A DNA stretch of 64,000 bases from an uncultured bacterium (lineage in GTDB: Bacteria; Patescibacteriota; Minisyncoccia; Phycocordibacterales; GWA1-40-21), in NCBI GenBank assembly GCA_903831305.1, contig CAIKXE010000004.1:147524-211523 (forward strand). Direction: 5' to 3'. How positions within the stretch are numbered: position 1 is the first letter of the stretch; each line of letters opens with the position of its first letter. This document shows, one piece after another, positions 1 through 64,000 of the stretch. The position numbers and the translations under genes were made by a program. The notes under the pieces are model-generated. The model ran no database searches, was not told where the DNA came from, and saw nothing but the letters and a program-made list of their open reading frames with translations.

Positions 1-7
1 TAGTAGC

Positions 8-1540
8 ATGAAAAAATTATCTAATAATATTTTTGGTTTTATTAAAAGACATAAGATCTGGTCATTAGTTATTGGTTTGGTTATTGTTTATTTAGTCTGG
101 TATTTTATTAAGAACAGTTCTGAAAATATAAAATATACGGAAGTGCCGGTGGTGAATGGACCAATTTCTGAAATCGTCAGTGTGACCGGTAATGTCAAAC
201 CGCTTGCTGACGTGAATCTGGCTTTTGAACGTGGTGGGCGTGTTTCATCAATTCCGGTGGTTGTAGGAGACCGAGTCTATACTGGCCAGTTACTAGCTAC
301 GGTTTCAAACGCAGATTTGTCTGCCAGTCTAGACCGAGCAAGGGCAGATCTGAAAATTGCGGAAGTTCAGGCTGGTAATGTATCAGCTAGTTCAGAAGCC
401 CAAAACTCTACACTCGCCACCGCTCGCTTAAATTTACAGCAAGGAAAAGTTTCCTTGATTAATACTTTAACTGATGCTTATACTAAGGGTGATGATGCCG
501 TTCGGAATAAGATATTTTCCTTATTTACTGATCCGGTAAAATATAATGCTAATCTGGCTTTTCCAACGGAGACATTTTTGCAGGAGGATATTGAGGATGG
601 TAAGGATAAGCTCGTTGATATGCTAGACGTTTGGTATCGGGCCTTGCCAGGTCTGACCACCTCAGCTGATCTGAGCGTTAACCATAGTACCGCTAAAACC
701 AATTTGGAGGCTATAAAGAAAACATTGGATAAATGTGCCTTAGCCGTAAATAATTTATCTGCCGATAGAGATGGTGTGACCCAAACACAGATAGACACTT
801 GGAAGTCAAATGTTTCCCTGGCCCGCAGTTCTATTGATACCACTATCAGTACTGTTAATACTGCCCTGGACCAATATGAAAGCGCTGGTCTAGCCCTGAA
901 GACGGCGGAGAATAATTATCAAGTGCAGACCCTCACTGTGGATCAGGCTAGAGCCGGTGTAGCGTCAGCTGAGGCGGAACTCGCCAAATCTATGATTCGC
1001 TCACCTATCACTGGGGTGGTGACTAAAATAGATGCCAAGTTAGGGGAGATTGTCTCGGCTAATGTAAATACTATTTCGGTTATTTCTTATGGTGATTATG
1101 AAGTGGAGTCTTTTATTCCGGAGGCTGATATTTCTAAAATAAAGATTGGTAATACTGCGCTTACTACTTTGGATGCGTATGGTGATAGTGTTACCTTTAA
1201 TACCTCAGTGGTCAGAGTAGATCCTGCCGCTACGGTGATTGATGGCGTGCCGACTTATAAGGTGACATTAAAATTTGACACCAAAGATGAGCGGGTGCGT
1301 TCGGGTATGACGGCCAACCTTGATATTTTGACTAATAAAAAAGCTGATGTTCTGACCTTGCCTAGCCGGGTGATTGTGACAAAAGAGGATGGTAAATATG
1401 TTTCCTATATGAATCCCGCTGATCAAAGTGAAATCCTAGAAAAGAAAATTATCACTGGTCTGCGTGGCTCAGACGGTAACGTGGAGATCGTTTCTGGTCT
1501 TAATTTGGGGGATAAGGTAATTATTCCAGTTCTAAAATAA
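8..1540 (+). CDS. HlyD/MacA-type periplasmic adaptor (membrane fusion protein) of a tripartite/ABC efflux system
   Basis: 510-aa ORF with an N-terminal TM anchor, long coiled-coil-like middle (LSASLDRARADL..., AEAELAKS) and a C-terminal beta-barrel region. It sits immediately upstream of two FtsX-permease plus ABC-ATPase pairs. Confidence 0.6.
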   Translation: MKKLSNNIFGFIKRHKIWSLVIGLVIVYLVWYFIKNSSENIKYTEVPVVNGPISEIVSVTGNVKPLADVNLAFERGGRVSSIPVVVGDRVYTGQLLATVSNADLSASLDRARADLKIAEVQAGNVSASSEAQNSTLATARLNLQQGKVSLINTLTDAYTKGDDAVRNKIFSLFTDPVKYNANLAFPTETFLQEDIEDGKDKLVDMLDVWYRALPGLTTSADLSVNHSTAKTNLEAIKKTLDKCALAVNNLSADRDGVTQTQIDTWKSNVSLARSSIDTTISTVNTALDQYESAGLALKTAENNYQVQTLTVDQARAGVASAEAELAKSMIRSPITGVVTKIDAKLGEIVSANVNTISVISYGDYEVESFIPEADISKIKIGNTALTTLDAYGDSVTFNTSVVRVDPAATVIDGVPTYKVTLKFDTKDERVRSGMTANLDILTNKKADVLTLPSRVIVTKEDGKYVSYMNPADQSEILEKKIITGLRGSDGNVEIVSGLNLGDKVIIPVLK

Positions 1541-1541
1541 T

Positions 1542-2792
1542 ATGTTTGAGCGAAGCCTAAAAACTGGCTTGTTTCTCTCTATCAGGCAGATCCGTCGAGC
1601 TAGTCTCTGGACAAATATTCTTATTATTTTTGTGATGACCCTTACTTTTTTGAATTTGGTGGTGGTCTCTGGAATTTTAGTGGGTTTGATAGAGGGCTCC
1701 AGTAACGCTTTTCGTGAGCAGTACTCTGGGGACATTTTACTCACGAACCTAAAGAATAAAGATTATATTTCTAATACTCCTATTATTATAAAAAATATTG
1801 AATCTATCCCAGAAGTGAGGTCAATCACCACTCGGTATACGGCTGGTGGTCGAGCTGAGGCAAATTATAAAAACAAGACTAATTTAAACGATAAATCTAA
1901 TTCTGTTGGTGTGCAAATGGTCGGCATTAATCCGGCTGATGAAGACAAAACCACTGACCTATCAAAATTTATTGTTGAAGGATCATATTTTGACGGTAAT
2001 GATGAGAGTAGTGTGCTCGTTGGCTCTTCACTTTTAAAAAAGTATTCGCGCGTAGTCACCCCCAGCTTGGAATTATTAGAAAATGTGAGCGTTGGTTCTA
2101 AAATCCGAGTGTCGATCGGTAACTATCAAAAAGAAGTCACCGTCAAAGGAGTAATAAAAAGTAAAATCCAGTCTACGAGTAACCGCATCTTTTTTACTGA
2201 TGATGAATTACGGAAGATTCTAAACCGTAGTGACTACGGGGCCAATGAGATAGCCGTCAAACTTATCCCCGGTGCTGATCCCTTGATCATTGAATCTCTT
2301 TTAAAAGCAGATGGCTTTGAGAAATTTAGCAATATTGATACCTGGGAGGAAGCGCAAGGTCAGTTTTATAAAGATCTCGGATCCACCTTTGTCATTCTTT
2401 CAAATATGATCGGTAGTATTGGTTTGACGGTGGCCTCCATCACCGTTTTTATTGTGATTTTTATCAACGCTATCACCAGAAGAAAATTTATTGGAATTTT
2501 AAAAGGGATCGGTATTTCTAGTACCGCACTTGAGATCTCTTATGTTTTTCAGTCTCTGTTTTATGCTTTTATTGGTTCTGGTCTAGGCCTACTTTTGCTA
2601 TTTGGTTTTCTCAAACCGTATATAGATCTTCACCCTATTGATTTTCCTTTTAGCGATGGTATTTTGGTGGCTACTTTTAGCGGAACATCTATCCGAGTGG
2701 GTTTACTTTTTGTTATTACCATGATTGCTGGCTATATTCCCGCTAGGATTGTCACTAAGCAAAATACTTTAGATTCCATCCTGGGACGATAA
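1542..2792 (+). CDS. ABC transporter permease, FtsX/MacB-type
   Basis: N-terminal TM helix, large extracytoplasmic domain and a C-terminal 3-TM FtsX-like block. Start is 2 nt after the adaptor stop. Confidence 0.6.
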   Translation: MFERSLKTGLFLSIRQIRRASLWTNILIIFVMTLTFLNLVVVSGILVGLIEGSSNAFREQYSGDILLTNLKNKDYISNTPIIIKNIESIPEVRSITTRYTAGGRAEANYKNKTNLNDKSNSVGVQMVGINPADEDKTTDLSKFIVEGSYFDGNDESSVLVGSSLLKKYSRVVTPSLELLENVSVGSKIRVSIGNYQKEVTVKGVIKSKIQSTSNRIFFTDDELRKILNRSDYGANEIAVKLIPGADPLIIESLLKADGFEKFSNIDTWEEAQGQFYKDLGSTFVILSNMIGSIGLTVASITVFIVIFINAITRRKFIGILKGIGISSTALEISYVFQSLFYAFIGSGLGLLLLFGFLKPYIDLHPIDFPFSDGILVATFSGTSIRVGLLFVITMIAGYIPARIVTKQNTLDSILGR

Positions 2793-2802
2793 TTATAAAA
2801 AC

Positions 2803-3489
2803 ATGATACAAGTAAAAAAGATAGTAAAAACATATCATAATGGTCAGACGGATGTCCGGGTACTTAAAGGTATTGATTTAAATATTGCTGAGGGAGAATT
2901 TGTCATTATTATGGGTCGTTCCGGAGCGGGCAAGAGTACCTTGTTATACCAAATGGGTCTGCTGGATCATCCCACGAGTGGGCAAATAATTATTAATGGC
3001 ATAAATACCACTGGTCTTGTCCATGACGAGCGTACCGCCTTTAGACTTAATGAGCTCGGTTATATTTTTCAGGATTATGCTTTGGTTCCAGAGCTTACGG
3101 CCGGGGAAAATATCATGTTGCCGATGCTTATGCGAGGGGATAGTACTAAAATGGTTGAGTCTCGCTCCAAATTAGCCTTAGAGAAGGTGGGGATTGGGGA
3201 CAAGTTTGATAATCTCCCTAGTCAGCTCTCCGGTGGTGAGCAACAGCGGGTAGCTATTGCGCGGGCTTTGGCTGGGGGCCCTAAAATAATCTTTGCGGAT
3301 GAGCCCACGGCAAATCTGGACAGTGATAATTCTCGTTTAATTGTGGATTTATTTGTAAAATTGAATAAGGGTGGTCAAACTATTGTGATGGTTACGCATG
3401 AGGAAGAATATGCTAAACTAGCAGATCGGGTGGTACGTCTACAGGATGGGGAGATAGTTTCTGTTGAAGAAAATCATAAAAGTAAGTAG
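2803..3489 (+). CDS. ABC transporter ATP-binding protein (MacB/LolD-like)
   Basis: Walker A GRSGAGKST, ABC signature LSGGEQQRVAIARAL and Walker B IIFADEPT. Confidence 0.85.
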   Translation: MIQVKKIVKTYHNGQTDVRVLKGIDLNIAEGEFVIIMGRSGAGKSTLLYQMGLLDHPTSGQIIINGINTTGLVHDERTAFRLNELGYIFQDYALVPELTAGENIMLPMLMRGDSTKMVESRSKLALEKVGIGDKFDNLPSQLSGGEQQRVAIARALAGGPKIIFADEPTANLDSDNSRLIVDLFVKLNKGGQTIVMVTHEEEYAKLADRVVRLQDGEIVSVEENHKSK

Positions 3490-3504
3490 TATAAAAAGCA
3501 CAGT

Positions 3505-4224
3505 ATGAATGTAATTGAAGCAAAAAATTTAGGGAAGGTTTATGACAATGAAGGGGTAAAGACTAATGCCCTTCGTGAAGTGTTTTTTGATATAAAAAAG
3601 GGCGAATTTGTGGCCATCATGGGTCAGTCTGGTTCAGGGAAATCAACTCTCCTTCAAATTTTAGGTTTACTTGATGATTATACCAGTGGCACGTATCATT
3701 TTTTAGGAAAAAATATTAAAGATTATAATCAAAAGGAAATAGCGCAGATTCGTAATCAAAAAATGGGTTTTGTCTTTCAAGCTTTTAACTTATTAGCTCG
3801 GGAAACGGTTTTAAATAATGTTAAATTACCATTACTTTACTCTGATAAACCAGAGCAAGAGTGGGAAGAACTGGCAAAGGCGGCGGTGGTGGCGGTGGGA
3901 CTAGAACACCGAATGCATCATGAGGCCAAACAGCTATCCGGTGGAGAAAAACAGCGGGTAGCTATTGCGCGGGCTTTAGTGAATAATCCGGAGGTGATCT
4001 TTGCGGATGAGCCTACTGGTAATTTGGATTCTAAATCTGGCCAAGCCGTCATTGAGATTATACAAAAGCTGAATCGCGAGTTGGGTCATACCGTGATCCT
4101 TATCACCCACGAGACTTACACCGCGGAATATGCTGAGAGGATTATCCGTCTGCATGATGGCCAAGTAGAGAGTGATACAAAAGTAAATAACCGGCGAATC
4201 CATAGTCATGATTTTGTAAAGTAA
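3505..4224 (+). CDS. ABC transporter ATP-binding protein (second copy)
   Basis: Walker A GQSGSGKST, signature LSGGEKQRVAIARAL and Walker B VIFADEPTGNLD. Confidence 0.85.
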   Translation: MNVIEAKNLGKVYDNEGVKTNALREVFFDIKKGEFVAIMGQSGSGKSTLLQILGLLDDYTSGTYHFLGKNIKDYNQKEIAQIRNQKMGFVFQAFNLLARETVLNNVKLPLLYSDKPEQEWEELAKAAVVAVGLEHRMHHEAKQLSGGEKQRVAIARALVNNPEVIFADEPTGNLDSKSGQAVIEIIQKLNRELGHTVILITHETYTAEYAERIIRLHDGQVESDTKVNNRRIHSHDFVK

Positions 4225-4227
4225 AAA

Positions 4228-5472
4228 ATGCAAATAAAATATAGTATAAAAACAGCAGTCAACGGTTTGCGGACACATAAATCCCGCTCGGCTTTGACTA
4301 TTCTTGGAATCGTTATCGGCATTACTTCTATTATTATGGTGATGGCCTTGGGTGCGGGGGCGCAGAATCTGATTTTGGGTGAAATCCAGGGAACCATTGG
4401 CTCCAAGGTCATAGAGATCCGCCCAGGAAAAGAGCCCAAAGGACCGACTGATATGATGGGTATAATGTTTCTAGATTCGTTGAAACAAAAAGATGTTGAT
4501 GCCCTTAGTAAAAAAGCTAATGTCCCGTCTTTAACCGGAGTTATGCCTCTGGTTGTGGGAAGTGAAACCATAACTTATGACAGTGAGACTTACTCTGCCT
4601 CCTATTATGGCGTCAATCAGCTGGCCACCAGGATGTATAATATGATACCAGTAGCTGGCCGCTTTATGACGGAGGAAGAGGTCAAAGGCTTTGCGGATGT
4701 GGCAATTATCGGTAATAAGGTCAGAGAAGAACTTTTTGCTGGTAAAGATAAAGTTTTAGGTGAGAAGATCAGAATAAAAGGAAAGAATTTTAGGATTATT
4801 GGTATTCTGCCGGAGAAAGGCTCGGGTATGGTCAGCTTTGATACTATTGTTATTGTTCCTTATACTACCGCTCAGCAATATTTATCCGGTAAAAAATATT
4901 TTCAGCATATTGTGGTGGAGGTTGATTCTGAGGCTAATGTCCCGAGAGCTATAGAAGATATTAAAACGACCATAAGGGACTCTCACAATATTACCAACCC
5001 CGAGGATGATGATTTTAGTCTGGGTAGCCAGGCCGACGCTATGAAGATGGTTAGCTCGGTTATGGATACCTTAACTTTGTTTCTGGTGGCGGTAGCGGCA
5101 ATTTCTCTCATTGTGGGAGGGGTGGGGATTATGAATATAATGCTCGTCTCGGTGACCGAGCGCACAAAGGAGATTGGTTTACGTAAAGCTCTGGGAGCAA
5201 CGGATAGTGATATTCTCATCCAGTTTTTACTGGAGGCTGTTATCCTTACGGCTCTTGGAGGGCTTATTGGTATTATTTTGGGCTCCGGCTTATCTCTCAT
5301 TACTTCTGTCTTGATAAATAAATTTGCTGCCTTAAATTGGACTTTCTCTTTCCCTTGGGGTGGGGCCTTCCTGGGCCTAGGTGTTTCCAGCTTGATTGGC
5401 CTCGTCTTTGGTATTTACCCCGCTCGCCAGGCGGCTAAAAAGAGTCCGATGGAAGCGTTGCGGTATGAGTAA
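4228..5472 (+). CDS. ABC transporter permease, MacB-like (N-terminal TM, periplasmic domain, C-terminal FtsX 3-TM)
   Basis: 414 aa with MacB_PCD-like architecture and a C-terminal block of the FtsX type (…IGLRKALGAT…). Confidence 0.7.
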   Translation: MQIKYSIKTAVNGLRTHKSRSALTILGIVIGITSIIMVMALGAGAQNLILGEIQGTIGSKVIEIRPGKEPKGPTDMMGIMFLDSLKQKDVDALSKKANVPSLTGVMPLVVGSETITYDSETYSASYYGVNQLATRMYNMIPVAGRFMTEEEVKGFADVAIIGNKVREELFAGKDKVLGEKIRIKGKNFRIIGILPEKGSGMVSFDTIVIVPYTTAQQYLSGKKYFQHIVVEVDSEANVPRAIEDIKTTIRDSHNITNPEDDDFSLGSQADAMKMVSSVMDTLTLFLVAVAAISLIVGGVGIMNIMLVSVTERTKEIGLRKALGATDSDILIQFLLEAVILTALGGLIGIILGSGLSLITSVLINKFAALNWTFSFPWGGAFLGLGVSSLIGLVFGIYPARQAAKKSPMEALRYE

Positions 5473-5643
5473 CTCCACCACCTCCCCTCGAGGACTCGGT
5501 ACTCCTCCTTAATCAAGGAGGAGAAAGGGGAGTTGCTAAAACTGAGTACTAATGTTCCCTTTCCCCACCTTAGTCAAGGCGGGGTGGTGAGTCTGCGAAC
5601 CAGGGCGGTTGTGTTAGCTTTATTTCTATATTACTATCTATCA

Positions 5644-6519
5644 ATGCTAAAAATATTAGATGGACGAGTGGTGCGGGATAAGATAATGGCGGATTTGAAA
5701 AAAACCGTTGGTACTTTCAAAGTGGTGCCTAATTTAGCCATCATAAAGATCGGGGATAATCCAGATTCTGCTGTCTATGTCAAAAATAAAATTTCTTTCG
5801 CTAAAAAGATTGATGTGAATGCTTATGTGGTTTATTTTCCTCCCGGGGAAATCACTCAGGAAGTGCTCTTGGCTGAAATTGAAAAATTAAATAAAGATGA
5901 TGCGGTGAATGGCATTATCATTCAATCACCATTACCAGAACCGCTAAATTGGGCGGAGGCCGTAGAGGCGGTGGTACCAGAAAAAGATGTGGATGGCCTG
6001 ACGGCGGTCAATGTCAAAAAGTTATTAGGGAATGATTTGTCTGGTTTTGTCCCGGCCACGGCGCGCGGGGTTTTATCCTTGCTAAATTATTATGAAATAC
6101 CAATTAAGGGTAAAAAGGTGGTGGTGATGGGGCGGTCAGCCTTGGTGGGTAAGCCCGTGGCTAATTTAATGCAGAACAGTGGTGCCACAGTGACCGTTTG
6201 CCACAGTAAAACCGTTAATCCCGAAAAAGAAACCAGAGAAGCGGACATTTTGATTGTGGCTATTGGTCAGCCAGAGCTTGTGGGGGCGGATTATGTGCAG
6301 GTGGGGCAAGTGGTGATAGATGTGGGTATTACTTCGGTCATAAATGCTGATGGTACAAAAAAAGTCCTGGGGGATGTGGATTTTGAGTCCGTTAAAAACA
6401 TTGTTTCGGCTATTTCTCCGGTTCCCGGTGGGGTGGGCCCTATGACCGTAGCCTCTTTATTTCAAAATTTAGTGGAGGCAGTAGAAAGAAAAAACCGTCA
6501 GGACATACTTTCCGTTTAA
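5644..6519 (+). CDS. folD: Bifunctional methylenetetrahydrofolate dehydrogenase/cyclohydrolase
   Basis: MLKILDGRVV… start and Rossmann motif VVVMGRSALVGKPVANLM. The listed ORF starts upstream, but a FolD-like start (ATG at 5644) is in frame. Confidence 0.8.
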   Translation: MLKILDGRVVRDKIMADLKKTVGTFKVVPNLAIIKIGDNPDSAVYVKNKISFAKKIDVNAYVVYFPPGEITQEVLLAEIEKLNKDDAVNGIIIQSPLPEPLNWAEAVEAVVPEKDVDGLTAVNVKKLLGNDLSGFVPATARGVLSLLNYYEIPIKGKKVVVMGRSALVGKPVANLMQNSGATVTVCHSKTVNPEKETREADILIVAIGQPELVGADYVQVGQVVIDVGITSVINADGTKKVLGDVDFESVKNIVSAISPVPGGVGPMTVASLFQNLVEAVERKNRQDILSV

Positions 6520-6559
6520 CGGAGTACCTAATCACTTCAAGTATGTCCTGACGGTTTTT
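6491..6559 (+). terminator. Rho-independent terminator hairpin after folD
   Basis: aaaaaccgtcaggacatact … agtatgtcctgacggttttt. It is a ~20-bp perfect inverted repeat whose 5' arm overlaps the end of folD, followed by TTTTT. Confidence 0.5.
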
Positions 6560-6617
6560 CCCCTAATATGCTATAATACCCCTGTCGGTACTTTTATTAA
6601 GTTAATTTATAAAAAAT

Positions 6618-7481
6618 ATGGAAAATACGAATAATCAAAATAGTTGTTGTGAAGGTGGAGTTTGTAAGGACGGTGCTACTTGTGGTTCTTGTTGTAAAAT
6701 GTGTGAAAACATGGGCATGTGCCATGGTGGTAAGGGCCACAAAATAATGAAGTTTGCTGTTATTATCATTGTCATCCTTATCATTGTTAAAATTCTTGGT
6801 GGTGGTCATGGTGACTGGAGAGATAATAAAGTAATAAACACCATTACCGTCTCTGGTACTGGTGAAATAGTGGTCAAGCCAGATATTGCCACTGTTTCTT
6901 TTGGTGTTACCGCTGAAAATCTGGATGTAGCCAAAGCGCAAACAGAGTCCGCCACAAAAATAAATAATATTATTGCTTTCCTAAAAACTAAGGGCGTTGA
7001 GGAAAAGGACATTAAGACTACAAACTATAGTATCTACCCTCGTTATAATTATGTCGGTGCTACTACTTATTATCCTTACACTGGCAGGCAGGTACTCGCG
7101 GCTTATGTTATTTCTCAGAACATAGAAGTAAAAATCCGAAATATTGCTGATGCCGGCGCCGTTCTTACTGGGGTGGGTGAGTTTGGAGTGACGGATGTCA
7201 GTGGTTTGACTTTCACCGTGGATAATCAAGATGCCGTAAAGGATCAAGCCAGGGACCTTGCTATCACTGATGCCAAGGCTCAAGCCAAGGTTTTAGCTAA
7301 TGGTTTGGGAGTAAAATTAGTCAAGATCACTAGTTTTTCTGAAGGTGGAAACTATCCAGTATATTACGCTATGGATAAGGCCGCTGTTTCTGGTATGGGT
7401 GGAGGTGTTGTGGCCCCTCAAATACCAACCGGGGAGAACAAAATCACTTCTACTGTCAGCGTCACTTACGAAATCAGATAG
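6618..7481 (+). CDS. SIMPL/DUF541-domain protein with Cys-rich cytoplasmic N-terminus and single TM
   Basis: Residues ~80-287 match the SIMPL / 26-kDa periplasmic immunogenic protein pattern (TITVSGTGEIVVKPD…, …TVSVTYEI). The N-terminal 40 aa contain 10 Cys plus His (CCEGGVCKDGATCGSCCKMCENMGMCHGGKGH) followed by a hydrophobic helix. Confidence 0.55.
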   Translation: MENTNNQNSCCEGGVCKDGATCGSCCKMCENMGMCHGGKGHKIMKFAVIIIVILIIVKILGGGHGDWRDNKVINTITVSGTGEIVVKPDIATVSFGVTAENLDVAKAQTESATKINNIIAFLKTKGVEEKDIKTTNYSIYPRYNYVGATTYYPYTGRQVLAAYVISQNIEVKIRNIADAGAVLTGVGEFGVTDVSGLTFTVDNQDAVKDQARDLAITDAKAQAKVLANGLGVKLVKITSFSEGGNYPVYYAMDKAAVSGMGGGVVAPQIPTGENKITSTVSVTYEIR

Positions 7482-7590
7482 CGTTTCTAGGGTAATTTGA
7501 TTTTGGAGGCTTCACAGCCGGGTAGGCGAGAGAGAGCAAATTTTCAGCAGAAAATTATGCGCACTCCAAAATTAAATTACCTAGAAACGC
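7481..7590 (+). repeat. Copy A of a ~72-nt structured repeat element embedded in the loop of a terminator hairpin
   Basis: Outer stem gcgtttctagggtaattt / aaattacctagaaacgc encloses the core 7501-7572 (ttttggaggcttcacagccgggtaggcgagagagagcaaattttcagcagaaaattatgcgcactccaaaat). The core is internally palindromic (ttttggag…ctccaaaa; gcaaattttc…gaaaattatgc). Confidence 0.5.
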
Positions 7591-7673
7591 GGACATTGCA
7601 TTTTGTTTTGCTACGTGGTAGTATTAAAAGACCTCGGAGACGGGGTTTTTTAATAAAAGAATAATATAAAACT

Positions 7674-7871
7674 ATGTCAAAACTAGGAGAATATTTGAAG
7701 GAAACAAAGGCGGAGTTAAAGCATGTGAGCTGGCCATCTAAGAATCAGGCGGTGTTATTCACTGTGATTGTTGTCGTTTTTTCTATCATTGTGGCTATCT
7801 TCCTGGGGGCTTTTGACTATATTTTTACCATTGGACTCAAAAAAGTTTTGGAGCTCAAAAATCTGATTTAA
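7674..7871 (+). CDS. secE: Preprotein translocase subunit SecE
   Basis: 65 aa with a single C-terminal TM helix and the conserved synteny directly upstream of nusG. The pattern …KETKAELKHVSWPSK… is typical SecE. Confidence 0.75.
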   Translation: MSKLGEYLKETKAELKHVSWPSKNQAVLFTVIVVVFSIIVAIFLGAFDYIFTIGLKKVLELKNLI

Positions 7872-7895
7872 TAATTTAAATTTTAAACCAAATAA

Positions 7896-8441
7896 ATGGC
7901 TAAACAAAATATACAAGAAGGTAGAAATTGGTATGCTATCCACACTTATGCGGGTTATGAAAATGCCGTGGCTAGAAATCTAAAGCAGAGAATTGACTCC
8001 TTGAATATGAATGACAAGATCTTTGAGGTGATTGTTCCGATTGAGAAAAAGATTAAAATCAAAGGTGGTAAAAGAATAGAAGAGGAAGAGAAGATCTACC
8101 CCGGTTATGTCCTGGTGGATATGGCCGTGACTGATGATTCCTGGTATGTAGTGAGAAACACCCCTCGGGTGACCGGGTTTGTGGGTTCTGGGGTTTATCC
8201 GGTACCGCTAAGTAAAGAGGAGGTAGACAATATTTTCAGCCGAATGAACGCCAATACCGTCAAGCATAATAGCGGTTTGTCTGTAGATGACGCGGTGGTG
8301 ATTACGGATGGTCCGTTTAAGGATCTGGAAGGTAAGGTGAGTGAGGTGGATAACGAGCGTGGTAAGGTCAAGGTGTTGGTTTTGATGTTTGGCCGGGAGA
8401 CTTCTGTGGAGCTTGATATGTTGCAGATTCGCCCAATTTAA
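7896..8441 (+). CDS. nusG: Transcription termination/antitermination factor NusG
   Basis: NGN domain (WYAIHTYAGYENAV) and C-terminal KOW motif (GKVSEV…GKVKVLVLMFGRETSVELD). Confidence 0.85.
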   Translation: MAKQNIQEGRNWYAIHTYAGYENAVARNLKQRIDSLNMNDKIFEVIVPIEKKIKIKGGKRIEEEEKIYPGYVLVDMAVTDDSWYVVRNTPRVTGFVGSGVYPVPLSKEEVDNIFSRMNANTVKHNSGLSVDDAVVITDGPFKDLEGKVSEVDNERGKVKVLVLMFGRETSVELDMLQIRPI

Positions 8442-8498
8442 GGTAGTTTATTAATAGTCTGATTCGCTTCTAAGTCAGACAAATTATAAAATAAAAAA

Positions 8499-8924
8499 AT
8501 GGCAAAGAAAATAACAAAAAAATTAAAGTTACAAATCCCGGCTGGTAAAGCTAATCCCGCTCCACCAGTTGGCCCCGCTCTTGGTCAGGCTGGTATTAAT
8601 ATCGGTGACTTCGTCCAAAAGTTTAATGCCGCTACCGTGAAGATGATGGGGGACATTGTCCCGGTGGAAATCACTGTTTATGAGGATCGTTCTTATGATT
8701 TTAAACTAAAGACTCCACCCGCAACCGGTTTGATTCTTAAGGCCGCTGGCGTGGAGAGTGGTTCTGGTAAGCAATTAGTCAAAAAGGCTGGTACTATCAC
8801 TCGTGCTCAGGTCAAAGCCATCGCGGAGAAGAAAATGGCTGATCTAAATGCCAATGATATCAACGGTGCCATGAAAATCATTGAGGGCTCTTGTAGGTCT
8901 ATGGGGGTGGAAGTGAAGGGGTGA
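8499..8924 (+). CDS. rplK: 50S ribosomal protein L11
   Basis: [35 protein letters not shown]… is canonical L11. Confidence 0.95.
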
Positions 8925-8933
8925 TTTTGTTCG

Positions 8934-9036
8934 CCCCGTAACTATATCATTTTGGAGTGCGCATAATTTTCTGCTGAAAATTTGCTCTCTCTCGGCTACC
9001 CGCCTGTGAAGCCTCCAAAACGATACAGTTACGGGG
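8934..9036 (-). repeat. Copy B of the ~72-nt structured repeat element (inverted relative to copy A), in the loop of the rplK terminator hairpin
   Basis: Outer stem ccccgtaactatatcatttt / aaaacgatacagttacgggg. Core 8949-9020 is the reverse complement of the copy A core with 2 substitutions in 72 nt. Confidence 0.5.
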
Positions 9037-9061
9037 CTCACCTAAATAATTGATATTACAA

Positions 9062-9100
9062 ACAAAAAACAACCCTTTATCAAGGGTTGTTTTTTGTACT
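9062..9100. terminator. Hairpin terminator
   Basis: aaaaaacaaccctttatcaagggttgttttttg, with A-run and T-run on either side. Confidence 0.5.
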
Positions 9101-9120
9101 GTGGGGTGTAAAATCAAGGG

Positions 9121-9615
9121 ATGGAAAATACTAAATATGTGCGACCGAGTTGGGATGAATATTTTATGAATATTGTGCGAGCCGTTGGCGGGAGGGCTAC
9201 TTGTGATCGGGGGCGAACCGGCTGTGTGATTGTAAAAGATAAACATATTATTTCCACTGGTTATGTGGGAGCACCGGCTGGTTGTAAAAGCTGTGATGAG
9301 GTTGATCACGAATTAAACACGGTCATTCAGGAAGATGGTACCCAAACAAAACATTGTGTGCGGACTACTCACAATGAACAAAACGCGCTTGTTCAAGCTG
9401 CTCGTTTTGGTGTCAGTACTGATGGTGGAACTTTGTATTGTATGATGACACCGTGTTATACCTGTGCCAAATTGCTGATTAATGCGGGCATTAAAAGAGT
9501 AGTTGCGGAAAAAGATTATCATGCGGGGACTAGGAGTAAGGCAATATTTGCTGAAGCGGGTGTTCAGTATGAATTATTAAATGCCGAGGTGGTGTCTTAT
9601 TCTAATATGAAATAA
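9121..9615 (+). CDS. dCMP deaminase (cytidine/deoxycytidylate deaminase family, ComEB-like)
   Basis: Zinc-binding motifs H-N-E-Q-N-A (HNEQNAL) and PCYTCAKLLINAGIKRVV. Confidence 0.8.
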   Translation: MENTKYVRPSWDEYFMNIVRAVGGRATCDRGRTGCVIVKDKHIISTGYVGAPAGCKSCDEVDHELNTVIQEDGTQTKHCVRTTHNEQNALVQAARFGVSTDGGTLYCMMTPCYTCAKLLINAGIKRVVAEKDYHAGTRSKAIFAEAGVQYELLNAEVVSYSNMK

Positions 9616-9616
9616 T

Positions 9617-10171
9617 ATGGCTGAATTAATTTTAGGTTTAACCGGTCCGATCTCTTGTGGTAAAGGTACAGTTAAAAAATATATAGTAGAAAAATACAAA
9701 GCGGAGGATTGTCGTTTTTCTACGATTCTAAGGGATGTGTTAAACCGAGTGGATTTACCAACCAGCCGTGATAATTTGATAAAAGTTTCAACCGTTTTAA
9801 GACAGACTTTTGGTGAAGATTTGCTAGCCAAGGCTATTGCTAAGGATGCTTCCGGTTTAAATTCTAAGGTCGTGGTTATAGATGGGATCAGGCGCATGAC
9901 GGATATTGGCCACCTGATTAATCTACCGCATTTTGTTTTAGTTAGCGTGGATGCTAGCCCTAAAGTCCGTCATGAGCGTTTAGTTTTAAGAAAAGAAAAT
10001 GAAGGTGATGCCCAAAAAACTTTTGAAGACTTTTTAGCGGATCATAGACGGGAGACGGAGATCACTATTCCAGAAGTGATGAGCCAAGCTAGAGAAAAGA
10101 TAAATAATGATGGGGATTTTACTGTTTTGTATAAACAAGTGGATACTATTATCAGCAAATATATAAAATAA
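9617..10171 (+). CDS. P-loop nucleoside/nucleotide kinase family protein (AAA_17/dNK/CoaE-like)
   Basis: N-terminal Walker A GLTGPISCGKGT. It lies between dCMP deaminase and tmk; specific substrate not assignable. Confidence 0.45.
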   Translation: MAELILGLTGPISCGKGTVKKYIVEKYKAEDCRFSTILRDVLNRVDLPTSRDNLIKVSTVLRQTFGEDLLAKAIAKDASGLNSKVVVIDGIRRMTDIGHLINLPHFVLVSVDASPKVRHERLVLRKENEGDAQKTFEDFLADHRRETEITIPEVMSQAREKINNDGDFTVLYKQVDTIISKYIK

Positions 10172-10172
10172 A

Positions 10173-10793
10173 ATGCCCAAAGGAAAATTTATTGTCATTG
10201 ATAGTGGCGAGGGGGCAGGCAAGACCCTACAGCTAGAAAAAGCCAAGGCTCTCTTTGGTGATTCTTTGGTTTTGACCCGGGAGCCTGGTGGGTCACCATA
10301 TGCTGAGGAAATACGCCAGATTATTTTGAAGTCCCCAAACTCGGGGCAGGCGGATGCCAAGACTTTATTTGCTTTATTTTGGGCGGCTCGGGCGGATCAT
10401 CTGAAAAATACCGTTAGACCAGCGCTCGAAGCGGGTAAAACAGTGATTACGGACCGTTTTGATTCTTCCACTTTTGCCTATCAGATAATTGCTCAGGGGG
10501 CCACAGAGCTCAAAGACTTTTTTTGGCAAATGCGGGACTTTTATTTGGGTGATTTGAAGCCAGATTTATATATTTATTTTGATATTGACCCGGTAATCGG
10601 CTTAGCTAGAAAAAATAAACAAGGTGGAGCAGAATTAAACCATTTTGAAGCTAGAGAAATTAATTTTCATAATTCTTTGCGAGCCGGTTTTAAAGAATTT
10701 ATCGGTCACGTTCCGCATACCATTATTGATGCCAGCCAGTCGGTTGAAAAAGTCTGGGCTGATTTTAGTGCTGTTTTAAAAAAGAATTTATAA
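10173..10793 (+). CDS. tmk: Thymidylate kinase
   Basis: P-loop IVIDSGEGAGKT and TDRFDSSTFAYQ (DR…AYQ) motif. Confidence 0.85.
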   Translation: MPKGKFIVIDSGEGAGKTLQLEKAKALFGDSLVLTREPGGSPYAEEIRQIILKSPNSGQADAKTLFALFWAARADHLKNTVRPALEAGKTVITDRFDSSTFAYQIIAQGATELKDFFWQMRDFYLGDLKPDLYIYFDIDPVIGLARKNKQGGAELNHFEAREINFHNSLRAGFKEFIGHVPHTIIDASQSVEKVWADFSAVLKKNL

Positions 10794-10814
10794 AGATTTT
10801 AATCAAATAAAAAG

Positions 10815-12104
10815 ATGAAAGTATTTGTTTATGATGAGTTTGGTCCTCAGGATACTGCTATGATGCAGGCCCTATATTCTAGAAGTGCTCAGAGTGTGGA
10901 GGAACACGTAAAAAAGGTTAGGGAAAGTAATTCGGGTAAATTCATGGAGCGTTTTTATGTGGGTTATGGTCATGCCAGTATTGCAGACTGTGGTAGCACC
11001 ACTATCTTTGTGGAGGGGGTGAGTATGCTGGTAGCCAAAGCCATACAAGATTGGCCACTATATTCTGGTCAGGAAACTAGTTCCCGCTATATTGATATGT
11101 CTCGGCAAGCTATCATTGACCCGGTGGGGACTAAAGACTCAAAACAAATATTAGATAGTTGGATGGAATTTTATACTAGTAGCCAAGCCGAGGTCCAAGC
11201 TCATATTGCTCAGAAATATCCTAGAAAAGAAGATGAAGATGAGGTGGTCTATTGTAAGGCCGTGACGGCTCGGGCTTTTGATACTTTGCGGGGGTTTTTA
11301 CCCGCGGGGGTCGCTACCCAGTTTAGCTGGCATACAAATTTACGCCAGGCCCATGACAAGTTGGTTTATCTGAGGCGCCATCCCTTAGCGGAGGTTCGAG
11401 AGGTGGCGGAAAAGATTTTAGCTAGTCTGAAAGAAAAATATGCTCAGAGCTTTGGCCATTTAGAAACTCCGGAGCAGGATAAATATTGGAATTTCTTAGG
11501 GAGCAAATATAATTATTATTTTAATAAAAGCGCTAAGGCATTTTTGGCTAAAACTAATATTAATAAAAAGGAAATTGCTCAGTATAATGATATTTTTTCT
11601 AAACGAGCGCTGAAAACTGGCTTGCCTCATTTCTTGACGGAGCTTGGTAATGTGACTTTTGAATTTCTCCTAGACTTTGGTTCTTTCCGTGATATTCAGC
11701 GCCATCGAAACGGCGTCTGTCGAATGCCACTTTTGACATCTAAATTTGGTTTTAATGACTGGTATTTAAACGAATTACCAGAAAGCGTCCGTAAAACGGC
11801 CGAGAAGTTGATTAAAGAACAGGTTAAGTTGATTAATAAATTAAAAACCACTCCAGAGAACAAACAGTATTATTTGGCGATGGGTTTCAATGTCACTTGT
11901 AAAGTTTCTTATGGCTTACCAGCGGCTACTTATGTCTCAGAATTACGCTCAGGCCGATTAGTACACCCAACATTAAGAAAGGTAGCTCATCAGATGAGTA
12001 GAGCTTTAATAAAAATGTTTCCAAATTTAAAGTTGCAGTCAGACTTTAGTTTGGACGATTGGAATATTAGACGGGGAATGCAAGATATTAAGGAGAAAAA
12101 ATAA
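10815..12104 (+). CDS. ThyX-like flavin-dependent thymidylate synthase, unusually long (429 aa) with the ThyX signature split between the two halves
   Basis: The sequence shows QETSSRY (aa ~88-93), resembling the ThyX substrate-binding S-x-R-Y element, and RHRNGVCRMPLLTS (aa ~296) containing the RHR triad. Operon context is dCMP deaminase, tmk, glyA and dut. Family assignment is inferred. Confidence 0.45.
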   Translation: MKVFVYDEFGPQDTAMMQALYSRSAQSVEEHVKKVRESNSGKFMERFYVGYGHASIADCGSTTIFVEGVSMLVAKAIQDWPLYSGQETSSRYIDMSRQAIIDPVGTKDSKQILDSWMEFYTSSQAEVQAHIAQKYPRKEDEDEVVYCKAVTARAFDTLRGFLPAGVATQFSWHTNLRQAHDKLVYLRRHPLAEVREVAEKILASLKEKYAQSFGHLETPEQDKYWNFLGSKYNYYFNKSAKAFLAKTNINKKEIAQYNDIFSKRALKTGLPHFLTELGNVTFEFLLDFGSFRDIQRHRNGVCRMPLLTSKFGFNDWYLNELPESVRKTAEKLIKEQVKLINKLKTTPENKQYYLAMGFNVTCKVSYGLPAATYVSELRSGRLVHPTLRKVAHQMSRALIKMFPNLKLQSDFSLDDWNIRRGMQDIKEKK

Positions 12105-12105
12105 T

Positions 12106-13314
12106 ATGAAAGACAAACAAATTGAAAAACTGATTAAGGCGGAGGAGGGGAGGCAGAAGAAAACCATTTCTTTAATCGCGTCGGAAAATTATGTCTCGGC
12201 CGATGTTTTAAAAGCCCTCGGCTCCAAGTTTACAAATAAATATTCGGAAGGCTATCCCGGGCACCGTTATTATAAGGGGCAGACTTTTACGGATCAGGTG
12301 GAGGAGCTCTGCCGTAGCCGCGCCTTGAAACTTTTTAAATTAAATTCTAAAGATTGGGCGGTGAATGTGCAAGCCCTCTCTGGCTCACCAGCAAACTTGG
12401 CGGTTTACTTGGCCCTAGTGCCTCCGGGCGGTAAGGTGATGGGGATGTCCTTGGACCATGGTGGGCACCTTACTCATGGTCACAAAGTCTCCGCTACGGG
12501 TAAAATCTGGACGCAGGTGCCGTACGGGGTAGATAAAAATACTGAAGTTATAAATTATGACGAGATAAAAAAGATTGCTGTGGCGGAAAAGCCAGATATG
12601 ATTATTGCTGGCTATACCGCTTATCCACGGACAGTGGATTTTAAAAAGTTCCGAGAGATTGCGGATGTGGTAGTCCATCCTGAGGCTGGGCGAAGGACTA
12701 TACTCATGGTGGACATGTCACATTTTGCTGGGCTAGTGGCCGGTGGGGCTTATCCGTCACCGTTTGACTATGCAGATGTGGTAACCACCACGACTCATAA
12801 AACGCTTCGCGGACCGCGTAGCGCCTTGATTTTTTCTCGTCGGGATAAAACTAAACTGAATGCCAAAGGTAATCCAGTGAGCTTTGGTGACTTGATTGAT
12901 AAAGCCGTTTTCCCCGGGTTACAAGGTGGTCCGCATATGAATCAGATTGCCGCTGTAGCTGTGACCTTAAAAGAAGCTTCTACTCCCGCTTTTAAAAAGT
13001 ATGCCAAACAGGTGGTGAAGAATGCTAAGGTGCTAGCAGAGGAATTAAAGAAGATGGGTTGGAAGATTATCTCTGGTGGTACGGATAGTCATTTGATTTT
13101 GGTGGACACTGGGAAAATCAGCGGAGCCGAGGCAAGTGATAGATTGGAGAAAGTGGGGATTATTGTAAATAAAAATACCATCCCAAACGAGCCTAGGAGC
13201 CCCATGGATCCCTCCGGTATCCGCCTTGGTACTGCCGGAGAAACCACCCGCGGGGCTAAGGAAAAGGATATGGTGAAGCTCGCTAAAAGGATTGATCAAG
13301 CTTTGAAAAAATAA
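12106..13314 (+). CDS. glyA: Serine hydroxymethyltransferase
   Basis: ENYVSADVLKALGSKFTNKYSEGYPGHRYY and the PLP-lysine region TTTTHKTLRGPR. Confidence 0.9.
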   Translation: MKDKQIEKLIKAEEGRQKKTISLIASENYVSADVLKALGSKFTNKYSEGYPGHRYYKGQTFTDQVEELCRSRALKLFKLNSKDWAVNVQALSGSPANLAVYLALVPPGGKVMGMSLDHGGHLTHGHKVSATGKIWTQVPYGVDKNTEVINYDEIKKIAVAEKPDMIIAGYTAYPRTVDFKKFREIADVVVHPEAGRRTILMVDMSHFAGLVAGGAYPSPFDYADVVTTTTHKTLRGPRSALIFSRRDKTKLNAKGNPVSFGDLIDKAVFPGLQGGPHMNQIAAVAVTLKEASTPAFKKYAKQVVKNAKVLAEELKKMGWKIISGGTDSHLILVDTGKISGAEASDRLEKVGIIVNKNTIPNEPRSPMDPSGIRLGTAGETTRGAKEKDMVKLAKRIDQALKK

Positions 13315-13736
13315 TGATTTTAAAAATTAAAAAGTTAAATAGCGAGGCGGTGATGCCCAAGTATGCCACGAGAGGTGATGCGGGGATGGATTTGTTTTGC
13401 TTGGACCGGGTGGTGGTGGCGCCAATGGCACGGGTGCAGGTCAGTACCGGACTAGCCATGGAGATACCGGAGGGTTTTGTGGGACTGATCTGGGATAAAA
13501 GTAGTTTGGCCCATAAGTTTGGGCTAAAGATTCTTGGCGGAGTGATTGATTCTGGCTACCGTGGGGAAATAAAGATCGGTATTATAAATTTAAGTACAGA
13601 GGATTATATTTTTGAAAAGGGACATAAGGTGGCGCAGATGATAATTCAGAAAAAGGAAACGCCGGAGATTGTGGAGGTGACGGATCTCTCAGTGACTGAT
13701 CGTGGTGAGTCTGGTTTTGGTAGTACAGGGAAGTAG
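13314..13736 (+). CDS. dut: dUTP diphosphatase
   Basis: ATRGDAGMDL and GVIDSGYRGEI motifs. Overlaps the glyA stop (ATGA). Confidence 0.9.
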   Translation: MILKIKKLNSEAVMPKYATRGDAGMDLFCLDRVVVAPMARVQVSTGLAMEIPEGFVGLIWDKSSLAHKFGLKILGGVIDSGYRGEIKIGIINLSTEDYIFEKGHKVAQMIIQKKETPEIVEVTDLSVTDRGESGFGSTGK

Positions 13737-13799
13737 GTTTGCTTGCCCGCCCGAAGCTTTCTTAAGCGAAGGAGGGGGAGTACGGGAAAGTAAAATAAA

Positions 13800-13846
13800 A
13801 AAGAGGGCCCCGCTGACAGTAATCTGTCGGCGGGGCCTTTAGGCTT
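13800..13846. terminator. Bidirectional GC-rich hairpin terminator between dut (+) and the NMO gene (-)
   Basis: aaaaagagggccccgctgacagtaatctgtcggcggggccttt. Confidence 0.5.
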
Positions 13847-13860
13847 GGGCTCATATCCTT

Positions 13861-14934
13861 TCAGTTATGAGCGAGTTCTATCATTAGTTCGGAGACGGGG
13901 AGGATCTTGTCCACGCGGTAGGCGTTTGTACCCACGGTGTACATGGCCGGTTCACCGGGAGCAAGGCCTATGGCCGCGCGCAAGGCGTCACAGATGCAGA
14001 AATACTTGCTGTGCTCGGGGTGATTAGGGTGCGCTTTACAGATGGTATAGTGACCCTCCTTGTCCTTGCCCAGGACATAACCCATCCGGCATTTGGGACG
14101 GCGGGTACCAGCTAGTAGCTCCAGGTAAGCAGGTGAACATTTGAGTATCCGGAAAGGGAAACCACAAGGGGAGCTACCCACCGTTATGATATCTTCCTGT
14201 CGGCACTCCACCACCGCGCGTTTGAACTCCGCGGTTGCTGAGCTCTCTTCAGTCGCCAGGAATCTGGTTCCCAGCTGAACCCCGCTCGCTCCAAGTCCAC
14301 GGAACTTCCAGATGTCGGTGTTCGTGTAGATTCCTCCGGCTACTATCACTGGGATATTGCCATTTTTAGTGGCTACTTCCAGTACTTCTGGCAGAAGTTC
14401 TTCAAGCTCGAGCTCAGACTGGCCGATGTCTTCCAGACGAGCACCCAAGTGTCCACCAGCCGCGTTTGGTCCTTCCAGGATTATGACATCCGGTTTCTGG
14501 TGACAGTACCGGAGCATGATCTTGAGACCTCTTGCACTCGAGGTGATCAGTCCAAAAGCGGTGTCCTTAAAAATCGTCCCGCGTTTGGGCACACCAGCTC
14601 CAAAGAAGATCACGGACACTTTGGCATCCAGGGCCGCTGTGACCGTTTCATCATAGCTCTCCGCGAGGATACCCATGACGTTTAGTCCTACACCGTAGCC
14701 GTCAGTCATCGCGGTCGCAATCTCTTCCTGCACGGCTTCATACGTGGTGTATGACCGTCCTTTGGTGATGGTGTAGAAGTCCTTGAGTCCAGCACTAGAT
14801 AGAACCCCTAAGCCACCATTTCTCCAAACCGCGCGCGTCAACCGCGGTCCAGATACACCGGCGCCCATACCTCCTTGGATGATGCAATACGGCCGGACAA
14901 TGTTCCCAAATCTCAATTCAGGAATGGTACCCAT
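13861..14934 (-). CDS. Nitronate monooxygenase / 2-nitropropane dioxygenase (NMO/FabK-like FMN oxidoreductase)
   Basis: N-terminal IIQGGMGAGVSGPRLTRAV and TIM-barrel FMN-binding pattern. The gene is markedly GC-rich relative to the flanks. Confidence 0.8.
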   Translation of the reverse strand: MGTIPELRFGNIVRPYCIIQGGMGAGVSGPRLTRAVWRNGGLGVLSSAGLKDFYTITKGRSYTTYEAVQEEIATAMTDGYGVGLNVMGILAESYDETVTAALDAKVSVIFFGAGVPKRGTIFKDTAFGLITSSARGLKIMLRYCHQKPDVIILEGPNAAGGHLGARLEDIGQSELELEELLPEVLEVATKNGNIPVIVAGGIYTNTDIWKFRGLGASGVQLGTRFLATEESSATAEFKRAVVECRQEDIITVGSSPCGFPFRILKCSPAYLELLAGTRRPKCRMGYVLGKDKEGHYTICKAHPNHPEHSKYFCICDALRAAIGLAPGEPAMYTVGTNAYRVDKILPVSELMIELAHN

Positions 14935-15036
14935 ATTCGTCTCCTTACTAATATTAAAGATCTACGACTCTTCCTAAATACTAACACGGTTTACCGGATT
15001 ATTCTTTTTTTGCCAGTTATATGTTAGTCTTTTAAG

Positions 15037-16497
15037 ATGGTAAAAAAGATAATTAAAAAAGTTGTAAAAAAGGCAAAAGTGATAAAGTCACCAGCTACCG
15101 CCTATGATGTGGTTATTATTGGTGGCGGGCCAGCCGGACTCATGGCCGCGTGCCAAGCTGGCGGGGCAGGGAAAAAAGTTCTGGTCTTGGAGAAGAATGA
15201 CGAGCTCGGCAAAAAGCTACTAATCTCCGGTGGTGGGCGCTGTAACTTGACCAACGCTAATCCAAATCATCGAGAGTTTGTCAGTAAATATGGTAAGAAA
15301 GGAGATTTTTTATTCAGCCCATTCTCTATTTTTGGTGTACCAGAAACTATAAAGTTTTTTAATGATTTGGGTTTGGAGACAAAGATAGAACCTGGTTTTA
15401 GAGTGTTTCCTGTGAGTGATAATTCCGCCGATGTTTTAAATATTTTGGTCAATCAGGCAAAAAAGTTAGGTGTAGAGTTTAAATTGTCTGCGGAGGTGGC
15501 TTCTCTTTCCCCCTCATTAGATAAGGTGAGTTTTGGGATGGGATCCAAAACGCAAGACTTCGAGTATTCCGTATCCGGGAAGCGAGAAGTGTACTGTTCC
15601 TGTAAGGAAGGGGCTAGGGGGCAGTTGAAAAATCAGAAAAGGATTAAGTCCGTAGTTTTACTTTCTGGTGAAGAAATCTCTGCCCATAAATTTATTTTAG
15701 CCACTGGGGGCATGTCTCACCCGGAGACCGGCTCCACCGGTGACGGTTTTAAATGGCTAAAAGAGATCGGTCATAAAGTAACTACGCCTAATCCGTCTTT
15801 GGTCCCGGTGAAAGTTTCTAATCCTTGGATTGCCGAGCTCTCTGGTATTAGCTTGGATGCTGTAGGTATTTCTGTCTGGGTTAACCAAGGTGGTTTTAAA
15901 AAAGTTTTGACTAAAAAAGGACGGATTCTTTTCACCCATGTGGGTCTGACTGGGCCGACGATTTTAAATATGAGTAAAGCGATCGGGGAGTATTTGGAAT
16001 ACCCTAATCCCGAAGACGGTCGGGCAGGCGGTGAAGTCCTCATCTCTTTGGATCTTTTCTCCGGGGTGGGTTTGGATCAGATGCATGAGATGATGCTAAA
16101 GACTTTTACGGAGCATATAAATAAGAAAATAAAAAATCTGGTTTTCCCGCAGGTACCAGGGAAAATATTTGAGTTGATTTTAAAACAGCTGGAGATTGAT
16201 CCCGAGTGGGAGATAAATGAAATCCGCCGAGAAGAGCGCTTGGCACTGATTGAGAAATTTAAAAAGTTTGAACTGACGGCCTCCGGACTGCTAGGGTTTG
16301 ATAAAGCTATCATCACGAGCGGGGGACTAGACTTAGGCGAAGTGGATTTTAAGACTATGGGTTCTAAACTTTATGATAATTTGTATTTTGCCGGGGACAT
16401 CCTGGACTTTGACCGTCCTTCTGGTGGCTTCTCTCTCCAGCTCTGCTGGACCACTGGGTATATCGCGGGAAAAAGCTCAGTAAACGGCCTAAAATAA
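15037..16497 (+). CDS. HI0933/BaiN-family FAD-dependent oxidoreductase (aminoacetone oxidase family)
   Basis: YDVVIIGGGPAGLMAA dinucleotide-binding motif after a Lys-rich N-terminal extension. C-terminal GFSLQLCWTTGYIAG is typical of the HI0933 family. Confidence 0.8.
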   Translation: MVKKIIKKVVKKAKVIKSPATAYDVVIIGGGPAGLMAACQAGGAGKKVLVLEKNDELGKKLLISGGGRCNLTNANPNHREFVSKYGKKGDFLFSPFSIFGVPETIKFFNDLGLETKIEPGFRVFPVSDNSADVLNILVNQAKKLGVEFKLSAEVASLSPSLDKVSFGMGSKTQDFEYSVSGKREVYCSCKEGARGQLKNQKRIKSVVLLSGEEISAHKFILATGGMSHPETGSTGDGFKWLKEIGHKVTTPNPSLVPVKVSNPWIAELSGISLDAVGISVWVNQGGFKKVLTKKGRILFTHVGLTGPTILNMSKAIGEYLEYPNPEDGRAGGEVLISLDLFSGVGLDQMHEMMLKTFTEHINKKIKNLVFPQVPGKIFELILKQLEIDPEWEINEIRREERLALIEKFKKFELTASGLLGFDKAIITSGGLDLGEVDFKTMGSKLYDNLYFAGDILDFDRPSGGFSLQLCWTTGYIAGKSSVNGLK

Positions 16498-16536
16498 GGC
16501 TTTATTACCACGATATTTGACAAAATCCTTAAACTA

Positions 16537-16565
16537 TTGACTTCTGTCATGTTTGGGTGTATAAT
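16537..16565 (+). promoter_or_regulatory. Near-consensus sigma70-type promoter (TTGACT-17 nt-TATAAT)
   Basis: ttgacttctgtcatgtttgggtgtataat, ~100 nt upstream of the GC-rich ORF starting at 16670. Confidence 0.5.
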
Positions 16566-16669
16566 AGTAGATAGATAGTTACAAGAAGTTAGTTGGCCGT
16601 AAATGGGCAAACGCTCGTTCGGCTGTCAGTAAGTGCGGAATGTCCATAAAATCGGAAAGGGAAGATGAT

Positions 16670-17143
16670 ATGGCTACTAAAACCGAGCTTGACTATCTCC
16701 GTCTCATTTCAGATGGAGAGGTCGTGATAGGCCCGACTGATGGTGAGAAAACTATCACCCAGGCCTTGAAAGTGGTCAGTTATGTTGATCCCAGCTTCAC
16801 GAACTACATGGATGTCAAGGGTCAGTCGACCCAGAACACCCCGGTCCAGGTCTATGAACTAGTCAGGGAAGGCACAGCTACCCAGATCTTCGAAAGTCTC
16901 GGAGTGGATCTGAACCAACTCTGTCTAACACAGAGTCAGATCATCCAGTTCATGAGAGACGGTCGCGATTGGGTCCTGTATTACGGGGATTCAGTGTCCT
17001 TCCTCTTCAAAGTGAATGACGAGCCCCTCGTCGTTTGCGTGGGCCGGGGCTCTGATGGGCTCGGGGGGTTCGTGTACCATTTATCGAAAGGCGGCGTCCT
17101 GTTAGCTAAGAGCTGGGACCGGTTCGTCGTTCCGCAACTGTGA
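16670..17143 (+). CDS. Hypothetical protein (GC-rich, compositionally foreign)
   Basis: Continuous ORF with the Shine-Dalgarno-like aaagggaag 6 nt upstream of ATG 16670; the listed ORF starts at 16640 in the same frame. No family recognised. GC-rich codon usage unlike neighbours. Confidence 0.4.
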   Translation: MATKTELDYLRLISDGEVVIGPTDGEKTITQALKVVSYVDPSFTNYMDVKGQSTQNTPVQVYELVREGTATQIFESLGVDLNQLCLTQSQIIQFMRDGRDWVLYYGDSVSFLFKVNDEPLVVCVGRGSDGLGGFVYHLSKGGVLLAKSWDRFVVPQL

Positions 17144-17411
17144 CCTCATGGTGGTAATCTCCACCAAAACGCTTTGAAGATATGCGTCTACAACTTCATC
17201 CCTCGCAGGTGCTACTCGGCACTTGCGGGGGATTTTAATTTGCCCAGTGGTCAACGTGGCAGGTTGACCACTTAGGGCTACATTGCGTAGTAGTTCCTAT
17301 ATGCAATTATAATATAACGACCGTGTCCTTATAATTGCATGTTTATATTCAAGCATAGTTAGGTAAGTGGTGTAGGTGGAAAAAAGGGCGGTGGGATGCT
17401 AGTATATACAG

Positions 17412-19160
17412 ATGATTAAAGAGGAGATTATTGATTTAATAAAAAAAGCAGTTTTGGCTCAGGGTATTCCCGAGCAGGACATACCGGCTTTTACCTTGGA
17501 GCATCCAGATGAGATGAGTTATGGGGACCTAGCCAGCAATGTGGCTTTGGTTTTATCCAAGTCACTTAAGAAGTCTCCAGTGGAAGTGGCTAAGCAGGTG
17601 GTGGAGAATTTAAATAAAAATAAACTTGATGCGGTGGAAAAAATAGAAATGGCGGGTCCGGGTTTTATTAATTTCTATTTAGCGGATAAATATTTTGTGG
17701 CTGGGGTAGGGGAGGTTTTAAAAGCGGGTGAAAAGTATGGTACTAATAATAATCTTAAGGGGCAGAAGACGATTGTAGATTACACTGACCCAAATCCCTT
17801 CAAAGATTTTCACATTGGGCACTTAATGAATAATGTAATAGGTGAAGCACTATGCAGAATCATGGAAGGTAATGGCGCCAATGTAAAAAGGGCTAATTAT
17901 CAAGGGGATGTCGGGATTCATGTTGCCAAGACTATCTGGGGGGTATTTAAAATGTTAGGGGATGGAACGGCGAAGAAGGAATTCTTTGGTGGATTATTTG
18001 GCTTTGGTAATAACCCCAAGGTTTGGGGAAGGGCGTATGCTTTAGGTGCTACTACTTTTGACCAAGATGAACAAGCCAAAAAAGAGATTACTGATTTAAA
18101 TAAAAAGATTTATGAAAGATCAGATAGAAAAATTAATAAAATTTATGATTTTGGTAAAAAGATATCACTTCAGGAATTTGAAAAGATATATAAGATTTTA
18201 GGCACTAAATTTGATTACTATTTTTTTGAAAGTGAGGTTGGAAATCTAGGTAAAGAGATTGTTCTTAAAGGTCTTAAAGATGGTATTTTTGAAAAAAGTG
18301 ACGGGGCGACAGTCTTTCATGGAGAAAAGTATGATCCACTTTTGCATACTCGTGTTTTCATCAATTCTCAGAATTTGCCTACCTATGAGGCCAAGGAACT
18401 AGGTTTGATTGTTGAAAAAAATAATAGATTTCCTTTTGATAAGACTATTTCCGTTACGGGAAACGAAATAAACGATTATTATAAAGTTTTACTAAGGGCT
18501 ATGTTTCTTACTGTGCCAGATTTAGCAAAAAAAGTTACTCATATTGGACACGGTATGCTCCGTCTGCCAACTGGAAAAATGTCTTCCCGAACCGGTCAGG
18601 TTATTACTGGAGAATTTTTGCTTTCTGAAATAAAAAATAATGTTTTGGAAAAGATGAAGGATCGACAAATACCAGAGAAAGAGAAATATCTAGTTGCAGA
18701 GATAGTGTCTATTGGAGCTTTAAAATACTCTATTCTTAAGCAAGAAACTGGTAAAGATATTATTTTTGACTTTGATAAATCTCTGTCTTTTGAAGGGGAC
18801 TCGGGACCATATTTGCAATATGCTTGTGTCCGCGCCAAATCCATCTTAGAGAAGGCGGAGAAAGAGGGAATCAAGGCTAATTTAAATCTAGAAAATACCC
18901 CAGTGATTGGTGAATTACCCAAACTCTTGGTTAGATTTCCAGAAGTGGTGGAACGGGCGGGCAAGGAATATTCTCCGCATTATTTAGCCACTTATCTCAC
19001 GGAGCTCGCTTCCGCTTTTAGTACTTTTTATGCGGAGCAGGTGGTGGTGGATAAAAATGATCCCGTCTCACCTTACCGGGTAGCCCTCACCTCCGCTTTC
19101 CTGACCGTAATGAAAAATGGTTTGAACCTCCTGGGCATTAAAGTCCCTGAGCGGATGTAA
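17412..19160 (+). CDS. argS: Arginine--tRNA ligase
   Basis: Class I HIGH motif (DFHIGHLMNNVIGEAL), ArgRS N-terminal add-1 domain and C-terminal DALR-like region ending …PERM. Confidence 0.9.
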   Translation: MIKEEIIDLIKKAVLAQGIPEQDIPAFTLEHPDEMSYGDLASNVALVLSKSLKKSPVEVAKQVVENLNKNKLDAVEKIEMAGPGFINFYLADKYFVAGVGEVLKAGEKYGTNNNLKGQKTIVDYTDPNPFKDFHIGHLMNNVIGEALCRIMEGNGANVKRANYQGDVGIHVAKTIWGVFKMLGDGTAKKEFFGGLFGFGNNPKVWGRAYALGATTFDQDEQAKKEITDLNKKIYERSDRKINKIYDFGKKISLQEFEKIYKILGTKFDYYFFESEVGNLGKEIVLKGLKDGIFEKSDGATVFHGEKYDPLLHTRVFINSQNLPTYEAKELGLIVEKNNRFPFDKTISVTGNEINDYYKVLLRAMFLTVPDLAKKVTHIGHGMLRLPTGKMSSRTGQVITGEFLLSEIKNNVLEKMKDRQIPEKEKYLVAEIVSIGALKYSILKQETGKDIIFDFDKSLSFEGDSGPYLQYACVRAKSILEKAEKEGIKANLNLENTPVIGELPKLLVRFPEVVERAGKEYSPHYLATYLTELASAFSTFYAEQVVVDKNDPVSPYRVALTSAFLTVMKNGLNLLGIKVPERM

Positions 19161-19164
19161 CACA

Positions 19165-19200
19165 AAGGCCTAGCCTTTGAAGGCTAGGCCTTTGTGTTTT
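19165..19200 (+). terminator. Rho-independent terminator after argS
   Basis: cacaaaggcctagcctttgaaggctaggcctttgtgtttt. Confidence 0.5.
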
Positions 19201-19224
19201 GTGCTGGTTATCCACTTTTTTGGT

Positions 19225-19560
19225 TGACAATCTGACCAAAATAAATGATATAATTGTGCCCAGATAGGGTATGATCTTGCTGTTGAGTAGGATCCGATGC
19301 CCGAAGTTAAGAGTGGGGTAGTGAGTGGAGACCCTGGTTATGTTGAACACAAATGGTCGTCTGATGTCGTGGAACGAGTACCAGGAGATGGTGCTCCGGG
19401 TACAGTCCAGACGTCACAGCGCGTGGAGGTGGTACAACGGTTTGCGCCGCTTCGCCGGAAGGAGGAACGGTTGACCGGAAGCTGAGCTTCATCAACCCAC
19501 ATGGGCCGTCTCGAGACTCTCGCAATTCGGCGGGAGGGTAGAGGCGGCTTTCTTTTGCCT
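19225..19560 (+). ncRNA. Candidate structured non-coding RNA / long 5' leader of ileS (identity unresolved)
   Basis: Promoter-like TTGACA(19225)-18 nt-TATAAT(19249). The downstream ~300 nt are strongly GC-enriched against an AT-rich genome, and only short ORFs overlap on both strands. A terminator-like hairpin agaggc…gcctct lies at 19530-19552, ~55 nt before the ileS ATG. Confidence 0.3.
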
Positions 19561-19606
19561 CTTTGACTATAAACTGCTACAATAAAATCTATAATATTAT
19601 AAATAT

Positions 19607-22600
19607 ATGGATAATAAAGACATCACTAGTAAAAGTCTCCGGGCACAAAAAGAAGAGCAAATCCTCAAGTTCTGGCAGGATAATCAGATTTTTGAAAAGT
19701 CTTTGGCCAAGGAAGCCCCCAAAGGTGAATTTGTTTTTTATGATGGGCCACCTTTTGCCACCGGTTTACCGCACTATGGGCACCTGCTAGCCGGGACGAT
19801 CAAAGATTACGTGGGTCGCTACCAGACCATGCGCGGGTATCATGTGCCTAGGCGTTGGGGCTGGGATTGTCATGGTTTGCCCGTGGAAAATATTGTGGAG
19901 AAGGATTTGGGCTTAAAGAGTCGAAAGGATATTGAAGAATACGGTATAGAAAAATTTAATGATAAAGCTAAAGCCTGCGTGCTGACTTATGTGGATGATT
20001 GGAAAAAGATCGTTCCGCGCATGGGGCGCTTTGTGGATATGGAGCATGATTATAAAACCATGGACTCTTCTTTTACAGAGAGCGTCTGGTGGATTTTCCA
20101 TAAATTAAACGAAAAAGGTTTGGTTTATGAAGGTTTCAAGTCTATGCATCTTTGCCCGCGCTGTGAGACCACTTTGTCCAACTTTGAAGTGAATCAGGGT
20201 TATAAGGATATCACGGATATTTCTGTGACGGTGAAATTTGCGGTGGTAGGGGAAGCTGGTACTTTCTTCCTAGCTTGGACCACCACCCCTTGGACCCTAC
20301 CAGGAAACGTCGCTCTTGCTGTTGGTCCGGATGTTGATTATGTCAAAATCAAAGTGATGCCCACCGGGGAGAATTATATTTTGGCCAAGGCTCGGTTAGG
20401 GGTGATTAAAGATGATTACGCTATCGTGGAAGAATTTAAGGGCGAGAAGGTGATCGGTCAGTCTTATAAACCCGTTTTTGATTATTACAATAATAAAGAG
20501 ACCAAGAATATTGCCAATGGTTTCAAAGTTTACGGTGCCAGCTTTGTGACAACTACGGATGGTACCGGTATTGTCCATATTGCGCCGGCTTTTGGTGAGG
20601 ATGATATGAACCTAGGTAAGGAAAATAATCTACCCTTTATCCAGCACGTAGGGACGAACGGGCGGTTCAAACCAGAAGTGACGGATTTTGCTGGTCTTTT
20701 GGTAAAACCAAAAGATGATAAGGAGTCTGGACAGGATCATCAGAGCTCGGATATTTTAGTAATTAAATATTTGGCGGGAAAAGGGACTTTGTTTGCTAAA
20801 GAAAAGTTGATTCACTCTTATCCACATTGCTGGCGTTGTCAAACCCCGCTTTTAAATTATGCTTCTTCCTCCTGGTTTGTGGAAGTAACTAAATTTCGAG
20901 ATGATTTGGTAAAAGCAAATAAAGGGATTAACTGGGTGCCAGTCGATATCAAGGAAGGGCGGTTTGGCAAGTGGCTAGAAGGAGCCCGGGATTGGGCTAT
21001 CTCCCGTTCGCGTTACTGGGGTGCGCCTTTGCCGGTCTGGCGTTGTGATGGCTGTGCCAAGAAAGAATTTATCGGCTCGGTAGAAGATTTAAAAAAGAAA
21101 ACTGGCGGACGAAATAATTTTTATGTCGTACGGCACGGCGAGGCTGATAATAATGTGCTCGGTATTATTAGCTCGGATCCTAAACGGCCGCATCATCTGA
21201 CAGAGAAGGGAATTTTGCAAGTTAAAGAGGAGGCGGAAAAGCTAAGGTCAAAAAAGATTGATTTGATTTATGTTTCACCCTTTGTCCGGACCCAAGAGAC
21301 CGCTAAAATAATTGCTGAAATTTTAAATATTCACCCGGATAAAGTTATTACTGATGATCGTATCCACGAAGTTTATGGTGGCGAGCTTGATGGAAAAACT
21401 GATGCTGAATATCAACGTTTCTTTGGCTCGCGTTTGGAGAAATTTGATAAGACTCCTGTCGGTGGGGAAAATTATACGCAGATAAAAAACCGGATGACAG
21501 AATTTGTCTATGATGCTAATTCTAAAAATAAGGGCAAGAATATTTTAATCATTAGTCATAATACGCCAATCTGGCTCATGTTTGCTGGAATCTTTGGCCT
21601 TGACCCAGCTCAGACCATAGACCTTCGTCGTGAGGCTAGAGATTTTATAAAGAACTCAGAGGTCAAAGAATTACCTTTTGCGCCGATCCCGCATAATCAT
21701 AATTATGAATTGGACTTGCATCGGCCATATATTGATGAGGTGACTTTTGCTTGTCCTTGCGGTGGTACTATGAGGCGGGTACCAGAGGTATTTGACTGTT
21801 GGTTTGAATCCGGCTCCATGCCGTTTGCTCAGGCTCATTATCCGTTTGAAAATCTAGACAAATTTAATCCGCACCCGGGAATGTTTAGAAAGCCGGTAGG
21901 CTTTCCAGCAGAATATATTGGTGAGGGTTTGGATCAGACTCGGGGGTGGTTTTACTCTATGCTGATCTTGTCTGTCGGTTTATTTGGCGAGTCTTCTTAT
22001 AAAAATGTTATTGTAAATGGGATTATCTTGGCTGAGGATGGGCAAAAGATGTCCAAAAGTTTGAAGAATTATCCGGATCCGATGATTTTGGTGGACAAAT
22101 ACGGCGCTGATGCCTTGAGGTATTATCTGTTATCTTCACCGGTAGTCCGGGCGGAGGATCTATGCTTCTCGGAAGCGGGGGTGGATGAAGTGATGAAGAA
22201 GATTTTGACTAGGTTAGACAATGTCTTTTCTTTCTATGAGATGTATAGTAAAGAGTCCTCGGTGCCGGTTAGAAACTTTGTGCCAGAGTCAGAAAATATT
22301 TTGGATCAGTGGATCCTTATTAGATTAAAGGAACTTATTATTGCTGTGACTGGTGCCTCTGATAAATATGAGATGGACCGGGCGGTTCGGCCAGTGATGG
22401 ATTTTGTGGATGATTTGTCCACTTGGTATTTGCGTCGTTCCCGTGACCGCTTTAAATCTGCTAATCAAAAGGATAAAGTCCAGGCTATCCAGTCTACTCG
22501 TTTTGTCTTGGAGGAATTGACAAAAGTGATTGCCCCGGTGATGCCTTTTTATGCTGATGAACTTTACCAAAAAGTAAAATCTTTTGAGGGTAAAGAGAGT

Positions 22601-23140
22601 GTGCATTTATCAGCTTGGCCAGAGGTGGTTAAACTGACTAAAGTGGATGAAGCGGTAAAGATTAGCATGGAGGAGGTTAGAAAAATTGTTTCCTTGGGCC
22701 TTGAAGCCCGAGCTAAATCAAATATTAAAGTCCGTCAGCCCCTTGCCAGCCTTAAGGTTAAAGAGGGTAAGGTGATTTTGTCAGATTTGTATTTAAGTCT
22801 GATCCAGGATGAAATAAATGTAAAGAAAGTGATTTTTGATAAGACTATTATTGAGGCCGTGGAGCTTGATCTGGTCATTACGCCCGAGCTTAAGGAGGAG
22901 GGGGCGGTACGCGAGCTTACTCGAGCTATTCAGGAACTGCGCAAGCAAGAAAAGCTGTCTCCGACGGATTTTGCGAGTTTGAAAATTAAGACGGATGAGC
23001 GCGGTAAAAAGCTCGTCCAAAAGTTTGAAGCGGAAATAAAGAAAACCACCTTGATCAAGATTATTTCTTTTGAGGAGTTTGACGTGGAGTCAGTGACGGT
23101 GGTAGATGATTTGTCTTTTGGTCTAAAAATAAACCGATGA
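19607..23140 (+). CDS. ileS: Isoleucine--tRNA ligase (type 2, eukaryote-like) carrying an in-frame histidine-phosphatase (PGM-family) domain insertion
   Basis: HIGH motif PHYGHLLAG, KMSKS motif KMSKSLKN, CP1 editing domain, Zn-ribbon CPRCETT / WRCDGC / CPCGG. Residues ~500-690 (nt ~21100-21690) contain VVRHGEADNN…ISHNTPIW, a histidine phosphatase superfamily fold, not IleS. Confidence 0.9.
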   Translation: MDNKDITSKSLRAQKEEQILKFWQDNQIFEKSLAKEAPKGEFVFYDGPPFATGLPHYGHLLAGTIKDYVGRYQTMRGYHVPRRWGWDCHGLPVENIVEKDLGLKSRKDIEEYGIEKFNDKAKACVLTYVDDWKKIVPRMGRFVDMEHDYKTMDSSFTESVWWIFHKLNEKGLVYEGFKSMHLCPRCETTLSNFEVNQGYKDITDISVTVKFAVVGEAGTFFLAWTTTPWTLPGNVALAVGPDVDYVKIKVMPTGENYILAKARLGVIKDDYAIVEEFKGEKVIGQSYKPVFDYYNNKETKNIANGFKVYGASFVTTTDGTGIVHIAPAFGEDDMNLGKENNLPFIQHVGTNGRFKPEVTDFAGLLVKPKDDKESGQDHQSSDILVIKYLAGKGTLFAKEKLIHSYPHCWRCQTPLLNYASSSWFVEVTKFRDDLVKANKGINWVPVDIKEGRFGKWLEGARDWAISRSRYWGAPLPVWRCDGCAKKEFIGSVEDLKKKTGGRNNFYVVRHGEADNNVLGIISSDPKRPHHLTEKGILQVKEEAEKLRSKKIDLIYVSPFVRTQETAKIIAEILNIHPDKVITDDRIHEVYGGELDGKTDAEYQRFFGSRLEKFDKTPVGGENYTQIKNRMTEFVYDANSKNKGKNILIISHNTPIWLMFAGIFGLDPAQTIDLRREARDFIKNSEVKELPFAPIPHNHNYELDLHRPYIDEVTFACPCGGTMRRVPEVFDCWFESGSMPFAQAHYPFENLDKFNPHPGMFRKPVGFPAEYIGEGLDQTRGWFYSMLILSVGLFGESSYKNVIVNGIILAEDGQKMSKSLKNYPDPMILVDKYGADALRYYLLSSPVVRAEDLCFSEAGVDEVMKKILTRLDNVFSFYEMYSKESSVPVRNFVPESENILDQWILIRLKELIIAVTGASDKYEMDRAVRPVMDFVDDLSTWYLRRSRDRFKSANQKDKVQAIQSTRFVLEELTKVIAPVMPFYADELYQKVKSFEGKESVHLSAWPEVVKLTKVDEAVKISMEEVRKIVSLGLEARAKSNIKVRQPLASLKVKEGKVILSDLYLSLIQDEINVKKVIFDKTIIEAVELDLVITPELKEEGAVRELTRAIQELRKQEKLSPTDFASLKIKTDERGKKLVQKFEAEIKKTTLIKIISFEEFDVESVTVVDDLSFGLKINR

Positions 23141-23727
23141 AGAAAAAAGTGATTTTTGTGCACGGTTATGGTCTAGCCGCCCCACTTGAGACAGAAGACT
23201 GGCCAGGCACACTTGGCTGTGAACTAAAAAAGCAAGGTTTCGATTTTCAGCTTTTACTGATGCCTGAGGCGGCCTATCCGGCTATCTCCGAATGGCTGAT
23301 TTTTTTAGTTAAGCAAAATATAAAAGTAAACGAAAATACTTATTTTGTCGGGCACAGCCTGGGTTGTATCACTATCGCTCGTTTTTTGGAAAAACTACCT
23401 GAGGGTGTTATGGCTGGGGGGTGTGTTTTTGTTTCAGGATTTTGTTCATTGCCACAAATACCGCTACTCAAAGAATTTTGTAATTTACCCCTAGATTTTT
23501 CTGAGGTTAAGAGGCACTCGCGAGATTTTGCTGTCGTGGTCTCTGATAATGATCACATTATTCCGTTGGTCCGTAGTCAAGAACTAGCCGAGAGACTTGG
23601 AGCTAGAGTAATAGTAGAACGTAATATGGGGCATTTTATTTCTGGGGTTAAGGAGGTTCCGAGTGTTTTAAATACTATTTTAGAAATGGCACAAATGACG
23701 GAGGAACGTAAAGAAATGAAAAACTAG
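23137..23727 (+). CDS. Alpha/beta hydrolase, YdeN/RBBP9-like serine hydrolase
   Basis: GHSLG nucleophile elbow (VGHSLGCITIARF), ~190 aa. Overlaps the ileS stop by 4 nt. Confidence 0.6.
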   Translation: MKKKVIFVHGYGLAAPLETEDWPGTLGCELKKQGFDFQLLLMPEAAYPAISEWLIFLVKQNIKVNENTYFVGHSLGCITIARFLEKLPEGVMAGGCVFVSGFCSLPQIPLLKEFCNLPLDFSEVKRHSRDFAVVVSDNDHIIPLVRSQELAERLGARVIVERNMGHFISGVKEVPSVLNTILEMAQMTEERKEMKN

Positions 23728-23742
23728 GTCACTAGCTGTATT

Positions 23743-24348
23743 ATGTCACATACCATATATACAACTGAAGGGTTTATTCTTAAAAGCGTAAATTTTGGCG
23801 AGGCTAATAAGTATTTTTTTATTTTTACTAAGGAGTTTGGTTTGATCCGGGCGGCGGCTCAGAGTGTGAGACATCTAAAATCCAAATTACGTTATGGGTT
23901 AGAGGATCTTTCTTTAAGCCAGATTTCCGTGGTGCGGGGAAGAGAAGTTTGGCGCTTAACCAGCGCGGAAAAAAAGCTTGGCTTGGCGGAGAAGGAAAGG
24001 TTACTGATGTGGTCACAGATTTTTTCTTTGTTACTGCGCCTCCTTCATGGTGAGGAGAAGAATGACGCCCTTTTTAGTATTTTAAAGGAGGGTATGTTTT
24101 TTCTAAATACTCTTGATGACGTCGGGGGTGAAAAAAAGCAAAAGGAGAGAGCCGGGCTACTGGCAAGCTTTGAATGTATTATAGCTCTGCGGATTTTGTC
24201 TGTCCTTGGCTATATTGGTCAGTTAGGAGACTTTGATCAGTTCACTCTTTCACCATATTTTACGCCGGAGCTTATTTTAAACATGAGTGCTCTTAGGTCT
24301 AGGGCGATTGGGGAGATAAATAAGTCACTAAAAGAAACACATTTATAG
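23743..24348 (+). CDS. recO: DNA repair protein RecO-like
   Basis: N-terminal OB-fold pattern typical of RecO (TEGFILKSVNFGEANKYFFIFTKEFGLIRAAAQSVRHLKSKLRYGLE). Shorter than canonical RecO. Confidence 0.55.
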   Translation: MSHTIYTTEGFILKSVNFGEANKYFFIFTKEFGLIRAAAQSVRHLKSKLRYGLEDLSLSQISVVRGREVWRLTSAEKKLGLAEKERLLMWSQIFSLLLRLLHGEEKNDALFSILKEGMFFLNTLDDVGGEKKQKERAGLLASFECIIALRILSVLGYIGQLGDFDQFTLSPYFTPELILNMSALRSRAIGEINKSLKETHL

Positions 24349-24451
24349 TGATTTCACACATGTTTTGTGTGGCTTCGTCTGGCTTTTTACTTGGAAGTAA
24401 GTTAAATTATGTGTTATAATTTATGGGTAAAGAAGTCTAAAATATTTAATT

Positions 24452-26380
24452 ATGTACGAAGATCCAAAAAGTAAAATAAGTCTACTTGAAAAGGTACTTG
24501 ATGCTAGGGAAGACCGTGTGACTAAACGGATAAAGCGTCATGAGCTACGGGATAAAGAAATTACGGTTCGACAGGATTGGGATGAGAGTGAATTCAAGTC
24601 GGGTCTTACGGAGCCTATATCCCCACGTAAGGGTATGTCTTTTTCTGTAAAAATACTAATCGGCTCAATTATTTTTTTTATCATTGCTTTTGGTATAACT
24701 GCTTATAAGTTTTTGGGGGGAGGAAATGTCGTATCTGGGAACAACATTGTTGTGACGGTGAAAGCTCCTGTTTCAGTGTCAGGTGGGTCAGTTGTGCCTT
24801 TTGAAATTGAAATAAAAAATAATAATAGCGTCACTTTATCTGGGGCGGATTTGGGAATAGTCTTTCCTTTGGGCGCTAGGGATATAACTGATACTTCAGC
24901 TAATGCTAAGCGCATACAGGAATTTATTGGGGACATTTTACCTGGCCAAACACTTAAGAAGAATTATTCGGTCGCCTTGTACGGTGTCGAAAATGAGAAG
25001 AAAGAAATAAATATTACTTTGGAATATAAAGTGGCCGGCTCTAACTCACTGTTTAATAAAACCAAAAATTTTGTTGTTTTGATCAGTTCTTCGCCAGTTA
25101 GCATTGTGGTCACTGGTCCGGTGGAAGTAAATACTAATCAAGCGGTTGATTTTACCGTAGAGGTTACTTCTAATTCACCATCAGTAATCAAGGGTTTATT
25201 GCTGAAGGCCGTTTATCCTTTTGGTTTTTCGTTTACTAGTTCAAACCCTAAGATATTTTCTAAGAATGATTTATGGCTGATAGGTGACCTGGCACCTGGG
25301 GCCAAACGGACCATTAAGTTTTCCGGCGTTCTAAATGGCCAAGAGGGGGAAGAACGTGGTTTTACTTTTAATCTAGGATCTCAATCCAAGTCTGATAGTT
25401 TGGCTATAGAGATTCCTCTGGCTACAGAATTTTCTTCTGTTACTATTAGGCGGCCTTTTGTCAGTGCGGATATTACGCTTGATGGGTCAAGTGCTAATGA
25501 GTACGTTTCTTCTGCCGGGTCTAAAATAAATGCTTTGATAAATTGGCATAATAATTTAGCTTATGAAGTGTCTGATGTTTCTATTACCGTAAAGATAAAT
25601 GGCAATGCTTATGATGAATCTTCTCTTAGAGTAACTAATGGTTTATATAACTCTATTGATAACACTATTATTTTTAATAAAGCAACAGATAAAACTTTGG
25701 CGATTCTAGAACCCGGAACAAGCGGGGCTTCACGCTTTTCTTTTGATAGTTTTAGCGTTAAATCGGTTACGGGTTCGGCCCTGACGAATCCTATAATTTA
25801 TGTTGATGTCACCGTTAAGGGTAAGAGAGTTGATTATAGTGATGGTCCGGAAGATTTCTTTTTTTCTGATTCTCGAAAGATAAAACTTACTACCAACCCT
25901 CAATTATCAGCTAGTGCCTTGTATTATGTGGGGGCGTTTAAAAACACTGGTCCAATGCCACCTCAGGCCGAGAAAGAGACTACTTACACTATTACTTGGA
26001 CTGCTACAAACCCCTTGAATAATTTATCTGGAGTACAAGTGGCGGCTACTCTGCCGGCTCATGTAAAGTGGCTATCATCTATTACTCCCGGTCAGGAAAA
26101 GGTGGACTATAATGAGGATACAAGGGCCGTCGTCTGGAATCTAGGTAGTGTTTTAGCCGGGGCAGGGACAATTTCTCCGGCTCGAGTAGTGTCTTTTCAG
26201 GTTTCTATTTTGCCGGGGGTTGATAAAATTGGTTCTGTACTGGATTTGATTAGCGCCGCTTCTCTTACTGGTCGTGATAGCTTTACTCTGACAGGTGTTT
26301 CAAGTTCTTTTTCTGGCCTAAATACCAGGTTAAATAATGATCCATATTTTAAAGAGGGGAATGAAATAGTGATTCAATAG
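24452..26380 (+). CDS. Membrane-anchored cell-surface protein with repeated DUF11/CARDB-like beta-sandwich domains
   Basis: TM helix at aa ~65-85, then several ~110-aa repeats with the patterns NQAVDFTVEVTSNSPS…, GQTLKKNYSVALYGVENE… and TISPARVVSFQVSILPG…. Confidence 0.5.
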   Translation: MYEDPKSKISLLEKVLDAREDRVTKRIKRHELRDKEITVRQDWDESEFKSGLTEPISPRKGMSFSVKILIGSIIFFIIAFGITAYKFLGGGNVVSGNNIVVTVKAPVSVSGGSVVPFEIEIKNNNSVTLSGADLGIVFPLGARDITDTSANAKRIQEFIGDILPGQTLKKNYSVALYGVENEKKEINITLEYKVAGSNSLFNKTKNFVVLISSSPVSIVVTGPVEVNTNQAVDFTVEVTSNSPSVIKGLLLKAVYPFGFSFTSSNPKIFSKNDLWLIGDLAPGAKRTIKFSGVLNGQEGEERGFTFNLGSQSKSDSLAIEIPLATEFSSVTIRRPFVSADITLDGSSANEYVSSAGSKINALINWHNNLAYEVSDVSITVKINGNAYDESSLRVTNGLYNSIDNTIIFNKATDKTLAILEPGTSGASRFSFDSFSVKSVTGSALTNPIIYVDVTVKGKRVDYSDGPEDFFFSDSRKIKLTTNPQLSASALYYVGAFKNTGPMPPQAEKETTYTITWTATNPLNNLSGVQVAATLPAHVKWLSSITPGQEKVDYNEDTRAVVWNLGSVLAGAGTISPARVVSFQVSILPGVDKIGSVLDLISAASLTGRDSFTLTGVSSSFSGLNTRLNNDPYFKEGNEIVIQ

Positions 26381-26415
26381 TTGTTAAAAAGTTTTAATTA
26401 TATATACTGTTAATT

Positions 26416-27828
26416 ATGAAAGAAAAAATAAAAGATAGTGAATTAATGGAAAAAATCATTTCACTCTGCAAGCGCCGAGGGTTTGTCTATCCTAGCTCGG
26501 AGATTTACGGCGGGTTTGCTGGTGTCTATGATTATGGTCATTACGGTATATTGCTAAAGGAAAACATTAAGAATGCCTGGCTTCGAGATATGGTCCAATT
26601 AAGGGAAGATGTTTTTGGTTTGGATAGTGCTATCTTTATGCACCCTAAAACCTGGATAGCTTCTGGCCATGTCGGCGGTTTTCAGGATCCGCAGGTGGAT
26701 TGTAAACAGTGTAAGGCCCGTTTCCGGGCGGACCATATTCTGGAGGGCTTTGGGGTAGTGGCTGATAAGATGCCTTTAGATTTTCTCAATACTGAATTAG
26801 ATAAACTGCGAGCCTTGGGCAAACTGGTCTGTTCAAATTGTGGTTCAAAGGATTTGACTTCCGCTCGAGCTTTTTCTCTGATGGTAAAATCAAATTTGGG
26901 ATCACCTGTAGATGCTTTGACTGAGGAAAACGTCACTTATTTGAGACCAGAAACTTGCGGGGGAATTTATTTGGAATATAAAAATACCTTAGATTCTCTT
27001 CACCCTAAATTACCATTTGGTATTGCTCAGGTGGGTAAAGCTTTTAGAAATGAAATCGCTGCCCGTCAGTTTATTTTTAGAACTCGTGAATTTGAGCAGA
27101 TGGAAATGCAGTATTTTCATGCGCCTACCGAGACAAAGAAACTCTATGAAATGTGGCAAAATACTCGTTGGCAGTGGTATTTAGAATATGGTATCCCGGT
27201 TGAAAAACTTCGCTGGTATAAGCATGAAAAATTAGCGCACTATGCGAGCGAGGCCTATGACATAGAATATTCTTTTGGTTTTTTTGGTAATAGTTTTAAA
27301 GAAGTAGAAGGAATTCACGCTCGAGGAGATTGGGATTTGTCACAGCATGCTAAGTTTTCTGGCCAGACCCTTGATTATTTTGATGAGGAAACCAAACAAA
27401 GATTCATCCCTCATATTTTGGAAACATCGGTTGGTTTAGGGCGCTTGTTTTTAATGTTTTTAGACCAGGCATATACTGAGGATGGGGAGGGTGATGATAA
27501 AAGAGTTTTCTTAAAATTAAATCCTCGTCTGGCTCCGGTAAAAGTAGCAGTCTTTCCACTCTTAAAAAATAAGCCAAATTTAGTAGCCAAGGCACGGGAG
27601 ATTTTTAGTGCATTGCGTCAGGAATTTGTTTGCGAATTTGATGACAACGGTAATGTGGGGAAGAGATATAGAAGGCAAGATGAAATCGGTACGCCATATT
27701 GCGTGACGGTGGATTTTGATACGGTGGAGAAAGATGATATGGTGACGGTGCGTGACCGTGATACCGGTGCGCAGGAAAGAATTGCCGTAAAAGAATTGGT
27801 GAGTTATTTAAAAACTAAACTCACTTAA
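26416..27828 (+). CDS. glyQS: Glycine--tRNA ligase (alpha2 dimeric type)
   Basis: N-terminus MEKIISLCKRRGFVYPSSEIYGGFAGVYDYGHYG and class II motifs (FRNEIAARQFIFRTREFEQMEMQYF). Confidence 0.9.
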   Translation: MKEKIKDSELMEKIISLCKRRGFVYPSSEIYGGFAGVYDYGHYGILLKENIKNAWLRDMVQLREDVFGLDSAIFMHPKTWIASGHVGGFQDPQVDCKQCKARFRADHILEGFGVVADKMPLDFLNTELDKLRALGKLVCSNCGSKDLTSARAFSLMVKSNLGSPVDALTEENVTYLRPETCGGIYLEYKNTLDSLHPKLPFGIAQVGKAFRNEIAARQFIFRTREFEQMEMQYFHAPTETKKLYEMWQNTRWQWYLEYGIPVEKLRWYKHEKLAHYASEAYDIEYSFGFFGNSFKEVEGIHARGDWDLSQHAKFSGQTLDYFDEETKQRFIPHILETSVGLGRLFLMFLDQAYTEDGEGDDKRVFLKLNPRLAPVKVAVFPLLKNKPNLVAKAREIFSALRQEFVCEFDDNGNVGKRYRRQDEIGTPYCVTVDFDTVEKDDMVTVRDRDTGAQERIAVKELVSYLKTKLT

Positions 27829-27854
27829 TATTCTCACTATTTTGTTCTTAAAAT

Positions 27855-29123
27855 ATGAATTACAAAAAAACTATTCTAGATAATGGCTTACGAATAATCA
27901 CTGTACCGATGAAGGATAATCCCACGGTCACCGTTTTTGCCTTGGTAGAAGCGGGGTCAAAATATGAGACAAAGGAGAAAAACGGTATCTCACACTTTTT
28001 GGAGCATATGTGTTTTAAGGGGACAACAAGAAGGCCTAGTAATTCGGACATTAGTACGGAGCTGGATAATATCGGCTCGCACTATAATGCTTTTACTGGT
28101 GAGGAAATTACCGGTTATTATGCCAAGGCGCAGTTTGCTCATATTGATAAATTGCTAGACGTGATAACGGATATGTATTTGAACCCATTGTTTGTTGAAA
28201 AAGAAATTGAAAAGGAAAAGGGGGTGATTATTGAAGAAATAAATATGTATGAGGATTTACCCCAGCGTAAAGTGCAGAATTTATTTACGGAATTAGTGTA
28301 TGGTGATCAGCCGGCTGGTTATGATATCGCTGGCCCTAAGGAAAATATCAAGGGCATGACTCAGGTAGATTTTATTAATTATAGAAATAAATTTTACACC
28401 GCCCCGGCCACTACTATCATAGTGGCAGGAAATTTTGGGGAAGAAAAAGTGGTTGCCGATGTTACTCGGATATTTTCCGTTTTACCTAAAGTGGGAAAGG
28501 GGACTAAGCTCCCAGTCAATGAAGGTCAAGTCAAACCCGCCGTTTCCTTATTTAAAAAGGAAACGGATCAAACGCATTTAGTTTTAGGGGTTCGGACTTT
28601 TGACCTTTATGATAAGAGAGATAAAGTGATGGATGTACTCGTGGGGGTACTTGACGCCGGGATGAGTTCCAGATTATTTAAAAAATTACGAGACGAGATG
28701 GGGGTATGTTATTATGTGAGTGCCGGTAATCAGGGTTTTACGGATCACGGCTTGTTTTCAGTCAGTGCTGGGGTAGATAATCTGCGGGTGAAGGAAGTGA
28801 TCAAGGTGATTTTAGGGGAGTTGAATAAATTTAAAACTGAATTGGTTTCTCCAGAGGAATTACAAAAAGTAAAACAGAATTTAGTCGGTACTATGTATTT
28901 GGGGCTAGAGTCCTCAGATTCATTGGCTCGGTTTTACGGTGGACAGGAGATTATGAATAAGGTTATAAAAAAACCAGAAGAAATAAAGGCAGAAATAGAG
29001 TCTATCACGGCCGAGGAAATAATGAGCTTGGCTAAGGAAGTATTTGTGGATAAGGGTCTAAACCTGGCACTGGTAGGGCGCTTTGAAGATAAGGGTGAGT
29101 TTGAAAATATTCTTAAATTTTAA
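27855..29123 (+). CDS. M16-family zinc peptidase (insulinase-like)
   Basis: Inverted zincin motif HFLEH (GISHFLEHMCFKGT) with a downstream Glu. Confidence 0.8.
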   Translation: MNYKKTILDNGLRIITVPMKDNPTVTVFALVEAGSKYETKEKNGISHFLEHMCFKGTTRRPSNSDISTELDNIGSHYNAFTGEEITGYYAKAQFAHIDKLLDVITDMYLNPLFVEKEIEKEKGVIIEEINMYEDLPQRKVQNLFTELVYGDQPAGYDIAGPKENIKGMTQVDFINYRNKFYTAPATTIIVAGNFGEEKVVADVTRIFSVLPKVGKGTKLPVNEGQVKPAVSLFKKETDQTHLVLGVRTFDLYDKRDKVMDVLVGVLDAGMSSRLFKKLRDEMGVCYYVSAGNQGFTDHGLFSVSAGVDNLRVKEVIKVILGELNKFKTELVSPEELQKVKQNLVGTMYLGLESSDSLARFYGGQEIMNKVIKKPEEIKAEIESITAEEIMSLAKEVFVDKGLNLALVGRFEDKGEFENILKF

Positions 29124-29146
29124 TTAATTTGTGCTATAATAGAGAT

Positions 29147-30289
29147 ATGGAGAAACCAGAGAAAAATATCAGTATAAATATTAGTTCTGTGGTTATTATT
29201 AAGACCTTGGTCATTCTGGTGGTGGCCTTTCTCTTGTATCAGTTACTGGATATTGTACTCGTGGTGCTTACAGCGGTGGTTATCGCTTCAGCCGTGGAGC
29301 CGGTAATTTTGTGGTTTGGAAAATACCGAGTAAATAGATTGTTTTCAGTTTTAATAACTTATATCTGCGTGGTCCTGACTTTTGCTGGTTTATTGTACTT
29401 TTTTATTCCACCAGTATTAGATGAAGCCTCAAACCTTTTAAGCACCGCTCCCAAATATCTAGATTCTATTACTTTATGGAATCCATTGAATGATGCTAAA
29501 TTGACGGAAACCAGTAAATTAGCCGGTGGTTTGTCAGATGGTCTGAATAGTAGTAAACAGTTTATCGGTAGTTTGTCTCAAGGTGGAAGTTCATCGGTTA
29601 TCACTGATCTGGTTGCCAAATTTAAGGGGATTACCGCCAATACGTCAGATGGGGTGATAAATATCGCTTCCAATATTTTTGGAGGGGCCTTTTCTTTTAT
29701 TTTGATTATTGTTTTGTCTTTCTATCTGGCTGTGCAGGAGGGGGGAGTAGAGAAATTTTTGAAGATAATTACCCCACTCAAGAGTGAAGCCTATGTCGTG
29801 GGTCTGTGGAAAAGGTCACAGAAGAAAATTGGTTTATGGATGCAGGGGCAGCTGGTCCTTGGTTTACTCGTGGGGGTTTTGGTTTACCTTGGCCTCATGA
29901 TCCTTGGTGTCCAGAATGCTCTGGTTCTGGCGGTTCTCGCCGGAGCCTTGGAGGTTATTCCTTATTTTGGTCCCATCCTCTCCGCTATTCCAGCCATCCT
30001 TTTTGGCTATACGGACGGGGGTGTGACTATGGGTCTTATGGTGCTTGGCCTGTTTGTTATTATTCAACAGTTTGAAAATCATTTGATATATCCTTTGGTG
30101 GTAAAGAAAGTGGTGGGTGTATCACCTATCATCGTTATTCTGGCCTTGATTGTGGGAGCCAAGTTTGCGGGTTTCCTGGGTATCCTTTTGTCTGTCCCGG
30201 TTACCTCGGCTTTTATGGAATTTATTGATGATGTGCAGAAAGATAAAGAAGATATTGCTGAGCATAAGACGACCGGTCACTTAGCCTAA
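29147..30289 (+). CDS. AI-2E family transporter (UPF0118/PerM permease)
   Basis: ~8 TM helices and the typical AI-2E topology. Start is chosen at MEKPEK; a TATAAT box lies 5-10 nt upstream. Confidence 0.7.
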   Translation: MEKPEKNISINISSVVIIKTLVILVVAFLLYQLLDIVLVVLTAVVIASAVEPVILWFGKYRVNRLFSVLITYICVVLTFAGLLYFFIPPVLDEASNLLSTAPKYLDSITLWNPLNDAKLTETSKLAGGLSDGLNSSKQFIGSLSQGGSSSVITDLVAKFKGITANTSDGVINIASNIFGGAFSFILIIVLSFYLAVQEGGVEKFLKIITPLKSEAYVVGLWKRSQKKIGLWMQGQLVLGLLVGVLVYLGLMILGVQNALVLAVLAGALEVIPYFGPILSAIPAILFGYTDGGVTMGLMVLGLFVIIQQFENHLIYPLVVKKVVGVSPIIVILALIVGAKFAGFLGILLSVPVTSAFMEFIDDVQKDKEDIAEHKTTGHLA

Positions 30290-30292
30290 ATT

Positions 30293-31747
30293 ATGTCTAA
30301 GAATTTTTACATTACCACCACGCTACCATACGTTAATGCCGAGGCTCATATGGGTCATGCTTTAGAGATGGTTCGGGCTGACGTTATTGCCCGGTATAAG
30401 AAACTCACTGGTTTTAATGTTTTTTTTAATACCGGTACGGATGAGCACGGCCAAAAGATTTATCAAAAGGCCCTGGAGAATAATCAAGCCCCAAAGGAGT
30501 ATACTGATTTTTATGCTGCCAAATTTCAGGATCTTCTAAAATTACTTGGTATCACCGAGACAGAGGGGATTACGCGCAATTTTATCCGGACCACAGATGA
30601 GAAACACATTACTTCCGCGCAGGCTTTCTGGAAAGTATGTGAGGAAAATGGTTTTATCTATAAAAAAAATTATCAGATAAAGTATTGTGTGGGGTGTGAG
30701 TTGGAAAAAACTGATTCTGATCTGGTGGATGGTAAGTGTCCGGACCACCCTAATCGCGAGCTCGAGATCCGCGATGAAGAAAATTATTTTTTCAAATTCT
30801 CGGAGTTTCAGAAACCTTTGCTAGAGTTTTATGCTAAAAATCCTAACTTTGTTATTCCGGATTTTCGCTTAAAGGAAATCAAAACTTTTGTAGAGGCCGG
30901 TCTGTCTGACTTTAGTATTTCTCGGTTGAAGAGTAAAATGCCTTGGGGTATAGCCGTACCAGGAGACGAAAACCAAGTGATGTATGTGTGGTTTGATGCC
31001 TTGGTGAACTATATTTCCGCTATTGGCTGGCCGTCTGATCTTGAGAATTTTACTAAGTGGCAGGTAGAGACCGGAGGGGTGGTGCAATACTGTGGCAAAG
31101 ATAATTTGCGTCAACAAACTGCCATGTGGCAAGCCATGCTTATGGCGGCGGGACTACCTAATTCTAAGGCCGTGGTGGTGGATGGCTTTGTGACGGGGGC
31201 GGGTGGGGTAAAGATGGGTAAGTCCTTGGGTAATGGTATTGACCCCGTAGAGCTAATAAAGGAATATGGCACGGATGCTATGCGTTATTTTGTCACACGC
31301 GAGCTCCATGCTTTTGAGGATACCGCCATGACCGTGGAGATGTTTAAAGAGGCTTATAATGCTAATCTGGCCAATGGTTTGGGTAATCTGGTGAGCCGGG
31401 TGATGAAGATGGCGGAAACAAATCTGGCCGGTCCCGTCTCCCTTTCAGAAAATATTTTGCCTCAAGATTTTGTTAATTTGCTAGAAAAATTTGAAATCCA
31501 AAAAGCCGTGGATTTGGTCTGGCAGAAAATAGCCGAGGCTGATAAATTGATTCAGGAGAAACAACCATTCAAATTAGTGAAGACTGATAAAGAAGCGGGG
31601 ACTAGGATAATTGAGGATCTGGTAATCAGGCTGGAAGTGGTGGCAAGTATGCTTGTGCCGGTTATACCAGAGACGGCGGAGAAGATTAAAAATTTAATTA
31701 GAACAAATAAATCTCCAGAAGCACCACTGTTTTTAAGAAAGGATTAG
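30293..31747 (+). CDS. metG: Methionine--tRNA ligase (short form)
   Basis: YVNAEAHMGHALEMV (HIGH-type) and KMGKSLGN (KMSKS). Confidence 0.9.
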   Translation: MSKNFYITTTLPYVNAEAHMGHALEMVRADVIARYKKLTGFNVFFNTGTDEHGQKIYQKALENNQAPKEYTDFYAAKFQDLLKLLGITETEGITRNFIRTTDEKHITSAQAFWKVCEENGFIYKKNYQIKYCVGCELEKTDSDLVDGKCPDHPNRELEIRDEENYFFKFSEFQKPLLEFYAKNPNFVIPDFRLKEIKTFVEAGLSDFSISRLKSKMPWGIAVPGDENQVMYVWFDALVNYISAIGWPSDLENFTKWQVETGGVVQYCGKDNLRQQTAMWQAMLMAAGLPNSKAVVVDGFVTGAGGVKMGKSLGNGIDPVELIKEYGTDAMRYFVTRELHAFEDTAMTVEMFKEAYNANLANGLGNLVSRVMKMAETNLAGPVSLSENILPQDFVNLLEKFEIQKAVDLVWQKIAEADKLIQEKQPFKLVKTDKEAGTRIIEDLVIRLEVVASMLVPVIPETAEKIKNLIRTNKSPEAPLFLRKD

Positions 31748-31750
31748 ATT

Positions 31751-32563
31751 ATGAAATATATTGATATTCACTCGCATTTGGGCTTTGAAGACTATGGTCC
31801 GGATCAAAAGGGGGTAATTGCCAGGATGAAAGAATCTGGAGTGGGGACTATTGCTGTAGGGGCGGATTTGGCCAGCTCAATTGAAGCCATTAAAGTAGCC
31901 GAGGAGAATGAAAATGTCTGGGCGTGCATTGGCCAGCACCCAACCCATAATGTCTCGAAAACGGACTTTCACCATGGTGAAAGTTCTGAAGTAAGCCATG
32001 GCTTACTTGGGTTTGATGAAGTGGAGTTTGAAAAGCTGGTAAAAAATCCTAAAGTGGTGGCGATCGGGGAATGTGGTTTGGAATATTATAAGTTGGAAGG
32101 GGATATTGAGAAAATAAAAGTCAAACAAAAAGCAGATTTTATTAAGCAAATAAAATTTGCGATTAAATATGATAAGCCACTAATGCTTCATATTCGTGAC
32201 GCTTTTGATGATGCTTATGATATTTTGAAAGAGTATCAGGGACAAGTGAGAGGGGATGTACATTTCTTCACCGGCAAGCTTCCTCAGGCTTTGAAATTCA
32301 TTGAACTTGGTTTTACTATCTCTTTTACTGGTCTTATCACCTATGTCCAGGACTTTGATAAAATTATTAAAAACGTGCCCTTGGAGGCCCTCCAGGCGGA
32401 GACGGATGCCCCTTACGTGGCCCCGGTGCCTCACCGTGGCACGCGTAATGAGCCGGCGTATGTTATACCAGTTTACCAAAAAATCGCCGAAATCCGGGGT
32501 GAAGAACCCGAAAAAGTCCGCCTCCAGCTCCTCGAGAATGCTAAAAGGCTGTTTGGAGTTTAA
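31751..32563 (+). CDS. tatD: TatD-family metal-dependent hydrolase/DNase
   Basis: IDIHSHLGFEDY N-terminus, GECGLEYY and HxRDA pattern. Confidence 0.85.
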   Translation: MKYIDIHSHLGFEDYGPDQKGVIARMKESGVGTIAVGADLASSIEAIKVAEENENVWACIGQHPTHNVSKTDFHHGESSEVSHGLLGFDEVEFEKLVKNPKVVAIGECGLEYYKLEGDIEKIKVKQKADFIKQIKFAIKYDKPLMLHIRDAFDDAYDILKEYQGQVRGDVHFFTGKLPQALKFIELGFTISFTGLITYVQDFDKIIKNVPLEALQAETDAPYVAPVPHRGTRNEPAYVIPVYQKIAEIRGEEPEKVRLQLLENAKRLFGV

Positions 32564-32634
32564 TCTTTTCTTCTTGACCAATATTTATATTAGTATATTC
32601 TTGACGTAGATTCAGTTCCAAATCACCAATAGCT

Positions 32635-33035
32635 AGGGGAGAAACACTCATGAGTCGTCGTCGTTGGTCTTATCGCCCAAGTATGCTTCGGCGGGAAGTG
32701 AAGGTCGATTCGCACGGTTTGTTCATTCACTATGGCGGATTCCGATACCGTCCACAAGGGGAGACAAAGGCGACGCCCACGGCACATGTTTTGCTCCACA
32801 GTCCCTTTCGCCGGGAGGATAATCTCGCCGTGGTGTCTATCGGTGGGAAGAACGAAACCTGGAAACAAGGAGGGACACCAAGAAATGAAGTGCCGTTTTT
32901 TAGCAAACGGATCCGTCTCACTGATCACTGTGCAGGCACTCGTCCTGACTTTGGTGATGTCATCATGGTGACACTTGTCAAACACTAGCTCGCGCGCACC
33001 GTTCTCCCGGGTTGGGGAATGGTGCGTTTTGTTTG
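32635..33035 (+). ncRNA. GC-rich ~400-nt non-coding-looking block upstream of rpsF; candidate structured RNA or foreign remnant (identity unresolved)
   Basis: Abrupt GC enrichment, only short mutually overlapping ORFs in several frames on both strands with implausible proteins. A terminal hairpin gcacc…cccgggttgggg…ggtgc is followed by GTTTTGTTTG at 32996-33035. Promoter-like TTGACC/TTGACG lie at 32574/32601. Confidence 0.3.
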
Positions 33036-33068
33036 ATATTTTACTCCTTTTATGTTAAGGTTGGTTTT

Positions 33069-33569
33069 ATGGAAAAAGTCGAAACATTAGAAAAAGAGGG
33101 TGGTGTCCAGGTTTACGAACTTGGTTACCATATAGTTTCCACCGTCGCAGAGGAAAACTTGCCTAAGGAAGTAGAAACCCTTAAAGCAATTGTTCTTAAG
33201 GATGGAGGATCGCTGATAAGTCTCGGCGAACCAAAGCTTATTAACCTCGCTTACTCGATGACTAAGTCTGTCGCGGACATTAAGAAGAAATTCAACACAG
33301 CCTATTTTGGCTGGTTAAAGTTCGAGACTAAGTCAGAGCTAATGCCTATGATAAAGAAGGCCGTGGATGCCAATCCGCTTGTCCTTCGTTATCTACTCAT
33401 TAAGACCGTAAGGGAGAACACTTTGTATACGCCAAAGCTAAATAGCGTAAAAGTAGCGGATAAGGAGGCCCCTAAGGCCAAGAAATCCATCAAGACTGAT
33501 GAGAAGAAAGCCACTTCTCTTGAGGACATTGATAAGAGTATTGATGAATTAGTAGTGTCAGCAGAATAG
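33069..33569 (+). CDS. rpsF: 30S ribosomal protein S6
   Basis: MEKVETLEKEGGVQVYELGYHIVSTV… then …LVLRYLLIKT, and a charged C-terminal tail. Synteny with ssb and rpsR. Confidence 0.8.
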   Translation: MEKVETLEKEGGVQVYELGYHIVSTVAEENLPKEVETLKAIVLKDGGSLISLGEPKLINLAYSMTKSVADIKKKFNTAYFGWLKFETKSELMPMIKKAVDANPLVLRYLLIKTVRENTLYTPKLNSVKVADKEAPKAKKSIKTDEKKATSLEDIDKSIDELVVSAE

Positions 33570-33639
33570 TTATTAACGCGCCCTTTTCTAGGGTCTAATC
33601 GGTAGGGAGAAAAAACATAAAATTCTCTATCACAACGGC

Positions 33640-34107
33640 ATGTATCTTAACAAAGCGTTTCTTTATGGTAATCTCGTCAGAGACCCTGAGCTCAAGGCTC
33701 TACCTTCCGGTATCAAGGTGACTAATTTTTCTTTGGCCACTAACCGCACTTATAAGGATAAAGATGGCAATAAAAAGGAGACTACCGAGTATCACAATGT
33801 GGTGGCGTTTGGTAAGCAGGCCGAGCTCATTGAACAGTATTTGAAGAAGGGGCGAGGAATATTTGTGGAAGGACGCTTACAGACCAGGAGCTGGGATGAT
33901 AAGGCCACTAACACTAAGAAATACCGCACGGAAGTGATAGTGGAGAACTTCCAGTTTGGTCCAAGTGGTGCGCCAAGCACTGGGGGCGGAACTTATACCC
34001 CAAGTCAGACAGAAGGTGGGCCAAGTAGTGCTAGTAACAAGGCTGATAAGATAGATACCATAGAATACCCGACGGAAGAGATAAATCCAGAAGATATTCC
34101 ATTCTAA
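33640..34107 (+). CDS. ssb: Single-stranded DNA-binding protein
   Basis: OB-fold N-terminus (NKAFLYGNLVRDPELK…YHNVVAFGKQAE), Gly/Ser-rich linker and acidic tail ending DIPF. Confidence 0.85.
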   Translation: MYLNKAFLYGNLVRDPELKALPSGIKVTNFSLATNRTYKDKDGNKKETTEYHNVVAFGKQAELIEQYLKKGRGIFVEGRLQTRSWDDKATNTKKYRTEVIVENFQFGPSGAPSTGGGTYTPSQTEGGPSSASNKADKIDTIEYPTEEINPEDIPF

Positions 34108-34158
34108 ATAAAGGTCAGAATTATTAAAAAATAAAATTACCCCACATCAAATAATAAT

Positions 34159-34383
34159 TTGATTGGGCAAGTAAAAAAAATGATTAAACAATGCTTTTTC
34201 TCACAAAATAATATAAAGTATGTGGACTATAAGGATTTGGACTTGATCAAGAAGTTCCTTAACCCACATGCTCGTATTATGAGCCGTAAGAAAACCGCTG
34301 TGGGTGCCAGAAGCCAACGTCAGTTAGCGGAGGCTATCAAGCGCGCTCGGTTCATGGGCTTACTACCGTATTTGTCTAGATAA
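34159..34383 (+). CDS. rpsR: 30S ribosomal protein S18
   Basis: YVDYKDLDLIKKFLNPHARIMSRKKT…QRQLAEAIKRARFMGLLPY. Confidence 0.9.
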   Translation: MIGQVKKMIKQCFFSQNNIKYVDYKDLDLIKKFLNPHARIMSRKKTAVGARSQRQLAEAIKRARFMGLLPYLSR

Positions 34384-34537
34384 CTTCAAATAAAAACACT
34401 CAAGGAGTATTCTCGGCACTCCTTGGGTGTTTTTAAATATATTTTACTTCTTCGCCAGATAAAGTGTGCGGAGCACTTCCACTAAATCCCCACCTTTTCT
34501 AAGGCGGGGTGGCCTTCCTAGGCCGGGGCGGTGAGCG

Positions 34538-35122
34538 CTACTTTTTAGCGCGTTCTACGTACTCACCCGTTTGAGTATTGACCACCACGGTATCATTTTC
34601 ACTGACAAAGAGGGGAGCCATGATGATGGCGCCGGTTTCCAAGGTGATTTGCTTACTACCACCGGTGGCGGTGTCACCCTTCAGGGCAGGTGGGGCATCA
34701 GTCACTTTTAATTCTACTTTGATAGGTAACTTAGTTCCAATCATCATCCCTTCCTCCTCATCATCGGCGGTAAAGACTAATACTTCCGCAATGGAGTTTG
34801 GCTTGAGGAACTTGGCTTGATAACCAATCAGATTTTCGTCAATCTTAAATCTTTTGGCTGGATCCTTGGGGTCGGCAAACCAAAACTCACCTTTGTTGGT
34901 ATATAAAAACTTGGCTTCTTTGGTGGTAATATCCGCCTCTTCTACCTTTTCTGCCTGGTGAAAGCTCTGCTCGGTGATTTTACCAGTAATCATATTGCGC
35001 AGTTTGGTAGCATTTACCGGTTTACGCATCTGCTTTCTAAAGACATGAGAAGACAGCACCTCATAAGGCTCATTATTAAAGATAATATACTTTCGCTCCA
35101 CGATTTCACTGTATTCAAGCAT
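34538..35122 (-). CDS. efp: Elongation factor P
   Basis: Three OB/KOW-like domains. The N-terminus is EF-P-like. Confidence 0.9.
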   Translation of the reverse strand: MLEYSEIVERKYIIFNNEPYEVLSSHVFRKQMRKPVNATKLRNMITGKITEQSFHQAEKVEEADITTKEAKFLYTNKGEFWFADPKDPAKRFKIDENLIGYQAKFLKPNSIAEVLVFTADDEEEGMMIGTKLPIKVELKVTDAPPALKGDTATGGSKQITLETGAIIMAPLFVSENDTVVVNTQTGEYVERAKK

Positions 35123-35371
35123 GGGACTATCTTATACAAAATAAGGCTATTTTGCAAGAGAAAAGGCTCGGACATTTTAAAATCTAATAACCAGGGCTTT
35201 TAAGGTAGCTTACATAATATGCGTTAGAATACCTTTTAGACCGATTACAATAAGTAAGATAGCGATGACAGATAGGGCGGGGTAGTAAACAGCCGTAAAA
35301 GCTAAAAGCGGGCCAGTGACCATACAGGTAATCCAAATATGCTCCATCTTAATTTTCCTAAGGTGTTTCAT

Positions 35372-36433
35372 TTATTCTTCAGTGGCTGGGACAGCTAATC
35401 CTCCGTCCTTTAGTCTTTCTTTAATTTCTTTTAGGATTTTATCGGCCACTACTTTATTTTCTTTACTCTTTAAGAACTGTCTGGTGGCGTCATAACCACG
35501 GCCCAGCTTTTTCTGCTCTTCTTTTTCGGTGGTTGCCCATTCATAAGACATACCGGCTTTCTTTATAATCCCTAGCTTTTCTCCCAAAGCAATCATCTCA
35601 CCCTCAGTGGATATTCCCTCGTTATACATCAGATCAAATTCAGTTTGTTTAAATGGGGCGGCTACTTTATTTTTAACTACCTTTACACGAATCCGGCCAC
35701 CCATAATCTCTTCACCTTTTTTAATCTGCGCAATACGGCGGATGTCTAAACGAACAGAAGTATAAAACTTTAAGGCCTTACCGCCGGGGGTAGTCTCGGG
35801 ATTACCAAACATCACCCCTATCTGCATGCGGATCTGGTTGATAAAGATGACGATAGTTTTGCTTTTGGCCACAATGGCGGTTAGTTTACGTAAAGCTTGA
35901 GACATCAGTCTGGCTTGCTTACCCATATGCTGGGCACCCATATCACCCTCAATCTCGTCTTTAGGGGTAAGGGCGGCTACGGAGTCTATAACTATCACGT
36001 CCATCTTGCCGGAGCGCACTAGGGACTCTACAATCTCCAGTCCTTGTTCACCATTGTCTGGTTGGGAAATGAGTAGTTCATCTATCTTTACGCCGATCTT
36101 TCTGGCATATTCTGGGTCCATAGCATGTTCAGCATCAATATAAGCACAGAGACCGTTTAATTTTTGAGCCTCGGCTACTACATGAAGAGCGAGGGTGGTT
36201 TTACCAGAAGATTCTGGCCCAAAGATCTCAATGATTCGGCCACGGGGGAGTCCACCCACGCCAAGTGCGGCATCCAGGCCGATGGAACCAGTGGAGATGG
36301 CGTTCACATCTACTCGCGGTTTTTCACCGAGCTTCATGATAGAATCATCACCAAACTTTGTCCGGATTTCATCCAATGTAGAATCAATATTTGCCCCTAG
36401 TACCTTTGGCTCCTTTTTTTCTTTTTTTATCAT
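35372..36433 (-). CDS. recA: Recombinase A
   Basis: [39 protein letters not shown], the RecA Walker A and L1/L2 regions. Confidence 0.95.
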
Positions 36434-36448
36434 TTTTTTCTTTTTTTT

Positions 36449-36538
36449 GAGACTAGGAAATGTTTAATTTTAAAATGTCTGGCCGAAGTTCTGACGAGGA
36501 GATCCGAGGACTTTTAAAATTAAACATTTCCTAGTCTC
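36449..36538. repeat. Perfect 27-bp inverted repeat with 36-nt spacer immediately upstream of recA
   Basis: gagactaggaaatgtttaattttaaaa (36449-36475) and ttttaaaattaaacatttcctagtctc (36512-36538) are exact reverse complements. Spacer is tgtctggccgaagttctgacgaggagatccgaggac. Confidence 0.6.
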
Positions 36539-36548
36539 AGTTATTAAA

Positions 36549-36836
36549 TTATTTCTTCTTTTTCTTTTTATCTTGTTCAAAGATCCAGAGGATAAAAACA
36601 ATACCGACGAAAATAGATAGAGGGGCAAAGTAGTAGGTGAGCCAGGGCTGATCTCTCATATTGGTGATGACGTAGTTACCTTTTCCAAACAGTTGCTCTT
36701 CCATAAAGCCCTGAATCGAGGCCAAGAGAAACATCACTGGTGTTGTGCCGGTTGTTAATAACAACATATAAAGCAAAACACCTATTACTCCATCTTTTAT
36801 TAAACCCGACCATTTTGTCCAAAATTTCATTTTCAT
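36549..36836 (-). CDS. Hypothetical small membrane protein
   Basis: 95 aa, 2-3 predicted TM helices, poly-Lys C-terminus. Confidence 0.35.
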   Translation of the reverse strand: MKMKFWTKWSGLIKDGVIGVLLYMLLLTTGTTPVMFLLASIQGFMEEQLFGKGNYVITNMRDQPWLTYYFAPLSIFVGIVFILWIFEQDKKKKKK

Positions 36837-36872
36837 TTCATTAACTTTTTATAAGAACATTATATCATATTC

Positions 36873-37223
36873 TTATTTATAAACTATTTGAAGTTTTTTC
36901 TCTGTCGTCTTACCAAAGCGGTCGCGGGCCTCTAGATCTAGGATATTATAGCCATAGGATAGTAAAATCTTTTCTGAGAAGCGGCCGCTTTCATCTACCA
37001 CTATCGGCCGGTCATTTAGGGTGATTTCTTTGGTGTTTTTACCCTGTCCCTCGATAGAAATCAGGGATTCTGATACGGATACACCATTTTCGGGAGAGAA
37101 AATTGTTATTTGAGGTCCCGTCGCATATTTCCACACCTCAAAAATACTATAACCAAAAAGACAGATTAAAAATAGGGTGATGATAATGACTTTGAAATAA
37201 AATTTTGTTTCGCGTCTGGACAT
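36873..37223 (-). CDS. Hypothetical membrane-anchored protein
   Basis: 116 aa, N-terminal TM helix then a beta-rich domain. Start is 9 nt after the ftsK stop. Confidence 0.35.
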   Translation of the reverse strand: MSRRETKFYFKVIIITLFLICLFGYSIFEVWKYATGPQITIFSPENGVSVSESLISIEGQGKNTKEITLNDRPIVVDESGRFSEKILLSYGYNILDLEARDRFGKTTEKKLQIVYK

Positions 37224-37231
37224 TTTATTTG

Positions 37232-39535
37232 TTAAAACTGCTTAGGATCTTCCGGTTCCTCAAAGCCGTTTTCATCAAGCTCTTTTTCCATATTTTCTCC
37301 GAGCATTTTGTCAGCGGTTTCCTCTAGATTGGCAGTATTGTTGTTTTCATCCGGAGTATTACCGATTAGTATTTCTCTTGGTTTGGCACCAGAACCAGGG
37401 CCAATCACTCCACGCTCCTCCAGTAGATCTATCAGGCGGGCGGCTCGGGCATAACCCACACTCAGCTTGCGTTGAATATAGGAAGTAGATGCCTTACCGG
37501 CTTTGATCACTTCTTCTTTAGCCGTTTCATATAGCTCGTCGTCATCCTCGATGTCGTCATTGATACCACCCTCAAATAAGACATTTTTATCTATGGCGGT
37601 TTCAGCAAAATTAATCTCTTGGCCAGGAATCTCATCTTGGTAGGATTCGGACAAGTATTTAACCACTTTCTTGACTTCTGTTTCAGAAATAAAGGCACTC
37701 TGAATACGGACGGGTTTAGACATCTCACCACCAAGGTAGAGCATATCTCCACAGCCGAGGAGCTTTTCTGCTCCGGTTCCATCTAGAATCGTGCGGGAGT
37801 CAATCTGGGATACCACCTGTAAGGCAATACGGGCGGGAATGTTGGCTTTAATCAAACCAGTGATGACATTTACGGACGGCCTTTGAGTGGAGAGGATCAA
37901 ATGTATTCCTACCGCTCGGCTCATCTGGGCCAGGCGGACGATAGAGCTTTCAAGCTCGCGGGGGTAGGTCATCATGATGTCTGCCAGTTCGTCTATCACT
38001 ACCACGATGAAAGGCATGGTTTCTGGTATCTCAAACTTGCTTTCGTCCTGGCCTTTTCCTTTGGCTTCTTTTACTTTTTGGAGAGCGGGGGTGAGAACAT
38101 TTTTGTGATAGGAATCAATATCTTTGCAGGCTCGTTCTTCTAGGATATCATAACGGCGGTCCATCTCTTTACCAGCCCATTTAAGAGCGAGGATGGTTTT
38201 TTTAGCATCAGTGATCACTGGAGTGAGGAGGTGGGGGATTTTGTTATATAAAGTAAGCTCCACGCGCTTGGGGTCAATCATTATAAATTTCAGTAGCTCT
38301 GGTGAATTACGGTAAAGCAGGGAAGTGATGATGGCATGTATAGTGACGGACTTACCTGAGCCGGTGGCACCAGCAATGAGGACGTGAGGCATTTTTCCTA
38401 GGCTAGCAAAGTGTGCATCACCAGATATCCCCTTTCCCAGAGAAACCAGGAGGGGTTTTTCTGATTCGCTGTATTTTTCTGAACTAAGAAGAGAAGCCAG
38501 ACCCACTAGTGTTTTTGTGGTGTTTGGTATTTCAATACCCACCAGGGATTTACCGGGGATTGGAGCTTCAATGCGGATCGGGTGGGCGGCTAAGGCATAG
38601 GCTAGGTTATCTTGGAGAGACACTATTTTAGAAAGCTTGACTCCTTCGGCGGGTTTTATAGCATAGCGAGTGACCGAGGGGCCGATGGTCACTTCATCCA
38701 TTTCTACATCAATACCAAACTTTTGCAAGGTCCTTTTTATGATATTGGCATTAGCCTTGATGTCCCCAGTGCCTGGCTTACCGCTATCATTAGCCAGAAG
38801 GGAAAGTGGGGGAGGGACGTACTCCTTGGCTCCAGGATTATTCCTCATGGCTATATCCATCTCATCTTCCTTGGCCTCAGTTTTTTTGGCGACGACGGGT
38901 TCTTTTAGTTTTACTTCCTTAACCTCTTCCTTTATCTCTTTTTTGGTTTCTTCCTCTTTTTCTACATCCTCCGCTATTTTATCTTCTTCTCCCTCCTGGT
39001 CTTCTTCAGATTTTTTAAATCGGCGCCAGAAGCATAGAGTGTCTAGAGTCAGCTCTGATTCAAAGAGAATTAAAATAGAGATTATGACCAAGGCACCCAG
39101 GATGATAAGGGTCGCGGTTGAGCCAAACAGCCAAATACCGAGTTTAGAAATTATTGCCCCTATGTTTCCACCATCGTGGGTCCAGTCCAGTAGTTTGGCT
39201 AATGTGCTTAAGATACCAAGTCCTGCCAAAAAAAGGAGCAGGGCTCCGGTGGTCTTTATCCCGCTAAATTCTTGGTCTTCTTTTTTTAGGAAGGAGATAG
39301 TGAGCATTATAAAAATAATTGGCAATAGATAATATCCCATACCAGAGAGCCAGGTCAGAGCGGTAAATAGTTTTTGTCCCACTGGTCCAAACAGGTCAAA
39401 AGAAGCCAGGATAAATAGGATTGCGAGGAGGAAAAAGGTAACAGCCAGTATACTATGTCTGGTCTCTTTTTTAAGTTTTTTTAGGGGGTTATCTGGTAGA
39501 GAAATATTTGCTTTAGCTTTATTTTTTTTGCTCAT
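37232..39535 (-). CDS. ftsK: DNA translocase FtsK/SpoIIIE
   Basis: N-terminal 4-TM region, acidic linker, motor domain with GATGSGKSV Walker A and a C-terminal gamma/wHTH region. Start chosen at the internal MSKKNK. Confidence 0.85.
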   Translation of the reverse strand: MSKKNKAKANISLPDNPLKKLKKETRHSILAVTFFLLAILFILASFDLFGPVGQKLFTALTWLSGMGYYLLPIIFIMLTISFLKKEDQEFSGIKTTGALLLFLAGLGILSTLAKLLDWTHDGGNIGAIISKLGIWLFGSTATLIILGALVIISILILFESELTLDTLCFWRRFKKSEEDQEGEEDKIAEDVEKEEETKKEIKEEVKEVKLKEPVVAKKTEAKEDEMDIAMRNNPGAKEYVPPPLSLLANDSGKPGTGDIKANANIIKRTLQKFGIDVEMDEVTIGPSVTRYAIKPAEGVKLSKIVSLQDNLAYALAAHPIRIEAPIPGKSLVGIEIPNTTKTLVGLASLLSSEKYSESEKPLLVSLGKGISGDAHFASLGKMPHVLIAGATGSGKSVTIHAIITSLLYRNSPELLKFIMIDPKRVELTLYNKIPHLLTPVITDAKKTILALKWAGKEMDRRYDILEERACKDIDSYHKNVLTPALQKVKEAKGKGQDESKFEIPETMPFIVVVIDELADIMMTYPRELESSIVRLAQMSRAVGIHLILSTQRPSVNVITGLIKANIPARIALQVVSQIDSRTILDGTGAEKLLGCGDMLYLGGEMSKPVRIQSAFISETEVKKVVKYLSESYQDEIPGQEINFAETAIDKNVLFEGGINDDIEDDDELYETAKEEVIKAGKASTSYIQRKLSVGYARAARLIDLLEERGVIGPGSGAKPREILIGNTPDENNNTANLEETADKMLGENMEKELDENGFEEPEDPKQF

Positions 39536-39926
39536 TTGTTTTAAGATTATTTGTGTAATTATATCATAGTATATGCCAGTATTAAAATCCAAATAGATGT
39601 TTCTCTCCAATAAAAACATTTAAATTGTTTGTGTCTGGTTTTGAGACCGGTCCTGTTGCCTATAAAGGCCGGTCAAAAGACGCGAGGACCAAATAATTTG
39701 AATAGTTTTTATTGGGGATATTGTATTTACATCTTGATTCTGATGTAGCGTATTACGGTATTTACCCTTTACATTATTTCACTGTCCGTTATATAATGGA
39801 CAAAAGGTTTTTTCTAAAAAAGTCATATTTTTCTCAAAAGGACAGTGTTAAAGACACCTAAGAGACAGTAAACCTAGACTAGGCTTTGGGAATACCCAAG
39901 GTCGAGCCTAGGTTTACAACAACATC

Positions 39927-40664
39927 ATGTTAGACCAAAACAAACAACAGAATAGCCTTCATAGTACTGGTGTTGGCCAGTCTAATACAGCGACCTTGGA
40001 CTGCATATTTTTAAAGGACAATCCAAAGTCCGCTTATCAGTATAAAAAGACAGAGAAGTTAGTATCAGCCATATATCTACTTTCCAATTTTGTCTCAGAC
40101 AAAGAGCCCCTCAAATGGCAGCTACGAGAGACCGCTTTAGAGCTAGTTTCTGTCTCTTTTGATCAGACTAAAATTGTGCCGGTTATTCTTCGTCTTATGT
40201 CTATACTGCAGGTGGCCAGAATCAGCGGGATTGTCTCCGAGATGAATTTTAGTATCCTCAAGTATGAGTTTGATTTGCTGGCTAGGGCAGCTGAGGAAGG
40301 CGGTAACAGTGGTGCTCAGGGGGTAATCTTTCCAGATCATTTTTTTACAGTAGAAAAACCCACTGAAGACAATAGTAGTGTTAATTTTCCTAAAGGACAT
40401 CAGGTACTGTCTGATAGGTTGTCCATTAGAAATAGTCAGGATAATGTCCGGACTCAGGAGGTAAAACACCAGGATAAATCTAACAGACAGGATTTAATTA
40501 TTTCCTTATTACGTAAGAATAGTGAGCTCGGAATAAAGGACTTCACTTTGTCCATCAAGGACTGCAGTGAAAAGACTATCCAGCGAGAATTGGTCGCTCT
40601 AGTGTCTAAAGGACAGGTTAAAAAAGTGGGGGAAAAGCGCTGGTCTAGGTATAGCCTTAAATAA
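39927..40664 (+). CDS. Hypothetical protein with C-terminal winged-helix DNA-binding domain (putative regulator)
   Basis: C-terminal ~60 aa DLIISLLRKNSELGIKDFTL…TIQRELVALVSKGQVKKVG resemble a DeoR/wHTH fold. N-terminal domain unknown. Confidence 0.4.
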   Translation: MLDQNKQQNSLHSTGVGQSNTATLDCIFLKDNPKSAYQYKKTEKLVSAIYLLSNFVSDKEPLKWQLRETALELVSVSFDQTKIVPVILRLMSILQVARISGIVSEMNFSILKYEFDLLARAAEEGGNSGAQGVIFPDHFFTVEKPTEDNSSVNFPKGHQVLSDRLSIRNSQDNVRTQEVKHQDKSNRQDLIISLLRKNSELGIKDFTLSIKDCSEKTIQRELVALVSKGQVKKVGEKRWSRYSLK

Positions 40665-41514
40665 TAGGCCTTCGTCGAACCATCTTCCTTTGGAGGGGCT
40701 TTTGAGCCTGACTGAGGTGAAAACGGAGAATTTTTTTAGCAGAAAAAATTCGTACCAGGGATATGGATGTGGTGAGAAAGAAGGCTGGTAAGGATTGGCA
40801 GAAGAAATAGGGGAAAAGGGTTGCTTTTTACCCCATAATATGCTATCCTTTCCCCTGTGGATTATGGCTCTTTATTGAGTTATCCACAGCCCCTATTTTG
40901 CTTATTTCCTAAGTAAAATATATAATACAGGGACAAGTAGTGTTAGCACCATTTTGTGCTATACTATTTATACCTTATACGAGTGATCTTTGATAAATAA
41001 ATAGAGTCGTAAATCACTGAAATTTCTTTTTCTATTACGCTGTTATAGATTGAATTTCCTTTCCATTCTTATCACTACAATTTCGCTGTTCTTATGTCGA
41101 AATCTTGAGTGCTGGATACTTAAAACAAATATTTATTTTGCCCTTTGTGTTTGTTTTTGGTATCCAGTGCTTGAGATAATATCTGAGCACGAAATATAGT
41201 TTGAAATTATGATAATCATCAGTTTGATATTTTAAAGTGATTATCGGAAAGCGGAGGGTAACAAGCAGGTCAAATTATGTTTGTCATCTTTCGTGAAGGA
41301 TAAAAATATTTTTCTTTGTGAATCGTCAGATTCATCAAAGGAGGTTCGGCCAGTTTTTAGTCGAAACTATGCCGACCATTTCTTAATAAAAAAAATTAAG
41401 AAATGTAGTTTATAAAAATGATCTCTTCTCACATTATTAAATTTTATTAGTTAAGTAGAAGAAATCATTGACTCACTTCTTTACGGAAGGGAGATAATTA
41501 AAAAATTATAAATC

Positions 41515-43569
41515 ATGTCTAAAAAATTATTGAGCGTCGGTATCGTTATGGTACTTGTCGCTGCAGTATTAGTCGGAGTTCCTGCTGCTAAGGCACAGAC
41601 CGTGTCTTGCGCAAACATTGACGCTATGTTGACAGTTCTCGGTATCACCGATGCTGCTAAGGTAGCTCAAGCTAAGTTGGCTTTTGGTTGCGGTGCTACC
41701 GCTCCTGCTGCTGCTTACACCTTTACTAGAGATTTGACCATTGGTTCAACTGGTGCTGATGTTACCGCCCTACAAACATTGTTAGGCGTTACCCCAGCTA
41801 CTGGTTACTTTGGTGCTATCACCAAGGCCGCTGTTGTTGCATACCAGACTTCAAAGGGTATCTCAGCTACCGGTTATGTTGGTCCTTTGACTAGAGCTGC
41901 ATTAAATGCAGGAGTCACTACCACCACCACAACCACAACCACTACCACTACTTGCCCAGCCGGTTATACTTGTACTTCAAATACTACAAGTGGAACTACT
42001 GGTTTGACTGGTGGAGCTGGTGATATTACTGTCACTGAAAAATCATCAGGAACAGAAAATGAGGTTCTCGAGGGAGCTACCGAGAAGGTTCTTGGGGTTC
42101 AAATCGAGGCTGAGGGTTCTGATATCTCCGTTACATCTATAAAGGTGGAACTGGAAAATGATGGTACTGGCTCACAAAGATTGAGCAAGTATATCGATAC
42201 TGTTGAAGTTGTGTTTGACGGTAAGGTTGTTGGTTCTGCTGATGCTAGCGATTTCTCTGAGAGTTCAGATGTATATTCAAAGAGCATCGCTTTGTCAGGA
42301 GTTGTCGTAGGTGAGAATGAAACAGGAAGACTTTATGTTTCTGTTTCATCTGTCGATAATATCGACAGCACTGATATAACTAATGCTTCCTGGGAAGTTG
42401 CCACTGATCAAATAAGATTTCAGGATGCAACCGGTGCTATCTTAACTAATACCACTGGTGAAGGAGTAAATGGTTCAATTACTGAAACAATTACTTTCAC
42501 TGATCTTCTTTCTTCTGGAAACGTTGAACTTAAAGTTAGCGAGGGTAATTCCGGTGTCAATGATACACACAATGTATCTGTTGATGATTCAAGCGACACA
42601 AACAACGTTGACGTTTTGAGCTTTAAGCTTAAGGCTGATGGCTCAGACATTGCTCTTCAGACTTTGTCATTTGGTGTCACTTCTAACAGTGGTACTGGTG
42701 TAACTGAAATTGCAAATGACTTCAGACTTATGATGGAGGACACAGAAGTTGGTACAGCTATATTAGACTTAAATTGTTCTGGTGGTACCAATGATGGGTT
42801 TGCTTCTACAACGGATGAAGCTATTTGTATTATTGTTAATAATCTAGATGATGATGATGTCGTCATCTCTGCTGGTGATACTGTTGATTTTACTTTGGTA
42901 GCTGATATCAATGATATTGACGGTGCATTTGTTAGCGGTAATGATTTGTCAGTTACTTTGAACGCAGACGTAACTCTGAGCTCAAATGGTCATGTTATCG
43001 CTGAGGATGAAAATGGTGATACTTTGACGACAGGTGAATTATCTGGTAGTGCAGACAGCACAACCATTAATTTCTTGTCAACTGGTATTTCTGTTACTGT
43101 AGTTAGTACTACAGCAGCTATTGATGCTGTTCAAGGTGATGTTGCAACTGATGACAAGGGTATCTACACTGTAGTATTTGATGTTGCTGCTATCGAGGAT
43201 GATGCTTATGTTGAATTAGGCTCAGCTACAAAGGGTGTTACAGAGAGCAATACTGGTGTAAACTTTGTTATGCAAGATACTGCAAGTGGTTATGCTGCCA
43301 CAAGCACTGGTGCTATTTCTCTATCAGAAGTTACTCGAGTAAGTGGAGGTACTCTAAGTGGAGAATTTGTTAAGATTGGAGCTGGCTCAACCGCTAGATT
43401 CCAGTTACAAGTTACCTTTGATCCTGCCCACACAACTGGTACTTCAGAAGGTTACAGAATGTATATGTACTCTGTAAACTCTGCTGCTTCAGCTGTAGAT
43501 GCTACTGCTCAACAGGTATTAACTCCTGAAGTAGATTACAGAACTGGTGCCAAGACAATTGGTAACTAA
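41515..43569 (+). CDS. Secreted/cell-wall-associated protein with two PG_binding_1 peptidoglycan-binding repeats, poly-Thr linker and large beta-rich domain
   Basis: Signal/TM at the N-terminus, DLTIGSTGADVTALQTLLGV…GYFGAITKAAVVAYQ…GYVGPLTRAAL (PGBD), a TTTTTTTTTTTT linker, then ~500 aa rich in T/S/G/V/D. Confidence 0.6.
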   Translation: MSKKLLSVGIVMVLVAAVLVGVPAAKAQTVSCANIDAMLTVLGITDAAKVAQAKLAFGCGATAPAAAYTFTRDLTIGSTGADVTALQTLLGVTPATGYFGAITKAAVVAYQTSKGISATGYVGPLTRAALNAGVTTTTTTTTTTTTCPAGYTCTSNTTSGTTGLTGGAGDITVTEKSSGTENEVLEGATEKVLGVQIEAEGSDISVTSIKVELENDGTGSQRLSKYIDTVEVVFDGKVVGSADASDFSESSDVYSKSIALSGVVVGENETGRLYVSVSSVDNIDSTDITNASWEVATDQIRFQDATGAILTNTTGEGVNGSITETITFTDLLSSGNVELKVSEGNSGVNDTHNVSVDDSSDTNNVDVLSFKLKADGSDIALQTLSFGVTSNSGTGVTEIANDFRLMMEDTEVGTAILDLNCSGGTNDGFASTTDEAICIIVNNLDDDDVVISAGDTVDFTLVADINDIDGAFVSGNDLSVTLNADVTLSSNGHVIAEDENGDTLTTGELSGSADSTTINFLSTGISVTVVSTTAAIDAVQGDVATDDKGIYTVVFDVAAIEDDAYVELGSATKGVTESNTGVNFVMQDTASGYAATSTGAISLSEVTRVSGGTLSGEFVKIGAGSTARFQLQVTFDPAHTTGTSEGYRMYMYSVNSAASAVDATAQQVLTPEVDYRTGAKTIGN

Positions 43570-43611
43570 CTAATTTAGTTAAATCTGGTCTAATACGCCT
43601 TACAAAGTATT

Positions 43612-43640
43612 TCAAAAACCACCCCACAAGGGTGGTTTTT
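43612..43640 (+). terminator. Rho-independent terminator
   Basis: aaaaaccaccccacaagggtggtttttgtg. Confidence 0.55.
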
Positions 43641-43892
43641 GTGTTGGAACAATGTTCAAAATGTCTCAAATATTTTGGTCCATCAATCTCCGCTTTAGAT
43701 AAGGCGGAGTGTCATTCTTATGACGAGGCGGTGTGATTTTACCTGTGGATAACTATTGTCGTTGCGTATTGATATGTTAATCTATTAAAGATATAATATA
43801 TAGGTGTCTTGTGTTTTATTATTAAAATATGAGGAAGTAATTTAGTCGATTATTTTTCCTTTTAAATTTATTTTATTATTAGCATTATTAAT

Positions 43893-46664
43893 TTGTTTAT
43901 TATGAATAAAAAACTTAGTTTATCTCTCGTCGCCTTGGTGCTACTTATCTCTGGTTTTATTGGAGCCTTTAAAGCCGAGGCGGCAATCAGCACCGTTACA
44001 GTCACTTCTCCTAATACAGCTGTATCATGGAGTGGAACCAATGAAATAACCTGGACCACTAGCCCCGCTCTTGATGCTGAAACGGTTAATATCTACTATT
44101 GTACGGGTGCTGATTGCGGTTCTAACATTTATACTGAAATTATTTCTGGTACGGCTAATGACGGTAGTTACCTTTGGAATACAGACCCAGCCGGAGGGGA
44201 CGCCGCTACTTATAAAATTAGAGTTGGTGCTTCATCTGAGCCGGTTTTAAGAGGGGATAATTCAGACGTGACTTTTACTGTTGATAATACCCACCCTACT
44301 ACGACAATCGGTTCTATTGATATTTCAGCTGACACAGGATCGAGTGCTACAGACTTTATAACACAAACCGCAAGCCAAACAATTACCGGTACCCTTAGTC
44401 AGGCCTTAGTTGCCGGTGAAATATTATATGGATCTGTAGACGGTGGTTCAAACTGGACTAATATTACAGCCAAGGCTACCAGTACTTCTCCTTACTTGGC
44501 TATAAGCTGGAATGGTGCCACATTGTCTGGAACCAGCACAATCAAAATGAAAGTTACTGATGCGGCTGGTAATGATGGTACCGTCGCCGAGCAAGCATAC
44601 ACCTTAGATACTACTGTTCCTACCATTACTTCTGTTACTGGTACCACTGTTGCAGGCGGTGGGGATGTAATTGTAATTAATTTTAGCGAAACTATTCATC
44701 CAGCTTCTAACTGGCCAGCGGCGTTTACCAGCATTACAAGTAATGGTGTATCTTTAGATTTTAGTAGCACAACCGGTAATTTTTCTTTTAATGGTGGTGA
44801 TTATGTAACCTTGACTCTATTAGAGAGTCCCACAAATACGGCTACTTATTTAAGAAACGGTAACACCATAGTAGTAACCCCTAAGATAAGTGAAATTCAT
44901 GATTTGGCTGATAATTATGTTGCCATTACCGCTATAACTAGTTCAGCCACTACCACTGGTGATGTCACTGCCCCAGCTGTGGCTTTAACTTATTCACCTG
45001 ATGCTACTACCTATAAGGCTGGAGATTCTGTCACTATCACCGCCACTTTTAATGAAGCTATTCATGAGGCCGTCTTACCAACTATCGCCATTGCGACCTT
45101 GGGAGATGGTAGCCAAGTAGCTACAAATATGTCTAGAACTTCAAATACTGTTTATACTTATGTTTGGACGGTGCCAGCCGGGGCGGATGAGAATGGAACA
45201 TCCACCGTCAGTATCATAGCTACAGACCTCGCCGGAAATGCTAATGCTACAGCTACAAATAATACAAAACAAGTTGATAACACTGCACCCGCTATTACTT
45301 CTGTTACTGGTACTACTGTTCAAGGGGGAGGAGACGTCATTGTAATTAATTTTAGCGAAACTATTCATCCAGCTTCTAACTGGCCAGCAGCTTTTACTAG
45401 TATCACAAGTAATGGCATATCTTTAGATTTTAGTAGCACAACCGGTAATTTTTCTTTTAATGGTGGTAATTATGTAACCTTGACTCTATTAGAGAGCCCA
45501 ACAAATACAGCTACTTATTTACGAAACGGTAACACCATAATAGTAACCCCTAAGGTAAGTGAAATTCATGACGTGGCAAATAACTATGTCGCCATTACTG
45601 CTACCACTAGTGCGGCAATAACTGGAAATGATACCACGGCTCCAGCTGTGGCCTTGACTTACTCACCAAACACTAATTCCTATGTGGCTGGTGCTGTTGC
45701 TACTATTACCGCCACCTTTGCGGAATCTCTCTTTGATTCAGTAGTTCCTCATATCGCTATTTCAACCCAGGGAGACGGGGATGTTTCCGCTGTTGATATG
45801 ACCAAGGTTTCTAATACTATTTATACTTATGTTTGGACGGTACCGTCTGGTGTGGACGAAGATGGATTAGCAACAATAACTATCTCTAATGCAACAGATC
45901 TAGCTGGTAATACTAACGCTACCGCTACCAATAACACCAAGACAATTGATGCTGTGGCGTCAATTGTAGATTCATTTACCGTTGAGGATATTACTTCAAC
46001 CGGTGGTACTTTGACAGTTCAGACAAATAAGATATCCACTTGTAACTATTCTAATGTAGATAGTTCATATGCCAGTATGTTGGCTATGGCCTCTACCACT
46101 AATGTCACTACCCATACCAAGATATTGACGGGCTTGACTCCAGGTACCCGTTATGATTACTATGTGCGTTGCCAAGATAACGCTCTAAATACCATGGTGA
46201 GTTCAGCTCACGTGTCTTTTGTCACTTCTGGTGGTACTGGTAGCTTTGGAATTGAGCGCGTGACAAATATTACTAATCAGACAACTGGTGGTGTCGCTGA
46301 TGGCACTTATCCAAATGGCTGGGAGTGGAAAATAAGGATTACTCTACCAACTGATCAAAATTACTTTGCTTTGAAGTTCAATAACTGGACCTCAGGTTCA
46401 AACACCTTAACGGCGGCTGGTAATATGAAATATTATTCAGAACAAATCGCCTCTGGCCCTGGTAGTTCAGCTGAATTAGCGGTTCCGTTTGCCACGGCCA
46501 ATACCTTTCCTACTAATCTAAGAGTTACCACTGATGTGGATCCATTTTTGCCAGGAATACAGACTGATGTTCACGTCATGGTAAAGCTTCCAAGTAATAC
46601 AGTAGCTGGTTCATATGGAACTAGTTATTGGGTAAACTATGAAGGCATATCAGAGCCACTATAA
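43893..46664 (+). CDS. Large secreted surface protein with tandem Ig-like (Big-type) repeat domains
   Basis: Signal peptide then repeated modules. Two ~225-aa tandem copies (TSVTGTTV(A/Q)GGGDVIVINFSETIHPASNWPAAFTSITSNG…) are near-identical. Confidence 0.55.
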   Translation: MFIMNKKLSLSLVALVLLISGFIGAFKAEAAISTVTVTSPNTAVSWSGTNEITWTTSPALDAETVNIYYCTGADCGSNIYTEIISGTANDGSYLWNTDPAGGDAATYKIRVGASSEPVLRGDNSDVTFTVDNTHPTTTIGSIDISADTGSSATDFITQTASQTITGTLSQALVAGEILYGSVDGGSNWTNITAKATSTSPYLAISWNGATLSGTSTIKMKVTDAAGNDGTVAEQAYTLDTTVPTITSVTGTTVAGGGDVIVINFSETIHPASNWPAAFTSITSNGVSLDFSSTTGNFSFNGGDYVTLTLLESPTNTATYLRNGNTIVVTPKISEIHDLADNYVAITAITSSATTTGDVTAPAVALTYSPDATTYKAGDSVTITATFNEAIHEAVLPTIAIATLGDGSQVATNMSRTSNTVYTYVWTVPAGADENGTSTVSIIATDLAGNANATATNNTKQVDNTAPAITSVTGTTVQGGGDVIVINFSETIHPASNWPAAFTSITSNGISLDFSSTTGNFSFNGGNYVTLTLLESPTNTATYLRNGNTIIVTPKVSEIHDVANNYVAITATTSAAITGNDTTAPAVALTYSPNTNSYVAGAVATITATFAESLFDSVVPHIAISTQGDGDVSAVDMTKVSNTIYTYVWTVPSGVDEDGLATITISNATDLAGNTNATATNNTKTIDAVASIVDSFTVEDITSTGGTLTVQTNKISTCNYSNVDSSYASMLAMASTTNVTTHTKILTGLTPGTRYDYYVRCQDNALNTMVSSAHVSFVTSGGTGSFGIERVTNITNQTTGGVADGTYPNGWEWKIRITLPTDQNYFALKFNNWTSGSNTLTAAGNMKYYSEQIASGPGSSAELAVPFATANTFPTNLRVTTDVDPFLPGIQTDVHVMVKLPSNTVAGSYGTSYWVNYEGISEPL
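44620..45960 (+). repeat. Tandem direct repeat (~670 bp x2) inside the surface-protein gene
   Basis: The 44640-44880 and 45310-45550 stretches are >90% identical at nucleotide level (…attgtaattaattttagcgaaactattcatccagcttctaactggccagc…), then diverge towards the 3' part of each unit. Confidence 0.6.
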
Positions 46665-46726
46665 TCAGCTAATTAGGATTTAAGCAGGGCTAGCCCAGTG
46701 TTAACTCTGCTAAAAATCTAAAAAAT

Positions 46727-47398
46727 ATGAAAACAAAGAATAAAATATTAATTAGTCTTGCTGTAGTTATGCTCATAGTATCAGCTAGTGTGGCATCAGT
46801 GTCAGCTACAGTAAGCTCAGAACAAAATTTGAATTCTAGTTTAGAGAGCGGACTAACAGGGGATGTTCATAATTGTTCTCCTTTGACTGTTGCCAATGGA
46901 TCAGTGGCTGCTTATCCCACCTGCACCATAACCTGTAATTCAGGTTATTCTTTAAGCGGGATCTCTTGTCTTGCTCGCAGTAGTGGAAGTAGTGGAGGAG
47001 GGGGTGGTGGAGGGTCAGGCAACACTTTTGTAGCAACAACGACCGTTACGACTACTGGAGGGGGCTCAGCTCGTGCTGGATACCAGTTTAATAATGACCT
47101 CGGGATCGGTTCAACTGGTACGGATGTAGTAGAATTGCAGAAAATATTAGTAGCTGGGGGTTATTTAGTAATGCCAGCTGGGGTCGCTATGGGGACTTAT
47201 GGACCAATGACGGTGGCCGCTGTCCGCGCTTACCAATTAGCTAATGGTTTGCCTTCCGTGGGGGTTGTGGGGCCACAAACCAGAGCTAAATTAAATGGTG
47301 GTGGTATGTCAACCGGGGCCTTTATTGACCTCCTTCTGCTACTTGGTATCATTTCTCCAGATAAGGCGGCATCTGCCAGACTTATTCTTGGTTTATAA
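46727..47398 (+). CDS. Small secreted protein with Gly-rich linker and C-terminal PG_binding_1 domain
   Basis: Signal peptide, GSSGGGGGGGSG linker, then LGIGSTGTDVVELQKIL…GTYGPMTVAAVRAYQLANGLPSVGVVGPQTRAKL. Confidence 0.55.
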   Translation: MKTKNKILISLAVVMLIVSASVASVSATVSSEQNLNSSLESGLTGDVHNCSPLTVANGSVAAYPTCTITCNSGYSLSGISCLARSSGSSGGGGGGGSGNTFVATTTVTTTGGGSARAGYQFNNDLGIGSTGTDVVELQKILVAGGYLVMPAGVAMGTYGPMTVAAVRAYQLANGLPSVGVVGPQTRAKLNGGGMSTGAFIDLLLLLGIISPDKAASARLILGL

Positions 47399-47439
47399 AA
47401 TATTTTTTGTAGAGCCTTTATTTTAGTTATAGAGCAACA

Positions 47440-47463
47440 CAAAAACCACTATACAGTGGTTTT
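47440..47463. terminator. Bidirectional hairpin terminator
   Basis: aaaaaccactatacagtggttttt, between convergent genes. Confidence 0.5.
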
Positions 47464-47469
47464 TGTATA

Positions 47470-48258
47470 TTAGAAAAAAGATTTAATTAGCCTCAGTTTT
47501 GCCCAGATGATGGCGGAAAACCAGCCCGGATACCGGCCAAAGTTTCTAATGATTATTTTATAGTGATTCCAAGCCATAATTACTTTTCTTTTCTGTGAAA
47601 TACTGCCCGAGTGCCTAGTATAGGCAGTGGTAATTTTAACCAGATTCTTCATTTTACCTAGTCGGCCGAGTCTCAGAAAGAGGTCCAAGTCTTCCACACA
47701 GGATAGTCTCTCGTCATAACCACCTGCTTTTGTTATAAGCTCCTGGCGGATTAAGACACTGGAGTGGGGGATTTGATTATCTTTTAGAATATTTTCTCGG
47801 ATTATCTGATCCTCAATAGCAAAATTAGTCTCTTTAATGAGGTCACCTTTTTCATTTATTATTCTGATATTTGAGCCAATCAAGGCATAGTCAGAATTTT
47901 GCTCTAAAAAGTCATATTGTTTCTGTAATTTATCATTATCCAGCCAATAATCATCACTATCTAGGACAGCGATATACTGGCCAGGAGCTAGTTTCAAGGC
48001 CTTATTTCTATTAGCAGAAATACCTAAAGCTGGTGAGTTTTTATAATACTTTATCCGGCTATCATTGACTGTGTAAGAGGCCACAATGGCCTCTGTAGCA
48101 TCCTTAGAATCATCATCGGAGACTATGAGCTCCCAGTCTGTAAAGGACTGTTTTTGGGCACTTTCAAGGGCTTGGGCTATGAAGTCAGCCCTATTTCTAG
48201 TGACGGTTATAATACTAATTTTTGGTTTTATATTTGTATCCATGTGATTTCTGATCAT
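47470..48258 (-). CDS. Family 2 glycosyltransferase
   Basis: ISIITVTRNRADFIAQALESAQKQSF…ELIVSDDDSKD (GT-A fold, DxD). Confidence 0.8.
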   Translation of the reverse strand: MIRNHMDTNIKPKISIITVTRNRADFIAQALESAQKQSFTDWELIVSDDDSKDATEAIVASYTVNDSRIKYYKNSPALGISANRNKALKLAPGQYIAVLDSDDYWLDNDKLQKQYDFLEQNSDYALIGSNIRIINEKGDLIKETNFAIEDQIIRENILKDNQIPHSSVLIRQELITKAGGYDERLSCVEDLDLFLRLGRLGKMKNLVKITTAYTRHSGSISQKRKVIMAWNHYKIIIRNFGRYPGWFSAIIWAKLRLIKSFF

Positions 48259-48269
48259 ACTGACAAGTA

Positions 48270-49109
48270 TTAAATTTTAATCCACTCTGGTGGCAGTAAA
48301 TTTGCGTATTCTTTTTGATGGAAGTTATTCCATTTCTTGGGTGCGATTACTATTTTATTTGGATTTTGATTTAGCCAAGCTATCCAAAAAGTAAAACTAC
48401 TGTTTGCAATAATATTGTGTTTGCATTTAGTTGCAATCATGAAATTATCGTAGACAGGGATATTAGCGTCAGAAAATATAATTGGTAAATCAGTTTTTAA
48501 ATTAATTTTGCACCATTCAATATCATCAGAAAAAATGAACAAAGTAGGGCTGGGCACCTTTTCTTTTATTAATCTAAGGGCTTTTTCATAATATTCAATA
48601 TTAAATGTTATCCACTCCTTCGCAAATTTTGGATTACTAACATAATCTCCTCTACGAACTCCTACATAAACTGAATTAGTATTTTCTATTTCTGATATAA
48701 TACCATATTTTTTAATAGTATTATCCTTCAGTGATACCTCCCTCAGAAGTTCACTCCGTATGGGCTCAAGGTATTTATAGCTTTGCCAATATCCTTCCAT
48801 ATAACCACTTTTGCTTTTTAGTAATCTAGGGATATATCCGATATTAAATGATCTTAAGACTTTTGTTTTAGCTAGCTCCAAGATTCTTGAAACTACCCCA
48901 AGTGGGTACCCTACTTTTTTAAGTTCCTCGTCCGAGGCTATCTCTACTTCTGTGTTTAAATAGCCAAGAAAATATTCTCTTATGCTATCATTCTTGTTTA
49001 CGAGGAATTTATATTTTACTTCAACATTATTTTTAACAGACAAAAGCCTCCCAAAAGAATATTGAAATAACTGGTTTCCAGGCCCACCACGTAATCGTAT
49101 TATTATCAT
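48270..49109 (-). CDS. Alpha-1,2-fucosyltransferase (GT11 family)
   Basis: N-terminal motif IIRLRGGPGNQLFQYSFG (GT11 signature GGLGNQMFQYA). Start set at the internal MIIIRL so as not to overlap the upstream gene. Confidence 0.7.
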   Translation of the reverse strand: MIIIRLRGGPGNQLFQYSFGRLLSVKNNVEVKYKFLVNKNDSIREYFLGYLNTEVEIASDEELKKVGYPLGVVSRILELAKTKVLRSFNIGYIPRLLKSKSGYMEGYWQSYKYLEPIRSELLREVSLKDNTIKKYGIISEIENTNSVYVGVRRGDYVSNPKFAKEWITFNIEYYEKALRLIKEKVPSPTLFIFSDDIEWCKINLKTDLPIIFSDANIPVYDNFMIATKCKHNIIANSSFTFWIAWLNQNPNKIVIAPKKWNNFHQKEYANLLPPEWIKI

Positions 49110-49114
49110 AGTGA

Positions 49115-50155
49115 TTATTTTTTTAAGATAGTCCTTTTTATTAAAATAACTTTTTTGGCTATGTTTTTTAGGTAAAAATATATTTTGTAGTGTAACCTTG
49201 CCGTCCTCCACTTTTTGTTATTTTTTATTTTTTCATCCAGACCGGTTTTATATGATATTCCCTGATATTTTTCAAAGAAGTTTATAAATTCCAGAGTCTG
49301 CTTTTCTAAACTTAAATTTTCGATTATGTATTTTCTTGGCTCAAAACTTGACCAGTTCTCTTCCATCTTATGTATTGAATTCTCAATCTCCTTCATGTTT
49401 TTTGTCTTTATCCCACACCTGTCATCAAAATAATATGCAGAAGTTGTATCCGAATATAGTAGCTCGGCTGGTGTGTATATCTTTTCCTCTTTATTTGTTG
49501 GTACCCAGTGTCCAATATTTAAAACGTCCCAGACTAAAATGGGGACGTTCATGGAAAGAGCCTCCTCCAATGCAATACCTTGACTCTCCTGTCTTCCAAG
49601 CCAAATAAGGTATTTTGTATTTCTTAGCTTTTCTATGTAGTCACTTTGTTTGTATGAACCATAAATAATTATTTCATGTTTGATTTCTAATTCATTTAGT
49701 ATTTTTTTAATATGCTCTAACTCACTGTCGTATCTTTGTTTAAAATATATTAAAACAATACCATTGGTTGGTTTTTGTCTCTCGGAAAATTCATATGTAT
49801 CAATTCCTACTGGCCAATAGACAAAAGGACATTTGTTAAATCCAAAACTTCTCCAGACACCAGCTGACCATTTTGAGGGTTGGATGTATATAAGGTTAGA
49901 AAAATTAATGTCCACGGGGATATTTCTCGGAAGTATGTAAAGATTTGGGCCAACAACTGCCTTAATCTTTTTCTTTGATACCTCCCTCAGAGCTTCAACA
50001 TCATCGTGTATCCACAATTGCGATGTTGTATCTAGGGCTCTGTTAATACAATAGGGGTAATTTAAGAGATCAAGACCTTTTATTAAATTTGTAGCTACTT
50101 TTTGTGGTCCCGAAGTATAACCAGACGCGACCGATTTTGAAATTATATTTATCAT
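49115..50155 (-). CDS. Putative GT-B (GT4-like) glycosyltransferase
   Basis: C-terminal E-x7-E-like region ESQGIALEEALSMNVPILVWD. N-terminus not diagnostic. Confidence 0.45.
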   Translation of the reverse strand: MINIISKSVASGYTSGPQKVATNLIKGLDLLNYPYCINRALDTTSQLWIHDDVEALREVSKKKIKAVVGPNLYILPRNIPVDINFSNLIYIQPSKWSAGVWRSFGFNKCPFVYWPVGIDTYEFSERQKPTNGIVLIYFKQRYDSELEHIKKILNELEIKHEIIIYGSYKQSDYIEKLRNTKYLIWLGRQESQGIALEEALSMNVPILVWDVLNIGHWVPTNKEEKIYTPAELLYSDTTSAYYFDDRCGIKTKNMKEIENSIHKMEENWSSFEPRKYIIENLSLEKQTLEFINFFEKYQGISYKTGLDEKIKNNKKWRTARLHYKIYFYLKNIAKKVILIKRTILKK

Positions 50156-50252
50156 GCTTTTGTTAAAATCTAAAAATATATTATTTTTAAGTTTAGCACG
50201 TTTTTAGCCTTAGGACTAGAAATTAGTCACTGTTTTGTGTTAGTATGTATGA

Positions 50253-51245
50253 ATGGATAGAGTAACAAAAAGATGTTCGCTTTGTAATAGTTTGGCCAAA
50301 CTGGAGTATCAAAATATGAAAGGGTATATAGAGAATTCTCGTTTTGACATATACAGTTGTACTGTTTGCGAGGCTTCGTTTGCAGACCCATTAAAATCTG
50401 ATGAAAAGATATATAATTATATTTATAAGCAGGCAGAAAGAGTGCCTGGGTATGAAAGATATTTTAGATTTTCAAAACTTGCTAAAAAAGTTATAAATCC
50501 ATTATGGTATTTGTGTAATGCGGAAGGTGTATATTGGTCTGTAAGAGAAGCATTACAGAAAAACTTTCAAGAGCAAAAGAATATCTCTATTCTTGAAGTG
50601 GGTAGTGGTTTGGGGTATCTAACATATAGCCTAAATACGGCCGGATATAAAACAACCGGTGTTGATATTTCTGAAGATGCCATACTTAAGGCAAAGAAGT
50701 ATTATGGAGATTTTTATGAGGTCGGGAATATATTTAAATTAGCAGAAGCAAGAATAAAAAAATATGACTGTGTTATTATGACAGAAATAGTTGAACATGT
50801 GGAAGACCCAAGAGGTTTTATTCAAGCATGTTTATCTCTTTTGAAGAGCGGTGGTAAATTAATACTGACCACACCTAATAAGTCTGCAACTCCAGCTGGG
50901 ACTATTTGGCAAGGGGATATACCATCTGTTCATTTGTGGTTTCTGGCGGAAAAAAGCATTTTAAAAATGGCAGAGAGTTTAGGAAGGAGATGCGAATTTA
51001 TTGATTTTACTGAATATTCAAGAATGTATTATACTCCAAGTCGTGTATATTCAATGGACGAGATTCAATCAGAAGCTCCTCGTCTTTCGAAAAATGGTCA
51101 AATTTTTCCTGGCAGGGAAGCAGGTCGAATAAAATCGTTCTTTTTTGGTTTAAAAGTTAGATATTGGCTATCATATATTAGAAGGAGACTCAAGGTAAAA
51201 CAAGTATCTCATCGCACGATTAATCTATGCGCTGTTCTTTCTTAG
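50253..51245 (+). CDS. Class I SAM-dependent methyltransferase with N-terminal Cys4 zinc-ribbon
   Basis: CSLCNS…CTVCE ribbon, then motif I ILEVGSGLGYLT and post-I/II motifs (DCVIMTEIVEHVEDP). Confidence 0.7.
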   Translation: MDRVTKRCSLCNSLAKLEYQNMKGYIENSRFDIYSCTVCEASFADPLKSDEKIYNYIYKQAERVPGYERYFRFSKLAKKVINPLWYLCNAEGVYWSVREALQKNFQEQKNISILEVGSGLGYLTYSLNTAGYKTTGVDISEDAILKAKKYYGDFYEVGNIFKLAEARIKKYDCVIMTEIVEHVEDPRGFIQACLSLLKSGGKLILTTPNKSATPAGTIWQGDIPSVHLWFLAEKSILKMAESLGRRCEFIDFTEYSRMYYTPSRVYSMDEIQSEAPRLSKNGQIFPGREAGRIKSFFFGLKVRYWLSYIRRRLKVKQVSHRTINLCAVLS

Positions 51246-51312
51246 TTTTTAACGGTTATGAGTATCATTTTTTAATAAAACCTAAATATACTTTATAAAT
51301 AATATCAATAAC

Positions 51313-52011
51313 ATGAACTTAATCACCATTATAAAGAAAAGTATACCCAAGTCTTTGTTTGAACCAGGTAAGAGAATTTTTCACTTTTTTTCAGACAAAA
51401 AAATATATACAAATTTTAATGTGAGAACTATTTACATGGGACATCAAAAAACTACATATCGAGGTATCAAGGCCATCAAGTGTCCATTTGATTATGTTAT
51501 ATACCAAATGATTATTTCTGAATTAAAACCTGATTTAGTTATTGAGATCGGGACTCATAGTGGTGGGGGTGCACTATACTTGGCCGACCTTCTTACTGTT
51601 ATTGGTAATGGGGTTGTTCATACTATTGACATAGCTCCAATTTCAGATAATTTACCAGCTAGTCACCCTAGAATAAAGTTTTTTACAAAAGGGTGGGAGG
51701 GTTATGATTTAAAAGAGACAGAGGGTTTTTGTAAAATATTGGTTATTGAGGACGGTGCTCATACGTATGAACACTCTATTGGTGCAATAAAGAAGTTTTC
51801 TCCACTTGTATCTGTCGGGTCATACCTTATAGTTGAGGATGGGATACTTGATGAACTTGGTATGAAAAAGAGTTATAACGGAGGTCCGGTGAGAGCCATA
51901 GAGGAGTTTTTGAAGATTAATAAGGACTTTGTTATTGATAGAGAAAGATGTGATTTTTTTGGCAAGAACGCGACTTTTAATGTAAATGGCTACCTTAAAA
52001 GAATAAAATAA
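51313..52011 (+). CDS. CmcI/cephalosporin-hydroxylase-family methyltransferase (sugar O-methyltransferase-like)
   Basis: KCPFDYVIYQMIISELKPDLVIEIGTHSGGGALYLADL is characteristic of the CmcI family. Confidence 0.6.
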   Translation: MNLITIIKKSIPKSLFEPGKRIFHFFSDKKIYTNFNVRTIYMGHQKTTYRGIKAIKCPFDYVIYQMIISELKPDLVIEIGTHSGGGALYLADLLTVIGNGVVHTIDIAPISDNLPASHPRIKFFTKGWEGYDLKETEGFCKILVIEDGAHTYEHSIGAIKKFSPLVSVGSYLIVEDGILDELGMKKSYNGGPVRAIEEFLKINKDFVIDRERCDFFGKNATFNVNGYLKRIK

Positions 52012-52012
52012 C

Positions 52013-52960
52013 TTGATGAAAACATTTCCTCCGCTAACAGTTTTGTTTAAAGGTCTGATAACTTTTATTCCGGGAGCTTATAAGATTTTTTGCAAGGGTA
52101 CTGGTGGAACAATTTCCTCTCGATATTGTTATTCTGTCTGGATGAGACATCTAGTGGTAACACAGGGTGCTAGAAATGGTATTATGCCAAAAGTCGTTGG
52201 TGAACTCGGGCCAGGGGACTCTATCGGTATTGGTCTCGCAAGTTTGCTTTCTGGGGTGGAAAAATACTTTGCATTGGATGTGGTTAAACACATAGATGTA
52301 AAAAGAAATTTAAAGATCCTTGAAGAATTGGTTGTTATGTTTAAAAACAAAGAGCGAATTCCTGATAAAAAGGAATTTCCAAATATTATACCATTGCTTG
52401 ATAATTATGATTTTCCTTCTAACATTCTTACCAGTGAGATTTTGTTTACGTCGTTAGCAGACAAGAAATTAAAACAAATTAGGAAAAGTGTTAGCAATAA
52501 TGCTTCTATGGAGCCTATGATCTCATATTTTGCTCCATGGGATGATAAAAATATTATTTCTCCCGGCGTGGCTGATATGATTTTCTCACAATTTGTGTTA
52601 GAGCATGTCAATGACCTAGAGAAATCCTATGGTGCGATGTTTACCTGGCTAAAATTTGGTGGTGTTCTTTCCAATGTTATTGATTTCCAATGCCATGGTA
52701 CATCTAGTGAGTGGAATGGTCACTGGTTGTATTCTAAATTATTATGGAAACTCATTGTTGGTGGAAGGTCGTTTCTTTTGAATAGACAGCCCGCTCAGTT
52801 TCATATAGATATTTTGGAGAGAAATAAATTTAAGGTTTTGAAAACAGAGCGGTTTTATAGAGAGTCAAAGATTTCTATAAAATCTTTGGCCGCAGAATAC
52901 GCTACTATTAGTTACGGTGATTTACAAACAACCATGATTTATATGCAGGCTGTGAAATAA
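52013..52960 (+). CDS. Putative SAM-dependent methyltransferase
   Basis: LGPGDSIGIGLASLL (motif I-like) and FSQFVLEHVNDL (motif II/III-like). Weak. Confidence 0.45.
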   Translation: MMKTFPPLTVLFKGLITFIPGAYKIFCKGTGGTISSRYCYSVWMRHLVVTQGARNGIMPKVVGELGPGDSIGIGLASLLSGVEKYFALDVVKHIDVKRNLKILEELVVMFKNKERIPDKKEFPNIIPLLDNYDFPSNILTSEILFTSLADKKLKQIRKSVSNNASMEPMISYFAPWDDKNIISPGVADMIFSQFVLEHVNDLEKSYGAMFTWLKFGGVLSNVIDFQCHGTSSEWNGHWLYSKLLWKLIVGGRSFLLNRQPAQFHIDILERNKFKVLKTERFYRESKISIKSLAAEYATISYGDLQTTMIYMQAVK

Positions 52961-52983
52961 GCAAATTTCTGAAAAGATTTTTT

Positions 52984-54414
52984 TTAAAAGTTTATGAAAG
53001 TTCCATCGACGCTTACATATCCACTTAACCCTTGTTCATTAAGAATTTTGTAGCCAGTCATCTCTTTTTTAAAAGTTTTTTCTAGCATGAGTTTATTATT
53101 CATAGCTATATTTAGGGTGCAAAGCCAAACTGCAAAGTCTTTTTTATTTATCTTATAAAAACAAGTGATCAAAATACCCGCATCAGTTCTAAACATTGAA
53201 TCATTATTTTCCCATCTATCCCAATCAAACTTTTCATTTAGCCAATATCTGCCAGAAATTTTAAAGATATTTTGGTAGAGGGGTAGGGCTATTATTTGCA
53301 ACCCTTTATAAATCATAGTGCCTTCCGCAATGTTTTTATATTTTCCATCGATCTTTTTCCTTAATTGATCTGTACCTCCATCATATATATTTAAAAATAG
53401 ATCTGTTTTTTCCCTTATTTCTCTTTCCCACTCGGCTGTGATGGTGCTACCTTCAATGTGAAGGATAAAGGAATTGGGTATCTTTCTCAGGCTTTCTATC
53501 GTCTTTATTGTCTGGTCAAATCTTTCTTGTGCAGAAAAAACAGATCTTTTTTTGGTATAGTTTAGCGGGTTAGATGATATGTTTATTACTGAAGTAATAA
53601 TACATAGATTCTTCGGTTTATTTTTCATACTTTCTTTTAACTCACTAATCTGTGTTTCTATCGGTGGTAATTGAATATCGGACTCCAGGCATTTATTAAT
53701 AGCTTGTCCTGTAGCGTATGGTTCTATGTTTACATTTTTAGCATAAATTTTAAAAATAGTATTAATCAAATTATACTTATTTATAATTTCGTTCGTCCCG
53801 TATTGGTTTAATACTGGTGTGTTATTCCAGTCAATTATTATTTTTTCACAAATTTTACACCACTGTCTAGTCGTTATCCCGTTCCAGTAGTGATCAGTGT
53901 AGCCCCTTATTGTGCCTTGGGCTGAGAGAGCCCAGTCTAAAAGTGAAACTTTGTTTTCTGATAGCTCATGGCCAATAATTGAAGTACGGATTATCTTGGT
54001 ATTCTTAAACTTCTTTTCTATCTGTTCTGATATATATGCTTTACTTTTACCATAAGGATCTACCGCATCCCGCTTACTGTTTTTGCTGTATTTTTTACTA
54101 ATACCTAAATTTCCTGAAAACTCACAGTCGGTCGATGGGTGAATGACCTTCTTTCCGAGTGTTTCAAGGAATATCGGTAAATCAATATTTAATTCTTTGT
54201 ATTTTTTTGGCTGATTAGAATATTTTTGTGGGGTAGCACCAATACAATTAATAATAAAATCCGCATCCGTCGATAATAGTTTTTTATTAAATTCTATATC
54301 TCCCCACCTCTCATTCAATATATATAAGGTGTATTTTTGGTAATATTGGGAAAAATATCTAAAAACTTCACTGCCCAACATTCCTTTGTGTCCCAGAATC
54401 ATTAATCTAATCAT
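52984..54414 (-). CDS. Fusion protein: N-terminal RmlD-like NAD(P)-dependent sugar-nucleotide reductase/epimerase domain plus C-terminal ~270-aa domain of unknown function
   Basis: MILGHKGMLGSEV… Rossmann start typical of dTDP-4-dehydrorhamnose reductase-like enzymes. The C-terminal half (from ~aa 200) has no recognised motifs. Confidence 0.5.
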   Translation of the reverse strand: MIRLMILGHKGMLGSEVFRYFSQYYQKYTLYILNERWGDIEFNKKLLSTDADFIINCIGATPQKYSNQPKKYKELNIDLPIFLETLGKKVIHPSTDCEFSGNLGISKKYSKNSKRDAVDPYGKSKAYISEQIEKKFKNTKIIRTSIIGHELSENKVSLLDWALSAQGTIRGYTDHYWNGITTRQWCKICEKIIIDWNNTPVLNQYGTNEIINKYNLINTIFKIYAKNVNIEPYATGQAINKCLESDIQLPPIETQISELKESMKNKPKNLCIITSVINISSNPLNYTKKRSVFSAQERFDQTIKTIESLRKIPNSFILHIEGSTITAEWEREIREKTDLFLNIYDGGTDQLRKKIDGKYKNIAEGTMIYKGLQIIALPLYQNIFKISGRYWLNEKFDWDRWENNDSMFRTDAGILITCFYKINKKDFAVWLCTLNIAMNNKLMLEKTFKKEMTGYKILNEQGLSGYVSVDGTFINF

Positions 54415-55355
54415 ATTGAAGGTTTGAAATACTTATACTTAGACAATATTTTATTTAGTTCCTCTTTTGATACACAGTGGTCTCTGGAGTCAAACACCTT
54501 TTGTGCTGTGAGCGTCTTTCTCTCGGATATATTTTTGTAGTGAATTAAGAAAAAATCCTTTTTCTTCACATATGTTACCCTGTTTGTTTCGTATGGTGAA
54601 ATCATTTGCTCATGATCCTTCTCTGATATACGAGGGGAGCCATTTACCCACCTTAGACCAAATTTTTCTTTGTATATTTCAAAGAGATCTAGTAATTTGA
54701 AAGCTTTAAGATTTGGAACAATATTATATCCTGTATAATTTACAGCAATTTCAACACAATCAATGGCTTGTTCGACGTCTATCATGAAGCGTGTCATTTC
54801 TTCTGAATATAGTTTTACTGGGTAGTTATTTTTAATTGAGTCCCAAATTAAAGGGATGATAGAACCTGTAGAATTTAAGACATTTCCATATATTACTGAA
54901 GATAATTTAGTAGATTCATTTTCAGCGTTTAGGATGAAGGCTTCACCTGCCACAAACTTCATTGCCCCATAAAGTGTGGTTGGGCACCTACTTTTATCTG
55001 AAGAAATAAATATACCAGCCTTAAGTTTGTTTTGTATTGCTGCCCTTCTAGAGTTAAAAGCACCATGTATAATAATTTCTAACGCTTCCTCGGGGTTCTC
55101 ATCTACCGCGCCTATTTGTTTCATTGATGCAGCAAAAATACCTATTGTGTGACCGCGAATACTCTTTTCCAGTAGTTCGTAATTTCTGACATCCCCAATT
55201 ATACAGTTAATTCTTGGAAATTGTTTCTTTATATAATAGTGTTTTGCCTCATCCCTGCTGAATATTGTAATTTCGTTTTTGTCGTAGAACCTTTTAATAA
55301 GGTTTTTACCTAAATACCCTGCACCACCTGTGATAAATATTTTTTCATTCTTCAT
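54411..55355 (-). CDS. Polysacc_synt_2-family sugar-nucleotide 4,6-dehydratase/epimerase (PseB/CapD/FlaA1-like)
   Basis: IFITGGAGYLGKNLIKRF…IFSRDEAKH. SDR extended family with the characteristic short spacing. Confidence 0.75.
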   Translation of the reverse strand: MKNEKIFITGGAGYLGKNLIKRFYDKNEITIFSRDEAKHYYIKKQFPRINCIIGDVRNYELLEKSIRGHTIGIFAASMKQIGAVDENPEEALEIIIHGAFNSRRAAIQNKLKAGIFISSDKSRCPTTLYGAMKFVAGEAFILNAENESTKLSSVIYGNVLNSTGSIIPLIWDSIKNNYPVKLYSEEMTRFMIDVEQAIDCVEIAVNYTGYNIVPNLKAFKLLDLFEIYKEKFGLRWVNGSPRISEKDHEQMISPYETNRVTYVKKKDFFLIHYKNISERKTLTAQKVFDSRDHCVSKEELNKILSKYKYFKPSI

Positions 55356-55368
55356 ATTTGTAAATATT

Positions 55369-56253
55369 TTAATTAATAAACTTTTTTAAAAACCTGACAA
55401 TCGGTACACTATATGGTATGAACTTTATAATTTGCTTTGCTGCTATTAATGTGGTTGTTTCTTTAATTTTGTATTCAGGCCACTTCTTAAGGTAATGCTT
55501 ATAAAATCTTTGGTAGTAATTATTATAAAACCTACACCAGGGCTTATATCCAGTAGTGTAGTGTAAAATAATTGGATCTGGCTTGACTCTGGTCTGACTC
55601 CTGTCTACTTGCAGGTTCCACTTCTTTTCTAACGGCAACCATTTATCTATACATAGAAAGTTTAGCACATCTTGGTCAGCGTAAATTAGCTCCTTAGAGT
55701 GTTTTTTTACGAATTCGATTGCTTTCGCTGTAAAGTCTTCCTGCCTCATTTTATCTAAATTCATAAGTAAAATTCCACTATTAAAATATTTTTTAATATA
55801 TTTAAAAAATGGACAATTCATTTTTAGTACTTGTTCCGCCACACTGTCTTCTACTGCGGCCAATAAATAGCAATCTAAACTATTTTCATATAAACCCTCA
55901 ATGTTTCCTATTACCAACGTGTCACAGTCTATGTAGATACATTTTTCTACATCTTTTAATATATCTGGAATACAAAGTCTGTAATAGGCGGGCAAAGTAT
56001 AATAGTACATTTGTGGAAAATCAGCAAAAATCTCAGTATTAACCTTAATAAAATTTATTTTTGTTTTATATATTTTGCCAATGTTTGTTAGTTTGACCTT
56101 GTTTTCATCTTTAATATCCCCATCAAGAATATTAATTATTAGCTGGTACTTATCTGATTGGAAGTTATCAAGCAAAGAATGCATAGAAACACCTAGCGGC
56201 TGAGAATAATTATCGTCAGAGGAATATACAATATTAATATCTTTTTTATTCAT
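55369..56253 (-). CDS. Family 8 glycosyltransferase (LPS alpha-1,3-galactosyl/glucosyltransferase-like)
   Basis: NIVYSSDDNYSQPLGVSMHSLL and DxD YIDCDTLV. Confidence 0.75.
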   Translation of the reverse strand: MNKKDINIVYSSDDNYSQPLGVSMHSLLDNFQSDKYQLIINILDGDIKDENKVKLTNIGKIYKTKINFIKVNTEIFADFPQMYYYTLPAYYRLCIPDILKDVEKCIYIDCDTLVIGNIEGLYENSLDCYLLAAVEDSVAEQVLKMNCPFFKYIKKYFNSGILLMNLDKMRQEDFTAKAIEFVKKHSKELIYADQDVLNFLCIDKWLPLEKKWNLQVDRSQTRVKPDPIILHYTTGYKPWCRFYNNYYQRFYKHYLKKWPEYKIKETTTLIAAKQIIKFIPYSVPIVRFLKKFIN

Positions 56254-57176
56254 ATTTTTTTTGATATTATTATGTTAATCCAATAATTCATATATAGGGC
56301 TTTGCTGTCTAAATTATTCATAATTTCGGTGTATTTTTCGGATAGTAGATCTGCGTTTAGACTTTTTAATTCATCCCAGTTTTCAACTATAAATAGTGGA
56401 ATACCTAAGTCTTTAAAATGTGCCATAGATATACTTTTTTTTACTATAGGAATAGTGCCTAAATATAGAGATTCCCATGTTCTGTGGCAGTCAGTACCAT
56501 TACCTTCCGGAGAGACTATAAATTTATACTCTGATAGACTAGTAAAATATTTAAACTGGTCTTTGTTCTCTATTTTAATTAAAAGATCATTAGTTTCAAG
56601 ACTATTCTTCAGATTAACCCTCTCTATATTACTGGTGGTAGTAAAACCAAAAGAGATTTTGTTTTTTTTAAAAATTCTATCAGATAAGTCACTACTTCTT
56701 TTCATGGTAGAAACACGACCGTTGTTATTGATGGAAGAATAGTGATAGTTAATTACCCCAATAGGGATGGGGGTAGTTTTATCATTTTTAAATGCTAGAT
56801 TTTGTGCAAACCAATGTATAATTTTATTGTCAATATATTTTTTATAGTCTGGGCCTATATTGGTATCCATGTTATGAGATATCAAGATATACTTATTTCT
56901 TATATAAGGATGTTTTTCTTTAAAGAAGGGATCTAAAAAATCGCTCCTAACAAAAACAATGTCGTTCTCCTCAACGTTTTTTGGTTCAATATCTGAAATC
57001 TCATCAAACACGTGTTGTGCAAGCGCTCTAAACCCGTCCCCTGTTACAAAAGGAAAACTAGTAGGTCTGTTTAGGCCTAAAATCTTAACAATTTTCCTTC
57101 TTATTTTTGTTTTGAATTTAAATATAAACATATTATAATTATAGAAAAGTAAAAATATCTTTTCTAATTGCAACAA
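56250..57176 (-). CDS. Hypothetical protein in glycan locus (possible unclassified glycosyltransferase)
   Basis: 308 aa, no recognised motif. Placed by context only. Confidence 0.3.
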   Translation of the reverse strand: MLQLEKIFLLFYNYNMFIFKFKTKIRRKIVKILGLNRPTSFPFVTGDGFRALAQHVFDEISDIEPKNVEENDIVFVRSDFLDPFFKEKHPYIRNKYILISHNMDTNIGPDYKKYIDNKIIHWFAQNLAFKNDKTTPIPIGVINYHYSSINNNGRVSTMKRSSDLSDRIFKKNKISFGFTTTSNIERVNLKNSLETNDLLIKIENKDQFKYFTSLSEYKFIVSPEGNGTDCHRTWESLYLGTIPIVKKSISMAHFKDLGIPLFIVENWDELKSLNADLLSEKYTEIMNNLDSKALYMNYWINIIISKKI

Positions 57177-57927
57177 AGTTTGTAACGGTCATTATTTCAT
57201 AATAGTGGTTATATCTCTTGAGTGGGTAATAACCATGTTTGAGTATTCTACATATTTGATACTGTTTACTTAGAATATCAAAGAATTGCTTTAGTGAATA
57301 TTTTTCGCTTGAAGTCGCTCCGAATTCAAATTGTATTAGTTTTATTTTTCCTTTATTAATCATTTCTCCTGCTCCTTCAAGTACCTTAAGCTCGTATCCT
57401 TCGACGTCTAATTTAAGTAAATCAATCGTATCTATTTTATTTTCTGCACAATATTCATCAAGGGTGACAATATCTATTTGCTCGTATAATTTCATATTAT
57501 TTTTTTTATCACTAACACAAGCTGTTGATTCGCCAGTAATATTAGCGGAGAGATATTTTCTTCCTTTGACCTCGCCAAGCGCTAAATTTTCGGTATAAAG
57601 CCCCTTCATATTTATTTTTGACAATTCTGAATAAGCTTTTTTTGATGGCTCAAAAGAGTATACGGAGGCTTTTTTATGAAAATGTGCCTTAAATAGGTTA
57701 ACCCATTCACCGACATGGGCGCCGACATCAAAAACTGTTACTTCTTTGCTCCCAGATATTTTATCGAGTACCTTGAGGACAGTCTCCTCACCGCTAGTTT
57801 CGACAATCTGACCCTCCCCAATATTTAGAATTTTCATTGAAAGATTTAATACCTTCTCAAAAAGAGGTTGAAATAGAGGCCTTGAAAAAACATCACCAAT
57901 AATTTTTTTAAATTTTAATATTTTCAT
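57139..57927 (-). CDS. FkbM-family methyltransferase
   Basis: FDVGAHVGEWV and LLKLDVEGYELKVLEG motifs. Confidence 0.7.
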   Translation of the reverse strand: MKILKFKKIIGDVFSRPLFQPLFEKVLNLSMKILNIGEGQIVETSGEETVLKVLDKISGSKEVTVFDVGAHVGEWVNLFKAHFHKKASVYSFEPSKKAYSELSKINMKGLYTENLALGEVKGRKYLSANITGESTACVSDKKNNMKLYEQIDIVTLDEYCAENKIDTIDLLKLDVEGYELKVLEGAGEMINKGKIKLIQFEFGATSSEKYSLKQFFDILSKQYQICRILKHGYYPLKRYNHYYEIMTVTNFVAIRKDIFTFL

Positions 57928-58060
57928 ATTAATTACACATGCTATAATAGCATATTAACTGTACATTTATTAGGTTAATGGGCTATAATATATGTGTTTT
58001 AATATTTCTGCAATTTTGATCTTACTGAGTGCTAGTAAATTTGTGGTTTAATTTTTTAAT

Positions 58061-58945
58061 ATGATTTCCTTTAATAAATTTGGTGAATACGGTAGATTTG
58101 GTAATCAGTTATTTCAGTATGCCTTTTTAAGGACTCAAGCAAAAAAAATAGGAACTAACTTTTATTGTCCAGATTGGCTTGGTGATAGAATATTTTGCTT
58201 GAATGATGAGAGTGAGAAGGGGAGTTGTGTTGAGCAAAAATTATTTTATAATGAAGGTGATAAAAATCACGGGTATCAAATAGAAGCAACAAAGATAGAA
58301 AATAATACCGATATCGTCGGGTATTTTCAATCAAGTAGGTTTTTTTCAAGAGCTCGCGTTTTGAAGTGGTATACTTTCAATGAGGATTTATTTTTAGTAA
58401 CAAGAAAAAAATATAGTCACATCGATTTTTCTAATAGCACATCAATTCATATTAGGCTCGGTGACTACGTAAAGGCCCCTCTGTTATTTTATATTTCTAA
58501 ACCATCTTACTTTAAGCAAGCCCTTTTAATTTTAGGACGTAGAAAACATATTTTGGTTTTTTCTGATAGCCCAAAACTTGCTAAAAAATATTTAAGTTTT
58601 CTTCCGCAGGATACTATCTTTGTCGAAGGTAATAAAGATTATGAGGATTTTTATTTAATGAGTCACTGTCGGGATATGATATGCTCAACATCTACTTTTT
58701 GTTGGTGGGCAGCATATATTAATAATTCGGAAAACAAAAGAGTTATTGTACCGAAGTGGTTGTTTTTACCAGGCGCACCAACTTTTAACAAGGACTTGTT
58801 TGAGGTAGAGGGGTGGGTCCAATTATCTGCACACAGATTTTATGATAATTATTATATCAAATATATACCCGTTCAAATGATTAAACAGTATAATAAATTT
58901 CTTAAATTAGTGTCTAGTAAATTTAAAATTATTTTAAATCACTAG
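58061..58945 (+). CDS. Alpha-1,2-fucosyltransferase (GT11 family), second copy
   Basis: EYGRFGNQLFQYAF signature near the N-terminus; ~290 aa. Confidence 0.75.
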   Translation: MISFNKFGEYGRFGNQLFQYAFLRTQAKKIGTNFYCPDWLGDRIFCLNDESEKGSCVEQKLFYNEGDKNHGYQIEATKIENNTDIVGYFQSSRFFSRARVLKWYTFNEDLFLVTRKKYSHIDFSNSTSIHIRLGDYVKAPLLFYISKPSYFKQALLILGRRKHILVFSDSPKLAKKYLSFLPQDTIFVEGNKDYEDFYLMSHCRDMICSTSTFCWWAAYINNSENKRVIVPKWLFLPGAPTFNKDLFEVEGWVQLSAHRFYDNYYIKYIPVQMIKQYNKFLKLVSSKFKIILNH

Positions 58946-58947
58946 AG

Positions 58948-59559
58948 TTATGGCATTATTCTTATAATGTCATCACGGATCTGAAAAATAAGCTCAGGCC
59001 TTATCTTTTTTAGAAAAGATTGAACTTTAATAAGCGTGGGGTAGTCATCTTTGCCAGTAAAGCATCTAGCATCATCAATCAAAATTATATGGTTTTTGAT
59101 CCTATGGTTTAGAATTAACTCTAGTTCTTTTAATATTGGGGTATTTTGGTCTCCTTTTGAACTATCACCTCCGGAATAGTGACCGTCAAGCCAAAAAAGT
59201 GTCGTCGCGTTCAACTTTTCTAAAATTAGAGGTAAAATCTTAGAACTATCACCTTGTAATATTTGAATGTGCTGATAATTAGCAAACCTATCTCGTGCTT
59301 TTTTAAATAGAAGCCTATCGATTTCCACAGAATATATTTCTTCAAATACGTTTTTTACCGCTTCAACCGTGCTACCGAGATATGTTCCAGTCTCAACAAA
59401 CTCTTTTATCGCAAATTTCTTAGCATACCCTCTTATTATTCGTTGTTTTATGAAGTGTGGCGGGGGGACAGGTTTATTTTTTAGGCGCCATTTGATTTCA
59501 TCCATAATTCTATTCTTTGGTAGCAGAGGCTTTATTATATTAATTATTTTTTTTAACAT
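58948..59559 (-). CDS. Putative class I SAM-dependent methyltransferase
   Basis: FVETGTYLGSTVEAV glycine-rich motif I-like segment. Weak. Confidence 0.45.
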   Translation of the reverse strand: MLKKIINIIKPLLPKNRIMDEIKWRLKNKPVPPPHFIKQRIIRGYAKKFAIKEFVETGTYLGSTVEAVKNVFEEIYSVEIDRLLFKKARDRFANYQHIQILQGDSSKILPLILEKLNATTLFWLDGHYSGGDSSKGDQNTPILKELELILNHRIKNHIILIDDARCFTGKDDYPTLIKVQSFLKKIRPELIFQIRDDIIRIMP

Positions 59560-60896
59560 TTATATTTTTTGGGAATGATTGTCGATAAAATTTTGGTTCT
59601 TGTTTGTCTAAAAAATACCAGTGATATTGGCCCGAAAGAATATGATATTAGTGTAGCATATGCAGAGCCGACAAGTCCAAATCTCGGAATCCATATGATA
59701 TTTAGTATTATGTTTAATACCATAGGAAAAAAAGATTTAAAAAGAAGAATTTTTTTAAAATTTTCAGTAATCAGGTAATTATCTGCCAAAATACCTAGAA
59801 ATGTTCCTATACAGGACCAGACATATATTTGTAAAATTATTGTACTTCCTGTAAAAGCTGACCCAAAAATTAATTTTATAATGAGTGGTGCTAATATGGT
59901 AACTGGCAGAGCAATGACGATTGCTATTAATAGAAGAGTGACAAAAAGTTTTTTTAATCTTGCATAGTATAATTCCTCCGAGGATTTCTTTGCGTTTATT
60001 ATAGCAGGAAAAACGGAAGAAACAATTATGCCTGGAATAAAATACCAAACTTCTGCTATTCTGGCGGCGGCATCGTAAATACCAACAGCGTGTGAATCAA
60101 CCATGTTTTTAATAAAAATTTGATCTATCCGAGAGTAAACAAGTATAAAAGTGCTTGTAAAAATAAATGGCCAAGAATCCCTTAATAGGTTTATAGTAAT
60201 CTTTTTATTAAACTTCCAGTCAGAGATTTTACCTTGAATCCTTTTCTCGTATGCTAGCCAATAAAAGAGAGCATAAAGTATTGATTCAAGTAGTAGTATA
60301 AAAGCAAGATAAATAACCCCTTTTCCGTTAATAATCACTATTATTTTTAATATATTTAGAATTAGGTTAACTAAAAAAGAGATGATAGAGGGATATTTTG
60401 ACTCTACTCTAGCCTGAAATTCAAAGTTAATTATTTGGAAGGCGTTAAAGATAAAGGTTGCTGAGAGTATTAGAATAAGAGTTTTTGAGACATCATCCTG
60501 TACGAAAAAAAAGGTAGATATAAATATTAAAAAGGCTGTTAAAAAACCAGCCACTAACTTAATCATAAGTGCTGAGCCGAGATATTCCTTTTTTTTGTCT
60601 GGATATTTGATTAAATCTCTATATAAAATGTTATCGATTCCTAAAGATGCTAAAATAGAAAAAATACTTATAAAACTAATTGCATAACTCAATTGACCAA
60701 AATTTGCTGGTCCAAGGCCTCTCGCTATAAAGGCAGTCGTAAGGAGGGACATTACCATACATAATATTCTTGACGTAAACAGCCACCCTGTATTTTGAAG
60801 GTACTTTTGAAAGCCGGCGTGTTGCCATTTTTCTCTTATATAAGCACGGGTGATGGGAGGGGTAATACTCATATTTTTATTAGGCAAGGATATCAT
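59553..60896 (-). CDS. wzx: Wzx-type oligosaccharide flippase (MOP superfamily polysaccharide biosynthesis protein)
   Basis: ~12-14 TM helices. The N-terminus TSRILCMVMSLLTTAFIARGLGPANFGQLSYAISF is typical of PST/Wzx. Confidence 0.75.
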   Translation of the reverse strand: MISLPNKNMSITPPITRAYIREKWQHAGFQKYLQNTGWLFTSRILCMVMSLLTTAFIARGLGPANFGQLSYAISFISIFSILASLGIDNILYRDLIKYPDKKKEYLGSALMIKLVAGFLTAFLIFISTFFFVQDDVSKTLILILSATFIFNAFQIINFEFQARVESKYPSIISFLVNLILNILKIIVIINGKGVIYLAFILLLESILYALFYWLAYEKRIQGKISDWKFNKKITINLLRDSWPFIFTSTFILVYSRIDQIFIKNMVDSHAVGIYDAAARIAEVWYFIPGIIVSSVFPAIINAKKSSEELYYARLKKLFVTLLLIAIVIALPVTILAPLIIKLIFGSAFTGSTIILQIYVWSCIGTFLGILADNYLITENFKKILLFKSFFPMVLNIILNIIWIPRFGLVGSAYATLISYSFGPISLVFFRQTRTKILSTIIPKKYKC

Positions 60897-60926
60897 TTTT
60901 AGAGCAAATTTGCTATTCTTGACGCT

Positions 60927-61124
60927 ATGGATAAATACCTTTTTGCTATTTTGGGTCTGACCACTTTTTCAGTGGTGATTATTATGTATATTCGGATTTC
61001 TACGCGGATGAAGAAGGGTGGGGAACCAGGGAAAAAAGATATGGGAAATAGTGATTCAGAGAGCTATGATAAGGTGAATAGTTTGGAAAACCTGCGCGCG
61101 GATGACTTTACCCTGCTTGAGTAA
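60927..61124 (+). CDS. Hypothetical small membrane protein
   Basis: 65 aa, one TM helix. Low confidence that it is expressed. Confidence 0.25.
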   Translation: MDKYLFAILGLTTFSVVIIMYIRISTRMKKGGEPGKKDMGNSDSESYDKVNSLENLRADDFTLLE

Positions 61125-61198
61125 GGTAAAAAGTTATCCACAGGGGAGCGGAAATTGGGGGTTTGAAGGTTTTGGGGATTTTGCTAATATGTCAATAG

Positions 61199-61711
61199 AT
61201 GAAAAATTTAAAGAAGCTTTGGCTGCTTACTTTTATTACCACGGCCTTTTTCCTATTACTAACCTTTGCTAATACTGGTGTGATGGAGGCAGCTGGCTTG
61301 GTAAATATTAATACCGCAGATGTAGTGGAGCTTGATACCTTGCCAGAAATCGGTCCCGCCACAGCGGCTAAAATAATTGCTTATCGAGAGACGAATGGGG
61401 TATTTGCTAGGATTGAAGATATTATGAATGTGAGCGGTATCAAGGAAGCCACTTTTGCTAAAATTAGAGACTATATTACGGTGGGCAGTGGTTCAGGAGA
61501 TACTGGAGATGAAGGAGACAGTGGCACAGGCACTACTACGGCCACCACCACACCACCCATCGCCACTACCACGGTTTCAACTGGTTCAGTAACTTATTCT
61601 GTACATTATATACAGGAGAGCTTGAGCAATTATGAGCCGACAAACGTCTTTAAAATTTCTGCGGGGCGGGAGCGGCTGGCTTTGAAGGAAATTACAACAT
61701 TAAAATTATAA
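61199..61711 (+). CDS. comEA: ComEA-like DNA-binding competence protein (tandem helix-hairpin-helix)
   Basis: Signal/TM then VNINTADVVELDTLPEIGPATAAKIIAYRETNGVFARIEDIMNVSGIKEATFAKI, followed by a Thr-rich tail. Confidence 0.75.
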   Translation: MKNLKKLWLLTFITTAFFLLLTFANTGVMEAAGLVNINTADVVELDTLPEIGPATAAKIIAYRETNGVFARIEDIMNVSGIKEATFAKIRDYITVGSGSGDTGDEGDSGTGTTTATTTPPIATTTVSTGSVTYSVHYIQESLSNYEPTNVFKISAGRERLALKEITTLKL

Positions 61712-61815
61712 GAGATAAGAATTATTATCTTATAAAAGATAGACACTTACCCAGATAATTAACCAGCAAAATAAATTTAATTTAACTTTTATATATAAAC
61801 TATATCAAAGCAAAT

Positions 61816-62412
61816 ATGAAAAAGGAAAATGTTGAAAAAGCTTTAGGTTTTTTGACCCTAGCAATGTACTATCATAATCTTGCAGGAAATGTTTTGTGTA
61901 AAATACAAGAATCTAATCCACATATTGTTGTTGGATCTAAAGGGATAGTAGATAAATATGATGAGATAACAAAATGGAGCGATTTTAGGGTATTAATTCC
62001 AACACTTTTCCTTTTTTATCATGGATTAGAACTCCAATTAAAAGGACTTTTAGCGTTTCATAATAAAGTCGATACAATTCATTCACTTGAAAAATTATTA
62101 TTACTAATTAAAAAAGAAAAAAGCTTTCCGCCAGAAATAATCACTGTCGCAGAAAAGCATATTGACATAAAAAATATTAATTTATTTCTAAAAAACTTTA
62201 TAACAAACAATAAACTTTCTGTAGATGATCTATATATGGCGTTGAGATATCCCACTGATAAAAAATCCTCCAGAGACTTTTCCTATTTAGATTTAAAATA
62301 TAAAGAAGATAAGATCATCCCTTATGTTGAGTCACTAATTGAAGATTGTAAAATATTGAGCCAAAAGACAGGAGAATATTATTCCCAATTTAGGCCACTT
62401 TTAGGTATTTAA
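61816..62412 (+). CDS. Hypothetical protein
   Basis: 198 aa, AT-rich. No recognisable motif. Confidence 0.3.
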   Translation: MKKENVEKALGFLTLAMYYHNLAGNVLCKIQESNPHIVVGSKGIVDKYDEITKWSDFRVLIPTLFLFYHGLELQLKGLLAFHNKVDTIHSLEKLLLLIKKEKSFPPEIITVAEKHIDIKNINLFLKNFITNNKLSVDDLYMALRYPTDKKSSRDFSYLDLKYKEDKIIPYVESLIEDCKILSQKTGEYYSQFRPLLGI

Positions 62413-62487
62413 TTGAATAAACTCACTAGATAGTGTAGGTAAATTGTTTATTAAATATGTTCTAATAACGTTGATGGCGGAGATGTT

Positions 62488-63456
62488 GTGGCCACTACGA
62501 CCGCTACTTCCACCGTTACTTACGAGCTGGTGACACCACCGGTAATTTTTTCTGCTGAAAATTTAACGAATACGACCCCAACTACTACTATTCTTTTTTC
62601 TGGTACTGGTGTCCCAAACTTCGTTATTTCTACTGATCTTATAACTGCCACGACCTCAGTAGGTGCTGATGGTAATTGGTCCATGCCAATTGATAATATT
62701 TCTCAAGGAACCACTACCATAAACTTTTTTGCGGAGCCAGATGAAACACATTTATCTATTAGTACTATAGACGTTGAAACTGGGATAACTCATATTATAA
62801 ATTATATAAAATCCGAGCCGACGGAAGTCGTTATTTTTGTGGCTGACGGTTTGGATATTTTTGCCACTGAACCGGAAGAGTGCCAAAAATCTCTAATACC
62901 TGACGGCTGTCTCATCACTACCACAGTGGTCAATATGTCTTGGGGGTCAAACTCTGGGTTAGCCAGTGAATATGGTATCAGGGTAAACGGCCGGCGCACC
63001 ATATTTACTCCCGAAACCTCCAGATTGCTTTATTTAAATAATAATACTACAAACACAATAGAGGTTTTTGCTAGGGATATGTTTGATAATGAATCAGACT
63101 ATATTATTTATGAAGTAATGGTTTATGAACGACCAGTAATTATTGAAAACATTGACTGGAGTGATACTAATGAAGGGGTGAAAATTACTCTCTATAACAA
63201 TACCCTGTATGACTTGGATTTGAATGATTGGACGCTCACCCTTTGGGATGGTTCTTTTAATCTGGGTCTGACGGGGACGATACCCGCCCAGGGGGAATAT
63301 GTGTTAGCCAAGGATACTGGTGTGTCTCAGGCGGGGGTGGACCAGACTTATACTGAAGCCTTTTATAATCAATACCGGGGTGATGAAATTATGAATGTCA
63401 ATTATTTAGCGGATTTAATTTCATACTATGAATTTAATCAGGTCTCAGCCTATTAG
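62488..63456 (+). CDS. Hypothetical Thr-rich secreted/surface protein
   Basis: N-terminal T/S-rich beta-strand repeats (ATTTATSTVTYELVTPP…). No known domain. Confidence 0.35.
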   Translation: MATTTATSTVTYELVTPPVIFSAENLTNTTPTTTILFSGTGVPNFVISTDLITATTSVGADGNWSMPIDNISQGTTTINFFAEPDETHLSISTIDVETGITHIINYIKSEPTEVVIFVADGLDIFATEPEECQKSLIPDGCLITTTVVNMSWGSNSGLASEYGIRVNGRRTIFTPETSRLLYLNNNTTNTIEVFARDMFDNESDYIIYEVMVYERPVIIENIDWSDTNEGVKITLYNNTLYDLDLNDWTLTLWDGSFNLGLTGTIPAQGEYVLAKDTGVSQAGVDQTYTEAFYNQYRGDEIMNVNYLADLISYYEFNQVSAY

Positions 63457-63553
63457 TTTGTTTTGACTTTTTATGGGGAAAAGAGTAATTTAGATAATAG
63501 ATTTTGGTCTTCGTGTTTTAGAGTGAAAGTGGTAGAAGTAGAAAGGGAATGCC

Positions 63554-64000
63554 ATGGGTTTATATGTGGAACTGCAAGGACGGGTAATCAAGGCGTTGTT
63601 CAACCTGGTGAAGACGGAGCCGGATTATCTCCGGGGGATGGTGAAAGGATACCGCGGGTTTCCTTTTGTTGGTCTCAGTGAGGGTGACTATCGCAAGATG
63701 CGTCATCATGGCTTCCGGGAGCCGAGTTTCAAGGACTGGCCCTGGTGCACGGAGATGGTGAAGATCATCCTGGAGCAAGTGGATGACAGTGGGACAGAAA
63801 TCGTCATCCGGAACCAGCTGGGAATGAGACTCTTGGGCTACGGTACCACTCAGACCAGCGAGGAGCACGAGAAGACGGCGTCCTTGGGGATCTGTTTTCT
63901 CCGGACGCCAGTGGTCGCTCAACCGGGCGCCCTCAAGGTGGGGGATACCCTGGCGACGGGAGAGAGGATTCTCTCTGAACCCCGTTGCAGTGATGATGGC
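63554..64000 (+). CDS. Hypothetical protein, 5' partial view (runs off window end); GC-rich, compositionally foreign
   Basis: Open frame from ATG 63554 to the window end with no stop (MGLYVELQGRVIKALFNLVKTEPDYLRGMVKGYRGFPFVGLSEGDYRKMRHHGF…). GC-rich third positions, unlike the host. Confidence 0.35.
   Translation, partial: MGLYVELQGRVIKALFNLVKTEPDYLRGMVKGYRGFPFVGLSEGDYRKMRHHGFREPSFKDWPWCTEMVKIILEQVDDSGTEIVIRNQLGMRLLGYGTTQTSEEHEKTASLGICFLRTPVVAQPGALKVGDTLATGERILSEPRCSDDG

What the first reader, a model, noticed from the sequence alone, without database searches (positions are those of the whole stretch)
10815..12104. Unusually long ThyX-like protein with the catalytic signature split between N- and C-terminal halves
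Canonical ThyX (~220-250 aa) has the contiguous signature RHR-x7-S-x-R-Y. Here the 429-aa protein has an S-x-R-Y-like element (QETSSRY, aa ~88) in the first half and the RHR triad (RHRNGVC…, aa ~296) in the second half. Active sites of the ThyX tetramer are built at subunit interfaces. A tandem-duplicated pseudo-dimeric polypeptide in which each half retains a complementary part of the site would be a novel architecture. Alternatively this is a distant Thy1-fold enzyme with different chemistry, for example a nucleotide-modifying methylase.
Basis: inference. Interest (0 to 1): 0.6.

Follow-up and report, generated by a model that had tools for sequence, protein, structure and literature searches.

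The report
Two-domain ThyX with split active site
This gene encodes a double-length version of the flavin-dependent thymidylate synthase ThyX in which two copies of the enzyme fold are fused and each copy keeps only half of the catalytic residues, so two chains should build two working sites instead of the usual four; the form is common in ultra-small (CPR) bacteria and some giant phages but I found no description of it in the papers I could search.

Summary
The ORF at 10815-12104 encodes 429 aa, with QETSSRY at aa 86-92 and RHR at aa 296-298. AlphaFold models are confident (pLDDT 96.3 full length, 91.7 for the C-half alone), and each half finds only ThyX structures in the PDB, so this is a tandem Thy1-fold duplication. 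Sequence methods barely detect the C-half. Published M. tuberculosis ThyX subunit roles, mapped onto 102 diverse relatives, give a clean partition. The C-half alone keeps RHR and the uracil-binding Arg (R296, R298, R378 at 100%). The N-half alone keeps the FAD-phosphate pair (S55 100%, R177 87%) and the dUMP loop (S89 and R91 100%, Y92 93%). By D2 symmetry, only a homodimer acting as a pseudo-tetramer with two complete and two dead sites fits. Context argues for true dTMP synthesis: the operon is dCMP deaminase, dNMP kinase, Tmk, ThyX, SHMT, dUTPase, it is conserved in related loci, and some relatives are fused to dCMP deaminase. The family is large (at least 583 species genomes, mostly Patescibacteria, plus jumbo Vibrio and Microcystis phages) and is already annotated as ThyX. 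No searchable paper describes the architecture. Oligomeric state and activity are untested.

The parts
10815..12104 (+). Whole gene: 429-aa two-domain ThyX (stop codon included)
   Evidence: ORF. The same gene call appears on 12 contigs. AF2 full-length model has pLDDT 96.3 and pTM 0.92.
10815..11438 (+). N-terminal Thy1-fold domain (aa 1-208). Supplies the 'b' and 'c' roles of the active site.
   Evidence: Pfam Thy1 aa 16-208, E=2e-22. The family profile matches M. tuberculosis ThyX at E=3.5e-8. Foldseek PDB hits for the full-length model are all ThyX.
10971..10979 (+). H53-A54-S55, equivalent to M. tuberculosis H69/S71 (FAD phosphate/ribityl contact, role b)
   Evidence: HMMER alignment. H53 is 97% and S55 100% conserved. 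Role taken from PMC6514825.
11049..11057 (+). D79-W80-P81: the degenerate position of the canonical RHR triad in the N-half
   Evidence: Alignment. D 84%, W 34%, P 67% across the family; never Arg.
11067..11090 (+). G85-Q-E87-T-S89-S-R91-Y92: retained dUMP loop (equivalent to M. tuberculosis Q103, S105, R107, Y108; role c)
   Evidence: E87 97%, S89 100%, R91 100%, Y92 93%. Roles.
11289..11291 (+). R159, equivalent to M. tuberculosis R172 (T. maritima R147 by my memory of that sequence); presumed dUMP phosphate binder
   Evidence: 94% conserved. Alignment.
11343..11345 (+). R177, equivalent to M. tuberculosis R190 (FAD phosphate, role b)
   Evidence: 87% conserved. Alignment. Role.
11439..11651 (+). 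Linker helix plus the variable N-terminal part of the second domain (aa 209-279)
   Evidence: Mean pairwise identity 0.23 against 0.41-0.45 in the two cores. Secondary structure.
11463..12101 (+). C-terminal Thy1-fold domain (aa 217-429). Supplies the 'a' role.
   Evidence: AF2 of the C-half alone has pLDDT 91.7. Foldseek PDB gives 149 hits at E<=1e-3; all 50 listed are ThyX or PolB, with E down to 1.2e-6 and TM 0.55-0.65 over 187-215 columns. Pfam Thy1 is only sub-threshold, E=0.003.
11688..11708 (+). R292-D293-I-Q-R296-H297-R298: retained RHR triad with the family-specific FRD prefix
   Evidence: R292, D293, R296 and R298 are 100% conserved; H297 is 89%. Role a.
11946..11966 (+). R378-S-G-R-L-V-H384. 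R378 is equivalent to M. tuberculosis R199 / PBCV-1 R182 (uracil contact, role a); H384 is equivalent to M. tuberculosis H203.
   Evidence: R378 and H384 are 100% conserved. Roles. The N-half has no conserved Arg at positions 184-188.
12018..12101 (+). Conserved C-terminal tail (aa 402-429; DDWxxRRGxQDIxEK, R420 invariant)
   Evidence: R420 is invariant. pLDDT is 84-87 in the full-length model but 52-64 in the isolated C-half, so the tail probably packs on the N-half.
9121..9615 (+). dCMP deaminase (makes dUMP), same operon
   Evidence: Pfam dCMP_cyt_deam_1, E=1e-22. Co-located with the long ThyX in 51 of 80 related loci. Fused to it in P0359, P0364 and P0368.
9617..10171 (+). P-loop dNMP-kinase-like protein, same operon
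   Evidence: phrog_139 deoxynucleoside monophosphate kinase, E=3.8e-12. Co-located in 45 of 80 loci.
10173..10793 (+). Thymidylate kinase (dTMP to dTDP), same operon
   Evidence: Pfam Thymidylate_kin, E=4e-35.
12106..13314 (+). Serine hydroxymethyltransferase (makes CH2-THF, the ThyX carbon donor). Starts 1 nt after the ThyX stop codon.
   Evidence: Pfam SHMT, E=7e-158. Co-located in 23 of 80 loci.
13314..13736 (+). dUTPase (makes dUMP), same operon
   Evidence: Pfam dUTPase, E=4e-30. Co-located in 44 of 80 loci.

Best explanation
The gene encodes a functional flavin-dependent thymidylate synthase (dUMP + CH2-THF + NADPH to dTMP) built from two fused, diverged Thy1-fold domains. In canonical ThyX, four identical subunits form four sites, and each site uses three subunits. 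Subunit 'a' gives the RHR triad and the uracil-binding Arg. Subunit 'b' gives a Ser and an Arg that hold the FAD phosphates. Subunit 'c' gives the S-x-R-Y loop that holds dUMP and covers the reacting atoms. Here the C-terminal domain has kept only the 'a' residues, and the N-terminal domain has kept only the 'b' and 'c' residues. A complete site therefore needs one C-domain and two N-domains, so a single chain cannot make one. Two chains forming a pseudo-tetramer (N, C, N', C') make exactly two complete sites and two dead ones. What is shown: the ORF, the two Thy1 folds (as predictions), the residue partition and its conservation, and the pathway context. What is inferred: the homodimeric pseudo-tetramer, the two-site stoichiometry, FAD binding and catalytic activity.
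For: (1) Fold. The full-length AF2 model has pLDDT 96.3 and pTM 0.92, and its significant PDB matches are all ThyX, each covering about half of the query. The C-half alone has pLDDT 91.7 and gives 149 PDB hits at E<=1e-3; all 50 listed are ThyX or PolB, with TM 0.55-0.65. The order of secondary-structure elements repeats: E61-70/H71-78 ... E166-175/H176-186/H192-208 against E280-287/H288-295 ... E358-366/H368-377/H385-401.
(2) Roles. PMC6514825 section 3.1 assigns RHR 95-97 and R199 to subunit A; S71 and R190 to subunit B; and R87, Q103, S105, R107 and Y108 to subunit C. PBCV-1 ThyX agrees: Q75 and R182 come from one monomer, S88/Q89 from another (PMC3498832). The M. tuberculosis numbering was checked against the sequence the tool printed.
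(3) Partition across 102 relatives at 32-87% identity. Role a is kept only in the C-half: R296 100%, H297 89%, R298 100%, R378 100%. The N-half equivalents are D79/W80/P81, with no conserved Arg at 184-188. Role b is kept only in the N-half: H53 97%, S55 100%, R177 87%. The C-half equivalents are P271, a variable residue at 272, and P369. Role c is kept only in the N-half: E87 97%, S89 100%, R91 100%, Y92 93%, R159 94%. The C-half equivalents are M304, L306, T308, S309 and Q351.
(4) Symmetry logic (inference). The four canonical sites are (A,B,C), (B,A,D), (C,D,A) and (D,C,B). Only the assignment A,D = C-type and B,C = N-type gives complete sites, and it gives two.
(5) Constraint. The C core is conserved about as well as the N core: mean pairwise identity 0.41 against 0.43.
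(6) Function. The operon is dCMP deaminase, dNMP kinase, Tmk, ThyX, SHMT, dUTPase and is conserved in 80 related loci. Natural fusions of dCMP deaminase to the two-domain ThyX exist. No second ThyX copy was seen in the window, and no ThyA-like sequence in the window or loci (weak test).
(7) Breadth. There are more than 4,400 homologs, 728 clusters at 50% identity and at least 583 species genomes. The same partition holds in jumbo Vibrio phages. A viral predicted structure superposes over the whole two-domain body at TM 0.93 and rmsd 2.5 A.
Against: No experiment and no multimer model supports this. I had no access to model coordinates, so I could not confirm that the N-C arrangement matches a canonical subunit pair, nor that the retained residues converge in space.
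The protein scores 37.9 bits against the NCBIfam thyX equivalog model, well below the 87.9 cutoff.
By sequence, the C-half is only sub-threshold for Thy1, and its own profile finds no ThyX in the PDB. The N-versus-C profile comparison is weak (E=0.012).
The C-half equivalents of the role b and role c positions were placed by counting from RHR and R378 without indels, not from a structural alignment.
One role c residue, M. tuberculosis R87, is lost in both halves (M71). K75 (97% conserved) may substitute for it, but that rests on my memory of the T. maritima sequence.
The strongly conserved non-canonical residues (D79, P271, P305, Q351, R420) are unexplained.
Confidence: 0.7

Rival explanations
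1. This is a Thy1-fold enzyme with different chemistry. It could be a UMP/dUMP C5-methylase like PolB, a hydroxymethylase, or an enzyme that modifies another nucleotide, rather than a housekeeping thymidylate synthase.
For: It scores below the NCBIfam thyX equivalog cutoff, 37.9 against 87.9 bits. PolB appears among the structural matches of the C-half. Homologs occur in jumbo phages, which often modify nucleotides, and are annotated there as 'hypothetical' or 'thymidilate synthase-like'. Several conserved residues are non-canonical.
Against: Every residue that contacts dUMP or FAD in M. tuberculosis ThyX, except R87, is retained somewhere in the chain at 87-100% conservation. The gene sits between Tmk and SHMT, with dCMP deaminase and dUTPase in one tightly packed operon. 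That neighbourhood is conserved in 80 loci. Fusions to dCMP deaminase exist. No other thymidylate synthase was seen nearby.
Confidence: 0.1
2. The fold duplication is real but the quaternary model is wrong. The enzyme might assemble differently, for example as a tetramer of two-domain chains or as a monomer. Alternatively, all four pseudo-sites could work, using non-canonical residues such as K75, R292, R303 or R420 in place of the lost ones.
For: The oligomeric state was not tested and only a monomer was modelled. Conserved basic residues of unknown role exist: K75 97%, R292 100%, R420 100%. The conserved tail gains confidence only in the full-length model.
Against: The putative dead sites carry D79 (84%) and prolines where phosphate-binding Arg, His and Ser should be, which is hard to reconcile with FAD binding. 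The residues are retained only where a two-site pseudo-tetramer would need them, which is unlikely to be coincidence. A monomer cannot provide the two different N-type contributions (roles b and c) that the canonical geometry requires.
Confidence: 0.15
3. The C-terminal half is a non-catalytic scaffold or regulatory appendage with a decayed Thy1 fold, and catalysis rests on the N-half alone, as in a canonical homotetramer.
For: Sequence methods detect only the N-half as Thy1, and the public precomputed Pfam annotation lists a single Thy1.
Against: The N-half lacks the RHR triad and the uracil-binding Arg throughout the family, so it cannot bind FAD or orient dUMP in the canonical way. Those very residues are 100% conserved in the C-half. 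The C core is as constrained as the N core.
Confidence: 0.05

Closest known systems
Canonical homotetrameric ThyX / FDTS (Thermotoga maritima TM0449, M. tuberculosis Rv2754c, PBCV-1 A674R; Pfam PF02511)
   Same: It has the same fold, here present twice. It has the same set of FAD- and dUMP-contacting residues when the two halves are taken together. It has the same pathway context with SHMT, dUTPase and Tmk. It presumably uses the same chemistry.
   Different: It is about 430 aa with two Thy1 domains in one chain, instead of about 190-250 aa with one. The contiguous RHR-x7-S-x-R-Y signature is absent from both halves and is divided between them. It is predicted to be a homodimer with two active sites per four domains instead of four. 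The second domain is too diverged for Pfam, NCBIfam or PDB sequence profiles to detect. It has a family-specific FRD-xx-RHR motif and a conserved RRGxQDI tail.
Mixed ThyX tetramers made from two different inactive mutants (Leduc et al. 2004, PNAS 101:7252; cited; paper not held, content recalled from memory)
   Same: As I recall it, subunits defective in different active-site residues restored activity when combined, because each site draws on several subunits. The natural protein appears to fix that arrangement permanently in one chain.
   Different: Those were laboratory mixtures of point mutants of a homotetramer. This is an evolved, covalently fused and widespread natural form. I could not read the paper, so the comparison is a lead and not a test.
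Herpesvirus monomeric dUTPase (from my own knowledge: a duplicated dUTPase fold whose conserved motifs are redistributed between the two halves to give one active site that mimics the trimeric enzyme)
   Same: The evolutionary logic is the same. An enzyme whose active sites lie between identical subunits is duplicated and fused, and each copy then loses the residues the other retains, which reduces the number of sites.
   Different: The fold and the reaction are unrelated, and that protein is a monomer rather than a predicted dimer. This is an analogy only and was not tested here.
PolB, the ThyX-like UMP/dUMP methylase of polyoxin biosynthesis (PDB 4p5a, 4p5b)
   Same: It has a Thy1 fold and appears among the structural matches of the C-half.
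   Different: PolB is a single-domain homolog with the usual contiguous motif arrangement, and it lies in a natural-product cluster rather than a dTMP operon.
Chlamydial ThyX (about 529 aa by my memory; reported active by Griffin et al. 2005, J Biol Chem; used as an enzyme in PMC3498832)
   Same: It is possibly another long ThyX. If it has the same two-domain partition, the architecture would already be biochemically validated.
   Different: This could not be tested. The paper is not held, and no chlamydial name appeared among the listed homologs. Whether it belongs to this family is unknown.

Membership tests
ThyX / FDTS (flavin-dependent thymidylate synthase, Pfam Thy1 PF02511) | Thy1 (ThyX) three-dimensional fold | tested here: met
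   Full-length model: all significant PDB hits are ThyX. C-half model alone: 149 hits at E<=1e-3, and all 50 listed are ThyX or PolB. Both results rest on AF2 predictions with pLDDT 96.3 and 91.7.
ThyX / FDTS | Pfam PF02511 match above the gathering score | tested here: met
   The whole protein scores 80.2 bits against 24.8, via aa 16-208. The C-half alone scores 17.7 bits, below the cutoff.
ThyX / FDTS | Contiguous ThyX signature RHR-x7-S-x-R-Y within one domain | tested here: not met
   The N-half has D79-W80-P81 followed by S89-x-R91-Y92. The C-half has R296-H297-R298 with no SxRY after it. None of 327 family members has the contiguous motif.
ThyX / FDTS | NCBIfam TIGR02170 thyX equivalog score at or above its cutoff | tested here: not met
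   37.9 bits against a cutoff of 87.9.
ThyX / FDTS | Full set of FAD- and dUMP-contacting residues (M. tuberculosis S71, R95, H96, R97, S105, R107, Y108, R190, R199) | tested here: met
   All nine are present once in the chain, split between the halves: S55, R296, H297, R298, S89, R91, Y92, R177 and R378, at 87-100% conservation. M. tuberculosis R87 is not retained (M71).
ThyX / FDTS | [quoted passage not shown] | not testable with these tools
   There is no multimer prediction and no access to coordinates. The residue partition predicts a homodimer that mimics the tetramer, with two sites (inference).
ThyX / FDTS | Bound FAD, and NADPH- and CH2-THF-dependent conversion of dUMP to dTMP | not testable with these tools
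   This needs biochemistry or genetic complementation.
ThyX / FDTS | Genomic association with the dTMP pathway and no competing thymidylate synthase | tested here: met
   The gene is in an operon with dCMP deaminase, dNMP kinase, Tmk, SHMT and dUTPase, conserved in 80 loci. Fusions to dCMP deaminase exist.

The most novel reading that the evidence does not exclude
The duplicated and partitioned ThyX is a structural subclass that, as far as I could find, has not been described. It would be an obligate homodimeric pseudo-tetramer that is the main thymidylate synthase of Patescibacteria and of some jumbo phages. Its two degenerate pockets are not merely dead. They keep strongly conserved non-canonical residues (D79, P81, P271, P305, Q351) and sit near an invariant C-terminal RRGxQDI tail. 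They may have been repurposed, for example as a docking site for the reductant or as a regulatory nucleotide site that couples the two live sites.
Probability: 0.2. Interest if true: 0.75.

Novelty: new variant of a known kind. Interest (0 to 1): 0.58.

Why it matters
ThyX is an antibacterial drug target and a mechanistic oddity: flavin N5 carries the methylene group, and each active site is shared by three subunits. All reviews I could read describe it only as a homotetramer with four identical sites.

A natural, widespread form in which duplication, fusion and reciprocal loss have fixed a two-site pseudo-tetramer would matter in four ways:
- It would give a clean natural system for asking whether ThyX sites communicate and which subunit contributes what, without mixing mutants.
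- It would be a textbook case of degenerative complementation inside a homo-oligomer.
- It would explain why ThyX-specific models under-score these proteins (NCBIfam below its cutoff; Pfam sees one domain).
- It would mark the thymidylate synthase on which a large part of the CPR radiation and several jumbo phages depend.

Tried and rejected
- **BLASTP of N-half against C-half:** no similarity.
- **hhalign of N-half against C-half family profiles:** weak (E=0.012, probability 3.7%), aligning only the C-terminal parts of each half. Sequence alone cannot prove the duplication.
- **C-half against the PDB by sequence:** phmmer and a 29-sequence profile found no ThyX.
- **Papers not held:** Griffin 2005 (Chlamydia ThyX) and Leduc 2004 (active site at three monomers).
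- **Chlamydial ThyX:** I spent a homolog search on the 531-aa member P0270 hoping to reach it. No chlamydial names appeared, and cluster look-ups of ten long or distant members gave only CPR names. Whether the roughly 529-aa chlamydial ThyX shares this architecture stays open.
- **Stand-alone C-half genes:** short hits of 190-300 aa looked like candidates, but most begin inside the end of the N-half and are assembly or gene-call fragments.
- **Literature searches:** ThyX with CPR or Patescibacteria terms, duplication, tandem, pseudo-tetramer and 'ThyX domain' returned nothing on the architecture. The library lacks most subscription papers, so this is absence in that library only.
Full report
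**Observation.** The sequence reads Q86-E-T-S89-S-R91-Y92 in the first half and R296-H297-R298-N-G-V-C in the second. Pfam Thy1 matches aa 16-208 at E=2.2e-22. The HMMER alignment to M. tuberculosis ThyX places D79-W80-P81 where the canonical R95-H96-R97 lies, and aligns S89/R91/Y92 with S105/R107/Y108. From the protein's own composition one would expect 0.03 RHR and 0.08 SxRY per protein, and both elements are invariant across the family. The same 429-aa gene is called on at least 12 independent metagenome contigs.

**Is the second half a ThyX domain?** Sequence methods nearly fail on this.
- BLASTP of N against C finds nothing.
- A profile-profile comparison is weak, at E=0.012.
- The C-half alone reaches only E=0.003 against Pfam Thy1, below the cutoff.
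- The C-half's own profile finds no ThyX in the PDB. The full-family profile does touch residues 128-217 of PBCV-1 ThyX with its C-terminal part.

Structure prediction settles it. With a 102-sequence alignment the full-length AlphaFold2 model has mean pLDDT 96.3 and pTM 0.92. Its significant Foldseek matches in the PDB are all ThyX chains, each covering about 220 of the 429 residues. The C-half predicted alone (pLDDT 91.7) gives 149 PDB hits at E<=0.001. All 50 listed are ThyX (PBCV-1, T. maritima, C. glutamicum) or the ThyX-like PolB, with E down to 1.2e-6 and TM 0.55-0.65 over 187-215 columns. The order of strands and helices in aa 61-208 recurs in aa 280-401. The protein is therefore a tandem pair of Thy1-fold domains.

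**Do the halves keep complementary parts of the site?** A review of FDTS structures assigns the residues of one M. tuberculosis active site to three subunits (PMC6514825, section 3.1):
- Subunit A gives R95-H96-R97 (FAD phosphates and isoalloxazine, plus dUMP) and R199 (dUMP).
- Subunit B gives S71 and R190 (FAD phosphates and ribityl).
- Subunit C gives R87, Q103, S105 and R107 (dUMP) and the Y108 lid.

The PBCV-1 inhibitor structure agrees: Q75 and the strictly conserved R182 come from one monomer, and S88/Q89 from another (PMC3498832). I checked that the M. tuberculosis sequence printed by the tool carries these residues at these numbers. I then tabulated the equivalent positions in 102 family members at 32-87% identity to the query.

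| Role | N-half | C-half |
|---|---|---|
| a (RHR, R199) | D79 84%, W80, P81; no conserved Arg at 184-188 | R296 100%, H297 89%, R298 100%, R378 100% |
| b (H69, S71, R190) | H53 97%, S55 100%, R177 87% | P271, variable 272, P369 |
| c (Q103, S105, R107, Y108, R172) | E87 97%, S89 100%, R91 100%, Y92 93%, R159 94% | M304, L306, T308, S309, Q351 |

Only M. tuberculosis R87 is lost in both halves (M71). Among 327 full-length relatives, 310 show ExSxRY first and FRDxxRHR second, and none has the contiguous canonical motif. No canonical residue is retained where it would serve only the other kind of site. This test could have failed, and it did not.

**What the partition implies (inference).** In a D2 tetramer the four sites use subunits (a,b,c) = (A,B,C), (B,A,D), (C,D,A) and (D,C,B). 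Role a must come from a C-type domain, and roles b and c from two different N-type domains. That leaves one solution: A and D are C-type, B and C are N-type. Sites 1 and 4 are then complete and sites 2 and 3 lack everything. One chain (one N plus one C) cannot make a site. Two chains related by the A-D two-fold axis make two sites. The predicted enzyme is a homodimer that mimics the tetramer and carries one FAD and one dUMP site per chain. I could not verify the geometry because model coordinates are not exposed and no multimer prediction is available. Two indirect signs of an intimate N-C interface are the pTM of 0.92 and the conserved C-terminal tail. The tail (R420 invariant) has pLDDT 84-87 in the full-length model but only 52-64 in the isolated C-half.

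**Is it really a thymidylate synthase?** The gene lies in a tightly packed same-strand operon:
- dCMP deaminase, 9121-9615
- P-loop kinase matching the phage dNMP-kinase family, 9617-10171
- thymidylate kinase, 10173-10793
- the long ThyX, 10815-12104
- serine hydroxymethyltransferase, 12106-13314
- dUTPase, 13314-13736

FolD lies 4 kb upstream. These enzymes make dUMP, make CH2-THF, and consume dTMP. In 80 related genome loci the long ThyX is on the same strand as dCMP deaminase in 51, the kinase in 45, dUTPase in 44, SHMT in 23 and Tmk in 12. Some relatives (P0359, P0364, P0368; 613-629 aa) are natural fusions of an intact dCMP deaminase to the two-domain ThyX. No second ThyX copy was found in the window, and no ThyA-like sequence in the window or the flanks. 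The C core is as constrained as the N core: mean pairwise identity 0.41 against 0.43, with 20 of 122 against 21 of 148 columns at least 90% conserved. This rules out a decaying appendage. The sub-threshold score against the NCBIfam thyX equivalog model (37.9 against 87.9 bits) is a caution.

**How common is it, and where?** The family is large.
- The full protein has more than 4,400 homologs at E<=1e-5. The best 120 are nearly all 428-449 aa, and where named they are 'FAD-dependent thymidylate synthase' from Parcubacteria, Paceibacterota, Minisyncoccia or Taylorbacteria MAGs.
- The C-half alone hits 728 clusters at 50% identity. Most of the 150 listed are 420-550-aa proteins with the match in their C-terminal half. 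The short hits are fragments.
- At least 583 species-representative genomes encode a relative, and the best 80 are essentially all Patescibacteria MAGs.

The architecture also occurs in jumbo Vibrio phages (vB_VmeM-Yong, BONAISHI), at 31% identity over 97% of the query, annotated 'hypothetical' or 'thymidilate synthase-like'. Those proteins keep the same partition. In the viral predicted-structure library a 461-aa protein superposes on the whole model at TM 0.93 and rmsd 2.5 A over 452 columns. The 491-aa 'thymidylate synthase' of Microcystis phage LMM01 matches at TM 0.75 over 473 columns with 16% identity. The inter-domain arrangement is therefore conserved across very distant members.

**Comparison with what is known.** The protein works like ThyX and belongs to the ThyX superfamily by fold and residues. 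It fails two sequence-based family definitions: the contiguous signature motif and the NCBIfam equivalog cutoff. It is also predicted to differ in oligomer and site number. Every review I could read describes ThyX only as a homotetramer with four identical sites. Eight full-text searches found no description of a two-domain or partitioned ThyX. Precomputed Pfam annotation lists PF02511 alone for these proteins.

Two leads rest on my memory and could not be tested. The first is that mixing differently inactivated ThyX mutants restores activity (Leduc 2004, not held), which would be the laboratory counterpart of this natural arrangement. The second is that chlamydial ThyX is about 529 aa and active (Griffin 2005, not held). 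If it has the same partition, the form has already been assayed without the architecture being noticed. A good analogy from general knowledge is the herpesvirus monomeric dUTPase, a duplicated fold with its motifs redistributed between the halves.

**Verdict.** The gene is an ordinary, essential-pathway enzyme in function. Its architecture appears to be an undescribed variant of a known kind. My confidence by step is:
- about 0.95 for the two Thy1 folds
- about 0.85 for thymidylate synthase function
- about 0.65 for the two-site homodimer

Interest is moderate to good, at 0.58. A ThyX specialist would be surprised by the clean reciprocal loss and the halved site count, and the claim can be tested directly with one multimer prediction and simple biochemistry. 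The surprise is limited because the gene is already annotated as ThyX and the chemistry is probably unchanged.

Noticed in passing
window 19607-23140 (+): A 1177-aa class-I aminoacyl-tRNA synthetase (tRNA-synt_1 plus Anticodon_1, IleRS-like) carries a histidine-phosphatase / phosphoglycerate-mutase-like domain (His_Phos_1, E=2e-32) inserted at aa 506-671, in the middle of the catalytic domain. This is an unusual insertion.
   Followed up: no
window about 48000-60900: GC content drops to 0.30-0.34 from 0.40-0.47 elsewhere. The block encodes glycosyltransferases of families 8 and 11, sugar and rhamnosyl O-methyltransferases, an epimerase/dehydratase and a polysaccharide flippase. It is an ordinary low-GC surface-glycan cluster, possibly acquired.
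   Followed up: partly
proteins P0359, P0364, P0368 (relatives, not in the window): These are natural fusions of an intact dCMP deaminase (HAE and PCxxC zinc motifs) to the N-terminus of the two-domain ThyX, 613-629 aa in total.
   Followed up: partly
L081 4929-6314 (Vibrio phage vB_VmeM-Yong MS32) and L082 3884-5326 (Vibrio phage BONAISHI ORF269): Jumbo phages encode the same two-domain ThyX with the same residue partition. They are annotated 'hypothetical protein' or 'thymidilate synthase-like protein'. Microcystis phage LMM01 has a 491-aa structural relative.
   Followed up: partly
window 9617-10171 (+): A P-loop kinase matches the phage deoxynucleoside monophosphate kinase family (phrog_139, E=3.8e-12) and, below threshold, NF006226. 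It travels with the long ThyX in 45 of 80 loci. Its substrate is unknown. The anti-phage dCTP deaminase model NF041025 also touches it and the adjacent deaminase weakly.
   Followed up: partly
window 12018-12101 (aa 402-429 of the ThyX): The conserved C-terminal tail DDWxxRRGxQDIxEK, with invariant R420, is confidently placed only in the full-length model (pLDDT 84-87 against 52-64 in the isolated C-half). It may reach into an active site or a degenerate pocket.
   Followed up: no
window 13861-14934 (-) and 15037-16497 (+): An NMO/FabK-like FMN protein and an HI0933-like (aminoacetone-oxidase family) FAD protein lie immediately after the dTMP operon. HI0933 was co-located in only 2 of the 81 sequences searched and NMO in only 1, the window itself, so a link to ThyX flavin reduction is unlikely.
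   Followed up: partly
window 1-64000: ARAGORN found no tRNA or tmRNA gene in the whole 64 kb. GC skew is positive over almost the entire window, consistent with most genes lying on the + (leading) strand.
   Followed up: no
GTDB loci L015, L016, L027, L028, L073 and others: Several MAG records carrying this CPR-type gene are titled 'Gammaproteobacteria', 'Bdellovibrionales', 'Bacillota' or 'Saccharibacteria'. Single hits are named 'Methanosarcina sp.' and 'Acidimicrobiaceae'. These are probably mislabelled or misbinned records rather than real occurrences outside Patescibacteria.
   Followed up: no

What the first reader, a model, noticed from the sequence alone, without database searches (positions are those of the whole stretch)
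21100..21690. Isoleucyl-tRNA synthetase with an intact histidine-phosphatase (PGM-family) domain inserted in-frame
Within the single 1177-aa ileS ORF, residues ~500-690 interrupt the IleS catalytic body. They sit between the WRCDGC zinc knuckle and the …CPCGG…VFDCWFESGSMP segment that precedes KMSKS. The insert carries the catalytic hallmarks of the histidine phosphatase superfamily: RHGE (VVRHGEADNN), downstream Arg/Glu positions and the second catalytic His in ISHNTPIW. There are no intein boundary motifs and no frame shift. The IleS HIGH, KMSKS and CP1 editing elements appear intact, so this looks like a functional two-enzyme fusion. I do not recognise a phosphatase domain in this position of any described IleS. 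It could act on a phosphorylated tRNA end, a nucleotide, or a phosphorylated cofactor; this is speculative.
Basis: partly seen in the sequence, partly recalled or inferred. Interest (0 to 1): 0.85.

Follow-up and report, generated by a model that had tools for sequence, protein, structure and literature searches.

The report
Phosphatase enzyme nested inside isoleucyl-tRNA synthetase
An essential protein-synthesis enzyme (isoleucyl-tRNA synthetase) of a large group of ultra-small Patescibacteria carries a complete, apparently active phosphatase enzyme spliced into one of its surface loops, an unreported arrangement that sister lineages encode as two neighbouring genes, which suggests the two enzymes work as partners.

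Summary
ORF 19607-23140 (+, 1177 aa) is a type-2 IleRS (TIGR00392, 891 bits against a cutoff of 621). A complete branch-1 histidine phosphatase (Pfam His_Phos_1, E = 2e-32; aa 504-690, nt 21116-21676) sits in frame in the CP3 zinc-knuckle loop.

It is not a chimera:
- All 120 closest homologs carry the insert.
- 119 of the 120 IleS-flanked cluster representatives have it at the same site, down to about 31% insert identity.
- The best 80 loci of a species-level genome scan, all Patescibacteria, carry it.

All catalytic residues (R509, H510, N516, R561, E588, H651) and the IleRS synthetic and editing motifs are conserved. The insert folds confidently (pLDDT 92) like small-molecule phosphatases (PspA, PhoE, CobC).

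New here: the closest free-standing relatives are genes lying between argS and an insert-less ileS in the sister Staskawiczbacteria clade, in the same synteny block. Other lineages carry further intact copies in other IleS loops.

Best reading: a genuine bifunctional enzyme whose phosphatase came from the neighbouring gene and is kept tethered to IleRS. The substrate is unknown. I found no description in the literature searched. New variant of a known kind; interest 0.7.

The parts
19607..23140 (+). ileS ORF, 1177 aa: type-2 (eukaryote-like) IleRS with a nested phosphatase
   Evidence: ORF. TIGR00392 scores 890.7 bits against a cutoff of 621.4; best PDB matches are IleRS2 8c8u (E = 1e-225), yeast, Candida and T. 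thermophilus IleRS.
19772..19783 (+). HIGH-type signature (HYGH, aa 56-59)
   Evidence: translation. In A2, P55, H56 and G58 are invariant and H59 is at least 90% conserved.
20279..20605 (+). CP1 editing-site motifs TTTPWTLP (aa 225-232) and GTGIVHIAPAFGEDD (aa 319-333)
   Evidence: Both motifs are invariant or nearly invariant in 48 homologs.
21038..21055 (+). First half of the CP3 zinc knuckle (WRCDGC; C480, C483)
   Evidence: C480 and C483 invariant. CP3 assignment from the alignment to 6ldk and 8c8u and the domain boundaries in PMC7191050.
21101..21115 (+). Entry linker TGGRN (aa 499-503) between the CP3 helix and phosphatase strand beta-1
   Evidence: Secondary structure. Its length is conserved across deeply divergent representatives.
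21116..21676 (+). Complete branch-1 histidine-phosphatase domain (aa 504-690)
   Evidence: His_Phos_1 E = 2e-32. AF2 pLDDT 92. Foldseek matches to PspA, PhoE, CobC and GpgP with TM about 0.7-0.78; free-standing homologs begin and end at these same boundaries.
21131..21139 (+). RHG motif: R509, nucleophile H510, G511 (N516 at 21152-21154)
   Evidence: Invariant in 114 homologs and in every extra copy and free-standing relative examined.
21287..21289 (+). R561, second phosphate-binding arginine
   Evidence: 100% conserved in 111 nested representatives and in 6 of 6 adjacent-gene forms.
21368..21370 (+). E588, general acid/base
   Evidence: Invariant in 114 homologs; 95% conserved in 111 representatives.
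21557..21559 (+). H651, second catalytic histidine
   Evidence: Invariant in 114 homologs; 99% conserved in 111 representatives.
21677..21715 (+). Return segment FAPIPHNHNYELD (aa 691-703) leading back into CP3
   Evidence: P695, H696, E701 and D703 are invariant in A2. Length and a P-x-N/D motif are kept in deep representatives. The segment is absent from the free-standing proteins.
21716..21760 (+). Second half of CP3: LHRPYID...C716-P-C718
   Evidence: Aligns to ELHKPYVDD...CPVC of 8c8u. C716 is invariant and C718 at least 90% conserved.
21800..21814 (+). WFESG ATP/ribose-binding motif (aa 732-736)
   Evidence: In A2, W732, E734, S735 and G736 are invariant and F733 is at least 90% conserved.
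22046..22060 (+). KMSKS signature (aa 814-818)
   Evidence: K814, M815 and K817 are invariant.
22304..23134 (+). Anticodon-binding domain (aa 900-1046) and type-2 C-terminal domain DUF5915 (aa 1085-1176)
   Evidence: Anticodon_1 E = 3e-32, DUF5915 E = 1e-14.
17412..19160 (+). argS, the upstream member of the conserved argS-(phosphatase)-ileS-recO block
   Evidence: Arg_tRNA_synt_N, tRNA-synt_1d, DALR_1. Synteny.

Best explanation
The ORF is the organism's housekeeping type-2 isoleucyl-tRNA synthetase. A whole histidine phosphatase of about 187 aa, of the PhoE/PspA/CobC type, is nested in the CP3 zinc-knuckle loop on short, length-conserved linkers.

It is a true bifunctional enzyme with two separate active sites. 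The IleRS part activates isoleucine, edits, and charges tRNA-Ile as usual. The phosphatase part hydrolyses a phosphomonoester by the standard superfamily chemistry: the phosphoryl group is transferred to H510, R509, R561 and N516 hold the phosphate, E588 protonates the leaving group, and H651 assists.

The nested domain is the counterpart of a free-standing phosphatase gene. In the sister Staskawiczbacteria clade that gene sits tightly packed between argS and an insert-less ileS. The partner gene was therefore moved into ileS early in a large Paceibacteria radiation and has been inherited vertically since.

I infer that physical tethering of this phosphatase to IleRS is itself under selection. 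The tethering gives 1:1 co-production and proximity. I also infer that the substrate is a small or nucleotide-sized phosphomonoester rather than a folded protein.

Sub-claim likelihoods:
- architecture real: 0.97
- IleRS active: 0.9
- phosphatase catalytically active: 0.85
- origin from, or orthology with, the neighbouring gene: 0.75
- tethering selected: 0.55
- substrate small or nucleotide-sized: 0.7
- substrate belongs directly to the IleRS reaction cycle: 0.3
For: SHOWN
- Domain identity and boundaries.
- All catalytic residues are invariant in 114 homologs and conserved in 111 representatives at 50% identity.
- IleRS synthetic and editing motifs are invariant.
- The fold is confident, with small-molecule phosphatases as nearest structures. 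In the full-length model the insert is the best-predicted region.
- 120 of 120 nearest homologs carry the insert.
- Among the 150 best His_Phos relatives in 1.84 billion proteins, 120 have IleS flanks and 119 of those are at this same site.
- The best 80 GTDB species loci all carry it, and all are Patescibacteria.
- The three best-scoring free-standing relatives (P0217, P0227, P0252; 37-38% identical) all abut an insert-less ileS.
- 5 of 6 Staskawiczbacteria-type loci have argS-HisPhos-ileS, and the genes are tightly packed: in L091 the argS stop overlaps the phosphatase start.
- None of the 80 nested loci keeps a separate copy within 10 kb, so the two states are complementary.
- Other lineages hold additional catalytically intact copies in three other IleS loops. 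P0220 has two copies and none at CP3, and occurs in 6 near-identical members on contigs up to 1.06 Mb. P0206 and P0198 are further examples.
- Junction lengths are conserved down to 42% core identity.

INFERRED
- The direction of the event (neighbour gene to nested domain).
- Selection for tethering.
- The substrate class. This rests on the PhoE/PspA-like cap of about 45 residues, which the solved protein phosphatases of the family lack; that contrast is my own knowledge.
Against: - No biochemical data exist.
- The whole argS-ileS-recO-DUF11 block is syntenic, and recO has no functional tie to ileS. Adjacency may therefore be inherited gene order rather than functional coupling.
- One Staskawiczbacteria locus (L090) has no phosphatase gene at this position.
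- Beyond the generic catalytic core, no surface or cap residues are conserved across the deep nested family. Nothing points to one fixed, IleRS-specific substrate or interface.
- The nested domains are near-neutral (median pI 6.6). That gives no sign of an RNA-binding surface.
- The IleS-core tree is star-like at depth and unrooted by an outgroup, so the direction of the event is unresolved.
- Inter-domain geometry could not be examined, because no coordinates or PAE were returned. The full-length pTM is only 0.70.
- Whether the genome has a second IleRS could not be tested.
Confidence: 0.6

Rival explanations
1. Neutral hitch-hiker. The phosphatase is an ordinary housekeeping metabolic phosphatase with no functional relation to IleRS. 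Because its gene lay next to ileS, a local duplication or deletion nested it into the permissive CP3 loop. Purifying selection then acts only on its independent function, and IleRS is merely a carrier.
For: - Nearest sequence and structure relatives are metabolic small-molecule phosphatases.
- Only the generic catalytic core is conserved across the family.
- The surrounding gene order is conserved for unrelated genes as well.
- CP3 is structurally variable among IleRSs (PMC7191050).
- One IleS (P0173) also holds an IS200-like transposase domain and a GNAT domain, which shows that IleS loops tolerate foreign domains.
- One sister-clade locus lacks the neighbouring gene.
Against: - His_Phos domains occur at four or more different IleS loops, in lineages whose copies are only 23-35% identical. 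That includes a lineage without argS/recO synteny.
- No relative among the best 150 is nested in argS, the gene's other neighbour, or in any other protein.
- Linker lengths are conserved over deep divergence.
- The GNAT and transposase inserts are a singleton, not a family.
Confidence: 0.3
2. The phosphatase takes part directly in the IleRS reaction cycle. It could remove a blocking 3'-phosphate or pyrophosphate from the CCA end of tRNA-Ile. It could dephosphorylate the synthetase itself, for example a kinase-toxin-modified KMSKS serine. Or it could remove AMP or PPi product at the active site.
For: - Rosetta-stone fusion plus a conserved neighbour gene.
- Repeated insertions into the catalytic half of IleRS.
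- Tight, conserved tethering to CP3, which adjoins the second half of the Rossmann fold.
- From my own knowledge: HipA-type kinases inactivate class I synthetases at the KMSKS-type loop, and toxSAS enzymes pyrophosphorylate tRNA CCA ends, so substrates of this kind exist in bacteria.
Against: - No histidine-phosphatase-superfamily enzyme acting on tRNA or on an aaRS was found in the literature searched.
- The domain resembles capped small-molecule enzymes, not SixA (TIGR00249 scores 42-45 bits against a cutoff of 74.5 and covers only the first ~70 residues).
- There is no basic surface.
- Nothing explains why only IleRS would need this.
- Geometry relative to the active site is untested.
Confidence: 0.25
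3. The insert is the cell's glycolytic cofactor-dependent phosphoglycerate mutase, or another named equivalog such as phosphoserine phosphatase PspA or alpha-ribazole phosphatase CobC, fused to IleRS for genome economy.
For: The best NCBIfam match for the insert is archaeal dPGM NF038349 (99-105 bits). PspA and CobC follow. PspA is the top structural match.
Against: Every one of these scores lies far below its curated cutoff:
- dPGM_arch 105 against 225
- pgm_1 21 against 81.7
- PspA 73 against 350
- CobC 65 against 162.9

Identity to the solved enzymes is only 20-27%. The cap that sets specificity is not conserved within the family.
Confidence: 0.08
4. The insert is not a working enzyme: a non-catalytic structural or ligand-sensing module, or an artefact (assembly chimera, intein or other mobile insertion removed after translation).
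For: None specific. GC3 of the insert (0.364) is somewhat lower than that of the flanking ileS (0.455).
Against: - Catalytic residues are invariant across hundreds of lineages. This is not expected for a purely structural spacer.
- The identical protein is on 10 contigs and the architecture is in 119 representatives.
- There is no frame break.
- There is no intein-type Cys/Ser/Thr...His-Asn-Cys/Ser/Thr boundary. The residue after the conserved H696-N697 is H/R/K/E/D.
- The free-standing homologs are ordinary single-domain enzymes.
Confidence: 0.03

Closest known systems
Type-2 (eukaryote/archaea-like) bacterial IleRS, e.g. Priestia megaterium IleRS2 (PDB 8c8u) and Thermus thermophilus IleRS (1ile)
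   Same: Full-length collinear match outside the insert (E = 1e-225 and 3e-210). Shares HIGH-type, KMSKS and WFxSG motifs, the CP1 editing domain, the anticodon domain and the DUF5915 C-terminus. The CP3 subdomain carries a Cys4-type zinc motif, as in T. thermophilus (PMC7191050).
   Different: About 200 extra residues forming a complete second enzyme replace a CP3 loop of about 5 residues (query 498-699 against chain 477-483). NCBI's pipeline names the fused proteins only 'class I tRNA ligase family protein', whereas it names the insert-less sister-clade proteins 'isoleucine--tRNA ligase'.
Small branch-1 histidine phosphatases: H. thermophilus phosphoserine phosphatase PspA (4ij5), B. stearothermophilus PhoE (1h2e), alpha-ribazole phosphatase CobC (6nru), M. 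tuberculosis GpgP (4pz9), riboflavin-pathway HFP (9mmh)
   Same: Same fold (Foldseek E = 1e-12 to 3e-14, TM 0.7-0.78). Same catalytic set R-H-G...N...R...E...H, and a similar size of about 190-210 aa with a short cap.
   Different: Only 20-27% identical. Falls below every curated family cutoff. Embedded inside another enzyme rather than free-standing. Substrate unknown.
Free-standing His_Phos genes between argS and ileS in Candidatus Staskawiczbacteria (P0227, P0252, and the L091-L093 neighbours)
   Same: Closest free-standing relatives of the insert (37-38% identity). Same start and end points as the nested domain. Same argS...ileS-recO synteny block.
   Different: Separate polypeptide, with an insert-less ileS of 963-1018 aa. 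Isoelectric point is very variable (4.8-10.1).
Rv2228c-type bifunctional RNase H / acid phosphatase (NCBIfam NF005567) and PFKFB kinase/bisphosphatase
   Same: Precedents for a branch-1 histidine-phosphatase domain joined to another enzyme, in the first case one that acts on nucleic acid. NF005567 matches the insert at 68-72 bits.
   Different: Those are end-to-end fusions, whereas this one is nested inside the partner's catalytic domain. The score is far below the cutoff of 326. The partner here is an aminoacyl-tRNA synthetase.
IleRS with an added N-acetyltransferase domain (NCBIfam NF040702 'ileS_w_GNAT')
   Same: Another curated case of IleRS carrying an extra enzyme domain. One IleS here (P0173) combines His_Phos with a GNAT domain.
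   Different: The window protein scores 296 bits against a cutoff of 1999 and has no GNAT domain. The P0173 GNAT insert is a singleton.

Membership tests
Isoleucine--tRNA ligase (TIGR00392; class Ia, type 2) | Whole-protein score above the curated equivalog cutoff | tested here: met
   890.7 bits against a cutoff of 621.4, in two stretches flanking the insert.
Isoleucine--tRNA ligase (TIGR00392; class Ia, type 2) | HIGH and KMSKS signatures, WFxSG motif, CP1 editing motifs | tested here: met
   HYGH 56-59, KMSKS 814-818, WFESG 732-736, TTTPWTLP 225-232 and GTGIVHIAPAFGEDD 319-333 are present and conserved in 48 homologs.
Isoleucine--tRNA ligase (TIGR00392; class Ia, type 2) | Aminoacylation of tRNA-Ile, and being the sole IleRS of the genome | not testable with these tools
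   Needs an enzyme assay or a complete genome. Only 64 kb of the contig is visible.
Histidine phosphatase superfamily, branch 1 (Pfam PF00300) | Profile match above the gathering score | tested here: met
   112.9 bits (117.1 for the insert alone) against a cutoff of 21.7; E = 2e-32 and 1e-33.
Histidine phosphatase superfamily, branch 1 (Pfam PF00300) | Catalytic RHG histidine, two arginines, glutamate proton donor, second histidine | tested here: met
   R509, H510, R561, E588 and H651 (plus N516) are invariant in 114 homologs and present in all extra copies and free relatives.
Histidine phosphatase superfamily, branch 1 (Pfam PF00300) | Alpha/beta fold of the superfamily | tested here: met
   AF2 pLDDT 92. 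Foldseek probability 1.00 to PspA, PhoE, CobC and dPGM structures.
Histidine phosphatase superfamily, branch 1 (Pfam PF00300) | Phosphomonoesterase or mutase activity through a phosphohistidine intermediate | not testable with these tools
   Requires biochemistry.
Cofactor-dependent phosphoglycerate mutase (TIGR01258 pgm_1; NF038349 dPGM_arch) | Score above the curated cutoff | tested here: not met
   pgm_1 scores 21.2 against 81.7; dPGM_arch scores 99-105 against 225.
Phosphoserine phosphatase PspA (NF045917), alpha-ribazole phosphatase CobC (TIGR03162), SixA (TIGR00249) | Score above the curated cutoff | tested here: not met
   PspA 69-73 against 350; CobC 60-65 against 162.9; SixA 42-45 against 74.5, with only the first ~70 residues aligned.
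Mupirocin-resistant IleRS MupA/MupB (NF000257/NF000258) | Score above the curated cutoff | tested here: not met
   749-754 bits against a cutoff of 1900. This is general type-2 IleRS similarity only.
IleRS with GNAT domain (NF040702) | Score above the cutoff and presence of an acetyltransferase domain | tested here: not met
   295.8 bits against 1999. No GNAT Pfam hit.
Intein | N-terminal Cys/Ser/Thr and C-terminal His-Asn followed by Cys/Ser/Thr; Hint-fold blocks | tested here: not met
   The insert starts T-G-G-R-N. The conserved H696-N697 is followed by H/R/K/E/D in homologs. The only Pfam hit in the insert is His_Phos_1.

The most novel reading that the evidence does not exclude
The nested phosphatase is a new kind of synthetase-embedded repair or proofreading module acting on the IleRS cycle itself. 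One version: it strips a blocking 3'-phosphate or pyrophosphate from the CCA end of tRNA-Ile before charging, countering RNase or toxSAS-type damage. Another version: it removes inhibitory phosphorylation from the synthetase's own KMSKS region, countering HipA-type kinases. Either would explain why lineages keep one to four intact copies tethered to the catalytic half of IleRS, or encode the enzyme as the gene immediately upstream of ileS.
Probability: 0.22. Interest if true: 0.9.

Novelty: new variant of a known kind. Interest (0 to 1): 0.7.

Why it matters
Aminoacyl-tRNA synthetases are among the most conserved enzymes known. Their accessory domains (editing, tRNA-binding, complex-forming) have each revealed a layer of translational quality control or regulation.

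Here a second, catalytically intact enzyme of an unrelated superfamily is built into the catalytic domain of an essential synthetase across a large radiation of Patescibacteria. It is the neighbouring gene in a sister clade and recurs at other IleS loops elsewhere. That pattern (gene neighbour, nested fusion, repeated insertion) is the classic comparative-genomics signature of a functional partnership. No phosphatase partner of an aaRS turned up in the literature searched.

If the phosphatase acts on tRNA-Ile, on IleRS or on its products, it would define a new type of aaRS-linked activity. If it is an independent metabolic enzyme, the case is still a clear natural example of a neighbouring gene relocating into an internal loop of the next gene. 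It would also show that CP3 can accept a whole enzyme, which is useful for aaRS engineering.

There is a practical consequence too: NCBI's annotation pipeline downgrades these proteins to 'class I tRNA ligase family protein'. That could affect completeness and metabolic calls for these genomes.

Tried and rejected
- Assembly chimera or frameshift: rejected.
- Intein or mobile insertion: rejected. There are no boundary motifs and the only domain hit is His_Phos_1.
- The 446-nt argS-ileS spacer as a decayed remnant of the free-standing phosphatase gene: rejected. tblastn gives no hit better than E = 0.18, and the spacer is not conserved in relatives.
- Known RNA family in that spacer or anywhere in the window: none. 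No tRNA genes in the window.
- A family of IleS with a GNAT insert in these lineages: the search with the P0173 GNAT segment found only matches to the IleS flank, so that insert is a singleton.
- IleS fragments with other domains (P0503 5'-nucleotidase, P0433 peptidase S66, P0435 GDC-P): these are partial domains joined to truncated IleS on contigs of about 1 kb. I judged them assembly chimeras and gave them no weight.
- Tandem 2x His_Phos proteins (P0267, P0223): 25-30% identical to the insert and, where the context is readable (P0267), not near ileS. P0223's contig is too short and unannotated to tell. A different subfamily.
- P0264 and P0258 free-standing relatives: unrelated or uninformative contexts.
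- Rooting the IleS tree to get the direction of the event: the NJ tree is star-like at depth and has no outgroup, so this is unresolved.
- Literature: five full-text searches found no description of IleRS with a histidine phosphatase, IleRS with GNAT, CPR aaRS insertions of this kind, or a histidine-phosphatase-superfamily enzyme acting on tRNA.
- Inter-domain geometry could not be analysed because the models return no coordinates.


Full report
**1. The observation**

The window holds one uninterrupted ORF, 19607-23140 on the + strand, of 1177 aa.

| Element | Residues |
|---|---|
| HYGH | 56-59 |
| WRCDGC | 478-483 |
| VVRHGEADNN | 507-516 |
| ISHNTPIW | 649-656 |
| CPCGG | 716-720 |
| VFDCWFESGSMP | 728-739 |
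| KMSKS | 814-818 |

Pfam splits the class I synthetase core (tRNA-synt_1, E = 1.3e-134) around a His_Phos_1 match of E = 2e-32 (aa 506-671, profile positions 2-167 of 194). The insert scanned alone gives E = 1e-33. NCBIfam calls the protein isoleucine--tRNA ligase at 890.7 bits against a cutoff of 621.4.

Against the solved P. megaterium IleRS2 (8c8u), query residue 498 aligns to chain residue 477 and query 699 to chain 483. About 200 residues therefore replace a loop of about five residues.

The correct numbering of the catalytic set is R509-H510-G511, N516, R561, E588 and H651. The flanking zinc-knuckle cysteines are C480/C483 and C716/C718.

**2. Where in IleRS it sits**

Alignment to the Candida (6ldk) and Thermus IleRS structures can be read against the domain boundaries published for them (PMC7191050). 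That places the site in the CP3 subdomain. CP3 links CP2 to the second half of the Rossmann fold, differs in topology between IleRSs, and binds zinc in T. thermophilus.

The phosphatase is entered through a 5-residue linker (TGGRN) after the CP3 helix SVEDLKKK. It is left through FAPIPHNHNYELD, which leads back to the IleRS motif LHRPYID.

**3. It is real, old and widespread**

- The identical protein is recorded on 10 contigs, the longest 216,961 bp. All 120 best homologs (59-100% identity, about 1160-1210 aa) carry PF00300.
- I searched the insert alone against one representative per 50%-identity cluster of 15 billion proteins. That gave 86 representatives at E <= 1e-30 and 1195 at E <= 1e-10.
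- Of the best 150, 120 have IleS flanks. 119 of these carry the domain at this same CP3 site, and 31 are full length.
- In these representatives the IleS core is 42-64% identical to the query and the insert 31-41%. The junction lengths are nevertheless preserved.
The query included IleS flanks, so not all of these need carry the insert. The best 80 all span the insert and all come from Patescibacteria: Paceibacterota, Taylorbacteria, Lloydbacteria, Nomurabacteria and Parcubacteria.
- GC content of the insert (0.40) matches the window (0.40). Its GC3 is somewhat lower than that of the flanking ileS (0.364 against 0.455).

**4. Both enzymes look functional**

In 114 full-length homologs R509, H510, G511, N516, R561, E588 and H651 are invariant. 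The insert is about as conserved as the anticodon-binding domain (mean column conservation 0.72 against 0.73).

In 48 aligned homologs the IleRS HYGH, KMSKS, WFESG and DQTRGWF motifs are conserved, as are the CP1 editing motifs TTTPWTLP and GTGxVHxAPxFGxDD.

The insert modelled alone gives pLDDT 92 and pTM 0.89. In the full-length model (pLDDT 80, pTM 0.70) the insert is the most confident region, at 85-95. The weak segments are the usual mobile IleRS loops, including KMSKS.

The nearest solved structures are small-molecule phosphatases: PspA phosphoserine phosphatase, a riboflavin-pathway HFP, mycobacterial hydrolases, PhoE, GpgP, CobC and TIGAR. They match at TM 0.7-0.78 and 20-27% identity, ahead of the true mutases.

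The insert reaches none of the curated equivalog cutoffs (dPGM, PspA, CobC, SixA). It is a member of the superfamily but of no characterised family.

**5. The new finding: a two-gene counterpart**

The three best-scoring free-standing relatives of the insert all abut an insert-less ileS:

- P0227 (195 aa, 38% identical) and P0252 (187 aa, 37%) lie in argS - phosphatase - ileS (984 and 991 aa) - small ORF - recO. The phosphatase stop falls 1-5 nt before the ileS start.
- P0217 (38%) lies argS - phosphatase, tail-to-tail with an insert-less ileS.

This is the same synteny as the window: argS 17412-19160, ileS, recO-like 23743-24348, a DUF11 protein, then a class II aaRS. It is also the synteny of nearly all 80 nested loci.

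The insert-less ileS belongs to a large clade labelled Candidatus Staskawiczbacteria (120 relatives, none with PF00300). Of six loci examined in that clade, five carry the adjacent phosphatase gene and one (L090) does not.

None of the 80 nested loci keeps a separate copy nearby, so the two states are complementary.

The free-standing proteins start just before the RHG strand. They end at ...GEVREL, which aligns exactly to the insert's last strand ...SEVKEL. What sits in CP3 is therefore an entire phosphatase.

A neighbour-joining tree of the IleS core puts the two adjacent-gene IleS together and apart from the nested forms. The tree is star-like and has no outgroup, so the direction (neighbour gene to nested domain) is an inference.

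**6. Further insertions elsewhere in IleS**

- P0220 (1419 aa, complete IleS) has no copy at CP3 but has two copies at other loops, after query residues ~742 and ~882. The architecture occurs in six near-identical members on contigs up to 1.06 Mb, and in a different gene neighbourhood.
- P0206 has copies at CP3 and at ~750.
- P0198 has one copy after ~429 and three in tandem at CP3.
- All these copies keep R509, H510, R561, E588 and H651, apart from P0198's fourth copy, which runs off the end of its contig. Yet they are only 23-35% identical to one another.
- P0173 combines the CP3 phosphatase with an IS200-like transposase domain inside CP1 and a GNAT domain. It is a single-contig oddity with no family behind it.

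**7. What it most likely is and does**

*Shown:* a conserved bifunctional architecture with two intact active sites, and orthology-level similarity to an ileS-adjacent gene.

*Inferred:*
- The phosphatase works by the standard phospho-histidine mechanism.
- Its substrate is small or nucleotide-sized. The domain has the short cap of PhoE/PspA-type enzymes rather than the open site of the protein phosphatases in the family (own knowledge).
- Tethering to IleRS is itself selected. Three observations support this: the neighbour/nested complementarity, at least four independent insertion sites all in IleS and none in argS or any other protein, and the conserved short linkers.

*Against a specific IleRS-linked chemistry:*
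- Across 111 nested representatives only the generic catalytic core is conserved at >= 80%, and the cap is not.
- The domains are near-neutral (median pI 6.6).
- The synteny block also includes unrelated genes such as recO.
- One sister-clade locus lacks the gene.

I therefore rate 'real, active, derived from or orthologous with the neighbour gene' as highly likely. I give selected physical partnership about 0.55, a neutral hitch-hiker about 0.3, and direct participation in the IleRS cycle about 0.2-0.3. That last case would cover tRNA 3'-end phosphate removal, dephosphorylation of IleRS, or product removal. It is a subset of the selected-partnership reading, not an addition to it.

**8. Comparison with what is known**

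The host is an ordinary type-2 IleRS. The guest is an ordinary branch-1 histidine phosphatase. The combination and its nested geometry are not described in any paper I could find.

Precedents exist for histidine-phosphatase domains fused end-to-end to other enzymes (Rv2228c-type RNase H/acid phosphatase, PFKFB). NCBIfam also holds a model for an IleRS with an added GNAT domain (NF040702).

The sequences themselves are public. NCBI annotates the fused proteins only as 'class I tRNA ligase family protein' and JGI as 'isoleucyl-tRNA synthetase'.

I class the finding as a new variant of a known kind, with interest 0.7.

Noticed in passing
window 19161-19606 (core 19261-19570): The argS-ileS spacer holds a terminator hairpin (19163-19200) and a TTGACA...TATAAT promoter-like pair (~19224-19252). 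A GC-rich stretch of about 310 nt follows (0.56 against a window mean of 0.40), ending in a hairpin plus a T-run just before ileS. It folds better than shuffles (z = -3.06), matches no Rfam family, is single-copy in the window, and is not conserved in the spacers of related loci. It may be a lineage-specific leader or ncRNA.
   Followed up: partly
window 23137-23727: A 196-aa serine hydrolase (Pfam PF06821 Ser_hydrolase, E = 6e-16) starts 4 nt inside the ileS stop (ATGA overlap), so it is probably translationally coupled to ileS. It was detected in only two related loci (L001, L004).
   Followed up: partly
P0173 (JGI contig, 11,293 bp), aa 340-461 and 935-1063: An IleS that carries the CP3 phosphatase also has an IS200-like Y1 transposase domain in frame inside the CP1 editing domain, and a GNAT acetyltransferase after the WFESG region. 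It is a single contig, and no relatives with the GNAT insert were found.
   Followed up: partly
P0220 / L085:6001-10260; P0198; P0206: These IleS genes carry two to four divergent but catalytically intact histidine-phosphatase domains in loops other than, or in addition to, CP3. P0220 is on contigs up to 1.06 Mb, in a neighbourhood without argS or recO.
   Followed up: partly
L087:2682-5609 (- strand): The insert-less ileS next to free-standing phosphatase P0217 is called as two ORFs (412 + 554 aa) 24 nt apart, and its sequence contains ambiguous bases. It could be a sequencing error or a genuinely split ileS.
   Followed up: no
window 13341-14909, 16900-17238, 32374-32884, 34486-34708, 63574-64000: Further islands of more than 55% GC in a window averaging 40% GC. 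Some overlap ORFs with no Pfam hit (for example 16640-17143). There is no Rfam or tRNA match.
   Followed up: no
L081/L086 IleS, region aligned to window aa 728-736: The Staskawiczbacteria-type insert-less IleS has DVGNPWLDA where the nested clade and IleRS2 have EVFDCWFES. This is a marked divergence in the ATP/ribose-binding motif of the sister clade.
   Followed up: no
Annotation of homologs: NCBI's pipeline names the fused proteins 'class I tRNA ligase family protein' but the insert-less sister-clade proteins 'isoleucine--tRNA ligase'. The insert apparently pushes them below the naming rule, which could make IleRS appear missing in these genomes.
   Followed up: no

Follow-up and report, generated by a model that had tools for sequence, protein, structure and literature searches.

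The closest described counterpart of the locus analysed here is a class of short S-layer proteins in Patescibacteria. A preprint predicts an S-layer protein of 640–730 aa with three Ig-like domains in Yanofsky-, Nealson- and Vogelbacteria, with GMX57981.1 (Yanofskybacteria, 692 aa), UMX47672.1 (Nealsonbacteria DGGOD1a, 727 aa) and A0A1G2QP48 (Vogelbacteria, 643 aa) as examples, and gives a predicted p6 lattice of 13.5 nm that agrees with a 13-nm lattice seen by cryo-EM (10.1101/2024.05.28.596244). In Ca. Yanofskyibacterium the gene PMX_810_sub_00350, encoding a 692-aa protein with a signal peptide and a peptidoglycan-binding domain (PGBD), is among the top-expressed genes (log2 16.7, compared with 7–12 for its neighbours), and an HTH_DeoR gene lies 5′ of it on the same strand (PMC10936435). 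For two of the three species of that study the S-layer candidate named in the preprint is a protein with six Ig-like domains (10.1101/2024.05.28.596244); in these two species, too, expression is high for PGBD proteins of 'similar structure' (PMC10936435). Haloferax volcanii csg and the six-Ig Patescibacteria candidates (1130–1270 aa) are likewise strings of Ig-like domains, for which p6 'pyramid' lattices are proposed in the preprint's supplement. The short class is itself a computational prediction backed by transcript abundance.

S-layer genes standing beside sugar genes are known from the slg clusters of Bacillales, for example in Geobacillus stearothermophilus (SgsE, with WsaB and WsaP) and Paenibacillus alvei. 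The window analysed here, a stretch of 64 kb, resembles these clusters in that a candidate S-layer gene lies near nucleotide-sugar enzymes, glycosyltransferases, methyltransferases and an exporter of lipid-linked glycan, and in that Thr/Ser-rich regions could take up O-linked glycans. In contrast to the slg clusters, no equivalent of WsaB (the Wzy_C O-oligosaccharyltransferase) or of WsaP was found in the window, the anchor is a PG_binding_1 domain rather than SLH, and the glycan genes are not conserved with the S-layer candidate gene across its relatives. The original prediction joined three secreted proteins, here called P1, P2 and P3, and the sugar locus into one module. On balance we favour three separate units instead: P1 as a core S-layer-type gene, P2-P3 as an accessory pair, and a foreign sugar island.

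The three consecutive plus-strand open reading frames were confirmed at 41515–43569 (P1), 43893–46664 (P2) and 46727–47398 (P3), the metagenome gene callers preferring the ATG at 43902 over the TTG at 43893 as the start of P2. Judged by inspection, all three proteins begin with Sec-type signal peptides, in which basic residues precede a hydrophobic core and an AxA-like cleavage site (AKA|QT in P1, AEA|AI in P2 and VSA|TV in P3). In P1 (684 aa) the signal peptide (aa 1–28) is followed by a Cys32–Cys59 helical hairpin, a PGBD (aa 63–133, nucleotides 41701–41913), a poly-Thr/CPAGYTC linker (aa 134–163) and a beta-rich remainder. Two PGBD repeats had been expected, and P1 has only one, with a single match to PF01471 PG_binding_1 (aa 83–130, E 5.5e-10); the residues before it, aa 32–56, form a two-helix hairpin in the AF2 model. 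The poly-Thr run is present as described (13 residues, aa 134–146). The remainder, which had been taken for one huge beta-rich domain, is indeed beta-rich and is modelled as three separate beta-sandwich domains, D1 (aa 164–332), D2 (aa 333–522) and D3 (aa 523–684), in an AF2 monomer of mean pLDDT 86.7.

Every Foldseek match to P1 was a string of Ig-like domains; none was an enzyme. Sequence relatives of P1 in the PDB, found by profile search, covered the PGBD part only and included PGBDs of hydrolases. No catalytic Pfam domain (amidase, peptidase, muramidase or transglycosylase) was found in P1 or P3. PG_binding_1 cell-wall hydrolases have such a domain joined to the PGBD; the rest of P1 is Ig-like. 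The protein is acidic (pI 4.05) and rich in Thr (14%), Val (11%) and Ala (10.5%) as well as Gly, Ser and Asp, with scarce Cys, His, Met and Trp. Its Nc of 39.4 is the lowest, that is, the strongest codon bias, among 54 genes of the window and lies about 10 below the GC3 expectation, although the value is partly confounded by a low GC3 of 0.27.

Ultra-small Paceibacteria share a very large family of surface proteins anchored to the wall, of which P1 is typical. The family comprised 3,534 clusters (50% identity) at E<=1e-30, with more than 593 word-index matches, and names among the matches include Paceibacterota, Parcubacteria, Vogelbacteria and Kaiserbacteria. The top 150 relatives were all 609–749 aa long and aligned end to end; the 73 homologues that were aligned measured 624–755 aa (median 659). 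Conservation decreased from the PGBD through D1 and D2 to D3, and 14 acidic positions were conserved in at least 80% of sequences. The linker varies: Thr/Ser/Pro-rich linkers are frequent, homologues carry Pro/Thr, Gly/Ser or poly-Asp there, and the poly-Thr run is not kept.

The neighbourhood of P1 also recurs. Directly upstream lies up245 (39927–40664, plus strand), a gene for a putative transcription factor of 245 aa, in which a low-complexity linker joins a helical N-terminal domain to a winged-helix HTH of the DeoR type at the C-terminus. Of 26 non-redundant loci with sufficient flanking sequence, 24 have its homologue directly 5′ of the P1 homologue and in the same orientation. PF08220 HTH_DeoR was matched by 10 of 16 family members (best E 5.8e-7), the copy in the window falling below threshold, and no sequence relative of up245 was found in the PDB. 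The gene order ftsK (minus strand), up245, P1, then a gap of 0.36–4.2 kb, then rplJ-rplL recurs in about 30 loci, where rplJ-rplL follow soon after the P1 homologue without P2, P3 or sugar genes; in 17 loci rplJ lay 0.36–4.2 kb 3′ of the P1 homologue with no sugar locus between. The same distance is about 21.5 kb in the present organism, where the 21.5-kb insert (0.4–4 kb in relatives) holds P2-P3 and the sugar island. P2-P3 and the island are optional cargo of the slot that separates P1 from rplJ, which is hypervariable.

P2 (43902–46664, plus strand; 920 aa from the ATG, 923 aa from the TTG) is a secreted protein of about eight Ig/FN3-type beta-sandwich domains. The Ig-like repeats proposed for it were borne out by Big_13 and FN3-like matches in Pfam and by an all-beta AF2 model, and it contains a recent internal 669-nt duplication (44607–44906 versus 45276–45575, 90% nucleotide identity). 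It had also been counted among three proteins bearing PG_binding_1, which was wrong: no PGBD match was found in P2 at E<=0.1, and no wall anchor. Only two relatives of P2 are near full-length (about 60% identity), the others sharing single Ig domains of large adhesin-like proteins; with about eight domains it is not a member of the numerous six-Ig Patescibacteria S-layer family. P3 (46727–47398, plus strand; 223 aa) consists of a signal peptide, a conserved N-terminal module with four Cys (aa 30–87) and a Gly/Ser/Thr linker that leads to a PGBD with a helical tail. The Gly-rich linker and the PGBD (PG_binding_1, aa 130–189, E 3e-14; 50% identical to that of P1) agree with the original description, except that the PGBD is not strictly C-terminal, being followed by 30 helical residues that resemble the N-terminal hairpin of P1. 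A P3-like gene follows a P2-like gene also in two related loci (L028 and L029), and P2-P3 is a separate, recurring accessory gene pair. P2 would be an anchorless Ig/FN3-repeat surface protein, which P3 plausibly tethers to the wall.

The sugar locus directly after P3, estimated earlier at 13 kb, spans 13.4 kb (47470–60896) and starts 3.9 kb downstream of P1. On the basis of Pfam matches and motifs, GC content and membrane helices it is an accessory glycan island whose 14 genes fall into five orientation blocks. Encoded in it are six proteins of glycosyltransferase type (GT2, two of the GT11 fucosyltransferase family, GT1/4-like, GT8 and RXYLT1_C-like), five of methyltransferase type (three with Pfam matches at thresholds, two by sequence motifs only), a PseB/FnlA-like 4,6-dehydratase, an RmlD-like reductase and a Wzx flippase (59553–60896), the sole island protein with predicted membrane helices. 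The island is compositionally foreign, with a GC content of 0.29–0.38 compared with 0.42–0.46 for P1–P3 (0.42 for P1). Its product would be a short, heavily methylated oligosaccharide containing fucose or another 6-deoxy sugar, built on a lipid carrier and flipped by Wzx.

There is an appreciable chance, if short of an even one, that the product of the island is a polysaccharide unrelated to P1–P3, either linked to the wall or secreted (a secondary cell-wall polymer or a capsule-like glycan), and that its position only reflects a recombination hot spot. The island has a foreign GC content, lies in a variable slot and coincides with assembly breaks, two metagenome contigs ending inside it near position 59.5 kb of the window. 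The best matches of Wzx, none of which reached its curated cut-off, are EPS, HfsF and teichuronic-acid flippases, and the GT8 protein is closest to an LPS galactosyltransferase. Against a polysaccharide, no Wzy_C, Wzy, LCP, ligase, chain-length or export gene was found in the island. The island genes also gave no match to the priming phosphoglycosyl transferase families Bac_transf and Glycos_transf_4.

The presence of Wzx and about six glycosyltransferases without Wzy or a chain-length regulator fits a short glycan moved en bloc rather than a polymer, and this would suit the single module of the original prediction. In such a module an O-oligosaccharyltransferase encoded elsewhere would transfer the Wzx-flipped oligosaccharide onto Thr/Ser-rich linkers of P1, and perhaps of P2 or P3, to give a glycosylated S-layer. 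The sugar locus lies beside the S-layer candidate, as in slg clusters of Firmicutes, and linkers rich in Thr, Ser and Pro are common in the P1 family. Genes for Wzy_C+TPR membrane proteins adjoin P1 or P2-P3 in four related loci, directly following the P1 homologue in L021 and L022 and following the P2-P3 pair beside a Wzx locus in L028, which argues that the glycan link may be real. We nevertheless regard the single module as unlikely. Wzy_C was found neither in annotated open reading frames of at least 120 aa in the 64-kb window nor among genes called 10 kb past its right end, and an oligosaccharyltransferase was, like a priming transferase, not found in the window or in those 10 kb. About 30 related P1 loci lack the island, many homologues of P1 have poly-Asp or Gly-rich linkers that could not be O-glycosylated, and NxS/T sequons were not enriched. 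P1 has its own predicted promoter and intrinsic terminator and P2-P3 has its own predicted promoter, so that the units are probably transcribed separately. It is these predicted signals, the cargo-free P1 loci of relatives, the GC contrast, the missing OTase, Wzy and priming enzyme and the unconserved linker that lead us to prefer three separate units over one module. Because the island has no polymerase, ligase or priming transferase and lies in a variable insert, we regard glycosylation of P1–P3 as no more than a possibility.

As to the function of P1 itself, its signal peptide, PGBD, three Ig-like domains, low pI, composition, codon bias, uniform family and match to the preprint class together make it the best S-layer candidate and, very probably, one of the major envelope proteins anchored to the wall. 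In this respect the original prediction is supported for P1. P1 is most likely a short three-domain S-layer protein, and others have already predicted that proteins of this type make the outer protein coat of the cell. P1 and the preprint class were compared by architecture and neighbours: taxon, length, signal peptide, three Ig-like domains, PGBD and an upstream HTH_DeoR gene are alike. Ten members of the P1 family looked up by accession did not include GMX57981.1, UMX47672.1 or A0A1G2QP48, and Ca. Yanofskyibacterium differs in that genes for an ECF sigma factor and a DUF5667 protein separate its S-layer candidate from the HTH gene, whereas P1 directly follows up245. From csg of Haloferax and the six-Ig candidates P1 differs in its three domains and its anchoring by a PGBD. 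After export by Sec and removal of the signal peptide, the PG_binding_1 domain of P1 would hold peptidoglycan non-covalently, the variable low-complexity linker would cross the wall, and the three beta-sandwich domains would face outwards and self-assemble into a hexagonal lattice as seen on such cells, with conserved Asp-rich loops as candidate Ca2+ sites. Both lattice formation and high expression of P1 would then be expected in the present organism, and P1 would be a core envelope gene of the class Paceibacteria.

Instead of forming the lattice itself, the P1 family might serve as an abundant anchor or adhesin, and we give some weight, though little, to P1 being an abundant peptidoglycan-anchored adhesin for attachment to host cells. 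The authors of PMC10936435 read PGBD proteins as attachment proteins, and two species with a six-domain S-layer candidate still express such proteins highly. The structures nearest to P1 are adhesins (PrgB Ig domains, antigen I/II C-terminal domains, ClfB, SdrG and CNA) and integrin legs, a result that does not separate S-layer proteins from adhesins. D3, the outermost domain, is the most variable, and some genomes, such as that of L012, carry tandem P1 paralogues. On the other side, the family is near-universal and uniform in length, with a fixed architecture and a housekeeping neighbourhood, whereas host-specific adhesins vary in repeat number, as P2 does. MSCRAMM ligand-binding features were not seen on reading the P1 sequence. 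Sortase-anchored MSCRAMM adhesins have LPXTG and a hydrophobic, charged tail; neither an LPXTG signal nor a C-terminal membrane helix was found in P1 or P2, which end in ...DYRTGAKTIGN and ...NYEGISEPL. A p6 lattice was also obtained for the same architecture in the preprint (10.1101/2024.05.28.596244).

The AT-rich non-coding region noted upstream of P1, put at about 830 bp, measures 850 bp (40665–41514) with a GC content of 0.334 compared with 0.400 for the window, and is, as read from its sequence, the P1 promoter and a leader of about 580 nt. The predicted promoter core (40898–40926, plus strand) has a −35-like TTGCTT (40898–40903), a 17-nt spacer and a −10 TATAAT (40921–40926), which would place the transcription start near 40933. 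Upstream of it, at about −52 to −44, is the box TTATCCACA (40880–40888, plus strand), identical to the bacterial DnaA-box consensus. An imperfect inverted copy, TAATCCACA, lies 15 nt further upstream (40856–40864, minus strand) and is not conserved elsewhere. The 5′ end of the predicted leader forms a stem-loop with a stem of about 14 bp (40935–40969, plus strand); the fold of 40930–41060 has −28.9 kcal/mol (z = −2.83 versus shuffles), the hairpin was also flagged separately, and it may contribute to the stability of P1 mRNA. P1 ends in an intrinsic terminator, recognised from sequence and fold, AAAAACCACCC-CACAA-GGGTGGTTTTTG (43614–43641, plus strand), and should therefore be a monocistronic unit. 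Transcription of P1 would start at a strong, conserved promoter that has a TTATCCACA box, run through a long leader and stop at the gene's own terminator.

On the P1 strand, 20 non-redundant loci carry the perfect 9-mer between up245 and P1; in L012 and L026 its position is taken by variants with one mismatch, TTGTCCACA and CTATCCACA, of which TTGTCCACA belongs to a higher-GC relative. In more than 20 divergent loci the box lies 29–34 nt upstream of the −10 element, and most share the layout box, 5–8 nt, TTTGC(A/T), about 17 nt, TATAAT-like element, while the DNA flanking the box is not conserved between loci. This conserved box just upstream of the P1 −35 element across divergent loci is new here; a literature search found the motif paired with CPR terms in no paper, and we know of no earlier description of a DnaA box at an S-layer gene promoter. 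DnaA boxes serve as transcription-factor sites at promoters in the DnaA regulons of E. coli and B. subtilis. The P1 promoter is like these in having the exact TTATCCACA 9-mer as a single box beside a sigma-70-type promoter, and differs in that the box always occurs together with an HTH_DeoR-like neighbour gene, whose product may be what actually binds there; either DnaA or that product is the most likely ligand of the box. That the 850 bp are instead a chromosomal replication origin is highly improbable, despite the perfect consensus with its inverted copy, the AT-richness and the divergent transcription nearby (ftsK and up245), since an oriC has several clustered DnaA boxes and an AT-rich unwinding element, whereas here a single conserved box per locus, in one orientation and at a fixed 29–34 nt from the −10, gives a promoter geometry, conservation does not extend to the rest of the region, the GC skew, positive to either side, tracks gene orientation, and genes at 1–34 kb would be head-on to replication from such an origin.

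The predicted promoter region of P2-P3 (43744–43797, plus strand) comprises an inverted TTATCCACA box (43744–43752, minus strand), a −35 TTGATA (43769–43774) and a −10 TATAAT (43792–43797); in L028 the P2 homologue has a plus-strand box 29 nt upstream of TATAAT. Overall, 35 TTATCCACA boxes were found in 393 kb where about 3 are expected, and 27 of the 35 are intergenic although intergenic DNA makes up only 21% of the total. The 64-kb window holds five boxes, compared with 0.76 expected.

Three consecutive open reading frames on the + strand, present as originally predicted, encode the proteins P1, P2 and P3, all of which open with a Sec-type signal sequence as judged by inspection. The original prediction also assigned peptidoglycan-binding domains (PGBD, PG_binding_1, PF01471) to all three proteins and two repeats of the domain to P1. 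Pfam returned one match each in P1 and P3 and none in P2. P1 (41515-43569, +) is 684 aa long, with its single match at aa 83-130 (E 5.5e-10). An AlphaFold2 model of P1, for which 73 homologues served as input, was confident (mean pLDDT 86.7). It consists of a signal peptide (aa 1-28), a two-helix hairpin closed by Cys32-Cys59, a three-helix PGBD (aa 63-133), a disordered linker containing poly-Thr and a CPAGYTC mini-motif (aa 134-163), and three beta-sandwich domains, D1, D2 and D3 (aa 164-332, 333-522 and 523-684). A profile search of PDB sequences found relatives of the PGBD part only. When the model was compared with the PDB using Foldseek, it resembled, with low TM-scores, strings of Ig-like domains such as integrin alpha legs, PrgB, the C-terminal domains of antigen I/II and MSCRAMMs, and no enzyme fold was found among the matches. 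P1 is acidic (pI 4.05), with abundant Thr, Val, Ala, Gly, Ser and Asp and very scarce Cys, His, Met and Trp. No other gene among the 54 in the window has so low an effective number of codons as P1 (39.4); this value lies about 10 under the expectation for a GC3 of 0.27, the low GC3 being a confounder. Disulfide motifs of the form CPxGYxC or (P)AGCTSxxGFSxTTGxxC recur in low-complexity linkers beside PGBDs in many Paceibacteria surface proteins; such sites were seen at aa 147-153 of P1, in the linkers of P0029, P0037 and P0054, and at 680-2266 and 5707-6465 of the related locus L028.

At least 593 relatives of P1 were detected in a word-index search. The best 120 of these were 459-755 aa long (600-755 aa in 114 cases), PF01471 was matched in 114 of the 120, and their named sources were Paceibacterota, Parcubacteria, Vogelbacteria and 'Patescibacteria group'. 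When 1.84 billion cluster representatives were searched with a profile, 3,534 P1-family clusters were obtained at E<=1e-30, the top 150 of which were all 609-749 aa long and aligned end to end. Among aligned homologues conservation decreased from the PGBD through D1 and D2 to D3, and 14 acidic positions were at least 80% conserved. The linker sequence differs greatly between family members, which have poly-Thr, Pro/Thr, Gly/Ser or poly-Asp stretches there and in some cases also small Cys motifs.

The cell envelope plays a central part in attachment, feeding and phage resistance in ultra-small host-dependent bacteria, and we know of no Candidate Phyla Radiation S-layer protein that has been identified experimentally. 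In a 2024 preprint, two types of Patescibacteria S-layer protein are predicted by AlphaFold-Multimer, the first having six Ig domains and 1130-1270 aa (10.1101/2024.05.28.596244). The second, short type has three Ig domains and is represented there by Yanofskybacteria GMX57981.1 (692 aa), Nealsonbacteria DGGOD1a UMX47672.1 (727 aa) and Vogelbacteria A0A1G2QP48 (643 aa); its predicted 13.5-nm p6 lattice agrees with a lattice of 13 nm that cryo-EM revealed on cells from groundwater (10.1101/2024.05.28.596244). The 692-aa Yanofskybacteria protein is PMX_810_sub_00350, one of the proteins with a signal peptide and PGBD that rank in the top five by expression among genes without known function, with a log2 expression of 16.7 versus 7-12 for its neighbours (PMC10936435). 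Upstream of it, and transcribed in the same direction, is an HTH_DeoR gene, with an ECF sigma factor gene and a DUF5667 gene between (PMC10936435). Compared by description, P1 is like the short type in taxon, length, signal peptide, PGBD, three Ig-like domains and HTH neighbour; the preprint accessions were not met among the 10 P1-family members looked up by accession. P1 is probably a further member of the family already proposed computationally as the short S-layer protein of Patescibacteria, and for P1 itself the locus adds little to that proposal. The original prediction was right in treating P1 as a wall-anchored candidate S-layer protein. For the other two species in PMC10936435, the S-layer candidate preferred in the preprint is the six-domain protein (10.1101/2024.05.28.596244), and structurally similar PGBD proteins also show high expression in them (PMC10936435). 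In some lineages, therefore, proteins of the P1 family might serve as an abundant anchor or adhesin.

To find related loci we used a 14-sequence P1 alignment, which gave 15 genome loci and 13 metagenome loci. The order ftsK (- strand), a gene of approximately 240 aa, P1 and rplJ-rplL was found in about 30 non-redundant loci. The distance from P1 to rplJ was 0.36-4.2 kb in all 17 of these loci that reach rplJ, even at P1 identities as low as 30%. In the present contig rplJ lies approximately 1.1 kb past the window end, giving a gap of about 21.5 kb that holds P2, P3, a sugar locus, a ComEA-like gene, a HEPN gene and a gene for a lamin-tail-domain protein. The slot between P1 and rplJ is a hot spot for surface-decoration cargo and, together with the address and the upstream box described below, makes up the added value of the locus. 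The fixed address (ftsK, HTH gene, P1, variable slot, rplJ) provides a means of locating the P1 gene in any Paceibacteria genome, and the hypervariable slot, in which glycan and adhesin cargo is swapped, is the natural place to seek strain-level surface variation and the missing protein-glycosylation enzyme. In one related locus (L008, 12201-14868) the slot holds four PemK-family toxin genes and an NYN gene, a further sign that it gathers mobile or accessory cargo. On the other side of ftsK, between it and recA, an ORF of approximately 116 aa with a Glucodextran_B-like (beta-sandwich) match (36873-37223, -) occupies the same position in several related loci.

The region upstream of P1 is AT-rich and non-coding, as had been noted, extending over 850 bp with a GC content of 0.334 versus 0.400 for the window. 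The gene directly upstream, up245 (39927-40664, +; 245 aa), is one of a family whose proteins have a helical domain at the N-terminus and a DeoR-type winged helix at the C-terminus; PF08220 was matched in 10 of 16 members, and no PDB relative of the family was found. Alignments of the upstream regions revealed no broad conservation, only a 9-mer box and promoter hexamers being kept. The perfect box, TTATCCACA, was present on the P1 strand between up245 and P1 in 20 non-redundant loci, and single-mismatch variants were found at the same place in two further loci. The two P1 loci without up245 (L009 and L025) had no box either. Some genomes carry a tandem duplicate of P1, as in L012 (10001-14346), where the paralogues are 690 and 679 aa long and the second copy has a short upstream spacer without a box. 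The box precedes a TATAAT-like -10 hexamer by 29-34 nt, with a TTTGC(A/T) -35-like element between. The predicted promoter of P1 has the same layout, with the box at 40880-40888 (+), a -35-like TTGCTT at 40898-40903 (+) and a -10 TATAAT at 40921-40926 (+). The predicted P1 leader is approximately 580 nt long and starts with a stable hairpin (z = -2.8), and a canonical terminator ends P1 at 43614-43641. No Rfam family and no tRNA was detected in the window.

Over 393 kb of non-redundant sequence, 35 boxes were found versus about 3 expected, and 27 of the 35 were intergenic although intergenic DNA makes up only 21% of that sequence. The window contains five boxes versus 0.76 expected. An inverted box (43744-43752) lies upstream of the P2 promoter, and a box is also found upstream of the P2 homologue in L028. 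A perfect TTATCCACA box at 61134-61142 (+) precedes a ComEA-like HHH_3 gene (61199-61711) by 65 nt, with no clear -10 hexamer at the usual distance. A one-mismatch box, TTATCCACT (19208-19216), stands 32 nt before a perfect TATAAT upstream of the isoleucyl-tRNA synthetase (IleRS) gene, in an intergenic region (19161-19606, 446 bp) that has the geometry of the P1 promoter and an approximately 360-nt leader; Rfam yielded neither a T-box nor any other family there. The box occurs in just a few of the window's 20 intergenic regions and is therefore operator-like, not a feature shared by promoters in general. TTATCCACA is the DnaA-box consensus, and the box may be bound by DnaA or by the neighbouring HTH protein. 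No literature pairing the box motif with CPR terms was found in the library searched. A replication origin in the AT-rich region was rejected on the basis of the single oriented box per locus, the promoter geometry and a GC skew that follows gene orientation. The invariant box might be of use for strong expression, for defining a regulon and for testing DnaA or the HTH factor as regulator.

P2 (43893-46664, +) is started by metagenome gene callers at ATG 43902, giving 920 aa. Pfam returned only sub-threshold Ig-type matches (Big_13 and the FN3-like Pur_ac_phosph_N). The P2 model has about eight beta-sandwich domains (pLDDT 76), and its structural matches are only of generic Ig/FN3/macroglobulin type, with the S-layer protein SbsC at rank 50; this fold search reveals no ligand. 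P2 has no wall anchor. Only two relatives are near full-length, with approximately 60% identity to it, and other matches are to single domains common to large adhesin-like proteins of many phyla. A recent tandem internal duplication with a 669-nt period (44607-44906 versus 45276-45575, the first 300 nt being 90% identical) implies change of repeat number in this surface protein.

P3 (46727-47398, +; 223 aa) carries its PG_binding_1 match at aa 130-189 (E 3e-14), and this domain is 50% identical to the PGBD of P1. Its relatives are few (37), and its first 87 residues, comprising the signal peptide and a 4-Cys module, are 65-67% identical in proteins with a different remainder. The C-terminal tail of P3 is similar to the P1 hairpin (an equal or better score in 3 of 5000 shuffles), and a transmembrane-like segment there is more plausibly interpreted as an amphipathic helical tail akin to that hairpin. 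P2-P3 has its own predicted promoter. In L028 and L029 a P3-like gene follows a P2-like gene, indicating that the two form a recurring pair, in which P3 may tether P2 to the wall. A partial ORF at the start of L028 gave no significant match to the P1 C-terminus (E 0.064).

The sugar locus expected downstream of P3 was found at 47470-60896 (13.4 kb). This island contains glycosyltransferase-type genes (GT2, two GT11, GT1/4-like, GT8 and RXYLT1_C-like), three methyltransferases with Pfam hits at thresholds (Methyltransf_23-type, CmcI-type and FkbM-type), two further ORFs that are methyltransferase-like by sequence motifs only, a PseB/FnlA-like 4,6-dehydratase, an RmlD-like reductase and a Wzx flippase, the sole predicted membrane protein of the island. 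Its GC content is 0.29-0.38 versus 0.42-0.46 for P1-P3. No Wzy, Wzy_C, LCP or priming transferase was found in the island, the rest of the window or the next 10 kb. Wzx and about six transferases without a polymerase fit a short oligosaccharide transferred en bloc, which is compatible with protein O-glycosylation and equally with other acceptors. Two independent metagenome contigs carrying P1 end inside the island at approximately 59.5 kb (junction 58948-59559 / Wzx gene) and another contig from the same sample starts there, which suggests co-existing strains with different glycan-island ends.

A link between the glycan and P1-P3 is favoured by Wzy_C+TPR genes close to P1 homologues or P2-P3 pairs. 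Membrane proteins of this kind, approximately 660 aa long, directly follow P1 homologues in L021 and L022; another follows the P2-P3 pair beside a Wzx locus in L028, and one lies 8 kb from the pair in L029. Against the link, the island is missing from all other P1 loci examined, the linkers of many P1-family members cannot be O-glycosylated, and separate transcription of the units is predicted. P1-P3 show no enrichment of N-glycosylation sequons. The original observation was largely right, but its interpretation over-reached in joining the three proteins and the sugar locus as one surface module. If the link were shown, this would be the first glycosylated S-layer system known in Patescibacteria.

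A broader scheme can be drawn, although we consider it improbable as a whole. The Paceibacteria S-layer gene would be under a dedicated, deeply conserved circuit, comprising a DnaA-box-identical operator at about -48 of the promoter and an invariably adjacent HTH_DeoR-like factor, which could couple coat synthesis to replication and the cell cycle in ultra-small cells. The downstream slot would be a cassette-exchange site for surface decoration. Its cargo would include Wzy_C+TPR proteins with the role of S-layer O-oligosaccharyltransferases, glycan islands of which the 13.4-kb locus is an example, and pairs of an adhesin and its anchor, represented by P2-P3. The methylated fucose-type oligosaccharide of the island would then end on the Thr-rich linkers of P1 or P2.

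Several other genes in the window were also noted. The 642-aa product of 24452-26380 (+) has a DUF11 repeat domain and is likely to be another surface protein. A ThyX-type thymidylate synthase ORF (10815-12104, +) encodes 429 aa, with the Thy1 domain confined to aa 16-208 and no assignment for the C-terminal half, and stands within a row of nucleotide-metabolism genes (deaminase, kinase, Tmk, ThyX, SHMT and dUTPase). The isoleucyl-type class I tRNA synthetase (19607-23140, +; 1177 aa) contains a complete histidine-phosphatase domain (His_Phos_1, aa 506-671, E 2e-32) as an insert in the middle of the catalytic domain, an unusual fusion.
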